Positions 1-64,000 of a stretch of DNA of 64,000 bases are shown one piece after another. A program made the position numbers and the translations under genes. The notes under the pieces are model-generated. The model ran no database searches. It was not told the DNA's origin and worked only from the letters and a program-made list of their open reading frames with translations. The stretch comes from Sphyrna mokarran. Its lineage: Eukaryota. Each line of letters begins with the position of its first letter. Positions within the stretch are counted from its first letter, which is position 1. The stretch lies in the NCBI GenBank assembly GCA_024679065.1, contig JAGIQG010000002.1:72230001-72294000 (forward strand), in the 5' to 3' direction.

Positions 1-16
1 ACTGGGGTGGCCACAT

Positions 17-96
17 TCATCTGAGGAAGGAGTAGTGCTCCAAAAGCTCATGATTCCAAATAAAATGGATTTTAACCTGGTGTTGTGAGACTTCTT
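17..96 (+). mobile_element. Penelope-like pseudo-LTR fragment with degenerate minimal hammerhead motif
   Basis: TCAT-CTGAGGA-A-GGAGT-AGT-GCTCC-AAAA-GCTC-ATGA, then the terminus TTTAACCTGGTGTTGTGAGACTTCTT shared with copies at 2.9, 16.3 and 19.6 kb. Confidence 0.7.
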
Positions 97-869
97 TTTG
101 AGGAGAAAAGGGGAAGTTCTTGCCAAATTCAATTGCTTTCACTGATTGGGGGTTTTTGGGGAATCCATTACACAGCTCATGGTGAAGCAGTGAATGAAAG
201 ACCCGAGCATTAGGATTTTCTGTTAATCTGCACTTATGCTAAACCCTGAGGCCAGAATTAGAGGAGTAAAACATTCAAATTTAGGATCAAATTTTTAACA
301 GACCCTGTCACCTTTCACATGGTGTTATCAATAGAAATAAAAGTATTGCCACTCTTCAGTTTCTATGGCCACAATTTCTTTCACTTGGGCACTGGAGAAT
401 TCTGCAACATTGCCCAGGCAAAATTGAAGCCCTGCACTATACAGGTGAGAGATGGTTTCTTCTGCACACTGCAAGTGCAATGACTGTATGTGACATTTTT
501 AAAGCAGTCTAGTTTTCACTAGTAGGCTCTTAAGCTTTTTGATATGAGTTTGCTGTTTTTAAAGCTTGCAATTATCTTCACACTATTGCATCAAATTCAA
601 TAACTTGCTTCAATCTTGCCTGTGGCTTCATCACCACAACAATTATTCTGCTAAAACACTGTCCAAAACTTTATGATCCATCTCCATTTTGCTGATGGAA
701 TATTGCGGGTAGGCAGTGGTGGAGGAGGGTGGGCGTAAGTGTTGCGGTTAGCATGGAAGATGAGTTACAATTTTCCAATCACCTAATCCACCAGCTGTTC
801 TGTGGTATAACTCATCAAAATGTCATTCCATGAGCTTACATTGGGTTTCACTGGAACAAGTTTGGTGAT

Positions 870-1645
870 CAAGGACAGAGTTCACAGTGGGAGTGGAGCA
901 GAGAAGTGAGATGATAGGTGACCAGATGCACACGGTCATGCTTGAAGTTGAGTGGAAGTATTCCTCAAAGTCACCCTATCTGTGTCTAGTCTTCTCAGTG
1001 TAGACTGACTATTGTTAGCAATGAATACAGATGCTAAATTGAAACAGTAAATTGCTGTTTGGGTAGGATGGTGGGAAATGAGGAAGTAAAATGGTAGGAG
1101 CTGCATATACTGTGTTCGCAAAGGATAAGTGCTATGAGAAGAGGGACTGGACTGGATGATTGCAAGGTGAATCATGCTCTTGTAGAGGGAATTGTCCCTT
1201 AATAGAAGAAGAGGAGAGGGAGATATGTTTCCTGAAGGCAGGGGGGTGACCCAATGAATAGAGAGGGTAGTGTGCTTGAAGGTAAGTGATAAAGTAATCC
1301 TATCCTGCTTGGGGTGAGAGCAGAATTATAAGAAATGTAATGGTCATTACCAAGGACCCCATGAATCATAGTAAGTGGAAATCTTGAGTTGAGGACAAGG
1401 AAGTACATTAGAAGCTTTGTCAGAACAGATGTAATGGAGATGGAGAACTAGGAGAATGGAACTGCCTCTTTATAGGAAATAGAGTGGGAGAAAGTGGGGG
1501 TTAGCTATAGGAGTCAATGGGATTTTGGTTACTCGTCTATCTCCAGAAATAGACGCAGAGGTCAAGAAAGGGAAGGGAAGTATCAAGATTGTCACGTGTG
1601 AAGGTGAGAACAGAGTGGACAATGGAAGCAAAATTGATGATAATA
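870..1645 (-). mobile_element. Decayed Penelope-like element (RT C-terminus and GIY-YIG remnants)
   Basis: Minus strand 1640-1562 translates INFASIVHSVLTFTRDNLDTSLPFLD (Penelope-type FT..S..SLPFLD motif); AIYC remnant near 1050; frameshifted. Confidence 0.7.
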
Positions 1646-2330
1646 AAGGCTTCTGTTGGAGTCACTGTACTACAATATTCTTTGATTTATCATGCTGATA
1701 ATCTGCTCATTTTATAAACCGATGGTTGGTTATCCTCGGTATATGACTGCATCACTATTGAGATATGAGTCATGATCACGTTCTGTGTCCTTGCATCTAC
1801 TTTTGAATTGGTCAGCTCCTTACTATACTCATACATCTTCGACTGTGTGGCCAAATTCCCCTCCAACTCAATTTTCACCTTACTCACTGTAATAAGTCAG
1901 ATCACAAACAGTGATGAGACAGAATACTGGAAAGAAGTGGAAGCTGTAATTTTATCAGCATGCCCACTCTGCTTCTGGGAGCAGGCAAGACTCAGAGTGA
2001 CATTCTCCATTGGCCTCGGGTGGACATACTAGTAAAATTCTGACCAGAGAATCTGGTGAACTGGTGTGATGATAATAATTTCTCCCTCAATGTCAATAAA
2101 ATGAAGGAGGTAATCATCAACTTCAGGAAGTGTAGTGGAGGATACATCCCTGTCTACATCAACAGGAATGAAGTGGAAATGGTTGAGAGCGCCAGATTTC
2201 TAGGTGTCCATCACCAATAATCTGTCTTGGTCCCTCCACTCAGATACTATAGTTAAGAAAGCCTACCAAAGCTCTACTTTCTCAGGAGATAAAGGAAATT
2301 TGGCATAACTGCTATGACTCTTACCAACTT

Positions 2331-3017
2331 AGTAAGAAATCTCACAAGACCAGATTAAAGTCCAACAGGCTTATTTGGTAGTAAACGCAACTAGCTTTTG
2401 GAACGCTGTTCCTTTGTCAGGTGAATGGAGAGTTCTGACCACAAACAGGGCATATAATGGCACACACAGTTTACAGAATATTGATTAGCATGCAAGTCTT
2501 TACAGCTAATCTGCTTTTCAAGTCTTAAAGGTGCAGACAATATGAGTGGAGATAGCATTAAGCATAGGTTAAAGAGATGTGTATTGTCTCCAGACAGGAC
2601 ATTAAGTGAGATGTTGCAAGCCCAGGCAAGTCATGGGGATTACAGATAGTGTGACATGACCCCAAGATTCCTGTTGAGGCTATCCTCCTATGTGTAGAAC
2701 TTGGCTATCAGTCCTGTCTTAAGACAATACACATCTCTTTAACCTATGCTTAATGCTATTGCCGCTCACATTGTCTGCACCTTTAAGACTTGAATAGCAG
2801 ATTAGCTGTAAAGACTTGCATTCTAATCAATATTCTGTAAACTGTGTGTGCCTTTATATGCCCTGTTTGTGATCAGAACTCTCCACTCACCTGACGAAGG
2901 AACAGCGTTCTGAAAGCTAGTAGCGTTTACTACCAGGTAAACCCGTTGGATTTTAACGTGGTGTTGTGAGACTTCTTAATGTTGTTTACCCAAGTCCAAT
3001 GCCAGCATCTCCACAAG
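2331..3017. mobile_element. Non-autonomous Penelope-derived fold-back element with ~270-bp inverted arms
   Basis: 2333-2600 is the reverse complement of 2711-2978; flanking TTACCAACTT (2321-2330) / TTATCAACTT (3018-3027) target-site duplication; spacer matches the GIY-YIG tail at 15.7-15.8 kb. Confidence 0.85.
2887..2923 (+). ncRNA. Candidate minimal (type I, dimer-forming) hammerhead ribozyme
   Basis: CAC-CTGACGA-A-GGAAC(AGC)GTTCT-GAAA-GCTA-GTA: intact CUGANGA and GAAA boxes, 5-bp stem II, palindromic AGCU in place of stem III. Confidence 0.6.
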
Positions 3018-3489
3018 TTATCAACTTTCACAGATGCATCATAGAAAGCATCCTTTCTGGCTGTAACACAGCTTTTTATGGCTCCTGCTCTGCGCAAGAC
3101 TGCAAGAAACTACAAAGACTTGTGAATGAAGTGCAACCCATCATGCAAATCAGCCTCCCATCCTTTGAATCTGTCTACACTTCTTGCTGCCTCAGAAAAT
3201 CAACCCACATAATTAAGGACCCTATGCACCCCAGACATTCCTCTTCCATCTGCTTCTGTCAGGAAAAAGATACAAAAGTTTGAGGTCAACCGACACTAGA
3301 ATAGCTCCTTCCCTGCTGCCATCAGAATATATTAAGTTGATCTTTCTCTACACCCTAGCTATGACTGTAACACTATATTCTACACCTTTTTTCCTTCTCT
3401 GTATATGATATGCATATTTGTATTGTGTGCTAGAAACTATACTTTTCACTGTATACTAATACATGTGACAATAATAAATCTAATTAAAA

Positions 3490-3945
3490 TGAGTACTGTG
3501 CAGTGATTGTTCCTACCTATATTTTCATGGACAGATCCATTTGTGGCAAGTACGTTGATGAAGCTGAGTTCAAGTATATTTTTCCATCTTGTTAATCCTC
3601 TCACCATATGTCACAGATCCAATTGAACAGCTCTGCCTTTAACACTTGGCCAGCTCAGTCTGTGGTATCATTGCTGACCCATTCTTAGAGATGAATATTG
3701 AAGACTTCTTCCCCCCCCCCTCCCCCCCCACCTAGAGTATATTCTGCAACATTGCTAGCCTCAGTGCTTCCTCCAACTGGTATTCAATATTGAGGAGCAC
3801 TGATTCTTCAGCTGAGGGGTGGGGAGGTAGTCGAGGGCGAATGAGAGATACGTCGCAATCGGCATGAGTTTTCCTTGCCATGTTTGACCTAATGCCATGA
3901 ATCTCTATGCAATCCACTCCCATATAGTTCCCCTGTCCCATATGT
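3490..3945 (-). mobile_element. CR1/L2-group LINE APE endonuclease remnant
   Basis: PSAEESVLLNIEYQLEEALRLAMLQNIL and VHENIGRNNHCTVL (SDH-like motif). Confidence 0.65.
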
Positions 3946-4190
3946 TGGCAGGGAATTTTGAATGTGTTGTGCTGCTCCTAGATTTTGTGGGGAACAGGCA
4001 TGATCTGACTATTGGTAGCTTCCTCTTACAACTACCTGCATCATCAGAAGTTGACCACTCTGATCACTGAAAGCTTGTGCATTTTGCACAGAGCCTGAAG
4101 GTGGAAATAAATGGCCCTGTTTTTCCTCCTGCTGCTTAGTTTGTTTTGGTGCCCTCTGTTCTTGAGTCTTTTGATAATTTTTTTTTCCGT

Positions 4191-4385
4191 TTTTATTCCA
4201 ATTCAATCCAATCAAGTCCAATTCAGAGTCTCAACAAGTTGAGACAATCCTGATCCAAGCTGACAAGACAGGATTCGCACCTCATGTCTTGGGCTTGATA
4301 TACATGATCCAAGCTGATTGGAGTAGGCATAGCTTCTCCTCCAAGGCTTGCTCTCACTTGCATCTTAGCCAAAAGGCCGAGATGC
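4191..4385 (-). mobile_element. Candidate U2 snRNA-headed short retroposon
   Basis: Minus 4385-4355 GCATCTCGGCCTTTTGGCTAAGATGCAAGTG matches the U2 5' end (GCTTCTCGGCCTTTTGGCTAAGATCAAGTG); followed by 54-nt spaced repeats, a stem-loop and an (ATTGR)n-like tail. Confidence 0.65.
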
Positions 4386-5675
4386 TGCTTTTAAAAATGA
4401 TCAATGTAGAGCTGTGGGAAGAAAGGATAAAAGATTTCCATGGTTACACAGCTATTAAATTCATCAGCTACCCACTCTGAAAAAGCTGTTTCCCACAGCA
4501 ACAGACTTTTATGGCTTATTTGTCTTTGACTCCTGCCTTGAATAAATAATCATATCTCAGCTTGAGAGGACCTAACCAAACCCATTCCCCATAAACTGAA
4601 TTAAAAGAACAATTCCTATCTGGCTCAAGTCTTTATTTAAAAAATCCTTTTGAGCATTTTTATCTATTATTTACAATAGAATTCTGAATGTGGAATTAAA
4701 CCCAGAGAATACATTGCCTGACCTGGCTAGATGGGTGACTGCAATTTTTGATACCTTGGTCAGACACCCCTGAGATGATCGTCACAACATTTAAACAGCT
4801 CAGCCACCACCTGTTGTACAACGTGGCTCACCCTATGGGTGCCTTCACCTTTTGACCCCCCAGCTAGACTAACGTTCAACCTCAAGAAGCAATGTGGACC
4901 TCAACCCCAAAATCCAATATTATTTTCTTCACCTTCTACTGTAGTGTTTCTGTGGAAATGAACAAAAATTACATGTTGCAGTATTATTTTTATTTGAAAT
5001 TAATTTTCAAAAGTTGCAGCTCCATCATCTTCCAGTGCCAAACCTCAAACTGAGTGAAGGCAACTGTTCTCAGCTTTTTGTGCTGCCTTTTTGGTTGGTC
5101 TATAAGGTAGGCTGCTGGCTACACTGTAGAATTTGTTAATTTGCACAGTAGTCAGAACGATTTTCCAAATTTTGGCACAAGTGTATTATGAGCTGAATAG
5201 GAGAACACAAATACCTGAGCAATAGCACTTCCAACAAATCAGAGTCCATTCTGAACAGTTGAATGATGTGCAAACACTCACTGCAGACCGAGGCTCAAAC
5301 GAGAAAAAGCTACATCAGCCCTGCAAACCTCAATAACCACCCCAACATAGTTATAAGAGGAGGAGAGAAAACAGAAGAGATTACAAGGTTACCCTGATGT
5401 CTTCAATGACATCAATGAAGGTTCTGTAAAACTGGAATCCACAATGGCCATTTGTGATCTTTCACTAACATTACAGCTAGAAATTGGGAAAAGTCCTGAG
5501 GCAATTCCAAGCTAAACATTGCTTGCAAAGAAATAGAGCTCTGTGGCTCTTATAAGTAACTTTTAACCTATTGTAATTGCCAGGGCATCAGAGGGTAAAT
5601 GCTAATTTTGAGGATCTTGGTTTCAATTCTAGAAAACGATTGTAGATTAGGGACCAGGAATTGAAATCAGCCTCT

Positions 5676-6040
5676 CATTTATTTACTCTGTCCACACTTG
5701 CTGCTGCCTCAGCAAAGCAGCCAGCATAAGTAAGGATCTCACACACCCAGACATTCTCTCTTCCACTTTCTTCCATTGGGGAAAAAGATACAAGAGGCTG
5801 AGGGCATGTACCAACTGATCCAAGAACAGTTTCTTTACTGCTGCTGTCAGACTTTTGAATGGACTTCCCCTGCATTAAGTTGATCTTTCTCTGCACCATA
5901 GCTATGACTATAACACTAAATTTTGCACTCTTTCTTGTTTCCTTCTCTATGAACAGTATGCTCTGTCTGTATATGCACAAAAAACATTACTTTTCATCGT
6001 ATGTTAATACATATGACAATAATAAAACAGATCAAAAAAA
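5676..6040 (+). mobile_element. Rex1/Babar LINE 3' end
   Basis: Colinear with 3170-3490 (CACTTGCTGCTGCCTCAGCAAAGCAGCCAGCAT...GACAATAATAAA). Confidence 0.8.
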
Positions 6041-9000
6041 ATTGAGAAAGTGTATTTGTTTTTTTTCAAAAATGCTACTTGGAAGAAGTGAGCTATATCA
6101 CTACTGGTTCTAGATGGTTGTCAAGGCTGAGATAATGTTGATGTTGGAATATAAATTAGTGATGTAAAGCAAGTATTGAGCTTACCTGTTAGCAGGGGGG
6201 GCTTGACGCCATATGAGGAACATCTCAGAGGATCTCAGTGAAGCTTGCCCTCTGGTGGTGAGGAAACTATCGCAGATTGGAGGCGAAAAAATCAATTGAC
6301 ACGCGTTTTATTGAATATCAGCAGGAGTTTGTGCTGTTTATATCTGTCGGGCTTCATCAGTGTAGGTCTTGGTTATAAATATCACGACACGTACAAGCCA
6401 ATAAAGAGTTATGATCTCCCAAACCTTTGAATTTATGTTGGATTACCAAGTCTCAAACTACATGAATGGATCCACTTGACCCAGCTCCCTAATATTTCAC
6501 CTCGTAATATATTTGTGTCAAAATTTGGATAATTGGTCCGACTGCTGTGCATTGAGCTCAATGGCAAATTAGCAAATTCTTCACAGCATAGCCAGCCGCC
6601 TACTTCACAAATCAACTAAAAAGGCACCACAAAAAAACTTGCGGGGTGGGGGAATTATGTGAAGCCTACAAGAGTGAGAAATGTGGTGTGAATTCCGGAG
6701 GACAGATTGAGATGTAGAGATAAAGTCAGCAACATGTTTGTGGTTGTCAGCATTACAGCAGCTTGTGGTGGGTTCATAGTTTTATTATATTTGCATCCAT
6801 GAATATTCGTGAATGTGAAACTGTTTTTAATAAAAGCCTTACCTTGTGATAAAATTAGTGGAGCATAGAAGTCTCGCGGCACCCAGTTCATGATTGTTTA
6901 AAGATATGTATCAGCCAGATTTATGCAGTTTTGTGTAAGCTCAGCAGTTTTCCTTGTTACAGCACAAGGGTGGGGAGTCAGGTGAATGGCAGTTTGCATG
7001 GACACTCAAGACCAGCAAGACCAGTGAGTCAGTGCAAAGGGAGTGTGTGGCATGGGATCGGAGTCATGGAGTAGTGGAAAAGTAATCTAAAGGAGGACAG
7101 AAAATGGGGTCAGCACATGGAGGAGTGAAATGAAAAGGGCTTGGTGTGCTGGGGGATGTTGTAGTAGAAACAGTCAGTCAAGGCAAAAGGTGGAGGACCT
7201 ACTGTCCAAATCCTACACAAAAAGGTCTTGGCAGGCAGAGTACCACAATGTTGTTTTTGCACAATAAAGTAAATGTCCCTAGCTGTCTGTAACGGAGAAT
7301 GTATGCCAACCATGAAGCAATACCAGTATATTTTGCTCTCTGATTAAGTAACAATGATGTGCTCATGAATAAAATGAAATCAATTTATTGTAAAATATTT
7401 TCAAGAGAAACTTAATTTGGAAAATACTCCCTTGCCACTTTGTGGTCTCATGGCTTATGTTAATAGCAATGGAGTTGAGCAGAAATGTTTTGACCGTGAT
7501 TGAAGGCTGCATGTTTGGCCAGAAGCCTATTTTGCAACCCACCTGTTGTAGTAGCATTGCCAGCTTAATGATGCATTTCACCAATGAGAAACTATCATCG
7601 CTGTTTAATCACGTTTCACATACTCACCGTTGACACTTAGAATTTTGGTTACAGTCGCATTGCAAATGGCAAAAAGAGCAGGAGTAGTTACAATGCTGGG
7701 AACAGTTTACAAAATCCTGGCTAGTGGAAAGGATTTTCTAGAGTCCATTAGAGGACGGAAATGCTGCTTGCAAATTAGACAGTGCAGAATTTTAATTTCC
7801 CAATGGCAAGTTGAGGTGCAGAAATTAAGTCAACGACGCCTTGAGCATTACCTTAGCTGGTGATGGGTTCCCATTTATAATATATTTGCATACATTGAAT
7901 AATCATTAGCACAACACCATTTTCAATAAAGTCCTTTTGTTAAGATTAAATCAATGACATACAGGAATCCCATGGCATCTGGTTCACATTCATTTAAAGG
8001 TGGCATAAACCAGTCTGCTATGTGGAGTTGTATGTAAAGTCAGCAGTTTTCTTTTGCTTTTTTGGCACAAAGGAGGGGAACTGGAGAATGGCAGCTTGTA
8101 TGGAAACTTGGGATGACAAATGTGAGTCAATGGTAAGGGTGCAACAAGTCCTGGAATACAAATCTGAAGTATTGAACATGCTTCATTCTTAGTGGGGGCG
8201 GGGGAAGTGGGATTACACATGGAGATTGAATGTAACAGACAGACTGCAAACCCTATCTCAGAAATTGTTATTTGACAGAACGTCACAGGATGGCCTCATC
8301 AGAAATATTCATTAAGGTTGTGCCACACTTGTCCTCGCTTTCAAATTATAACATAATTGTTATATTACATAACTGAAAGGATGGAGAATCAAGGCCTCCT
8401 TGGTCTCCTGGCCTCCTTGTTCCCAAAAGGTTCCTCACTTCTATAACCACATCTTGATCCTTGAGCCAGGAATTGGGCCATTTCCCAGCATCGTGATTCC
8501 ACCTCCTGTCCAGCAATGCCCACCCGTTCCATTTCTATAATGGTAGGGATGGAATGGGCTGGAGCTAGGGCTACCATCTCCAGAAGCAGGTGTGAGCCAG
8601 AAATGGTGGCCGACATGCTGAGGCTGGCAGATTAAAAGGCCCACCTTCAATTGCTTGGACGTTTGTTCTGTTCCATAGATGACCTGAGGCTATCAAACCC
8701 TCACTCTCTATTTCCCTCATTTCCTCTCACACTCCCGTGCCCCCTTATCTCCCATATCCTACTTCATATCCTTCATAACCACCCCCTATATCTCCTGTCA
8801 TCCTCCCCATGCACACACCATGCAATATCCACTTTTTACACAACTCATGAGAGCTTGAGCATCCCTAACAGTTTCCCAACACTCACGTTTGGAGTATTCC
8901 AATCTTCTATGAATGATCTGCAAAGACTCTCGAGGTAAGATAAAAGGGTTTGTTTATTTTTACACACATACACAAGAGTGGTTTCAAAGTATCCAATCAT

Positions 9001-10007
9001 TTTGCAGTCACAATAAATGAGAAATAAGGAAGATAGTTAAGGGCACAAGCACAACAAGATACAAGTTAGGGATTTACATGTGTCCAGAATCAGAATCTAA
9101 TGGAAGGTTTCCTCTGAGAAGGGTTGATTGATTTTTAGTGATCTGTCTTTCCAGAATGAGACTTCCACACTAAGAGGAAGCACTTAGAGTGAGTTAGTCT
9201 GGAGGTGTAAGTTCCAAAGCTCCAGCAGGTTGCAATTTTTAATGAACAGAAGAACAGTTCTTTCTGTTGCCACTGTCTTGACGATGGACAGCACAGGCTG
9301 TTCAGTTATTGCTGGAAGTTAAAGAGTAATTTCTGTGAGGTTCACAGACTGCTTAATTAAAGGAAGTCAGCCAAACCAAATCTTGGTCATTGATACTGGT
9401 TTCGGATTGTTCAATGAGGTCCTCCTGTTGAAACTGTTTTGTTAAGGCCACTAGCACTAATATTGGAGATTAGGATCTGCAAAGAGTTGTCTTTATTCAA
9501 ACTTGGCTAGAGCTGACCGATTATCTTCTGGATCATGTGTAGGCTTGGCTTGAAAGATTAAGCTATGCAAGGAATGTTACATTCCAGTTTGAATTGTTAA
9601 CTTTGAAATTTCTGGAAGTCAGCCAATTAGTTAAGCATTAGTTAACTGAGACAAATAAAAATAAGTAATTTATTATTAGATATGTTAGGCCAGAAGAGTA
9701 ATTTGGAACACAAAAGTTTATAACTTTTATAATTATTAATATTTTGTTGACAATTGATTATTCATACAGCTTCTTAAATTGCTGTGGGAACATGAATCTT
9801 GTGTATTTCTATGACCATAGAATAAAAAGAGATAACATGACTTGTCAGCCATGACTAGAAGGAATATGTCTCAATTTTAAATGACAGTTCACAATGTTAA
9901 TACTCAGCCTACCTTAAGTTAAGAGATATAGCTTGAAGCATTGTCTTAAAGCTGAAATAACATGCATAATTAGCTAAAAACCAATGGGCTAATTCTTATA
10001 AAATCAA

Positions 10008-10290
10008 CTTTAATTTGATTTATTATTGTCATGTGTATTAGTATATAGTGAAAAATATTGTTTCTTGCATGCTATACAAAGTATACTGTTCATAAAGAAG
10101 GAAAGGAGAGAGTGCAAAATGTGGTGTTACAGTCATAGCTACGGTATAGAGAAAGATCAACTTAATGCGTGGTAGGTCCTTTCAAAAATCTGATGCAGCA
10201 AGGAAGAAGCTGTCCTTGAATCAGTTGGTACATGTCCTCAGACTTTTGTATCTTTTTCCCTGATGGAAGAAAGTGAAAGAGAGAATAGAT
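10008..10290 (-). mobile_element. Rex1/Babar LINE 3' end
   Basis: Reverse complement of the same tail (TTTGATTTATTATTGTCATGTG...GAAAGATCAACTTAATGC). Confidence 0.8.
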
Positions 10291-10849
10291 CAATTGGCTT
10301 TTTTCGAACAATTGGCTAAGTGGACTTTCAGGTTGTAAGGTATAAAAAGCAGTCTTAAGAAACCATTGTGGGAAAAGACTGTGTGTGAGAGAGAGAAGGG
10401 CGGAAAGCGAAGGGCAGTGAGGAAGAGAAGACAGGGAAATGGGCAGAGATTGGGAGAAGAGAGTGAGAGATGTTGAGAGAAAGATGTGGGTAGCAAGTGG
10501 GAAAACGTGATGTTTTTACAAAGAGGTGTTGAAACCTGTTATCGATGTTTTTCAGAATCATTACTTCATGATTTGGTCTGAGAAAGGTTGTGAAAAGTCT
10601 GTCCAATTGTTAAAGTTAAGCTTTATCTTCTTACTGCTAATTACTGTTAATTGACGCACTTCTTATCTTTCTGACTTGTTAACTTTTTAATGGTTAATAA
10701 ACTTTCTGAATTCCATTTAAAGTGCTCTTTCTTGTCATGTGGTCGAATCTTTAGAACCTGATAAGATTTATGATTGCGGGGAGAGGGCTAATTGTAAACA
10801 AGTGGTCCCTATAAATCTTAGTTTAGACGTATCAAAAATCTTAGAATCC

Positions 10850-11770
10850 TTCTTGGGCTGGAGGAAAGTTCGTAGTGGAGTTCCTCAGGGATTAGTGTTG
10901 GGACTTTTTTTTCCCTGATATTTATTAATGGTCTAGACCTTGGGGTACAGGGAAAAATTTAACATTTGCAGACAGTACAAAACTTGGAACCCTTGTAAAC
11001 TGTGAAGCATGTAGAACATCAAAAGAACATAAAAAAGATGCTGAAATAGTCAGATAGGTGGCAGGTGAAGCTAGTATGGAGAAATATGAAGTGGATTTTG
11101 ATTGGAAGAAGATGAAGGGGCAACATAACATTAATAGTAGTAATCTAGATAGAGTGCAGGAGGTTTAGGTATATAGGTGTGTAAGTCATTGAAGAACAGG
11201 TTGATAGAGCAGTTGAAGCATACAGTATCCTGGGATTTATTAATAGGATATAAAGTACAAGAACAAGGAGATTATGTTGAATTTGTGTAAAACATGTCTG
11301 GGCACTGCATTTTAGAAAGGATGTGAAGATATCGGAAAGTATGTAGAAAAAATTCATGAGGATGGTTGCAGTGATGAGAAACTTCAGTTGCAAAGATTGA
11401 TTGAAGAAGTTGAGATTTCTTTCCTTGAGATGGATAGAAGTATTCAAAACCATGAGCTGTGTGGACAGAATAGACAGGCAGAAATTGTTTCCATCTGTGA
11501 AAGAATCAGACAGCACAAATGCTAAACAGTTGGAACAAAAATAAAAGCAATGTTTTTTACTCACCGAATGGTTAGGGTTGGAGAGTGAGGTGGAGGCAGG
11601 TTCAACTGACGCATTCAAAAGAGAATTGGATGATAATTTGAAAAGAGCTACTCTGCAAGGTTACAGGGAGAAGGCAGGAAAATGGGTCTAGATGAAATGC
11701 TCATCCAGAGAACTGGAATGGACATGATGGTGTTAACAGCATTGTTCTGTGCTATAACAATTTTGTGATT
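10850..11770 (+). mobile_element. CR1 (HER1-like) LINE RT and 3' end, decayed
   Basis: SGVPQGLVLG, FINGLD and FADSTKLG motifs; CR1-type 3' tail. Confidence 0.8.
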
Positions 11771-13434
11771 TTTGTTACTGCATCAACATTGTAATGCAGG
11801 TGGGGATGATCAAAAATGCCCACCCCTCAATGGAACTGGCAAGAGCAGGACTTTGTGCAGATCTACTACCCTCACCCTTGTCCTATACCACTCAAAACGG
11901 GGCAGGAATTCCAGAATCAGGTCCCATTCACTATGTTTTTTGCAGGCTAACTTCCATTCTGAGACAGACGGAGGCAGGAAAACTTGGCCCTAAACTCCAT
12001 TGTGCTTTTTAATAGCAATATGATATCTAATTGAATTATTATCACTAATACCAAAATGCTTTTCCATCCACTTGCCAGTTTAATTTCCTGACACTAAATC
12101 CAGAACAGCCTCTTTTCTTGTTGGCTAAAAAGGTTCTCATGAATATATTTTAGGAATTCTGCACCTCCCTATTATTTGATGTAATATATGATGCCTTTAT
12201 TACATGAGTACTTAAAATATAGGTATAGCTCCAGAGATTGGGTGAGAGACTGGAGGAAAGGTTAACCCAACATCTACGCACTTCATGCCACATTTCAAAT
12301 CCTTTAAATGCTTATGTAATTCTTCAAATATTATACTTGGTTGTTCCCCCTCCTGAATCTGTTCCTTTAATTCATGGATCCACCATTTCATATGTCAGGA
12401 GAGTTTTATGGTCCTGTCACAGCGTGAGGCTGACACAAGAGCTTTTTCTAACCCTAATTTTCCTTCTCTAATTTGCTCCCTTCTCTCTTTCCCTCGAAGA
12501 ATTTCTGTAATGAAGCATCAATTCCATGGATACTGATTACCCAATGAGCCTTAATGATTGGAGACAGCATGCTGTTCAACATGATATCAGCCACTTTTAA
12601 CAGAAAGAAACTGAATAAACAATGAAACTGAATATATGTTACACAGAATAATGAACGGTAATGGGAAATATTATAGAGGTATATTTGTATTAACAGCACA
12701 CGTTGGACACAAACCAATTTAGGACTATTCACACATCTGTAATTCATTCTGGACAGTCATTATTCCACACCAAATTAAAGCTAATTAAAATTTTGAAAAT
12801 AAATTACCGAGGAAAAAAGTTTTATGCAGTAAAGCAAAAGTGGCATTGAAGGTTCAATTCAAAGATTATGGTGTCAACACTTATCAAAGTATTGTAAGGA
12901 AAAAAAATGAAAAAGCTAAAGTGTCTGGAAGCAGAATAATACAAGATGTAAAATGCACCATGACGAACATTTGAAAAATAATAATTATGCAAAGGCAAAC
13001 AACTGCCAGAGGAATTTTTGAGACCTGTGATTTTTAAGAGTATCAGTGTAGTTAAACCGTGCTCTGTGGGTGATTAATGAAACTAATGCTGACTCAAATT
13101 CCTCTAATATTTCACATATGTGAACTTTTATGGTCCAATCAAACTGGGTCAACTTTTGCTTTTGGGTAATCAAAAGGCAGACTATCAGATATTGCAGAGG
13201 TAGCTCCAGTTTTGAGGTCATGACTGTATTTATATCAAACAGCCAAAATGCAAGGCACCAAATAGGTGGTGGATTAAAAGTGGCCAATTCTGGGCTACTA
13301 GCAAAATAAACTCAGGGGGTGGGGAGGGATGGGAGGAGTTTTGATCACAGAAGAAGTCTTCCCATAAGAATAAGTTCAAAGCTACTTCTGCTGGGCCTGT
13401 TCTTTTGCCAGTGGAAATGGTTTGAGTATGCATA

Positions 13435-13955
13435 GACCCAGCTGTGCTGGAAATCTGAAATAAGAACAAAAAAGGCTAGCAATACTCAGCAGGTCTTGCA
13501 GCATGCATGGAGAGAGAAACAACATTAATGCTTCACATCAATGACCCTTTATCTGAACTAGAAATATTTTGCAATGCATCAGTTTTCCAGCCGGGGAGAG
13601 ACAGGAGGAAAGGACAAGCAGGAAAGTCTGCAGCATAGAAGGCAGATGAGATTAAATATCAAAAGGGATGATAGAGACTTCAGAAGGAGATAGTAATAGG
13701 ATTGATGAGGGAACAAATGATCTGATTTGAGGAGGTGTAAATAGGAAAGCAGTTGTTGTCAAAGAAAAAGGGCCAAAGGTTATGAACTGAAGTTGTTGAA
13801 CTCAAAATTGAGTCTTGAACACCATAAAGATGCATTATTCTTGAAACTTCTATTTAGCTTTTTAGGAACAACAAAGGAGACAAATGGTAGAAAGGTCAGA
13901 GTGAGGATGGAGGGGAGAATTAAAATCATAGGCAATCAGAAGCTCAGGGTCACAT
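13435..13955 (-). mobile_element. Second Penelope-like family, decayed 3' end
   Basis: TGCTGGAAATCTGAAATAAGAAC...ACTCAGCAGGTC..GCAGCAT..GGAGAGAGAAAC terminus typical of shark Penelope repeats; further remnant at ~14270-14500. Confidence 0.55.
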
Positions 13956-14004
13956 AATGTGATCACCCACTCTGTGACTTACCCAAATTAAAGGAGACTT
14001 CATG

Positions 14005-14235
14005 GGAATATCACCATCTACAAGCCACATACCATCATGACTTGGAAATATGTTGCCATTCCTTCACTGTTGCTGGATCAAAATCCTGAAACTCCTCACA
14101 TAACAGTGGGTGACCCGACATCATGTGGAATGCAGCGGTTCAAGAAGACAGCTCACCATCACCTTCTCACAGATAATTACAGATGGGCAATAAATGCTGA
14201 CCTAACTAGCGATGCCAACATCCTCTAAACAAATA
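14005..14235 (+). mobile_element. CR1/L2-group LINE 3' end
   Basis: GCAGCGGTTCAAGAAGACAGCTCACCATCACCTTCTC...CAATAAATGCTG; same family at 21905-22370 (+) and 29243-29330 (-). Confidence 0.7.
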
Positions 14236-14539
14236 AGTAAGAAAAACAATCCCTTCAGAAAGAAGAGGGGCTGAATTGTGCAGCGATGGCGTTGTGCTGC
14301 AGGTGGCAGGAATACAGGAAATGGAACAAGAACAGTTGAGGGCCCTGTCAACCCTGTCAGACCTCATTTGAGGAAAAAGGAATATTGGAAGCACTGGTAT
14401 TGCAGGTTGCAACATCAGAGAAGGTGCAATGGAGATAGAGAAACCAGAGAATGGAAATTAGTTCTTACAGAAAGTGGGGTGTGAAGAAGTGTAGACATGA
14501 AGGTTATGAGAATCATTGGAGTAAGAGTAAATAAAACAC

Positions 14540-15340
14540 AATAACTAGCATTTATAAGATGCTTTTAAGTCATATTTGGAACATCATGAAACAATATTTG
14601 ACACTAAGCCATACAACAAGTTTTAGAGCTGACAACAAAAAGCCTGATCAAAATGATTTTAAAGAGTATTTCAAAGGATGAAAGAGAGGAAGAGTTGGAG
14701 TAGTTTAGTAAGGGAATTCCAGAGATTTGGGTCTTGACAGCTGAAAACTTGGCCACCAATACGGGAACAATAAAAATCAGTGATGCTGAAGAGGCCATAT
14801 TTGGTAGAGTTTTGATGTCTCAGATGGTTGTAACACTAGGGGAGAGTGCTGAGGTGGGGAGGAGATGGGTCTTTGGAGAGAATTATAAAAGAAAGGTGTT
14901 GTTTAACCAAGAGCCAAAGTAATCAGCTGATACCTGGATGATGGGCGAACGAGATTTGATGCAAGTTAACTCATGGGCAGCAGGGCTTTGTATCACCTCA
15001 GGGGGCTTTACTAAAGCTCTGTCTAAGGGTCTGGGTGGTAGTTAATCCATCACTAAGTACAATGTAATAGTCAAATCTAGAAGTAACAAAGGCATGGATG
15101 AGAATGCCAGCAGAAGATGAACTAAGGCAGAGTGAAGTAAGACAATGTTACAGAGGTGGAAATAGATAGTTTTAATGATGGAACAGACATGAGGTTAGAA
15201 ACTCACCTGGGGGTCAGATATAACATTGTGGTTGTGAACTGTCTGGTTCAGCCTCAGACAATTGGTGGAAAGAGTGATAAAATCAATAGCTAGGGAGTGG
15301 AGTTTGTAGCAGGGATTGAAGACATTTACTGGATTAATTT
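14540..15340 (-). mobile_element. L2-type LINE 3' region, decayed
   Basis: ACTAGCATTTATAAGATGCTTTTAA tail and purine-rich antisense RT remnant. Confidence 0.5.
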
Positions 15341-15408
15341 TTAAACCAAAGCTCCATTTGCCTTTACAGATAGCTATGAAAGATCCCATGTCTATGATAC
15401 ATAGAAGC

Positions 15409-16325
15409 CATGATGTAGAGATGCCAGTGTTGGACTAGAGTAAACATAGCAAGAAGTCTCACAACACCAGGTTAAAGTCCAACAGGTTTATTTGATAGCA
15501 CAAGCTATTAGTTTTCGGAGTGCTGCCCCTTCATCGGGTCTGTGGTACTATTCACAAACGGGGCGTATAAAGACATAAATTCAATTTACAAAACAATGGT
15601 TGGAATGCGAGACTTTACAGGTAATTGAGTCTTAAAGATACAGACAATGTGAGTGGAGAGAGGGTTAAGCACACATTAACCTCCAGACAGGACAGTTAAT
15701 AAGATTTTGCAAACCCAGGCAAATTGTGGGGGTTACAGATAGTGTGACATGAACCTAAGATCCCGGTCAAGCCCGTCCTCATGTGTGCGGAACTTGGCTA
15801 TCAGGCTCTGCTCAACAACTCTGTGCTGTTGTGTGTTGTGAAGGCCGCCTTGGAGAACGCTTACCCTAAGATCAGAGGCCGAAGCCCGTGACTGCTGAAG
15901 TGTTCCCCAACAGGAAGAGAACACTCTTGCCTGGTGATTGTCGAGTGGTATTCATTCATCCATTGTTGTAGCATCTGCATGGTCTCCCCAATGTACCATG
16001 CCTTTCCTGCAGCGTATTGGGTTGACAGCGTTGGCCAAGTTGTGAGTATATGTACCATGTACCTGGTGAATGATGTTCTCACCTGTGTTAACCCTCTCTC
16101 CACTCACATTGTCTGTACCTTTTGAGACTTGATTAGCTGTACCTTTGAGACTTGATTAGCTGCATTCCAACGATTAGTTTGTAAACTGAGTTTGTGTCTT
16201 TATATGCCTTGTTTGTGAATAGAACTCCCACTTACCTGGTGAAGGGGCAGCTCTCCAAAAGCTAGTGGCTTGTGTTACCAAATAAACCCGTTGAACTTTA
16301 ACCTGGTTTTGTGAGACTTCTTACT
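15409..16325 (-). mobile_element. Penelope-like element: GIY-YIG endonuclease remnant between inverted pseudo-LTRs
   Basis: Frameshifted AWYIGETMQMLQQWMNEYHSTI..SLPVGEHFSSH and SDLRVSVLQGGL..EQSLIAKFRTHEDGLDRD; ~15451-15670 inverted against ~16087-16325. Confidence 0.85.
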
Positions 16326-19300
16326 CTGTCTCTATCTCAGTTCTCTGCCTGAAGACAGTTACTAGAACTTGAAACTAGTTTCACCCAATTAGAATGTTCA
16401 AAATTTTCTTTCAGCATCCAGTGTGGAACATAATTATTTACTGAAAGATGAAGTGGGTGGGAGGAAACATATGTAGGGAATAAATACTGGCTTGATAAAT
16501 ACTAGTTTTGTGCAGTGACACTCCTGACCATTGACTCTGGGTTCTGGAGTTACAGAAAAATATTGAGAAAACTCTGCAGGATTTTTATCCCACAGATTTT
16601 TTTTAGCTTTTAGTTGCAATATGCCTCAGTGTTTGCTTTAGTAAATTAAGACTAATACCACAGTCAAAAGAAGTTTCTGATGCTTTGTTGCATGCATAAG
16701 TAGGAAAGAAAGAACACTAATAAACCATGGAAACTATAATTTTCCTCCACTTTTCAGATGTTTGACAGGAGGGTCAAAAAAAAAGCAGAGCTTTTGATGA
16801 AGAATTTTAGTGATACCAACTTGAAATATTGTAATTCATTTCTTACAGGTTATAAAAATAGTAAAATGCTCTTGGGAGAGTTTGCATGAACTTTCTTGAC
16901 CTCCTGCTATAACTTCAGCAGTAGATGGCTGGAAACATTTGAGAAATGTTTGTTTTTAATTGTTTTTAGCCATTTGCACCATTCTTTCTGAGTTCTATAG
17001 ATCTTCTGTTGAAATTACTGTTGTAACTCCCATGGAAATTCTATGTATCTATGTTTTAATCAAATAAATTACCTGCCTGCCCAAAGTCAAGACAATTCTC
17101 TCAGGTTCAGTTCACCAATTTTGAAGTAATTTGGACAGAGCAAAATTGTAGAATTGATATACATGGGTAATTTGGAAGGTAATGAAAATAATTTCTTTGG
17201 ATTGGAAATCCTTGGGTTATTTTAATATGATAAAGTAAACAACATTAAACCTCTTGCTTGAAAAATTTGCCATATGATATTTAGCATCAAATCATGAAAA
17301 GATTTGTAGCATTGATTCATTTCAGCTGAACAGTACTTGAATGATGACTTTAGTAAAAGTGTTTGTGTGCTGTAAAATATTCCAAGGAATATGGGAAGTA
17401 CTTTCTACAAATGGAACACCTTTCATTGAATGCAGTGAGATAATGGGAGCAAAATTTCTATCAGGCCCTGGCAAAACAGAGGTGAATGGTCCCACCGAGG
17501 AATGGAAAATGGAATAGACACAGTTTAATTGATGTTACACAGATTGGTCTGCAGTTAACAAGTTTATCCGCCTTTCCTTTTTATAAATAAAGTTGTGACA
17601 TTTGCAGCCTTCCTTGTGTCTTATTGGGATTGGTCTCTTTGATCTCTGATCTCCCATTTTGCAGTGGAAGAAGATCTCCCTCTTGCTACCTGGATGTCCC
17701 CTTTCTTTTTCCTCAAATATTTATTGTGAGTATTATTACATTTTCCTCGGTCTTTTCAATCCTTGGAGTGGTATGTGCTTTTGATTTTTTTGAAACTCTA
17801 TGCATATATGTGTGGGGGTATTCATTGAGTTAGATGCTGCTAATATAACTTTAATAACACAGAATTTCACATATACTGATAACCCTATCCTTATAAATTA
17901 AGATGGGGTTGGGGTCTGTCTTCCCAATTGGATGAGAGTTCATGCTACCACTCTTACACTGTCAGAATGGATCTACCATGTTTTCCAGTGATAGGACATG
18001 GAGGAGCTAATGTGGAGAGAAGAATTTTCTATTTTTCTACCTAATTATCCTGGGATTTCTCAGGAGAATGTATGACAGTTATTGGGCAAGGAATATCTTG
18101 AATAGATGCATAAGTATTATAACTGTGTGGGATAGGCTAAATGGACCAGGCGCTTATTTCCTGCCCAATGTTTTCATATATTCATATGCTTGTATGATTG
18201 GCTGAATGGATAGACAGATGTACAAGCTTATTGGTGAATCTCGTCAGTTCTGCTCATTGGAGCAATATACTAGATGTCTGTAAGATGTTATAATGCCACC
18301 TGTTGCGAAGTAAAAAATAACAGGTGTTATCATTATAGTGTCACCAATGATTTCAAATAATTGTAAAATCATTACCAACTGAGAATATTAATTGAGTCTT
18401 AGTGAAATTCTTATGGCTTTGATCATAATCACACAATGCGAAGTGTGTATCTTTGAGCTGTTGTCTTGTAGTGGGTTTGGCAGGGTTTTAAACTTCAGCC
18501 CTAAATAAGCAAAATTTTGTGAAAATGTAAGATGAGATTCATGTGCTCATTAAAATTCTTTTAACATTGTTACCTGTGTGTAAATCATCAAGCAATTTTT
18601 GCAAAAATGATGTATCCTATGAGTTATAATTTACATGACTTGTTTGATGATGTGTGTCATTCTTCATGTTAGCCTTACAAAAGCAATAGCTCCTCATAAA
18701 TTTAAACAACTGCTGCATTTGCCCATTGATTACCAATTAAACTTGACATAGAAAATTAAGTTAACAACACAAGCACCATTTTTAATGATAAGAGTTATGT
18801 TGCTGCTTATCCACTTAATAACTCTGGCCTAGAAAAGTCCAAAATTAAATTGTTTTAATTGTGGAGTCTCACCCTACATCGATTTTTTTGTTTTCTCTTT
18901 TTCTTCTTTCTCTTAATCCAATCTTTTCTTTCTCTCTCATTATTTTCTCAATCTATAAATCTTGATGGTTAATGTTGTAGACTGCTGATCCTGACATTTA
19001 CCGTGGTCCCAGATAACCCCTTGTCCTCACTGTGTCATTATCAGCTTGCATTTCAAGCACATTGCAATGCAGAAAATGTTCAACTGATTGGTGGGTTCTT
19101 GAGGCACATTTCAGGACTTTGGGATATCCGAAAGTATTTTGTGATCAATTACTTATGAAATAAATATTGTTACTAAGTTAGCAAATATGGCAGTAAATTG
19201 CAAGCGGTACTTAGTAATTTCAATATAATTGGGTATTACAAAACTACCATCTTATGGATTATAAAATTTTGACTCATAGAACGAAACAACACGGGAAACC

Positions 19301-19421
19301 ATTTAACCCATCATGTTTGCACTTGCTCTTTAAACAAAATCATTGCATAAAACGTTTTCTAAAGTTGCTGCTGGTTCTTCAGCCAATCAGTTTAAATTTG
19401 TGTCGCCTTGTTACCTACCCT

Positions 19422-19647
19422 TCTCACAACACCAGCTTAAAGTCCAACAGGTTTATTTATAGCAAATGCTACAAGCTTTCGGAACACGCTGTCCCTTCAC
19501 CAGGTGAGTGGGAGTTCACCTGATGAAGGGACAGTGTGTTCCGAAAGTTTGTGGCATTTGCTACAAATAAACCTGTTGGACTTTAGGCTGGTGTTGTGAG
19601 ACTTCTTTCTGTTTTTACATCAGTCCAACACCAGCATTTCCACATCA
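19422..19647. mobile_element. Minimal Penelope-derived palindrome (~86-bp arms, 8-nt spacer) plus one-sided tail
   Basis: 19422-19507 is near-perfectly inverted at 19516-19601; 13-bp TSD TACCTACCCTTCT at 19412-19424 and 19648-19660. Confidence 0.9.
19516..19554 (+). ncRNA. Candidate minimal hammerhead ribozyme
   Basis: TCAC-CTGATGA-A-GGGACA(GTG)TGTTCC-GAAA-GTTT-GTGG; the antisense arm has a CTGGTGA...GAAAGCTT variant. Confidence 0.55.
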
Positions 19648-21119
19648 TACCTACCCTTCTGCAGTGTAAGAATTATCTTTATATATTCTATTAAAACCAC
19701 TCATGATTTTGAACATCTGTTAAAATTCTTTTAACATTATCTGCTGTGTGGAGATCACTCTCAACATCTTATGGGGAGAACTTCCCCAGCTCGCCCACCA
19801 TGGGAATCGTAGAAGGCGGAGGGCGGACCATGCAAATGTCCATTGACCTCAGGTGGAACTTTCTGGTTTTGAGTGATGGTGGCCGGCAAGTACTGTCCTA
19901 TGTCTTTCCACATCACTGAAATCTCTCATCTTTCCTTCCCGTCTAGTCGGTCTTTTCTGCACCTCTTCTAAGCCTGTGGCATCCTTCCTAAAGTGTGGAA
20001 CTCAAAATTTGACACAATATTCCAGATCAGGCTTAACCAGTGATTCATAGTTTTACCATAACTTCATTCCTTTTGTACAGTAATAGTTTATAAATCAAGA
20101 CAAGGATTTCTAACAGACCTCTCTGCTTGTCCTTCCACCTGAAACAATTTGTACAAATCCATATCCAGGTGTGCATGCTCTTGCATCCTCTTTAAAATTG
20201 CACAATTTTGTTCATTTTACCTCCCCTCATTCTTCCAGTAAAATGTATCACCTCACACCTCTATGCATTAAGTTTCATCTGTCTGCCCCTATTCAACCGT
20301 TTCTGTCCTCCTGAGGACTGTTACTATCTTCTTCTTTATTGCTGACATACCTGAACCTTTTTTTATGGGCCAATGATATTTCAAATAAAAAGGTAAATTT
20401 TACTTTGTATAGTAGATACAATAAAACATACACTTTACACAACCAGTTGTATTCATAGTGCTTTCTAAACAAATGTAGCACTATATAGCTACACACTTCT
20501 ATAATACGCTGTTCTTTATTCATGCAGAGTAGGTTTGGAGCCCTATCCAACAACAGCTTTCACATTCAAGTATCTTAGGCATGAAAAGCATCAGCAAGTC
20601 AGAATTCTATGCACCCTCTCTCTCATGGTTTATGGCAGCCCTAATGCGTATTTTTCTAGAATTCCTTTTCAACCGGCCAACAACTAACACTCCAGTTCTC
20701 AGGTATGGCCACTTCTGGGGAAGCATACAATTCTTTAGCATCTCCAAGAGGTTCATATGGATTACCAGGTTGTAGACTCTTTTAACCAGTTCTCACAATG
20801 TCTCCAAGAGCTCATATCTCCTGTTTTTGTCAAACAGAAAAACTGACCTCTTCCTGTGAGTGATTTGTTTCTTCTCCTCACAAGAATTATCCATTTTTCT
20901 ATCTGCTCTCTCTTAGTGACAACACATGTACACTGACCATCTTCACCATGCAGCTCCTCTGCATGCAGCTCTTTCTTGTGTCTGCCAGCTGCACAGCTTC
21001 TTTCTTAACTTTCTTCCTTGTTGTCATTGCTTGTAGTTCAAAGGTCAGTGGATCACATGACTATTTGATAGCTTGAGAAAGACTGTTTTCCTTGGGGGGA
21101 AAAAGAAGAAGTTTAAGAG

Positions 21120-21425
21120 TCCCTCACAGTGTCAGGGACTCGGTTTCAATTCCAGCCTTGGGTGACTGTCTGTATGGAGTTGAGATGTTCTCCCCATGTC
21201 TGTGTAGATTTCCTCTGGGTGTTCTGGTTTCCTCCGGTGTGCCAATTAGATGGATTGGCAATACTAAATTGCCCCTTAGTGTAGGTTAGAGGGATTAATA
21301 GGGTTAATGGGTGGGATTACCGCTATAGACCATGAGCTGGCTTGGGTAAGATGCTCTTTCAGAAAGTTGGTGCAAACTTGATAAGCTGAATGGCCTCCTT
21401 CTGCATTGTAGAGATTCTATGATTT
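21120..21425 (+). mobile_element. HE1-type V-SINE, 5'-truncated
   Basis: B-box-like GGTTTCAATTCC, V-domain GTCTGTATGGAGTT..TTCTCCCCATGTCTG, AAATTGCCCCTTAGTGT, CR1-type tail ATTCTATGA. Confidence 0.85.
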
Positions 21426-21429
21426 GAAA

Positions 21430-21760
21430 GAAGCATAGACAGGGAGAAATTGTTTTCACTCATGAAAGGATCAAAAATAAAGGTCCAGATTTAAACTAAT
21501 TTGCAAAAGTGATATGAGGAAAAAAGTTTTCACATAGCAACTGGTTAAGATCTGGAATGCTCTGTCTGAGTATGTGACGGAGGCAGATTTGATCAAAGCA
21601 TTCAAAAGGGAATGAGACTGTTATTTGAAGAATAACAATGTGAAGGATTATAGGGCAGGAAGTGAGAAACTGGTACTAAGTAAACTGCTGATTCTGAGAG
21701 CCAGAGGAGACATGATGGGCCAAATGGCTTCCTTCTGCACTGTATAAATTTTGTGATATT
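21430..21760 (+). mobile_element. CR1 LINE 3' end
   Basis: Colinear with 11460-11770; ends GATGGGCCAAATGGCTTCCTTCTGCACTGTA. Confidence 0.75.
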
Positions 21761-21904
21761 ATTATTCAAGAACATGACATTGATTATTTTATGATTGATG
21801 CAAGCTCTTATTCATTCTTCAAGATAATTACAGATTCCACAGACTTTTAAAAGAAATTACAAGTTGTCCTTCCTGTATGCCTTTTCACACATTATTGAAT
21901 CCTC

Positions 21905-22370
21905 CACAATCAACATCTTGGAGCGTTATCATTGATCAGAAACATATCCAAACCAAGTACCTAAATACTGTAGCTATAAGAACAAGTCAGCAGTTGAATA
22001 GTCTGCAATGAGTGACTCATCTCCAACTCCCCAAAACCTTTCCACCATCTACAAGGCAATTCAGAAGTGTGAAATGCTTTCCACTTGCCCTGTGAGTGGT
22101 CCAACATCAATTAAGAAGTTTGACGCTCTCCAGGACAAAATTACCTGCTTGTTCAGCACACCATCCAAACAAGGAGCTGTATCACCGTTCTTTCACTGAT
22201 GCAGGGTCAAAATCCTGAAAACCTTGCCTAACTTCTAAGTGAATCTCCAAAATATGAACTGCAGCAGTCCAAGAAGGTGGCTCACCATCATCTTCTCAAA
22301 GGTAATTGGAAATGGTCAATAAATGCTGCCATTGCCAAGGATAGCCACATTCTGTGAATGAGTGAAAAAT
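21905..22370 (+). mobile_element. CR1/L2-group LINE 3' end
   Basis: TPQNLSTIYKA; tail matches 14005-14235. Confidence 0.7.
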
Positions 22371-23163
22371 AATAACTAGTTCACACTTTTCCAAATCTCA
22401 GTTGTGGATTATTGTCTGTAAAAGTTTCCCCACCATTGATGTAAATAGCCAAATGTATCTCCCCCTCCCCTTTCATAGGCTGAACTGTGGCCGTTGTCAT
22501 CCTCCAGCACCACCTTCCTCGATTGTGGCCCCAACCATCATCATTTCAATCTTTACCACTCATAAACCTATCATCATCCCATGACTTTTCTACTTTGAGG
22601 ACTGCCAAACCTTTAAATATCTCACCTTTCGATATTTTTACTCTGTTCCATAATGTTAATACTTCTTGTTTTACTGCTACATTGACAATGTTTTCCTCTC
22701 CAGTGAAGAATGATGCAAGATGCCTCATTCATGCAATTTGTCTCCACAAGATGATTTCATTTTTAGTCCAAGCTTAGCACTTTCCTTCTTTAATTACTTT
22801 TGTAATACTTATGCATTTGTAAAAGACTTTTAGATTTGCCTTCATGTTGACCAATATAGATTTTTCATATTCCCTATTTGCCCTTCCTTATTTACTTGTT
22901 TTGAAGTCCACTGCATTTTCAATATTCAGTTTGGTTCTTGACTGGATTATGAACCTTCCAATTGTTATAATGCTCTCTTTTTGTCTCATTTTAATCACAA
23001 TATCCTTAGTAATCCAGAGAGCTGTTTTGTTGGGGCATTTCCTTTTTCTGCCATGGAAATGCATTTCTCTGTTACCTGAACCATAACGTCTTTCAATGTC
23101 TCCCATTGTCCAGCTAATAATTTGCCTTGCAGTTTTTCTTTCTGGTTCACCTGAGCCAGCTCC

Positions 23164-26100
23164 TTTTTTTTGATTTGTTTATTGAACACATTCTTATATT
23201 TTACACAGCAAACAAACACTGATACAGATCCACGCAGTGGTCGCGTGTACATTCCAATGCGACTGGGCAGAAGGCTCCCCATGGCCAGGGGACAAGCCCC
23301 TGGTACCCCCAGCACTCATCCCACCCAAGTCCCTTCTGATTGCACCAGTAATGACGGTAATAATATAAAAACAAAAAGACAGAGGAACGCTGCTGGAGAA
23401 CCAACTGAGTGCCCAAATAGCCCAGGCTATAAACTAGCGAGCAGAGAAAAGTAAGAGAGAGACAGCAAAGGAGAGAGAAGAAAGACAGTAAGACTGAAAA
23501 GAGAAAAGTTCTCGTGTTAGTCCCCACACCTCAGCAAGTTGGTTGGTATACTCAGGTAAAGGGCCAGGATGTGTCCAACAGTCAGGAGAGTGGGGGTTCT
23601 GTGGGAGCACCAGGAGTCCTGGGGTCATTGGTTATCCACTCACGTGGCTCCAACTGCTGCATCCCAACATGTGCTATAAATGGTTACCAGGTCTTATAGA
23701 ACCTAACAGTGGACCCATGTAGCATGCATTTCATCTTCTGTAGCTTAATGGTATCTACAGTCTCCTTCACCCACTGTGAGTGTGTCAGGAGTGCACCTGA
23801 TTTTCATCTAAACAGGATTAGTCGTCTTGCTAGGAGTGCAGTGAAAGCTACAAAATCCGCTTGGAATTTTGGCAGCGGCGGATTTAAAGGTATGACCCCA
23901 AACAGCACAGCCCTGGAGAATGCACTTATGCCTCGATCTAGCATTGCTGCAATCATCTCAGATATCAATGACCAGTGATTATATAGTGATGGGCAAGCCC
24001 AGAACATATGTAAGAGGGTGGTGAGAGCTTGCTGGTAACATTCACAAATGCTGCTTGTGTCTGGGTACTTTCTAGAGAATTAATCCTAGTTAAATGTGTT
24101 CTGTGAAGGAGTATACATTGTATCACAACTAGTTTGGCACAATTGAGGAGAAGTATACTCAATGCAACACCATGTCCCAATCCTCCTCCAAGAACTCTTC
24201 CTCCAGATCTTGTTTCCATAAAGATTTAACCATGATAGAGAGATTTGTTGGGACAGAATTTAAGAATAAAGAACAGAAATGATACCGTGCATAGTAATAG
24301 AAGACACTAAGAAGATGTCAATGGAGGCACACGATAAGAGTGTCAGAAATTGAGAGTCAGCTCTAAACACAGAATCAAATTTGCAAATATCTGAGAAAGT
24401 GCATTGCAGGTAAAACAAACTATCCACCACATGGAATGATGCAAACACACTGTCTATATACAAGTCCTGAAATGTTCTGATCTCGTGCTTGACCCATACA
24501 AAGGCACCATACAAAACATGAACATTCTGAACAAGCCAGAATGATAGGGAGTAGGATTGCTTGATCTTGGGTTTAGACATAACTTGGTACATCATCGAGG
24601 GCCGAAGGACCTGTACTCTGCTGCACTGTTCTATGTTCAATGTTCTAAAACAGATGGAGGAAAAAAATGGCTAGCCAATACTGAGGAGAGCAGCGATCAG
24701 GCCTGAAACCCAAAGTGGCGTCTAAATTGCATCCAAATTCTAGGAGTTAATTTGACAAATGCACTCCTAGTACACTGGGAGAAGGGAAAATTTTACTGGG
24801 GAACATACCAAGGCAGCAGGGAAGACGGAGAACAGGAGGAGGATCCTAGCTGCAGCTAAAAAGGAGTCTCCTGTTGTCACTCTCTCTCTCTCTTTCTCTG
24901 CACCCAATACAATCCCGCTCTCATAGTGGCTGCCCAATAATAAAATGGAAAACTGAGCAATCCCATTTCCTCCCCACTCTGCACGTCCTCCCATTTAAGG
25001 CTTTGCAAGACTGTCATCTGCTTTCCTAAGTTTTTCCTATTCCAGACAAAGCTTGAAATTAGCCAGTTAAGTCTGTGAAAAAAGATTCAGGAATGAACAC
25101 GGATGCACTGAAAAGATATAAAAACTTAGATAGTATGTTCATCTTCACTGCATTGATATGGCCCGCTAATTAACAGGAGGATGGACCAACGTTTGAGGTC
25201 CTGTTCTGTCTGCTCAATGAGCAAACTAAAGTTAGCTCTAAAGACCCCCCTAAATTTGCCTAGTGACAATCTTGAAAAGGTGTGGAGCAGAAGGCTATAA
25301 GCTGCTGCATTTAAAGGAAGGATCTTATTCAAGTTAAGCTTGTACCCTAAAATACAACCAAACCTCCCTAGTGCAGATAAGACTTTGGGAATCGAGTTGG
25401 ACTGATAGACGATGTACAATAGTAGGTTGTTGACATACAGCAATACTCTGCGCTTGATTCCTCCTGACCAATCCCACTACTCATTTGCTGTTGCGAGCAG
25501 CAAGAGGTTCAATAGCAATGGCAAATAGCAGAGGAGAGGGGGCATCCTTTCCTAGTGCCCTGGGGCAAAGGGAAGAAGGCTGAATGCACATTGTCTGAAC
25601 TGAGGCTAGAGGAGCAGGTATTTTGATCAGGAGATGACTTTGGGCCGAACCTGAACCTCCCGAGAGCATAAAATAAATAATCCCATTCCATCTGATCAAA
25701 TGCTTTTTTGGTGCCTAGTGAGATTAATATCTCTGGTCGCTTGGAGATGGCAGGCACGTACATAATGTTAAACAGTTGCCAAATATTTGAGTACACATGC
25801 CTATTTTTAATGAACCCAGTGTGGTCAGGCAAGATGATAGAGGGCAGAATGTCCTCTAAGCAAATGGCCAGAATTTTAGAGATCAGTTAGAGATCCACAT
25901 TCAGCAATGAGATCAATCTATAAGATCTGCAGATTTGCAGGTCCTTTCTCTTTTTAAGTGTAAGAGAAATTGTCGCTTGCCTCAAAGTCTGCAAAGAGAG
26001 CGGTTCTCATATGATTCATTCAGTAGCAGGAGAGCCAACCTATCCATAAATTCTTTGTAGAATTTGATGAAGCATTCATATGGTCCCAGACATTTCCCAC

Positions 26101-27788
26101 TCAGCATAGTTGTGGCCAGCTTAACAATTTCTTCAATGTTGATTGATTTCTCCAGTGCTGCGGCCTCTCCAAACGTCTGCTCCACAAATTTCAGCGCTGT
26201 TGCTGGATCTGTGAACTTGTGCTCAGTTCCATTGTTGAGAGTAATCCTCAAGTAGGCTGGAAAGTGAACCCCAGGACAGTCATGCAGAAGTCGTTTGACA
26301 TCAGCAAAAGCTGCCTTTCTCTTTGCCACCATCTGGGAAAAAACTGGAAATATCAACAGCTTATTTTGCTGGTACCTCAGAGCGGTAGCCTGTGCTGCTT
26401 CCTGCAGGATTCTGTCTCGTGTTGAGGTGTAATGTACTCATGCAATAATGGGCTGAGGAACTTCTCCCAGTCTGGGCTTTGCCCATAACACTCTGTATGC
26501 ATGATCCAGAAGCGGCTTATCCTCAAGTTCCAGTACATTCTTCAATGGCTGGGTGACAAAGCCTGTGATATTTGGGTCCTTGATTTCCTGCGGAATCCTA
26601 TCAGAGGGATGTTATTTTGTTTTTGGATTCCTTTCATCTCATCACATTTCACCCTTAGGGACTAAACCTCCAACATCAAATGAATAACTTGGCTCTTCAG
26701 CTCAGAGGTTGTGTTTCCACTAAATTGCCTCTGAGTCTTCAAGCTCTTTTAAATGGTTCTCATGGACAATGGTGACACCTTGGCGAGATTTAACAAATGA
26801 TCCGAGCTCCTCTCTCAGCTCCTCTATCTTAGCCTGCAACTCAGCGGCCCACCAGTCCAACGTATTGTCCAATCTTTGCATAGACACCATAACAGCTTCT
26901 CCTGTTCTTTTGCTCAGCATGCTCTGTTCAGGGACTCCTCCAGGGTAGTGTGATATGAATAACCCCTATTGCCCCGTGGACCCACTCTTCGAGTTTTGTT
27001 TGCCTCCTGCCATTGTGCCAATGCCAGTGCCTGTGGTCTTGTCCATTTCCTCCAGTCTGAAGTACTATTTCTTGGTCCACATGTCAAGCTGTCTCACTGT
27101 TCAATCTACCAGAGTTCTTACATGGATTTCTTTCCACCTTACTTCACCCTTAACTGGGCAAACAAAAACAGCAAAGGATTTCCAGCTGAGCTGCAAGCTG
27201 CAACTCTTCTTCCTCACTTTAATTCACTCTTGGTTGGGTGAAAAAAGAAATAGCATTGGCCCCAGGTAGATCTGACAGTTGCAGTTTTTATCTCACAGAA
27301 ATTCTTCCCTGGGCTGCTCCCCCACCCTAAACTAATTCATACTTAATTGAGTGAAGAAACTACAAGACAGTTCTAGGCTGAACTGCAAGTCGCAACAAGC
27401 CCTCATTAAGCTCTAGCTGCCAAAAAAAATCTACAAGTAGAAGTAGCAGTTTGCAATTTGCAACATAACCTCAGAGGCTCTTGCTTCCGACTTTAATTCA
27501 CCCTTTCTTGGGTGAAAAAACACCAGAGAGTTTGCAGACAGACTTGCAATTCACAGCCCCTCCCCTGCTGAACATACATAGTAAATTCCAACTGGCAGGA
27601 AAAGGATTAAAAATAACCCTTTCCAGTTAGACTTTCAAAGTTTTGTCTGTGCAACTGCATTCCAGGTATGTTTAAAGTTTGCTTGATGTACATTAATCTC
27701 TGTCCAGACCTCAACAAACAGATTTCAAGAAGGATCTTGCCACCTGTGGATCATGCTTCCTCTCACATCAGTACCATCTTTGATTCCC
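23164..27788 (-). mobile_element. L1-clade LINE with both termini, internally deleted and inactive
   Basis: 5' end GGGAATCAAAGATGG; ORF1 C-terminus IFPVFSQMVAKRKAAFADVKRLL; RT motifs TGFIKNR, KKAFDQMEWDYL, QGTRKGCPLS, PLLFAIAIEPLA; HMFWACP; AATAAA plus poly(A); TSD CCAG(C/G)TCCTTTTT at 23156-23168 and 27789-27801. Confidence 0.9.
24575..24647 (+). mobile_element. CR1 3' tail inserted in the L1
   Basis: CATCGAGGGCCGAAGGACCTGTACTCTGCTGCACTGTTCTATGTTCAATGTTCTA. Confidence 0.7.
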
Positions 27789-28278
27789 CCAGGTCCTTTT
27801 TATATCATTAAAGTTAGTTCTCCTCCAGTTAAGTATTTGTATTCAGGGTTGTTCCTTGTCCTTTTCCAAAATGATTCTATACCTGATCACCTTTATTAAA
27901 TACTTTCCATTTGGAATATACTCTTCTCACCGCACCCCCCCCACCCCCTCCCGCTACCCCATGCCATTTAGAACTGGATCCAGCACTCTTCTGTCCGAAT
28001 TGGAATGGAAGCATATGGATCAGGAGAGTTTCTTTACATTCAATTCCTTTGCTTCCTTCCTCTTTACATGATTAGTCAACTTTAGAATTACTGAATATTA
28101 TCATTATTCTGCAGTTCTTGCAAGATTCTGTGCCTTTTTCTAAAATGAGCTCTACTGTCCCCTTCCCACTATTGATGGTCTATTGGTATACTCCTGATAG
28201 TATAATAGCTCCTTTATTGTTCTTTAATTCAAACCAAATATATTCTTTCTTTGACCCCTCAACTATATCATTCATTTA

Positions 28279-28625
28279 GGTAGCATAGTAGTTAGCACTG
28301 CTGCGTCACAGCAGTCTATACAGACTGCTATAACCTATACAGTCATTTCCTTGGGTGACTGTGTGGAGTTTGAACATTGTCCCCATGTCTGTATAGGTTT
28401 CCTTTAGGTGCGCTGATTTCCTCCCACAGTCCAAAGATGTGCTGGTTAGGTGGATTGGCCATGCTAAATTGCTCCTTCGTGTCCACAGATGTGTAGGTTA
28501 GATGAATTAGACATGATAAATGTGTGAGGTTGCTGGGATAGGGCAAGAGAGAGGCCTTGGGTAAAATACTCTGTTAGAGAGACAGTGCAGATGTGATAGA
28601 CTGAATGGCCTCTTCTATACTTTTC
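28279..28625 (+). mobile_element. HE1-type V-SINE
   Basis: GGTAGCATAGTAGTTAGCACTGCTGCGTCACAGC head; TTTCCTCCCACAGTCCAAAGATGTGCTGGTTAGGTGGATTGGCCATGCTAAATTG. Confidence 0.85.
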
Positions 28626-28884
28626 TATCTCCAACATGTATTTGATTAATACAGTTACTCTCCATTTTTTCTTCTCCAACATTCCTGAATATCTTGTAGC
28701 CATGAATATCAATTTCCCTGTCCTAATTTTCTTTGAGGAAGATTTCATTTTATTTGATTTATTATTGTCACATGTATTAGCATACAGTGCAAAGTATTCA
28801 GTACATATTCTTTCTCTTCCCAAATGCTTCCCCCATGCCTATTCCTCTGCCAATGTTGATTGATATCCATTCAATTATACACTA

Positions 28885-29510
28885 CAAGAACATAGGAACG
28901 TAAAGATTAGAATAGACAAATTGCATCTTTGAACCTGCTCTGCCATTCAATCAGATCATGGCTGATCTCTCCCTGGTCTCATCCATCTCTTACTCCCCAT
29001 TTTCCCTTATCCTTCTTTTTATCTGCTCACATCTAAGGGAAATATTTACAAGAAACTGAAATTGCAGGAGGAAAGAAAGATCATGAGGGGAGGTTGTAGA
29101 AAGAGTGGGATGAACATGTAGAAAGGAGAGATTTGTTTGAGGGGGTGGGTTGAGTGTGGGGAAGTGGTGGATGATGGCTGTCCTATTCCCTCTGCCTAGA
29201 AGCAATGCTGGGAACCTGCAGCCAGCAGATTCTGTCTCCAGGTTTTTTATTCATTTGTGGGACCTGGGCGTTGCTGGCTGGTCAGCATTTATTACCTATC
29301 CCTAGTTGCCTGAGGGCAGTTGAGAGTCATAAGGTTGAGTAAAAGGCAGTCTGCAAACATTAACTTTAAATTAATAACAAAATGTGAGGCACGCTGCCCC
29401 ATTTAAATAGAATGATCATATCACCATCTCTTTCTTCAAACCATTAAAAGATTAAGACTCCACTGTGCTGTGGGACAAGAGAGTTCCACACATTCACAGC
29501 TCTCTGCCAG
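28885..29510 (-). mobile_element. CR1 3' tail split by a duplicated genomic segment
   Basis: AAGAACATAGGAAC...GAACCTGCTCTGCCATTCAATCAGATCATGGCTGATC, resuming at ~29420 ATCACCATCTCTTTCTTCAAACC...GAGTTCCACACATTCAC. Confidence 0.6.
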
Positions 29511-29519
29511 AAGTGGAAT

Positions 29520-30000
29520 TATAGAATCCCTATCGTGTAGCAAGCGGGCAATCGGCCCATCGAGCCTGCACTGACAACAATCCCACCCAGCCCCATGTAT
29601 TTATCCTGCTAATCCCCCTGACACTAAGGGGCAATTTAGCATAACCAATCAATGTGTTATTAATGTTGTTTCATTTAAATGATTTAAAGTTTATTAGTTT
29701 TAAAGTTTAAACTTTATAATGCTGTTTAATTTAAATTATTGAGCAATTTTAAGTGTTTTTGACAAAATGCTGAAGGAAGGTAATGAATACCTTCATTTAG
29801 GTATTCTCATTTAGTAAGAGTGGGGACAACTTTAGAATCCCTACAGTACAGAATGAGGCCATTCGGCCCATCGAGTCTGTACCGACCACAATCCCACCCG
29901 GGCCCTATTCCCCTAACCTCACGCATATGTCCTACTAATCTCCCTGACGCTAGGGTCAACTTAGTACGGCCAAACAACCTAACCCGCACATTTCTGGAGT
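29520..30000 (-). mobile_element. Two partial HE1 SINE 3' halves (29520-29652 and 29832-30000)
   Basis: Both begin TAGAATCCCTA..GGCCCATCGAG.CTG.AC.GAC.ACAATCCCACCC and match 61522-61700. Confidence 0.8.
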
Positions 30001-30169
30001 TATGGTTACTGTAAGTACTCAAGTCCTGCTACATGTGGGGATGCGGGACATTCGCGTGGCCTGGGGTACGAGGATTGTGGCTCAACAAAGGCCGGGGAGA
30101 GATTGTGGAGAGAGACCATTGGGATGCGGACAATCTGTGTGGTGGGAGAGAGATGGCCGGATGAGGGGT

Positions 30170-30575
30170 TGCTCCTAAGGTCTGGGAGAAACATTACAGG
30201 GACCTGAAATCGCAGGAGGAAAAAAATCACGAAGGGAGGAAAGTCTTGAGAAGAGATTGCGGAGAAGAGTCTGATGATCGTGTGGAAAGAAGAGATATGT
30301 GTTTGAGAGGAAGGCAGGGGTGGGGCGGGGGAGGTGTTGCTGATGGTGGGGGAGCGGTGGGTGGTGGCCGGGGAGTTGTGTTTTCTGGCTGGGTGGGGCG
30401 GGCGAGGGGAGGGGGGTGCAGTCCTCTGCTGTACACTTTGCCTAGAAGCAGTGCTGGGAAAGTGCAGCCAGCAGCTTCTGCCTCTAGTTATTGGATAAAG
30501 CAATCTGCAAACATTAAATTTACATTAATAACAAAATGTGAGACACGCTGCCTCATTTAAATATGATAATTATGC
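30170..30575 (+). repeat. Source copy of a ~400-bp local duplication (other copy 29030-29420)
   Basis: Shared blocks CTGAAAT(C/T)GCAGGAGGAAA, TGCCTAGAAGCA.TGCTGGGAA..TGCAGCCAGCAG and TCTGCAAACATTAA.TTTA.ATTAATAACAAAATGTGAG.CACGCTGCC.CATTTAAATA. Confidence 0.85.
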
Positions 30576-33129
30576 AAAGTGCATTGCTTGGCTGGCCTTA
30601 CACTACGGTGGTTAAAATTGAAGCAGTTCAATTGGTAGAAGATTGGGATCAAATTTCACGTTTATTTCAAATTTAACCCTACCGATCGTGGTGAGGTTAA
30701 AATTACCCCCGAAATGTCTGGACCCGTTTAAAATAGATTATGTGCACAAGTAGTGGGTTTAGCAATAGCACTGCACATTCAAATAACGGCGAACCTCAAA
30801 TTCCTTTTAGACCCGGGAGATTCTGACTACTTGAGCTTCTGGCTTTTTCTTTTGCATTAATATACTTGTAATTTTGCACAGGCATCAGTATAACTCTGCT
30901 ATCAGGTCCCAGTCTAGCCTCTAAGCGGTAATCCAGGGAGCGGCTGGGAGAGGCTGCCCCACACCACTCGAGATTTATATCGAGTGTGATAGAATTTCAA
31001 CCCGGAATGAAACCGGTTTACAATTACTCGGACAGGTCTCCTTGATTTTATAAACCTGGCCTGTGTCAATGTCAAGTGATTTCTTATGCAAACTGACACA
31101 AAATGATAGTGTCGCTTGGGAGTCAGGAATGCTAAGTGTTTGCTAGGCTGGCAATGTCAGCTACTCTCCAGGAGGCCAACTCCTACTGCCTGGAGATGAA
31201 TAGACTCGACTCCGGTGTGGACCTGGATGTTTGAAGGTACTGGGACATGCATTGCCCCCTCCTGGAGTGTATTAATAATCGATCCTCAGGTTCTTTTTAA
31301 TCATGCTGAAAGTGCAGGATAGTCGCCATTTAATTCACTTTCTAAGAACATTAATAAAAGTAACACCCCGGACATCTTCAAGAAGTGGGCAATTGTACAA
31401 ACTTTGCACTAATGAGAGAAAAAAACAAGTGCGAAAATCATGCATTGAAAGAAATGTACAGTGCAAAGCTACGGGAATTACTGTTAAGTAGAGCTGAAAA
31501 TGTTTAAACTGCCAGCTTTGAGGGATGTTTAAGCACCTGGGAAGCTCCCAATGGTGGACAAATTGGGAATTACAGAAAGATATAAGACATAGATCGATTC
31601 CTCGTAAGGACACTGCCTTGGTCTTTGAAATCTGTATATCAATTATTGTCCGTTTACAGATCCACATTAATCCCCACTGAAACTCAAGTTCCAGATTAGT
31701 GAGGGTATCTTGTTACCTGGACACAGATCACATTCCATATTAATTTAAGAGTTTTACATTGCTCTTAAAACAACATCTCATTTTCCTGAAAATCCGTGAT
31801 TGAGGTTTGAGAACCGCATGCTGCTTTAAACATCTTGATTGCACGACATGCTTTGGTTGGTGTGTTTTGGTGTTTCCGAGATTAGTATATCAACAGTGAA
31901 GTCCCGGACTTTTTCGGGAGCCACTCTTTTTATTGACTCATTGAGTTATGAGATAGGCATGAAGCAAAGTTAATTTAATTGGCCTGTCAAAATCCCAGTT
32001 AATTAAACAATTCAGTGCATTCCAAAAGTCCTGACATTTTCACATAACCATTATGAAAGATTATACTTTTAAATGCGGAAAAGACTTTGCCTGAATGGGT
32101 CTATAAAATGTATTAAATACGATCGGTAGGTGACGCTCTAAACCACACAGTTCCTTCAAATTTTGGTGATTCTGCTCCGATTCTGTATTCAAATAGGAGG
32201 AAGCATTTATTTTGTTTTTGTAAATTTGTTCCAACAGATTTTAAATAAGCACGTGTCCGATTCGATTTTTTTTCTGTTTTATATTGTTGGAAAACGCGAG
32301 TCATTCCCTGTGTCTGTTTGTTTATACAAGTATAAGCAACAGTTTATTTTTGCTGGAGTTCTGTAACTACATTAACATGAGTCGCTGAAGGAAGACACAT
32401 AACATTTCATGTTTACCGTTCTAAATAAAAGCAAGTTACACTATCTATCCGACAGAAAAGAATAGAAGTGGTTGGATTCTATATTAGAAAATGTTGAGTT
32501 CTGGAAATGCAGCCTCGTCATCCCATCAAACATAAAATAAAATTCCAGAACCAAAGTTCAATTTGTAAGTATTTGAATCATACTTTGGACTACCTCAAAG
32601 ATTGCTAATAATTGAATTGTTAAAAGCAACTGTATTAATAATTAAACCAGGTTATTGTTGTTAAACAATGAAATAAAAACACGTTTGTATGTTTGGAAAG
32701 ATTTGAATAAATGTTCTTTTTAAACGATGTGCTTATTTTTTCACAACACAATTTCATAGTAAAGCATGAAGCTGAAAATGGTTTAGTCGTGTAAATGTAA
32801 TTCCGGGGAATGTTTGCATTCATGGCGTGTTCCGTGCTCGTTCTTGTGAAATGATTTGTTCAAATCAGCAACGGGCAATTGGAGTTGTTTTTCTTACCAA
32901 ATAAATTGTCAAACTACATTTGTGTGCACACCAGCGCGGGGGGATGGGGGTGGTGCGAGGTATAACTTAATATATCAACAAGGAAACTCTTTGGACTACT
33001 TAGAAAATAAAACTAATTTACGATGTCGCTCAAAGCAACAAATTCCTAATGAAAAGAAACGATTGTCATGATTTTAATCTGAGGTCGGACACCAAAGAAC
33101 AGGAGCCTCAAGATTGTGGGATTGTCTAT

Positions 33130-33450
33130 TTATATTTTACAATGTTTGCTGGTAAGCAGTGTGGTAAAGACTGCAGTCCTGGTAACCAGGGCAAAGTATG
33201 AATGCTAACGGGCGGTGGTGAGGGCTGTTGTTACTGGGATTCAAATGTTGTTTACCAACAACTGCTGTACAGCTACAATGCCGCCGTGCTTTGGGACTGG
33301 AGTCATTTGTTGTTTTGTGTTTAAACACTTCATTTAGGCATCGCGTTAGACGAGTTGAGCGAGTTAGGGTGTTACTGATGGCTGGCTGCTCTATCCAATG
33401 GAACAGATCCACCCAGTGCGTAATCGCGCAATTAGAGACTTAACCAAGAG
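33130..33450 (+). promoter_or_regulatory. Dlx5 proximal promoter region
   Basis: Directly upstream of exon 1; CpG-rich; forkhead-type TGTTTAC and TGTTTAAACA sites; CCAAT at 33395-33399; TAATCGCGCAATTA at 33421-33434. TSS not determinable. Confidence 0.55.
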
Positions 33451-33505
33451 TTTGCTGCGCCCCAGCCACACAGTCTGCTTGACTCTCGCCAACACACACA
33501 CAGCC

Positions 33506-33517
33506 ATGTCTACATAG
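33506..33517 (+). other. Minimal uORF (M-S-T-stop) in the presumed Dlx5 leader
   Basis: CAGCC ATG TCT ACA TAG; ATG is 84 nt upstream of and in frame with the main ATG. Confidence 0.65.
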
Positions 33518-33589
33518 ATTCCTTCAACACACATACACACCACGCTCGCACCCATCCACCGACCAGAACATCCCCCAGCTCGCCGGGCC

Positions 33590-33923
33590 ATGACAGGAGT
33601 ATTCGATCGCAAGCTTGCCAACATCCGGACAGATCTACAGGGCACTTTCCAGCACAGCATGCACCATCCGTCGCAGGAATCGCCGACTCTCCCCGAGTCC
33701 ACGGCCACCGACACGGGTTACTACAGCTCGGGCGGCCCCCACCACGGCTACTGCTCACCTTCATCTTACGGCAAGGTTCTCAACCCTTACCAGTACCAGT
33801 ATCACGGAGTCAACGGGTCCGCCGCCAATTACCCCCCCAAAGCTTACCACGAATACAATTACCCCGGCCATTACCACCAATATGGGGCATACAGCAGGGC
33901 TCAGCCAACATGCACCCAGCCAG
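33590..33923 (+). CDS. dlx5: Distal-less homeobox 5, coding exon 1
   Basis: MTGVFDRK...[17 protein letters not shown]...[18 protein letters not shown] (Dlx5 N-terminus); donor CAG|GTAAGG; 334 nt, phase 1. Confidence 0.97.
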
Positions 33924-34453
33924 GTAAGGAAACATTTTCCATCAACTTGACCAAAAAAACTCCTCCGAGCGTATATGGAAAAGCCACTGAAATCCGCGCG
34001 CTTCCCTCCCCCCCTCCTTTTCCACCCACCCCTCCAGGTTCAGGAACATTTCCGTGTCATTGCCCTGTTTGGGGGAGGGGGGTTCGCGGAATTACATTAG
34101 GATTTTTTTTACATCGTGAATGATGTTTTGTATAAATGTTAAGAGTAAGAAAGGCAAGGGTGAGCCTGTCGAAAATCGTGACGGTGGGAAGGACAAGAAA
34201 AAATGTGGACGTTTATTGAACAATTCTAAATGAATCGCCCTTACGCCCACTCCCCCCACCCTCCCGTCCCCAGTCCCCCTGTCCTGTCTTCACCCATTAC
34301 ACTGAGTGAAGTGAAAACGTCGCTTCTTCCAACAAACGGCAGAGTTTGCTTTCTTCTTTTGTGTATTTATTGTAATTTATTATTTAATAAAATCTGGATG
34401 GAAAATATTACAACTTCTAACTGGAAGGGGGTCTAGGCTACTTACTTTTGTAT

Positions 34454-34590
34454 GGGAGAGAGGGGGAGGGACAGGGAGAGAGAGGGGGGAAAGGAGAGAA
34501 AGGGGAAAGGGAAAGAAGGGAAGAGAGGGATGGAAAAGGGTGAGGGAGAAGAAAAGGAAGGGGGCGGGAAGGGAGAGACAGAGAAAGAGA
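34454..34590 (+). repeat. Polypurine G/A low-complexity tract in Dlx5 intron 1
   Basis: ~135 nt almost entirely G and A with many GGG runs. Confidence 0.8.
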
Positions 34591-34744
34591 TCTCCCGCTT
34601 GAAGTTTCAATATCAGGGATTCCGGGTCAAATCTAGAGCCCTTTCCCCTGTCCAGCCTCATTGTAAACGGTGACCCTTTCTCCCGCTCTCAGTTATTACT
34701 GAATCGCAGCGGCGAGCGCATTCCAATCGGGTTTTACAAACTAA

Positions 34745-35113
<369 letters not shown>

Positions 35114-35604
35114 TAATTTCACAGATGGTTTAGGTGAAAGTACTCCTGGAAAATATGTTTGAATGAACTGGCCAATTCCAAACACAAATGGTCGGCAAAA
35201 CAAACCCTCTCTCAATCATTTATCTGGGATTGCTTCGCTATCCGCGCCTCGCTATTGCCCTAGATGCATAAACACAATTGTATATATACATTGTATATAG
35301 ATACATAAATATATACATAGTATATATACATTAATACTGTGTATAATTCACAGCGCCTGACTTGAACCCTGCAGAGTAACCCTTGTCTTGTTATTTCAGT
35401 AGACCATCCGTCTCTCCCCCGCCTCATATGATTGGGTTGAACATTCTGAACAGTACTTGCAGCAAGACCGATGTTAGGAAAACTATTTATATTTATTTAT
35501 ATTAAATCGAATTTTATTCCATTCATTTCGACTAGTAATTTCAGTGGTGGACGAGTGTATTTTGATAATCATATTTTAGACAGTGAGCGTGAAGTAACTT
35601 CTGG

Positions 35605-35700
35605 ATTTTGAATTTGATTTATTATTGTCACATGTATTGGGATTCAGTGAAAAGTATTGTTTCTATCGCGCTATGCAGACAAAGCATACCGTTCATAAGA
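35605..35700 (-). mobile_element. Short Rex1/Babar 3' tail in Dlx5 intron 2
   Basis: TTTGATTTATTATTGTCACATGTATT...GAAAAGTATTGTTTC..CGCGCTATGCAGACAAAGCATACCGTTCATA matches 10014-10095. Confidence 0.85.
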
Positions 35701-36330
35701 ACCCACGTTAATTATTTAGAAGGTTTCGTAACGAAATGTCTCCCTCTTAAAAATAGAACGTCGTCCTATATTTTTAAGAGATCTTTTGGAAAATACACAC
35801 ACGGGGAAACTGCAGAACACTTTCTTGGAGGTGGGGGGGTGGAGAGGTGTGTGCTTTACCAGTTTGTTAGTTTCTTGTCGATCACTTCACTTATTTTGCT
35901 TATTATTAAGTATTAGCCTATTACTGTTTAAAAGTAAAATTGCTGTCATGAATATGTGCACAGGGCTCTTTACTTATCTGGATCTGGTGACAAATTGTCG
36001 AGAATGCACCGCGCAGTTTTAAACAAGGATTTCCAAACGAAACATTCGAGTAAGTTGTGTGGAGAGGGGTTAGAGAGAGGAAGAAATTATGGTTGTTGTC
36101 AGTGCACCGAGGGACGTACATTGATTTATTCTCTTGGTATGAAAATCCCAAATAGACCTTCTTTTCATTATTTTGTTACAACGCGCGAATCGACTAATAA
36201 AAATATAGGCGATGGACGCGGCACAGTCCATTTAGCACATACTAATTCGCAGTCCAAGTCCTTTACTTTGTCTTAGTTAATGCTGTGACATTTTGTTTTA
36301 GAATTGAATCTTCACCGTTTGTTTTGGCAG

Positions 36331-36645
36331 GTTAAAATATGGTTCCAGAACCGAAGATCGAAGATTAAGAAAATCATAAAGAATGGAGAGATCCCGCCAG
36401 AGCACAGCCCCAGTTCCAGTGACCCCATGGCTTGCAATTCTCCTCAGTCCCCTGCCGTCTGGGACACTCACAACTCCTCAAGGGTTGTCCACTCTCACCA
36501 AACTCCCAGCCACAACCCATCCACCGCAGGCTACCTGGAGAACGCCACTTCTTGGTATTCCAATCCCAGTTCCATTAATTCCCACATGCAATCTACAAGC
36601 TCACTACATCATCCACTAGCTTTGGCATCCGGGACTATTTATTAA
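36331..36645 (+). CDS. dlx5: Dlx5 coding exon 3 (helix 3 and C-terminus); spliced protein 277 aa
   Basis: Acceptor GTTTTGGCAG|; [14 protein letters not shown]...[23 protein letters not shown]...[14 protein letters not shown]. Confidence 0.97.
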
Positions 36646-36955
36646 TCTGCAATACTTTCCACAGTGGATTGATTAGGAGCGATCAGCAGTGGACATATGC
36701 AATTAAATGCACGTTTTGATCAGACGGAATCAAGAGAAGCCAAATTGTCTGACTCTGTACGTTCGGTGCATGCAACTTTCCGCATTTCAAAGAGGAAAAT
36801 GGGCTATATTTCCAACGGACGTCAGGGTGAACATGGACACTGTCAAAGGTGCCTTTCCCTTATAGGTTAAAACCGCCAATCTTACGGGATTTTTCAGTAA
36901 CATATATCATTGTACATACGTGTAGATAGTTGAATTGAACTGTATATTCTGTTTA

Positions 36956-36961
36956 AATAAA
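36956..36961 (+). terminator. Candidate Dlx5 polyadenylation signal (second AATAAA at 37066-37071)
   Basis: AATAAA with upstream TGTA motifs and downstream T/GT-rich sequence. Confidence 0.6.
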
Positions 36962-39900
36962 GTTATTGACAATTCGGAAAATATTGTTGGCATTTTATTT
37001 GTTATATTTTATGAGGTTAATACGTTGGACACCAATCTGAACGTTATAATAATTATATGCTTAGCAATAAAATCCAATATTCAGTTGTCATTGTTATGGC
37101 AACTCAAGCAATGGGGTAAGAAATGTGGGGGATGGGGGATTACAAGAAATGCGGTTAGTTTTTTCTTTGTATTGCATTAGCGGCATTATTTGGGGGAAAT
37201 GAAAGGTGCCTTTTGCTTTTTTGGATGTACTACTTAACTTGCCTCATGCACATTCCCAAAACTCCCACCCAAACATTGAACTCAGTGCTGACCATATAAC
37301 TCGCGGAATATGCGGAGCCAGGGGTTTCACATGCCTAATTGGATTCTGACTGTATTTTTATGTCCTTGGTTCTCATATTTACAACTGAAAATAAGAAACA
37401 GTGATCCTGACAGACTTCACTGGTTTAGTTGATATTTTTGAAAAGAGATTTTATTTACTATTCCTTGGTTTACCCAGCCTAAAATGTACAAAATAATTAG
37501 CGAATCCAGTACTGATTTATCTATCACTTATGCTTCGTACTCAGACATCTTACAGATACATTGGGATTCATAGTTAAATATGGACGGGACAAATAATGCC
37601 TACAGGAACACTATTATAATAAGAAGCTCAAATTAAAAGGCGTCGGCCTGAAACAACGTGGCCGATTGATTGAAGTTTCTGAGCGTGCATTTTTGAAAAA
37701 GATTTTTACCTTTTAATAAGAACTGCAGACGGACCTTCTGGAGATGCATTGCCTTATAAAGAAAAATAAAGAGGGTAAGGTATACATTGGCATTGCCATT
37801 AATTTGTGGAAGTATTACTCTTCTAAACCGTTTTCAGATCCGCCAGAATTGGATAAACGTTTGAATCACACTCTTGTTAAGAATGGGGGCAGTCCTAAAC
37901 AGAAAGGATCGAATTGTGGCTGCATTAGAATCTTCATCCTACTGTAATCACCAGCATTGCGCGACCTTAATTCCAGCAGCGGCGTTACTTGTTCACACAA
38001 AGGTGCCTAACGTACCACATGATGGAAGAAATTCAGAACAATTATCTCTGGATCCACTTTCAAGACTAAATTGATCTCAAACTTCCACGAGTTTCGGCAT
38101 ATAAATGGGGGTTTCCTGTAAATAACAGTAACGATATTGTTGTCTGCTTGATTGTTAGAAATGCAATCAAAACAATAGTCGATCTTCCATTTCATATGCA
38201 GAGGTTTCTAAAGTCAATTTTATTAATATTGAATTTGAAACGTGGTAATTGCACACTTTCTTCATAGTTACAGAATCATCGGCTTCTATGAAACGATCCG
38301 ATTGTTTGGACTAATTGGGAAGAAAGTTATGTGGAATTCCAGTTTGTATAACGACCCATAGGAAGATTATTTAATCGTTGTAGCAGCATTACCCGGCACA
38401 CCGGGGAGCGGGGCGAGTCGAAATAGTGGAAATTGATGTTCTAACTTGCATCGCCGTTGGCTCAGCAGACCAACAAGGGTCTTTACAGTTAACAGTGGAA
38501 CAGAGTCAGTGAGAACGCTCATATTTCTTGCACAGAGAAAGCGGTGATTCCTTCCTGTTAACAAGAAGAGGGGAACTCGGTCAATCCACACAGCAGCAAC
38601 GATCTAAATGCCGCATGAGGGTGTTCATTCTCCATTGCTGATCGACACGGGTGGAGGACATTTCAGGGCTTCTGTAATATTGCGCGATTGTCAATGAACT
38701 TTTTTTGCGTGGTTAGAAAATGGCGCATCCTTAATCGAACATCGAGTGAGTCGGCATTAAATGTAATCACACGGATATACAGTATTTCAACAATAACCCT
38801 GATCAAACCTAGCAGTGAATGGATCAATATTTATTAGTAGTTACAAATATGTAAAAACTCCATCATTAAACCTAGCGTAAACATCAGAGTGCGTGGATAG
38901 ATATATATCTATATAAACGTGGCATCAAATCTAACTGACTTCATATTTACAGGATGTATTTTCATCGTACTAATGGAAAGTAGGTGCAAACTGGACTGAG
39001 ATCTGACTGAATCTATCTCCAGACATATAATTAAGCTAGTCAAGGGTTTGTGAGCACAGTAATAAACTTCAGTAAATTCAGGGCCGTACAGGAAGAATTT
39101 GAAAAGCCGGCCTTCGGGCATTTGAGTGTTTGAGCTCGGGCCGCGGGTGGGTTCCTGGATGTGGGAGTTGGGTTGTGTTCGAGTTTCTGGTGGTTGAATT
39201 CGCTTGGAGTCTGGCTCGCAGACTTCCCGCAGACTCTCTCTCTCTCTCTTTGTGTTACCCACAATTAGCAGCTTTGAATGGCAGAGAGGAGCCGAGAGGG
39301 CGGCAGCTGAGATCACAGAAAACCGCATTCCTGTGGGTGCAGACCGGCTCCAGAGCTATACTACTCCCAGCCACAGCCCACCTCACTGAACATATATTCT
39401 GCAGCAAAGAAAATCGAGAAATATTACATTTAACGACGTTCTCCCGCCCAGAAATGGCATGCACTTAAATATATACACACTGACAAACATGTATATAGGC
39501 ACACATACATACGCGAACACATGCATGTAAATATATATATAGATGTCAATGTATTATAGATACATATACATATACGTATGCGTGGACAGTAGGTACCTGA
39601 ACAAGTGAAAGAAGCAAACACAAAATTATATGCGCAAGACCATATCGCTTACAGTTTTTCGAGGTCTTGTACGGCATATAATCCGCTTAAAACATGCAAT
39701 GTACAAGTAAATTAACTATTTGTGCACATTTTAGATGGATTAAATTATTTAAGTATTAGATCGATGCAGCAGGTTAATGTTAACCTCAATCACAAAAAAT
39801 TCCCCGAGATCATGATTGTTCATTTTAATTTGCGAAAATTTGGGACAGTTGCATCGAACTTTTACCTTTCACAATTTCTCTTGATTGAAAGGAAACTACA

Positions 39901-41799
39901 GGATTTAAAATCTAGTTGAGATGCGCAGCTAAAATTGTAACGTATTTAGCAGTGTATCATATATGAAGTGGTGTAGCCTGTGGAGTCTTTAGTTTGAGAT
40001 TATTTACCCTGGTTTTTTGTATCCTTCTAAAATGACTGGGATTTGGGATCGAATTAGCTCATGTTTTCTGCTCCAGTGTTGCCGGGGAAAAATGAGTAAA
40101 ATACAATTTGTTGACGTTATTCTATCCGTCTGGCAATCGAAGCATTAAAAGCTGTCACATCAGAACCATTTTAATTGTTAAGCTGCATGTCTAACGACAA
40201 GCCTGGTTAGCTGTAATTTGATACAACAGGCAGCAGCAGCGCCTAAAGCCAGCTCTATGTGACTGTAAGATTTAAATGTTGATGGTTGACAGTATTTTGC
40301 ACATCTTACAGTAGGAAACACAGTTCCATCTAATTATTTTCGCTATGCATAATGCAACCACAATCCACTCGTTGCCAAGTTTAGCATTTCAATTGTTTGG
40401 GGGGAGGTGTGGAGAGGGCGGGGGGAGACATGCTTTTACATGGCATATGTGACTTCAAACATGCTCCACAGCATAGATAGAATAGCTGTCTAAAGTGTAT
40501 TGTAAACTGAAATGTGTGGGGACCAGTAAGTCACCTGTTGGTAGCGTAAACTATGGTGCCTTATGCACAGGATCTCTTTTTTTTAAAAAAACATGCTTCC
40601 TTTTAAAAATATAGTCGAAGTGCGTTCTGATTCAAATAACAGTTACAGTGGTTATTAATATCTGAAGCTATTAAAATAATAATCGTCTGTAGAATCATCT
40701 GGTTCGTAATAGCAGCTGATGTGGGCGAAGGTCTGTTTATTTTGTTAAAACAAGGTGTAGAAAAGATACATCAAAAGTGTAGTATAGAGAAATTGCTGTT
40801 TGCTGTTCATGCTTGGGATTTTTTTTTCATTTTTTTGCTTGGATTTTCTCAATTCCTTCAGTTCATTTCCAATTTTATTATCGATTCCCCTCTCATGCCC
40901 ATAAATATTTATTTTATCCTGGTGACAAATGATGTTTTGTCATTCAAATATCGCTTTTTTGACTGCACCTTTCCATATATATATGAATTAATGAGGCGAC
41001 TGAAGTGTTTCTGAAAGTGAGACAGAATGATATCTTCAGCTTTCATGAGTGAGACTGCAAACACTGAAGCGTTTCTAGTAGATGTTGGCCTTGTCCCTTA
41101 ACATCAACAGCACGGTTGCATTTGCGAATAAGGAGTCTGTCTGCGGGGAGGCCAAAGACGGAAGATAAAGCTAGTAGCAGATCTCCAATTTGGGAAGCAT
41201 CCTGACTCCAGGCCAGTTCCAAGGTAATAATATACTCCAGTGTTCCCAATATGTTAGACGCGGGCTGAATGATGAGAATAATTGACGCTTATATTTTGAC
41301 AAACGGCGCCCCATCTTTCCACAAGACACGTGAAAGACGCCGCTTCGCCTCAGCTGCCAGGGCTGACCCAGAAGGCCGAGGACTTGAGAACTCAGCGAAT
41401 TTGCCGCGTTGGAGAGTACCGAGCAAGCTACTTTCGCAATGTATTCTGAATTAGAAATTGCCCAAAGCTGAATTCATAACTTTTTTTAATATACAATAAA
41501 TCCGAGACTTAAATATCTTTACTGCAAATTTAACCGCAGTTTGTAAATATATGTAGCGTTGATATATAAAATGTGGCAACAAAACAATGGATTTTCTTCC
41601 AATCTGCCGATCATTAATTTCAATAAATATAATTGTCAGAAGACACACTATGATTAGAGTAACTACCCACTTATTGGCATTATTCCATACCGTTAACTCA
41701 CTCGCTCTTCTCTCCAGCTCTGCGCTTTATATCCGTCCTTTTGACTCACATTTGTTTCTTTGCGTTTCTGCTGCAATTTCACCCGCTGAGAACCTTTAG

Positions 41800-42120
41800 A
41801 ATTAAACATTGTGAGTTTTCCACTCAGCAGCCATCTGCTCTATACAAATAATGGCGAAATTAGCCTAACTGGACAGTTGCAGCGATGTAATAACTTGCAG
41901 TAATTATCCCCCAGTCTGGATTAAGATGTTATTATTATAATCTGGACATTTACAATTGCCATAATTTGCAAAGATGCGCCGGTTCTTGATTACAGCAGTT
42001 TTATCAACCGAGCCGTCACCAAACACTGACAGTAATAACAGCTAATTTTGCTGGCAATATAAGAGGTGGCGGGTGTGCAAACAATTTCACACCTGGATAT
42101 GCTCACTCAACCGGAGGAGC
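41800..42120. promoter_or_regulatory. Dlx5/6 intergenic enhancer I56ii (eii) orthologue
   Basis: Dense TAAT/ATTA sites; ATAATTTGCAAAGATGCGCC.GTTCTTGATTACAGC and AATAACAGCTAATTTTGCTGGCAAT resemble the mammalian element as I recall it; lies on the Dlx5 side of I56i. Confidence 0.7.
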
Positions 42121-42652
42121 TCACGCTTCTGCCCGGTTATACAGTATAACGATTTGACTAGTCACCGTTGGCAGAGTTTTCTATTGGGTGTGTACTTGGA
42201 AAGGACATGTCAGGTATGTTTGAAACACGCTTTGTATACGTACACATATTCACACAACTTAATATGAATGTATACATACACATATTTGTATATTTTCTAT
42301 ATATAGACATTTAAGATACGTCATCTACGGAGGGGAAAGTTTACGCCTGAGTACAAGCGAAAGTGTGATATAAAATCGTGATTTGTTTGAGACAATTTGA
42401 TGATGAACACTTGGGTACATCTTCATTTTGCACTATCACACTGTCACTGGTTGCTTTGATGGGCATGGTGAGGTAAAATGACTGTAAGACGAAGGCGCTC
42501 TGTACAGAATATTTTCCAAAATGCCGATGCCCTCATGTTCTGTTTTTGCCTGCGGCGCTTTGCTGAACAAATTACAGACAACACTGGGGATAGATCGTAG
42601 TATCTCAGAGGCCCAAGCCTCAAAGAACGAGTTCTCCATTCATTCGCCCGTC

Positions 42653-42702
42653 CTTCTATCTATTCATCTATCTGTCTATCTATCTATCTATCTATCTGTC
42701 TG
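42653..42702 (+). repeat. (TCTA)n/(TCTG)n microsatellite
   Basis: TCTATCTATTCATCTATCTGTCTATCTATCTATCTATCTATCTGTCTGTC. Confidence 0.9.
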
Positions 42703-45049
42703 TCATTTTACAGGCAATCTGATAACATGGCAGAATTGCTTGCATATAATCATTCATAAATTTCAAGAATATTCTAACCATTTCGACTAGTGCTTTTATA
42801 AACCGCGATTATATGAAAATAAATTTTTATTTAAGAGATGCATTTTATATTTTGGGATATACAATGCGTGTTATTATCCTATAAACTGCTAGAAACGAAG
42901 TCCAAGATAACAACATTTCCAACGCTATTTGTTCCTCGGCTCGCCCAGTGATGGTCAGTTTGGTGCTGTCGGTACTTTGTTCTCCTGCTTATGGTGTCGG
43001 AGCAAGTAACTGCAAGTCATGATAAAATTAAAAATAAGTTTAGGATTACAATAACATCTGATTTTCAAGAAACCAGAGCTGCTAAAAAGTTACGCCAAAT
43101 TTTGCACTTGAACCTGGTGGGCCATCTAGACACAAACTTCCCTCGGTATGTTCATTAAGTTTCAAAAAATGTTAATGCGGTTGTGTGCGTGTATGTGTGC
43201 GTGTGGCTATGTTTAATATTTAGCTCTGAAAGAATTGAAGTTATGATCTCTACTGGACCCACATGCACGACGTCAGACGCAGTTATACACTTGGCTTCGC
43301 TTGTTTTTTTCTACATCAGTGGGCGGTTCGAGGGTCAGGCGGAAGTGCAGCTTCGATCCCGAAAGAAATATTGGCGAAATAACTGGAAACCAGGCGTATA
43401 TATTCAGATATACAATATACACACGGGGTGGGATGCGAACAAAAACCGAGGGATAGGCTGACTCGGTAAAACCTTCGAACATCAACCAAGAGGCAAGAAC
43501 ATCCCCAAACCCATAGCCGGAGGGCGTGGGAGCTCTCAGCAACTCAGGGGGAAAAAAAACAACTCCCGGTTTTATCATTAAACTCAATTCACAACTTGTT
43601 TCGGGGTTCTTAGTAACATTCGCATCACTGATTCGAGGTGCCTGTGCCGATTGATATTTGATTTTCACGTATTAATTCTGCGCTGAGAAACACATTTTGC
43701 AAGATGCCAGGCACACGGAATATTTGATATCAGGGAAAAGAGAAATGACCCTCGCTCAACTCGGATCACTTCACACAAAGATCAAGAATGTTCCTCTGTG
43801 CCGTCTTTTAATCCTGGCGCGAGTGCATTCCCCATGGAAACAGAGAATTGGAAAGGAACAGATAGAGGTTACACATTGTTTTCCTAGTTGGGCGGGAGGA
43901 ACTAAAACATCTGCTGCCACGAAGTATGTAAAATATCCCATGATGGTTTCTGGTAAAACATACACTGAACATGGCACTCAGACTGTCACAACACATACCA
44001 CAGGGACGGCTTTGAAATGCGGAGAGCCGTGATCTAACAATAAGTTATATTAAAGTGCAGATTTTATGTAACGCTTAAAACCCGACTTATGAAGAGATAC
44101 CAAGCCGCTTTACTTACATTTTGCTGATTAATCAGACAACTGGTTATGGTTTTCCACTGGGAGGGTGGGATTGGGGGTGGGGGGGGGGTGTTGGAGAACA
44201 ATTACAGTATAACGTACTATTGTATTCCTAAATAACACATCCCGTCGATTATAGGTTAAAAAAGGACATATCTCACAATTTTCGCCGTGTGCATTTGCTT
44301 TACCATTTAAATATGTCAGCACTTTATTTCATACCATAACTTCTATAGAAACAAAGAACGGATCTACAGATATACAGAGAGAAATTAGGCTGGAACATAA
44401 TCTGTGCCGCATTCGTGTTCTTGTTGTAATGTTGATTGGTTCAAATGGTTTTCATTTGATTTTCACGTACTGTTACAAAGGCGGAAAAAAGACCGCCTGT
44501 CACCTTGAAAAAATCGGTACAGTTCCTCTATCATCTCCAAAGACAACTTCCTTCACACATTGTTTAAATATTAGCATTAATATATTTGATCAGAATCGCT
44601 GACTTAGGTAGGCGACGTGCAAAAATATTCTATAGCATCATTTTTGTCGTCCATGGCTGGACTTTTTATTCAACACATTAACTACGTGTTCCAAAAATAC
44701 ACTGTTAGCTGTCCAACTATAATCAGCGCTAGAAGCCGCTGATGTGATGCTGAATGGCTTAACTCTGCTTTGTCTGCAAATTCACAGGTGGAAATGTTTT
44801 CTTCAATGAATGTTAGGATGCAAAACAGCCGCGTTTAATCTTTACAACAATACCAGATTAGGTTCAATGCAACAAATTTTAAAACCTCAGTGCATTTTCA
44901 TCAGAAAATGATCAAAATTTTAGATGCATAAAATGGAGTTTACAGCGAGCTGTTGCACCATTGATCTTGTTTGCTTTCTTAATCACTTCGATTAATCGAC
45001 CTCTGGTCGATTCGCTCCACAAATATAAATGTACTTTTTGAATTGAGAT

Positions 45050-45560
45050 TTATTTATGCAATTAAAGTATGAATTAAAATCATTTTAAACATTAGGGATG
45101 GGATTCTTTATTTAACGTATATGGGGACTGTGCAGATTTATGCAAATTTTCCAGGTAATTGCAAGCACATTGGCTGAAATCAGAGCTTGAAGTCATTTTT
45201 TCTTTTTGTAGATGCGGGATTCGCTTTGCTCAACTTGGCACTTTCACTGGATCAGATTTAAGAAGCCCCTTTAATTGGTTTATGAATAACACAACGTCCT
45301 ATTCTTTCTCTTTTGTTTCACTCTTCCTCCTGAATTTAAATAACTATCGCTCTTTAGTATTAAAAGTGGAAGAAAATTACATGTAATTACCTTTGACTGT
45401 AAAAACGCTGTAATCAGCGGGCTACAATAAAAATTACCCTAATTATAGTCGCTTTTATGATGGTCTAAGCCTTTCTCGTGAATAATACCGTAAATTGTAC
45501 CAAATATCAGCTTCAAATTGGATGGGACTGCAGCTGGAGCTTTTTGTTTAGTATTGATCG
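45050..45560. promoter_or_regulatory. Ultraconserved enhancer I56i (ei) orthologue
   Basis: CTTTAGTATTAAAAGTGGAAGAAAATTACATGTAATTACCTTTGACTGTAAAAACGCTGTAATCAGCGGGCTACAATAAAAATTACCCTAATTATAG matches the recalled I56i core with paired Dlx TAATT sites; ~1.3 kb beyond the Dlx6 stop; boundaries approximate. Confidence 0.85.
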
Positions 45561-46333
45561 TGTTGGATTTTACATTAGATTTTCACAGTTCGAGAAAAGC
45601 AGTCAATATTGCCAGTGGAGTGGCGAATCCATTAAATGAGATCAGAACCGTAGCTGATAATAGAGCTCTGTAATTTACTTCCTCGGTTTTTCTGTAGAAC
45701 CAAACAGCTTTACGTTGGTAAGTAATGATGGTTTTGTACATACTGCGAGTTATTGTCATTTTGGAATCTTGTGCACGTCTTTTTTTTTGTCAATTTTGAT
45801 CAGTGGCTTTGCTTCAGTAGCTCTCAATTAGATGTGTACAGGTCCATAGTGAAACAACTTCGGGTTGTATGTCGTATTTTACCGTTTGCTTGTTTCTAGC
45901 TCACTTCATATTATTCATTGTGAACAATGTTTTAAGACAATGAAAATGTACAGATTTCTTTGCGTAACTTCACAATGTTATGTTTGTGTTCAATCATTGT
46001 TTTATCAATTGTAAAATATATTTATATAGAAGTTTCTGTGGCCTCTTTACCTAGGCTGGATTCTTTCAATGTAAGGGCATACCAAGCACATCTTCAAAAT
46101 GTGTTCTCTGAATATCGGCCATTCCGGCAAGGCTGCATTTTCGATATTAATGTAGCACAGTGATAGGCGGAGTTCTGAAATTCCCACCAGATCCCCCAGA
46201 AACAAACACTTCGGAAAAAAATATACAATCTTTACGAAGCGGGACCAGTGGTTAGCAAGCGGTAAACCGTCAAAGTGCAATTCTTTCGATGTGGTTTGAA
46301 ACAACAAGAAACGCATGATTTATGATTTTATGA

Positions 46334-46339
46334 TTTATT
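46334..46339 (-). terminator. Candidate Dlx6 polyadenylation signal
   Basis: AATAAA on minus ~405 nt after the stop, preceded by TGTATATA and TGTACATA. Confidence 0.5.
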
Positions 46340-46743
46340 ACCCAGTATGAAAGAGACATAAAACATAAACTATGTACAACTAAAAATTAAACAATATATA
46401 CATACAAGTTGTCATTTTATAAGCTTCCAGTGCGTCTTAGCATCACTAACCCATGCTGTTTCAAAATCAGCATAAAATCTTCCATACTGCATTCGCATGT
46501 CTGTTCATTGGCTATCATTGAATCTATGGAGGCAGTGGTAGCTTTCTTGTAATGTCTACAGTCACTGACCATTCCTCCTTTTCCGCCCACTGCCAGTCTG
46601 TTTTCACATAACTTTTAGCAACTGGGATAGTTGCTAAATCTCCCATCCAAAATGGTACCATGGGCATCCGGGCATTGCTTAACGATGGGCTCCCTCTTAA
46701 TCCCATTGTGTTCTGTCCATTTAGAGTCACCGGCCTCACACTG

Positions 46744-46992
46744 TCACATCATTTGTCTTTGTACAGTGTCCTGGTGAGCCGTGGAGTACCAGGGAGAATA
46801 ACCAGCCATGTAATTGTTCGGGGTCATGTTAACGCCTTTGGTCGAAGTTGAGATGTCCCACACTGGTGGCATGGCTGGGGAGCGAGGGGAAAGAGCAGCC
46901 GACCCTGGCACAGAATCATTCTCAAGAGGATTGCCGCCCTGCTTCATGAGCTTCTTAAATTTGGAGCGTTTGTTCTGGAACCAGATCTTCAC
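46744..46992 (-). CDS. dlx6: Dlx6 coding exon 3; spliced protein 244 aa
   Basis: Acceptor TGTTATAG|; [19 protein letters not shown]...[13 protein letters not shown]...[21 protein letters not shown]. Confidence 0.97.
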
Positions 46993-49980
46993 CTATAACA
47001 TATTTTAAAAAAAATAAATGCAAGGGCTTTAGATGGCTGGCAGTACCTTTGACTTGAGTTCACTCAGCGTGAAGGCAAATAGTTGTGTTCGAGCAAATAA
47101 TTTTGCATACATCCTTCAATCTGCATCATTTAAAAAAATTCAATGCGACTGAAACATTGCTTTACTTAAAATCATTTGCAGCTTATAAAATGTTTTCTCC
47201 TTTTCACTGACGAGGAATTTTTACCCTGAGGTAATGAGGTAATAACGCTATAAATTTCGCAGTTTCAGGAGTTAGTTTCCTCTTTAGATTTCTTTGAAAT
47301 AATGCTCGGGTTATAAAGAGACACTAAAATAATACAATCATTCTAATGATTTCCACGATGTGTGGGAGACATTTCCAGATTTTCTCTCTAATTCCCATTA
47401 TAGTTAGAAAATAATATTCAGATAATCAGACATTACAAAATACTTCATTAATTTCCTTGATCATAAACAAATTGAAATTATTGTAAAAGCAGGACTTTCA
47501 GATTGACTAGTAAAACGATAAGGTTCAAACCGCCTGAGATTTCAATAAAGTTTAGATTATGACTGGAATGATTAAAATACCCAAGGAGAAACACTCAGTG
47601 TTTGTATTTCCACCTTGAACGTCTCCTGAGTCTGACATGGAGAAATGCAACAAAATTATAATTAACACTTAAAAAATATCGTATTGCAAAATTTCACAGT
47701 GGAGTCATCAGCTTTCAAATGTTAATTATCCTGTCAATTCTACACAGCAAGTCAATAATGATATAATTTTATAATATCTACGCAATATGTGATACGTTTT
47801 AATGATTATATTTCTGCTGTCTTTCAACTGAGTTATTCAACATTTCTTTGTAATTATGATCCCATTTACAGGACTATATTTTAAGTTGTTGATCATACGT
47901 GGATTCCTCCTCCCCTCTCCCCCCCCCCCCCCCACCAACGATTGAAATTAAAGTAACAAATCGTTAATGATTTTCTTGTCTGGTCTTTTCCTACGCCACC
48001 GCAAACCCCACGCCCACACCGTTACCCACCCCCCTCCCTCCCAGCCCCAGAAAATACCGAAGATTGCTAGTGGTGAAGTTGCAACAGTGTTTGACAGGTC
48101 GTTCAAAACAGACACGGCTAATCAACGGTGTGTTATGAACTTGAGTGATAAACTCTTTGCGCAGATATAGAATGGGTCTGATTATCTATTAAATCAACTG
48201 TTTTCAAATGTGCTACACCTGAGGAAGTTTGTAATAGAGGGAACGAGTAATAACGTATTGAAAGAGAGAAACTGACAGCCACAGTAAAGGGCAATGTTGC
48301 AATCCCTGTTGTTGTATTTCCACTCCGTTTTAATAACGCCTGCAATATATCAGGAAGCCTGACATCCTAAAAAACTAAGTTGTTTTGTGAGCTCGAAACT
48401 AAACCAGCCGAGTTAGCAAATGTACTTGTGTCTTAACAACACTGCAATACTCTTGTCGTTCAATAAATAGTCCTTTTTTGTTACTTTATCTTGATTTTGA
48501 AATTATTAGCCTTTACACTTTTAAGGAAACATTGTTAAACGAAATGAAAACAGTTTGCTGATACACATTTGAAGTATACGAAATACGAATATTCTAATTG
48601 GCTCCCAGTGAAGAATAATCTTGTAATCGAGGTGGATAAAACATTGGTTCTAAGTGCTAAGGATAGGGGCGAAAAATTATAGTGATCGGGCAAGAGTCAG
48701 TTAGACTCTTAACAAACGCACAACTCTATTCAATTGCAGACCTCCCATTGTTCTGTACTGCATCAATGCCGGGATTTGCAAGAAGAACCACAGAGACTGA
48801 AAATGAATCAAGGAAGCGTGTTATAATAAACACCAATTCTTGACTCAATAGTCTATTAGTAGTAAGGTTCCCAAAGCTGCGTAACCAGGATTTGAACACA
48901 TTTCATACAGTTTACCGTCATGCCTTGCTAGATACATGCATACCTTATGATGATTACCGAGCAAACTGAAAGTCATACATTAATAAGCTGCATTCTTCCA
49001 AACACGTTCACCGAGCTCGCTTAACAACTTTAAGCAGGTGGGACACTTTGTTAACTTAACTCATGTTTCAAAGAGAGCACAACGGAATTCAGTTCGGGAG
49101 AGAAGTACAATAGACCCCGTGCCAAAACGTATGGTAAGTTCCCACCGTTTAGAAACAATGCAGATTTTTCTGGTTTTCCCCCCACCCCTTCTTCAAATGA
49201 GGAGAATCGTTAATTTTTTTGTAACGAGGTTTTTTTTTAGGATCATCCAAGCGCATTTTGGATAAGTTGAACTTATAAACTTAAGGAAAGTAATATTTTC
49301 ATGCAATTGAAGCTACGATTCAATTACAAACAGATTGTGCATGCGGTCAACTTGTGTTGAGCAGGCTTATTGTGGTTTTGGATAGACTTACACCAAAAAC
49401 ACCAAAGTCTAAGCAACACATCTCTTACTGCTTCCAGCGTTAAACATGTTCTTAAATTAAATGCCAAATCATCTAATAGTCACACTTCAAATGCCTATCC
49501 ATTTTGAGGATGGATTTTATATTAATTTCCATCCAAGCATAATGTCACAAAAAGTATCACGTTAAAATGTAAAAAAATGATGAATCTAGGCGTTCTCATT
49601 TGATTTAATTTGATATTTGCTACAGGATTAGGCTCACTTGGTGTTCTTAAAGCTGCACTTACCATTTTGATCGCTAGAGCGTCGGTTTTGATATAAAGTT
49701 ATATCTAAAGATAATTATCTAAAATTGAAAGGCTGAAGTTTATTCTAAGTTGGACAATGAGATCAAAACTGAACATTCTGTGCTATATTACTGAACCACT
49801 TCAATGCAGCAACATGCAGCCTCGGAGAATTTCGCTCAAGCGGTCCTCTCTGTGCAAGATGATTTACATAGTCACTAAATGCAACTTGTGAAAAAACTGC
49901 TAGGTCACAAGAAAAGGTAACGCTGGAAGCTGGTGTTCTTCACAGCGACCTGGTAAATGTCTCTTTCCTGGGCACTGTAC

Positions 49981-50174
49981 CTGTGTCTGTGTGAGCCCCA
50001 GCGAAGCGGCCAGCTCAGCTCTCTCAGGCAAAGCCAAGTATTGAGTCTGCTGAAAACGGTGGTTTAACGCCTGCAGCTGCAGACTGGAATAAATAGTGCG
50101 AGGCTTGCGGATCTTTTTTCCTTTCCCATTAAAGCGGATCTCTCCGTTTTCAATCACTGTTGTCTTTTGTTGTT
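49981..50174 (-). CDS. dlx6: Dlx6 coding exon 2 (homeodomain N-part)
   Basis: Acceptor TTGTTTTGCAG|; [65 protein letters not shown]; donor CAG|GTACAG; 194 nt. Confidence 0.98.
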
Positions 50175-50964
50175 CTGCAAAACAAGCATATGGTACACGA
50201 TGTCGACATTCTGCACAGCGAATTTCCTAAATCTACTTAAATATACATTCGTCGGGAAATCTTCCTTTCTTAGAGATATAAAGGGTTCCTTAACGGGTTT
50301 AAGAACATGAGCAGCCACTAAACAATCTGGCCTGGTGAAGATATTCTGGAAAGTTCCATTATCTTTAGACCCCCTGGCAAATTACAATAAAAAAAACACG
50401 CCGAGTAAAATTGCCGATCTGAAATCAGCAATTTAACAGTAAGATGTATTAATTAATGAAACGTCAGTTGCTTGCAAATGCATGTACACGGCACCACGTA
50501 ATTGACAGAGCCAACAGGGGTATACTGTTATTTGGCGACGAGAAGTTATGTTGCATCAAATGAACAGTCAGGAATCTAAATTCCGATTACAGATTGACAT
50601 CATGTCTACGGCCATCACCTTCCTGTTTACTTTCACTTCTCTACCGAAAATTGTTATCAAATCTATTCCAAGCGTGCTGACAGACAACCCCATTAAAACA
50701 TCCCAAACAAAAGGAAAGAGAGCGACTTAAATTAGTCATGGGCACCCACTAGGAAGAAAATTCAATTCAGAATGAAGAAATCAGTAATCGAACAGAGAAA
50801 AGAAAGGGAGAGAGGAAGAGAAAATATGAATCGAAAGGCTGAACGTGCTTGCCTTACACCGTTTAAACAATCTGCTGTTTGAATCACTAGAGAATATCAC
50901 AGTTGGTTTAATCAGGACGGAAAGGCCGGATGTGTTTTTACACTGAGTATGACCGACGACTCAC

Positions 50965-51256
50965 CTGTCTCGTCTAAACGTGTCTGGCTACCAGTGTTGT
51001 TGCTGTGGTAGGACGGCAGGTAGGGACTGTGATGAGAGTGACTCATGTAAGGATAAGGCAAGGATCTGTTGTAAGTGTTGGCGGCCGGGTACGAGCTGTC
51101 GTGCTGATGTGAGTGTCCTCCTGAGTGCAGGCAGTGCACCGGGTAGTGACCGTGAGACATGGCTGGAGAGCTCTGCTGGGACTGCTGACCAAATTCCATG
51201 AAAGCAGATTTAGAGTCCGGGGCTTCCAAACCGTCAGCCATCGTAGTCATGGTCAT
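50965..51256 (-). CDS. dlx6: Distal-less homeobox 6, coding exon 1
   Basis: MTMTTMADGLEAPDSKSAFMEFGQQ...HYPVHCLHS...YNRSLPYPYMSHSHHSPYL; donor CAG|GTGAGT; 292 nt, phase 1. Confidence 0.97.
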
Positions 51257-51265
51257 TATAAAACT

Positions 51266-51319
51266 TCAACTGGGGGAGAAAAAAAAACTCTTAAAGGCGA
51301 AATACTTGTCTTTTTTCAT
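51266..51319 (-). other. 17-codon uORF in the presumed Dlx6 leader
   Basis: MKKDKYFAFKSFFFSPS-TGA, in frame with and stopping 9 nt before the main ATG. Confidence 0.45.
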
Positions 51320-51449
51320 GAATCTTCCGAGGAGAGAGCGCGAGCGTGTTAACTCCTTTTTTTTTGTAAGTAAAAGATTATTTGGGGCTTCCAAGTTGAA
51401 TGGAGCAAGGATGGAGTTGAGGCAGTCTTTTAGTGGATTCTGCTAAAGT

Positions 51450-51660
51450 TAAGGCTCTGCTTTCAGACTTGATGCAGATGCTGTAATGTGCCACAAGTCG
51501 AATGGTTTGTCTCCAAAGGGCAGCAGCTCCTGATTGGTCATCTCTTTGCCTCGTCATCCTTCTGCCACAACTACTGGATTCACTGGATGCAGTCAACATT
51601 GGGTTAACCCGGCTAAGTTAAAACACAGCCCAAACAACCTTCTGCAACAAGGCTAATAAT
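51450..51660 (-). promoter_or_regulatory. Dlx6 proximal promoter region
   Basis: NF-Y-type TGACCAATCA on minus (51531-51540), ~280 nt upstream of the ATG. Confidence 0.55.
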
Positions 51661-54600
51661 TGCTCTCCTTCCACACAAATCCAAAGAAATTATAAGCTTC
51701 AAACAACATTGTTATTTGGACAAGATTGAAAATCTGGTGTCAAAGGGCTGAATTTTTAAATAGTGTATTTCTTAATAAAGCCAAACTGCAAAGGCAACTT
51801 AAACATGAGTCAGAATTGGCCAGATGTACAGATATAAGATGCGCATGCGGGCATATTTCAAGGAGTTAATCGATATTTCGCACTGTAGATGAAAATGTTA
51901 ATTTCATCAGCGGGAGGACGAAGACATTAACTCGTCATAAAAGAGAGTAAAGAGACCAAGAAATATTTCCCAGTGAAGGAAATCCCCAACGCAGTCAGTT
52001 AACACATCTTGTGTTACTGGGATCAGAACGTGTTCTACCGCTTGAAATATATGCAAATTATGAATGTAGTTGGCGATTTGGCAAATTTGAGTTAACACAT
52101 AAAGTAAAGATTTAAAGTATCTACACCTACCTCACCAAATTAGTTACATTATGAATGACTTCATTGTATTATCGATATCATTAAATACGTAACCGTGTGT
52201 TATATTTATTTTTGGATAATGTGTGTAGAGATAATTATGGTCCTACTTAGAAATACACAAAATTTATCGTGATTATTTTCGAATTGCTGCAATGAATTTT
52301 CCCACAATTGTCTTGTAATGATTATGACCGCATTTGGAATAAAGTAGTGGATATAGCATAAATTATCCTCTAATTATACGCTACTGTCGCATCAATTATC
52401 CTCTTATCAAAGTGGTTGTCTAACTGCAGCGTTTAGTTCCAATGCTCATTTTACTATAAAAAGAACTTTATAACTATCATTTACACGGCTCTTTAAATTT
52501 CATCGCACGGACCGAACTATCCTTTCCCCGATCATCATTGGAGAGGGAAGATTCTGGGGAGATCCGCTCATGGATAAAATCATCGAGGTCTCTATTTGCA
52601 ACACGTTTTAAATGTCTAAATTCAGATGACATATCAATCAGATGGAGTCTGTAGCAGCCTCATGCACACACCTGACAGATGAGGTAAGGCCGATTTAAAT
52701 ACGTTTTAAGGGGCAAAAACCCCCAAACCAATATTGGGTTTAGTATACCACTCTTAATTGGAAGGACAATTAGACAAGAATTCCTTCACTGACAAATGAA
52801 GTGACCTCGATCTATTTAAATAATGTATTAATGTTGTGAAAGGGCTCCAACATGAATATAGCATTGTAAATATGAAACAATATATGTATGCATGCGTTGC
52901 ATAGTCAGAATGTAGTCTGGGATTATCGTTTAGCATCATTACATCACCGGGCGATTTTAGTACCCTGTCTATCCGGAGTCGTGTAAGGTTTCTATTTGGG
53001 ATTTGGCGTTTCTTTTTATGCCTTTGGAGCCACATCATGTCTCTGAATACATCTGGTTATCTCCTGTTTTTTTTAAAATCTTTGCTTTCCAATTTACACG
53101 AGAGAAGGAAATCTGATCCACATCACAGGATGAAACAGGCAATTCAAGTTTACAATTCGACATATAGACAGTTTATATCTTTCAATAAGTCGAGGGATGT
53201 TTTTTCAGCTCAGTAGATTACTCGTCGATTTCAGATCAGTTTCACAAAGATAACTAACCATTGATTTGTATCCAGTTGGTCAGAGACAGACCTTCAGCAA
53301 ACATGGGCCTGTGTAATATTGACTGTAATAATACTGAAAAAAAACATGACCGGGTTTTTGGGGGAGACGACAAAACGAAGGTGCAAATCTAAATTGCCCA
53401 ATGTCTTTCTACATTATTCATGAATACTCTAGGAAACGGAGATACGGAACTTTAAAACAAATGTTTTTTTGGTAAACGAGTGGAAAGTAACAGAGATCCA
53501 GAGACGTTAAGAAACTTAATAACTTGCGGACTGATATTCGGATCAGCAAACGTTAGGATTAAAATTAATTACATAACATATTCCAGTGTGCTTTCTGATG
53601 ACATTACAGGCGCAACATCCAAAATAAACAATGAATTTCCTTAACTGGATAGTGTTACATTGATGCGGAGATACCGGCGTTGAACCGTGCTACATTAGCA
53701 TATTATATTATTAATAATACGCTTGTTATTATTTTTAAACCATTGACTTTAATAAATAAAATGCATTGTATTTTACACCCTTAGTGATTAAACAGTATAA
53801 TACTAAACTAGTAAATCGCTCTTGTGAATCATTTCAGTGATGGGACCACACCTTTGATTTTTCAGTAATTGTAAGGCACAGCCTATTTCAATAGAGCCAC
53901 TGAGGTGTTAGAGTCATTACTTCTGCGCCCCATTGCCAACAGCGATTTGTTCCTTAAGTTTTGATTAAGTCTGGACATTATCCTAAAGGGCACTTTGTTG
54001 TCTGGTATTATTTCTCCCACCGAGAAGTTAAATTCGTGACGACGAATCGGCTGGAACAGTTCAGGACAGAATGCGGCTGCATTTTAAAACCTATATTTTT
54101 GTTTCTGTGGCAGGTGCAACTCGGCATTGACACGCCGCACTGTAGCTAAACTAAGTGTTCAAATACATACCGAGCACATGGCCAAATACACACGCTTTAA
54201 TCATCATGATTGATCAGACAAGAAATATTACGCGTGATCAGTATTATACGACAAGTTACAATGTATTTGCCCAGACATCATTGTTTCTCATTTTAAAATA
54301 TATCTACGGGCAGATGTGCTGAATCTATGTGTAAAGAAGTATGAATGTCTACGGTTAGTGTGTTTGAATGTTGTGTATAAATTATATCTGGTATCTTAGC
54401 GAATCTTTTAAAATAACTCTGATACAAGCACAATTCTGATACAATAAAGTACACATAATCAATATTTAATTTGTTTGTTAGGGCTGCTATAACCAGTCCT
54501 ACGATACAACTGTCTCAAAATAAAACATGCTGTCTCTCTTGTTGAATATGACAGGATTCAATTTTGACTAAATTGATATAAACACAGCTCTGAGAACAAA

Positions 54601-57600
54601 TACGGATCATAGACAAAGTTACAATATGTGCGACCTTTTTATTATTGTTCAGTAAATACTTTTGAGGAACGCAGAAATGATCGACTGGTCAATATTTTCT
54701 ACAAACCTATTTAATTTAAAAAGAACGACCTCTTTTGGAGCTCGTGGAATCTGAAGGTATAGTGAGCATTTGTGCTGCTATCATCTGTCCCCTGTTGCCA
54801 CCACAATCCCACTGAATTCAACCTCAATGAGCAGTAAGCAATTTGAATCTTAATGAGTTTAATGATCTTCTGATTCCACACTAGTCATGACACGATTTCG
54901 CAAAATGAAAGAAAACATTTTCTTGCAAAGACACAGGGACCCGTAAAGAAGAATCTGATTTTAACTGGTTGATCTGGATATAGATTGAATGGATGCAGAG
55001 ATCATTTCCCAGAGGCAATATTACTTTAAACTTGCACTGAGAATGGTTCAACCTGTTAAGGATAAAGTTGTAGACAAACCCCAGAAGTGAAAGGAAATTA
55101 TTGCACTGGGGAAAGTGAGTAGATTGCCTTAAAAACATGTAGCGGGGATTGTTTTAACAATCAGCAGATAAGATAATTAGGAACTTGAAGGAAATCTTTC
55201 CGCGCTTCAGTGATGCAATGCTTAGACAACAAATCGGATTGAATATATACCATTTGCGAACAATCTGTTTATGAACAGATGACTATAACCTATTTGCATT
55301 GTAGAGAGAGAAATATATCAGCTGTTCAATAATATATAAAAAAAGTTTCGAGGACAGCATCATGGCCGAAATACATTGCTGAAGTGAAATAGCTAAATGG
55401 TATAAACATGTATAGAAGGCGGTGCATTAATCCATTTATAAGAGTACTTACCCATCTAAAAATGTTTAACATTCTGTAGTGATTATTCAACTGACATCAC
55501 CAGGCGTATAATTACTTTGGTTGATACTTAACGCGTTAGCGGAGAAAGCAGAGTACGCTAGGATCACTTCCTCAGATATTGTGGACATGCAGGCGTCGAT
55601 GGTTTCCACGGCGATCATGTGGAAGAAATGGTAGCTAAAATATCACATATGGATCCAGCACCAGCTCTACCGTGTAACGCACTGTACCTCAAATCTATTC
55701 GAATAGACATCAGGGGGTGCAGAGAGACTTCTGTCATAAAGGACATATACTGATGCATTTTCTTAACAAATAAAATGCTTATATACATCTATGTCATTTA
55801 ATCCATAATGTGAAAATTGCTATTATTGTCAGAATGATGTTATCCTTCTTACCATTGCCTTTATTACAGCTACTTTAAAATTTAGAACATATTCACTAAA
55901 TACAAATGTTCATATATTGCTTCCTTAATTAAAAAAATAAAAAAAAAACTTGTTTATGCTTTAACACAAATAACACTGCACTCTATATAGTGGAAATTAA
56001 AATAATTGTTTCTTTATGAACCAAGACTGACACATTTAAGAGCATAGCCACAAAATCTTTTTAACTATGGACTTTTCCAGTGAGCTTTTTCTAAATATCG
56101 TTTACTGAGAGAATTATAAACTGCAGCACGATAGCAATTGCAGCTTAACGAATGGCGGATGCTGAGCTGTTCAGAACAAATAAACAAATAAAACAAGATT
56201 AAACACTTCTGTCCGTGGGAAGATCCACTGGCCAAAATAAGTAACTATTCCGTCTAACACTAATTAAATTTTACTGGTAAAGCAATCATTTACAGGAAGC
56301 ACGTTTCCATAGCCAAGTAGGTTAGATATTTTAAACAATAATTTTAATAGCCGTGGGTCTGTTCGATATTTAACATGGAACGCAGCATTTGTCTAAGTTC
56401 GGTTATTAGATGAACCATTTTGAATAAAGGGTTGCACCTCTCGGCTTTCAATGGGCGATTTAGGTTATTGACTGCATTTTTGAGGTTTGGAACGAAATTT
56501 AGCGGTCACGCACTTCAACTGATCCCATTCAATGTCAGCGGATAATGAATTTTACTGTTCGCAAAGTATCTAGAAATCCCAGGACGGAACTAAGATACAT
56601 TGATCTCCCACCCACCACCTCAGCACCCCCCCCCCCCCCACACACCCCTTAACATCGCCGCCAAGATAACAGAAGTCAAGTACATGATACACCTCAAAAG
56701 CGATCTATTGGCAGAACCTTTGCAATGAATTGCTGTAACGTACTAATTGTGCGAAATTAATCATTTCTGACGGCTCAAACACGTTTCACGCTGCGTGTGC
56801 GGGTTTTTTTTTGTGCATGGCGAGGAGGAAGCGGGGTTCTCGATTACAAATAATTCAGATAAATCTGTGCAGAAATCTGTTGAACGAATCAGTTCACACG
56901 AGCGCCACTTGAATGTTTTTAATATGAGCAAACCCAGATTTATCACGGGATATTTCGTGACTTTAAGAGCTATTTCAGATGTGTTGTTCCCTCTTATCAT
57001 CAGATCTGAATATTTGTCTGGGTTCATTTTTCATTAACGTTTGCCAGATTCTTTCCCCTCGATTCGCCTTTAAACCGCGCTGCTTCCAAGAGGGATTATC
57101 AAGGGCGAAATCACAAGCTTTTGAGAAACCGGCTGTTGTGTTTTATTTATCAAAAATTGTACCGAAAATACATTCTCTCCTCTCCCCCCCCCTCCCTTGC
57201 CCCATACGCTAGTTATTTTAATATCAGGTCAATTCAATCAATGTATAAACAGTCCAGCATCGATCACTGTATACTTGAGTTTAAAACGAATCCGTCAGAA
57301 AATAGATCGCTGGCACAAAAATAAATAAAGTATGTTCAAAGACAAGAGATCTGTATGAAATAATCAAATACATCCAAACAAACTTTCATTTCTTTATTCA
57401 TTTTATTCGAAGTATATTAAAGATCCCAGGAAAAGGAGATTGTGACTTTAAACATCCAAGTAATTTCTATCCTGCTTAAATCATAAGTGGAGAATGCGCA
57501 AAGCCTTATCTTTCCTCCCCTGATTAATTGACATGGCTTTGGAGACGCTGTAATTGTAGTAAATTATGGTGATGCCTACCCTGTTTTGTCAGTGTAATTA

Positions 57601-59229
57601 TCTTAGGTTTTATTTTTAGAATAGTCAACCACCTTCGAAAATAAAACGAGAATGCCTCTAAGCATTCCGAGCGCTGACATTCGCAACAACATGTCCTCCG
57701 CTCTTGTATTTTTTTTGTCATTGGGATTCGACTCTCAGGGAAACGGTTGGGAAAAGGCAGAATGTCAATAAAAAAAAAGATTGGTTGTAATGGCAATCAG
57801 TCTATTCAATTTTGAAGTGCCGCACAAAAACACATATGTACACACACGTGTATATTATATATATATGTATATACATATGCATATTATAAATATATATATA
57901 CCCACACACGTATGGGCGAGTGCATCTGAGTGACAGCAAGGGCAGCAATCATGGTGTGCAATGGTAGAAGCTCTTTTCTTTTTCATATCAGAATGTACCG
58001 TTCGATGCCATTTATCCCTGATGATAGAAAATTGCCCTGTTGCCAGGACACTGCCGAAATAGAGGGCACAACGCCACATTTCCATTTGCAGCTTGAAAGC
58101 TATTCAAATTAATTCGCCAAACGAAGAGCCTGCGGTAAACAGAGGGACGAAAGGATTGTGTTGTTTTTAGCTTCCTTCCTATGTTGTATTCTGTGCTTAG
58201 TCTTGGCACATTTATTAATTCCTTATCAGTTGCTGTAACATGGTCGACGTTTAATCGCCGTTTGTGGGTTTGGAGTTTGTGCTTTTTTAATGACTGCGCA
58301 CTACTAAGGCAAAACTACAAATAAACTTCAGGTTCATGACATTCCCTGGAACTCAATCCGAGTACAAAGCCGTGATTTTTTTTTTGTTTAAACTTTTCGA
58401 GAAATGACTTTCCAGAATACATTGGGTGCCCTACTCAGCCGTAATGGATTTGCGGGATTCACTTTTTTTCACTATTTCATCACAAATTCTCCACGAAATT
58501 AAACACATTTGCGGTTGTTATATTTTCTATCTGCAAATATAAGGTAAACTGAATTCCGTTAGTTTTCTGAGGAGTATCCGTCAACATAGTCTGATAATAT
58601 TACTTCTAATAATACAGCATTCCATCAGGATGTATAATTGCAATATCGGAAATTGGGAGCACTGGTTGGCAATAGAGAAATTTAATGGTCTATTGTTAAT
58701 GTTGGAATATACATTTTATGAAGCCCCATCTACTGGAAAGGTGCCCCCAGCCCTTTGATACTATTTGGACTATAGGAAAATTTTGATGGAATCAATTTAA
58801 TTTTTCCAACAGCAAACAATTGCTAGAATTGAATTGCTTCAAAATTATTATGTCAGAGTCAACATGCTCCTTTTCTGAAGGAAAATCATTTGTAGACACA
58901 TTCCCAACAATTCACATAAATCTGAGTCAGAAGATCAGCGTGTGCAAAATGGAGCTGGCATTCTTTCCAAGCGTCCACAACACGTGATTCCATACTAGCC
59001 TCCAAATTATTCAAGGCTTTACAATGGTTTTTAAATATTTATTGTCTCACAGAGTATTTAGTGAGTTGTATTTGAAAATATTTTGGAATTGCATATTTTC
59101 TCCAAATCGTGACCTGTTATATTAATTAAATAATGTTTTTATAATTTTTATAGCCTCTGTCAAGACCTGATACAGTAACAAAGTGAATTCCACTTCAATT
59201 CATTACTTTTCGAAATATATTTTGGGTTG

Positions 59230-59480
59230 TTTCGTAGGCAAGCTAACAGCTAATTTGCACACAGGATAAAAAAAGAGATACATGGACAATGATCCTGTTT
59301 TGATGATGTCGGTGAAAGAATAAGTGATAGTCAGAGACATTGGAAAACGCGCCTGTTATTCCATTAATAGTGTCATCAGACTTTGTATCTCTACTTGAAT
59401 AGATGTTGATGCCCTAAGTTTAATGTCTCATCTCCAACAATGCAACACTCCCTAAGGTGTCAGCCCAGTTTATAAACTTA
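59230..59480 (-). mobile_element. Decayed Deu-domain SINE (SacSINE1-like)
   Basis: GTTTAATGTCTCATCT..CAACAATGCAACACTCCCT resembles the Deu-domain core. Confidence 0.6.
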
Positions 59481-59519
59481 ATTCCTACATAACCTGACTG
59501 AAGAAGACTACCTCAATTG

Positions 59520-59700
59520 AGTTGCTTAGCTCAGTTGGCTGATCAGTGATGTGGAGCATGAGTTCAATCCCCACGCTGCCTGAAGTTGTTCATGAAGGCC
59601 TGCCTTGCCCTTGCCTGAGGTGTGCTGCTGCTCAGTTAAAATCATAACCAGTCAGCTCTCCTCTTTCAGCCTATGGTCCTCTGGAACAATGGTGACTGTT
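59520..59700 (+). mobile_element. Decayed tRNA-derived SINE
   Basis: A-box TAGCTCAGTTGG and B-box GTTCAATCC followed by a non-tRNA body. Confidence 0.55.
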
Positions 59701-60641
59701 ATCTGTCACATGCACTATCTCAGCATTTGATCTGGGCTAATACCCCTATGCAATATTAAGGGACTGTTAGTCTCATTAACTTCCCAAATTTCCTAAAATG
59801 ATCCCTCTTTTCAAAAAATGAAATGTTCTAATTTGAAAGACATTTTCTTTCAATTATGTCTTAGCTATTCTCCCTATCAATCATTACAAAGACTTAAGAG
59901 CATGCATTAATAATAAGTATATGCCCCAGTTAATTTTTGTCTAATGTTCCCAACAGTCTCTTTTATGTTTATGATAAACCATTTGCAATGATGTTCTCTC
60001 TCCTGGCCACATGAATGATTTTTAAATTAAGTTGTTGTAACAAGAGATTACTTTGGATTAACCTGTTCCAAAATATTAATTTTTTCCCAAAAGTTTTAGG
60101 GGATTATGGTTTATATGTTTGAGTGTTTCTGTGGGATTAATGGCAATATAAATTTCAAAATGTTGTAACATCAGTACCAAATGGAATACTTCTGTTGGTG
60201 ACATTTAATGCCATTGAGAAATAGCCCACAGGTTTCACAGATGTCAAGTTCATCTTCATGTAGCAACACAGCTCCCACACCAATTTCACTAGCATCCACA
60301 GCCAGTTTAAACTGCTTGGCCTAATTTGGTGCAGCTAATCCTGGTTTTGTTGTCAATGCAGTTTTTATATGTTCAAGTGCTGTTTGCCAAGTCTCTATCC
60401 AGTAAAAGTGCTTGTTCCTTTTTAAGAGTTCTGTGAATGGTACTGCCACGCTACTAACATTTGGCACAAACTTATAACAGAATCCATTCATTCCCAAAAA
60501 CCTTTGAATCTCTTTTGTTGTGGGTTCTGGTAAATCCTAAATAGTCTGTGTTTCTGCATCCTTTGGGACTATTTGACCATGTCCCATGATGTATCCCAGA
60601 TATGAAATTTGGGCATCAGCAAATTTGCTTTTTGCTAGATT

Positions 60642-60885
60642 TTGCTAGAAAAAGAGGCAGAAGTCAGAGAACACATGAATAGCTTCTTCCTGCTACCATG
60701 AGACTTTTCAATGAACTTACCTTATATTAAATTGATCTTTCTTTACATCATAGCTATGACTATAACACTACATTCTGTCCTCTCTTTCCTTCTCAATGAA
60801 TGGTATGCTTTGTCTATATAGGGTGCAAGAAACAATATTTTTCACTCTATATTAATACATTTGACAATAATAAATCAAATCAGAT
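60642..60885 (+). mobile_element. Rex1/Babar 3' tail inserted in the Gypsy RT
   Basis: Same tail as 5820-6035; TAGATT duplicated at 60636-60641 and 60886-60891; removing it restores LVMNLAKSKFADAQISYLG. Confidence 0.8.
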
Positions 60886-61521
60886 TAGATTCATGACAAG
60901 ATTGATTCCTTTTAAGTGGTTAATGTTTCTTTTAAGTGGTACTGATGTTCTTCCCAATTTTGATTGAACATCACTAAATCATCAGGGTATACTGCACAGT
61001 TATTTAGTCCTTGAATAACTTTATCTCTGAAAAGATGCACCTTCATTCTTCACCCTGAATGGTATAATTTCACATTGATGAAGGCCGTTTGGTGTCATGA
61101 ATGTGGAGATCTCTTTTGCCCTCAATCAGAAGGTACTTGCAATAGTCCTTTAGCAAGTCTATCTTTGTAATAGATTTAGACTGTCCAACTCTTTCGAGGC
61201 AATCTTCCAAACATGGAATAGGAACTAAACCCCTTTTGGAGACGGTACTCAATCTCTTGTAGTCCACACAAAGTTTTGTGTTCCATTTGGCTTCAGCACC
61301 ATTATGAAAGGTACTAATCTAATCACCAGAACTCAATTCAGTAATGTCATTTTGGAGAATATATTCAATTTCCATCTGTACTGTTGATAATCCTTCTGGA
61401 TTTTACCTACATGGATATTGTTTTATCAGAACTGTGTCCTCTACATCTACATCATACATTGCTACATCCACTCTATCTAATTTATCTCCATAAGTATATT
61501 CGTAGGACTGCAATGACGCTT

Positions 61522-61860
61522 TCATAGAACCCTACAGTGCTGAAACAAGCCCTTCAGCCCATTGAGCCTGCACTGACCACAATCCCACCCAGGCTCTACC
61601 CCCACATCCCTACATATTATGCCCACTAATCCCTCTAAACCATGCATCTCTGGACACTAAGGGGCAATTTCTTAGCACAGCTAATCAACCTAGCCCACAC
61701 TCTTTGGACTGTGGAAGGAAACTGGAGTACCCGGAGGAAACCCATGCAGACACAAGGAGAAGTGCAAACTCCACACAGACAGTGATCCGAGCTGGGAATT
61801 GAACCCAGGACCCTGGAGCTGTGAAGCAGCAGTGCTAACCGCTGTGCTACCGTGCTGCCC
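61522..61860 (-). mobile_element. Full-length HE1-type V-SINE inserted in the Gypsy element
   Basis: GGGCAGCACGGTAGCACAGCGGTTAGCACTGCTGCTTCACAGC head, GGTTCAATTCC B-box, V-domain, TTCTATGA tail. Confidence 0.92.
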
Positions 61861-64000
61861 AATTCGCTCCAGTTCTTATCTGGAAGATAACTTAACAAGG
61901 CATTTTAAGTTTTCCGAGACTTCCTCATTTATTCAAATAAAATTGATGGAAGTCACTGCCCAAATTTACCCCTCTTCTTTTCCCTGTTTCATTAGAATTT
62001 CTTCTCCATACTCTGGAGGTAACACAATTTGGCATTTCTACTCATTTGTCATCGGCACTAATATGTGGTGGTCACCATTTTCTCATTAGTATTTGGTCAT
62101 TTATATAATTACATTTAGGAATACAGTGAGCTTCCAATGCTGAGTAAGCTCTCTGATAGATTTGTTTTAATTTGGTATTATCCTCCTCTCATTCCACAGT
62201 TTCTTTGAATTAAATATATCAGTCTTTTTCCCATTGTCTGTTTCATCTTCATCCAGTTTGCTAAAGATCATAGCAGATAACCTGATCTCACTTGACTCAC
62301 CCTGTACTCTGAATTACTTTATCATGTGAGTGCACAGCACACTGAACTGTATTAATCTCCTGTATCTGCACACCACTGATGCTGAAAGAAGGGAAAAGTG
62401 GGCCAGAAAACTCAACTAATCCCATGTTATTCAGTGCTCGCAACCTCTTCTGTCTTATCTTATGAGTCTGTGACTTCATCGCTACAAAAACAGGACAAAC
62501 CCCTGGGCTGCTCTGTTTGCAATTTCTCTGCAATGGACTTTCTAGCAGCTGTTCAACCACAATAATGGACCACTACCATCTGTGATCCTGCCACATCATT
62601 GCCCAGAATGAATTGAATCCCTGCAGTGGACAATGCTTCTACCATTCCTATAGCCACTTCTCCTGTCTTCAAGCTAATCGTTAAGCTTACTTTTACCAAA
62701 GGAATTTTTTTGTTTTGCTGTGAATTCTGCTGACCAGAGCCTCTATCTTCACTATCCCTTCTGGACAACAAATATCTTTATGCCACAACATTAGAGATTG
62801 CCTACTGTCTGTGTCTCTTAAAATTTTAACATTTTTCACTATTCTAGACTGTCCATATGGAAATACTTCACATACAAAATCCTAAAACACATCAGTGACC
62901 TGCTAGCCACTCGGGCTCTGCACCATTTATACACAAATTTTATTCCTATTGTTTTCTCTTTATGTATAAATGCTGTCTGCTTCTCCTGTTCTCCAATCTC
63001 TGATTTTATACTTCCCTTTCTAAGTCCCTTTATAACTCCAGCCATCTTTCCATTTAACCCTCAGCATAATGAGTTGGTGTGTTCCAGTTTATCACAATGA
63101 AAACATCTAACTTTCCTCATAGTTTTTATTCCCTCAGCATTACCTTTTTTTTAATTTTGAAATGAGGTATCCTTGGAATTTTCAATCACTGCCCCTGTTG
63201 CCTGACCATCTTTTCTTGCATCTTCCCACGTTCTATCTTTCGCAGATGTAAATGAATGCCAAAAGAAAGGCATTGACATATGAACTAACTCATAATCATC
63301 AGCAAACCCCACTGCGAGTCTTGAAGTTTTAATTCCTTATTCCTCAACATGAGTTCTTATCATTGCAGGTAATGAACCTTTAAATTCTTACAACAGAATT
63401 ACTTCTATAAGAGCCACGTAGGTTTCTTCTATTTTTCAAACCTTCACTTATCACTTTGTTTCACCCTTTCAAATTCAGTATATGTCTGCCCAGACTATTT
63501 TCCTACATTTCAGAAGTTTTGTCCGTATATCTCCAATTCTAACTCATAAGTTCTCACTACTATATAATTTTCCGCAGACCTTTCTTCAAACAACGATACA
63601 CGGACTTCACTCATACTACTTACAAGTTTAGTCTGTAAGGGCAATATCCAAATCTCTTATGGCCATTTCATCTCTTCAATCATTTTCTCAAAAGTGTTAA
63701 AAATGCCTCGGTATCCCCTTCATCATATGTTGGAAGTATCTGTATAAATCTAAACTTCTCCCTGCTAGGTTCATACTAGAAGTACTTTCTTCCTCAGCCA
63801 GCTCAATAACCTCTGTTTGGCAATCGTTGCATTAAACTTGTTGCTCTTTCTGCCATTGCTAACTTTATTTCCCAGTCCCCTCTCTTTTTCTTGCATCACC
63901 AATTTCTTCATTTCTATTTTTCCTTGCAATTGAATTTTAGTGAATTCAATTTTCTCACTTCTCAAAACGTTGGCTCTGTTTGACAGAATTTGCAAATTTA

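Follow-up and report, generated by a model that had tools for sequence, protein, structure and literature searches.

The role of the hammerhead ribozyme (HHR) in Penelope-like elements (PLEs) is still debated (PMC8557442, PMC11167929). Published PLE HHRs have a 4-bp helix I, an extra unpaired base between positions 9 and 10.1, the pair G10.1-C11.1 and a palindromic 15.2/16.2 without helix III; their stems vary between families independently of CpG, and they occur as thousands of dispersed copies, with opposite-strand pairs 100-700 bp apart. The repeats described here, from the shark Sphyrna mokarran, agree in all these points. Helix II is 3-6 bp long here versus 7-8 bp in Schistosoma PLE HHRs, and this genome has 13,996 exact HHR cores (control: 0) and an estimated 166,000 motif-spanning arms, whereas for coelacanth and Xenopus the descriptor hits number approximately 4,000-9,000. 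Two supplementary files of the published PLE HHR survey name no shark.

EN+ PLEs of the Neptune/Nematis type encode RT and GIY-YIG in a single ORF with a CX2-5CxxC linker, and their insertions show partial tandems, head-to-head inversion, TSDs and a tail of 30-40 bp at one end (PMC8557442, PMC3846280). The same features are seen here, and no difference in architecture was found, the clade being assigned from the linker motif. Poseidon of Anolis (PAc; PMC11167929) likewise has two 3' ends delimiting the tail and inserts mainly from uncut RNA; however, its ORF starts inside stem II, whereas here the predicted cut lies 89-100 nt before the ATG (14 of the 26 copies, tandem ones, in which both were found), its RT start sites are found within the ORF, at 111-118 nt, whereas here the tail ends at the ATG, and its clade is devoid of the Cys linker present in the ORF here. 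Non-LTR retrozymes (PMC7229834; bioRxiv 10.64898/2026.07.22.740005) also consist of short non-coding sequence that derives from pLTRs and carries a type I HHR, but their units, each with its own HHR, are arranged in head-to-tail tandems, in contrast to the solo or inverted copies with mostly unique junctions and endonuclease remnants found here.

The window, that is the whole stretch of 64,000 nucleotides analysed, contains seven minimal type I HHR motifs distributed over four insertions, one solo and three head-to-head pairs (Table 1). Five motifs had been listed in a first-pass annotation, and each was found where it had been placed; the list missed the minus-strand motifs at 2388-2424 and 19469-19507, as well as the inverted pairing of three of the four elements. 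The four repeats are very probably decayed 5'-truncated ends of an autonomous PLE, three of them as head-to-head pairs, whose terminal repeat bears a minimal type I HHR motif. By prediction this motif cleaves solely in dimeric form, and in the copies of the window it is likely inactive.

Table 1. PLE insertions and HHR motifs in the window (E, covariance model)
Feature	Position	Strand	Remarks
Insertion 1, solo 5'-truncated PLE end	14..96	+	Begins at HHR 5' edge; no tail; no TSD seen
HHR motif 1	17..53	+	G12>A CpG decay, core broken; E 2.4e-10
Left TSD copy of insertion 2, 10 bp	2321..2330	+	Right copy 3018-3027, one mismatch; by eye
Insertion 2, head-to-head	2331..3017	both	268-nt arms 91% complementary; right-arm tail ~2979-3017
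HHR motif	2388..2424	-	G8>A and G12>A; E 3.2e-9
HHR motif, full core	2887..2923	+	Predicted cut 2919/2920; G10.1-U11.1 wobble, stem I C.A mismatch
Insertion 3, head-to-head	15410..16329	both	Tailed minus arm 15410-16078, long; plus arm 16081-16329, short; TSD not clear
Degenerate HHR	15503..15540	-	U4>C, AACU, stem I lost; E 2e-4
Frameshifted remnant, PLE GIY-YIG endonuclease C-terminus	15736..16078	-	Resembles ~780-889 of the 889-aa ORF by eye
Degenerate HHR	16232..16268	+	A6>G, G12>A; E 6.6e-9
Left TSD copy of insertion 4, 13 bp	19412..19424	+	Right copy 19648-19660
Insertion 4, head-to-head	19422..19648	both	86-nt arms 93% complementary, start just 5' of HHR; right-arm tail
HHR motif	19469..19507	-	A6>G; E 2.2e-9
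HHR motif, full core	19516..19554	+	AGUU replaces AGCU; E 6.3e-7

A covariance model built, as had been proposed, on collected genomic copies (25, the copy at 2887-2923 being part of this training set) recovered seven sites in the window with E values between 9e-16 and 2e-4, the next match having E of at least 0.22. The core C3UGANGA9...G12AAA...U16.1H17 closed by helix I is present at the family level, and only two of the seven window copies (2887-2923 and 19516-19554) retain it in full. The copy at 2887, singled out earlier as the most intact, does keep the whole core, but it shows a wobble and a stem I mismatch, and the 19516 copy has a full core as well; the loss of GAAA through CpG decay in the copy at 17 is seen as G12>A. 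Among 178 intact-core copies, 176 have the extra A after A9 and 163 the AGCU palindrome that replaces stem III. In 79 copies unselected for the core, the extra A occurs in 77, G10.1 in 76 and the palindromic GC in 72, CpG sites are lost at G8 in 19, at C11.1 in 25 and at G12 in 23, and the core is kept in 32 (4 of 20 in random DNA). The motif was correctly recognised as an HHR of minimal type I that bears the PLE signature, and cleavage after AGCU-H (after H17) holds as a prediction from the sequence.

Could a repeat UTR resemble the hammerhead core by chance? The bare core pattern gave 10 matches in the window versus a mean of 5.7, and 10 of 100 shuffles reached 10, which is chance level; the case for the motifs stands on the family context and the genome-wide core count. 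An Rfam scan of the window likewise returned no hammerhead family at E up to 5; Rfam hammerhead models expect helix III. Against a chance likeness, the motif sits in the pLTR and has the extra base following A9, the pair G10.1-C11.1 and the 15.2/16.2 palindrome, all as in the published PLE consensus, and stem II covaries; this explanation is largely refuted and we consider it extremely improbable.

The covariation of stem II announced by the first-pass annotation is real between subfamilies and includes an A-U/C-G double transversion at II.3 (A-U 78, C-G 60, G-C 16, G.U 11 among the 178 intact-core copies); II.3 and II.4 give the highest APC-corrected MI, and covariation of helix II is clear at II.2-II.4. 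In 25 class representatives 88% of cells pair versus 75% after shuffling (0/500) and 27-40% in slid controls, both of which ignore the relatedness of the copies; pairs with a double change in the same representatives were not above shuffles (167/500). The examples given at the time fared differently: in GGAGU and GUUCU the U.G wobbles come from one-sided C>T changes rather than covariation, and for stem I the alternation UCAU/AUGA did not hold, pair I.1 being C-G in 138, C.A in 19, U.G in 12 and U-A in none of the 178 copies, so that it looks like two independent decay-type changes. Helix I covariation amounts to one lineage split, with the CpG-prone stem I pair 2 separating two lineages.

The Penelope origin, also proposed earlier, is borne out by the decayed GIY-YIG endonuclease in insertion 3 and by an intact parent ORF elsewhere in the genome. 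This ORF of 889 aa comprises RT (RVT_1, E 8.6e-11), a Cys linker and, at the C-terminus, GIY-YIG, and an intact HHR follows 212 nt past its stop; a whole sense HHR lies upstream in 11 of the 30 loci holding the ORF 5' end (by eye). A related stretch (L112:3-323) resembles GIY-YIG clusters with a score of 0.96. Pfam gave no match on the decayed fragments of the window and nothing informative on short decayed fragments (including 5/7 of one set), and a PDB sequence search with an RT fragment gave no meaningful match. The RT-EN linker reads C-X4-C-X2-C and fits CX2-5CxxC, which marks the Neptune/Nematis clades (PMC8557442); by this motif, rather than by a tree, the parent is classed as a putative Neptune/Nematis-type PLE. 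All features expected of EN+ PLEs were found: partial tandems of the pLTR, inverted 5'-truncated copies, a one-sided tail and TSDs; the tail has two alternative 3' ends approximately 35 nt apart. Contigs from four presumed-RNA runs covered 30/30 bins of a tandem copy, roughly 100-fold deeper over the pLTR/EN half; neither start sites nor strand nor a clear splice joint emerged from this mapping, and no argument here draws on it.

Genome-wide, we estimate 166,000 motif-spanning arms (95% range 107,000-248,000; from 24 in 400 kb). In 93 head-to-head pairs, a non-random set picked through several searches, exactly one arm is tailed in 81, spans range from 127 to 3586 nt, and TSDs of at least 9 bp flank 37, versus 1/500 mismatched-flank controls. 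The earlier reading as a distinct non-autonomous family (SINE-, MITE- or retrozyme-like, approximately 100-250 nt, starting with the ribozyme and amplified as a unit) would agree with 46 of 108 one-tail pairs being no longer than 270 nt, with the pile-up of junctions at the HHR 5' edge discussed below, with short copies making up 13 of 17 in one subfamily group (as scored by a rough classifier, which called some long copies wrongly) and with the pLTR-derived retrozymes reported from one chondrichthyan (bioRxiv 10.64898/2026.07.22.740005). However, of 553 short inverted loci 50 were listed, and about 43 of these differ in their junction (eye count), the junction of insertion 4 occurs exactly twice in the genome and the second copy has a different stem II, and the arms grade continuously into ORF sequence. 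Neither an internal junction shared across many copies nor head-to-tail HHR units, the mark of retrozymes, were found, and the window holds no head-to-tail array. Because the junctions are so diverse, such a family was rejected as the identity of the repeats, and we hold this reading to be quite unlikely. A small number of short junctions are shared (the 50 listed loci include two classes of about 4), which may reflect a minor amplified subfamily. By their sequence features the window copies are classed as 5'-truncated insertions of an autonomous Neptune/Nematis-type PLE, that is, as its ordinary debris.

Because this genome offers approximately 1.7e5 motif-spanning arms, along with an intact ORF and several subfamilies that covary, the statistics of its junctions can be used to read where templates ended. 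What our analysis adds is the roughly 4.4-fold pile-up of 5' junctions at the HHR 5' edge, present in three sets; the remainder agrees with published PLE biology. In one subfamily group a TATA-like box together with an excess of junction G suggests a capped transcription start at this edge; the excess of this cap-like G was not replicated in subfamily group B (22/97 by count, p 0.77; 7/30 by script). Tentatively, and with a good deal of doubt, the many arms of 100-135 nt could be run-off copies of a capped RNA 5' end starting approximately 6 nt before the core, with a TATA-type promoter 30 nt upstream; the HHR would then fold as the first structure of the mRNA, and its cut, 90-100 nt ahead of the start codon, would take off the capped leader, as an off-switch and not as a processing step. 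The genome contains roughly 220,000 PLE 3' ends and these, if this is true, would record a capped start site.

The predicted cut site is crossed by 158 of 201 arms, and the templates of these arms therefore were likely uncut. This would also suit a structure that has the shape of a ribozyme, is retained for a different role (binding of protein, RT run-off or control of translation) and rarely cleaves in vivo. So would the failure of a junction excess immediately 3' of the predicted cut to replicate (set 1: RR 2.7, p 0.01; set 2: RR 1.2, p 0.46), and the anole element, in which HHR mutants left insertion unaffected and no RNA-seq reads ended at the cut (PMC11167929). Yet the anole HHR does cleave when protein is present (PMC11167929), and in all eight clusters defined by their flanks the catalytic core is complete, with variation at N7, at H17 and in loop II, although many of the input loci were core-selected. 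We regard another role as possible, if the less probable case; it is compatible with reading the insertions as PLE ends.

For these PLE ends, the enzyme would nick both target strands, RT would start at two internal sites, corresponding to the two 3' ends, and two short cDNAs joined by their 5' ends would give a head-to-head pair (by analogy with PMC11167929). On the master RNA, two motifs of the same sense, either those of both pLTRs of a tandem or those of two RNAs, may pair via AGCU; their cutting after H17 would be slow and possibly aided by protein (PMC4209133, PMC11167929), and structural selection would be confined to master elements. Within each window pair the two HHRs lie on opposite strands, so that no cleaving dimer can form inside one transcript. 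When three motifs of the window were co-folded by MFE, the HHR dimer fold did not come out, a result that is uninformative as to activity. In folds of read-through RNA of elements 2 and 3, 31-39 of 40 HHR bases are paired with the other arm.

All five hammerhead ribozyme (HHR) motifs that the first-pass annotation had reported are present, and a covariance model trained on 25 genomic copies, the copy starting at 2887 among them, finds seven in the window (E 9e-16 to 2e-4; the next match is not below E 0.22), of which only the 2887 and 19516 copies keep every core base. An Rfam scan of the window gave no hammerhead match, and the bare core pattern occurs in these 64 kb at chance level; genome-wide, the exact core pattern has 13,996 matches versus 0 with a reversed control. 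Forty arbitrarily placed 10-kb stretches contained 32 3' ends of Penelope-like elements (PLEs), 24 of them spanning the motif, which scales to an estimated ~222,000 PLE 3' ends and ~166,000 motifs in the genome.

The HHR motifs in these repeats are genuine, and all their signature features agree with the published minimal PLE hammerhead (PMC4209133). Of 178 copies with an intact core, 78 have A-U at pair II.3, 60 C-G, 16 G-C and 11 G.U; pair II.2 is G-C in 136 and A-U in 17, pair II.4 is A-U in 53 and G-C in 43 (n=177), and pair I.2, where CpG sites are involved, is A-U in 98 and G-C in 54; the U-A pair previously proposed for stem I (I.1) occurs in none of the 178. For 25 representatives the score for pairing and covariation exceeds every one of the 500 shuffles as well as every slid control, and pairs with double changes show no excess (167 of 500 shuffles reach their number), the controls ignoring relatedness in both comparisons. 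In 79 placeable copies out of 80, picked by 3' end or randomly, core losses cluster at the CpG positions G8 (19), C11.1 (25) and G12 (23); the remaining fixed core bases are retained in at least 74, and the core is intact in 32 of the 79 and in 4 of the 20 random ones.

Stepwise upstream genome searches from an endonuclease (EN) remnant in the window led to an intact ORF (see table) in which a C-X4-C-X2-C linker joins reverse transcriptase (RT) motifs to a GIY-YIG-type end. An RVT_1 match (E 8.6e-11) supports the RT, a related EN stretch scored 0.96 to GIY-YIG clusters, and the intact HHR lies 212 nt 3' of the ORF; the copy at this locus, L384, is autonomous and looks recent. Judged from the linker motif, the PLE of the window bears the marks of the Neptune/Nematis type, for which such a linker is described (PMC8557442). 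The PLE tail terminates at the ORF's ATG. A whole sense HHR precedes the ORF in 11 of 30 loci with the ORF 5' end (read from alignments), and the predicted cut lies 89-100 nt before the ATG in 14 of the 26 copies where both were located. Two of the 30 ORF-start loci, L127 and L131, begin at the tail start. Elsewhere, a young head-to-head insertion with arms 95.7% alike (L111:4757-5500) interrupts the RT region of a near-full-length copy that is older, and two near-identical copies ~12.6 kb apart with a common 3' flank (L195 and L196, contig G000:C1) probably represent a local duplication.

Features located in the window and at the retrieved locus L384
Feature	Location	Strand	Remarks
GIY-YIG EN C-terminus remnant	window 15736-16078	minus	frameshifted
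889-aa PLE ORF	L384:1080-3749 (G000:C827)		uninterrupted; intact HHR downstream, short inverted end before ORF
Dlx-type homeobox exons, first gene	window 34829-36400	+	convergent with second gene
Dlx-type homeobox exons, second gene	window 46900-50109	-	convergent with first gene
Evf-2_5p Rfam match	window 42083-42216		sub-threshold (38.3 bits, gathering 40); between the Dlx-type genes

Three of the four window elements are inverted pairs (repeat search and BLAST). Among the 93 head-to-head pairs in hand at that stage, which span 127 to 3586 nt, 81 are tailed on one arm only; a target site duplication of at least 9 bp is present in 37 of the 93, versus 1 of 500 controls. The first-pass annotation had taken the repeats for a non-autonomous family; as the main reading this is rejected, because the junctions are diverse (that of element 4, at 19422..19648, occurs exactly twice genome-wide, and ~43 different ones were counted by eye among 50 listed short inverted loci of 553), because truncated inverted copies with a one-sided tail are a layout on record for PLEs (PMC3846280, PMC8557442), and because the two alternative 3' ends correspond to the pair of internal RT start sites described for the anole PLE (PMC11167929).

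Two same-sense motifs in a master RNA would pair via AGCU and then be cut after H17; activity of PLE hammerheads is reported to be low (PMC4209133), and cleavage in the anole PLE to be protein-assisted (PMC11167929). The window pairs have one HHR per strand, and in the fold predicted for read-through transcripts from elements 2 and 3 a long hairpin encloses 31-39 of 40 motif bases, so that these pairs are likely inert. The cut site is crossed by 158 of 201 arms, and the reverse-transcribed templates would therefore mostly have been uncut.

The density of 5' junctions was compared in three arm sets (n = 125, 76 and 56): at the HHR 5' edge (model 395-414) it is 4.2-, 4.7- and 4.7-fold that upstream (p = 3e-7, 1e-5 and 1e-4, paired arms not being independent). 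Immediately 3' of the cut, junctions are enriched in one arm set only. Neither the peak at the 5' edge nor this element family was found described in the literature searched, mostly without subscription papers and without Repbase; retrozymes are reported in one chondrichthyan (bioRxiv 10.64898/2026.07.22.740005). By BLAST, the arm boundary lies ~6 nt before the cut site in 4 of the 30 ORF-start loci (L122, L139, L143, L150). A capped RNA start near this edge may be considered: in element group A, a TATA-like TTTATAT stands ~30 nt before an A located 6 nt 5' of C3 (by eye), and by hand tally G precedes that A in 64 of 100 matches listed of 1,933 (26% expected), as in 10 of 15 solo copies starting there, and precedes a start one base later in 40 of 100 listed of 1,243 (29% expected). 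Untemplated G in L1 and SVA has been ascribed to cap copying (PMC3287187), and D. virilis Penelope is reported to start transcription within its terminal repeat from a TATA-less promoter (PMC2377424). Against a capped start, 42 of the 64 group A cases read TG, and some of the junction Gs are explained by fold-back microhomology. Group B shows no excess of preceding G (22 of 97) and has no TATA-like box; to account for the former by the latter is a post hoc excuse for the capped start.

The convergent Dlx-type genes are presumably the Dlx5/Dlx6 pair. The 44 kb around them (window 19700-64000) contain no PLE motif versus ~2.6 expected at random density, a difference that alone is not significant. 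Another dispersed repeat family with a common 3' end, likely LINE ends, occurs in both orientations (window 3040-3490, 5660-6040, 10000-10290 and 60670-60890), one copy directly following PLE element 2.
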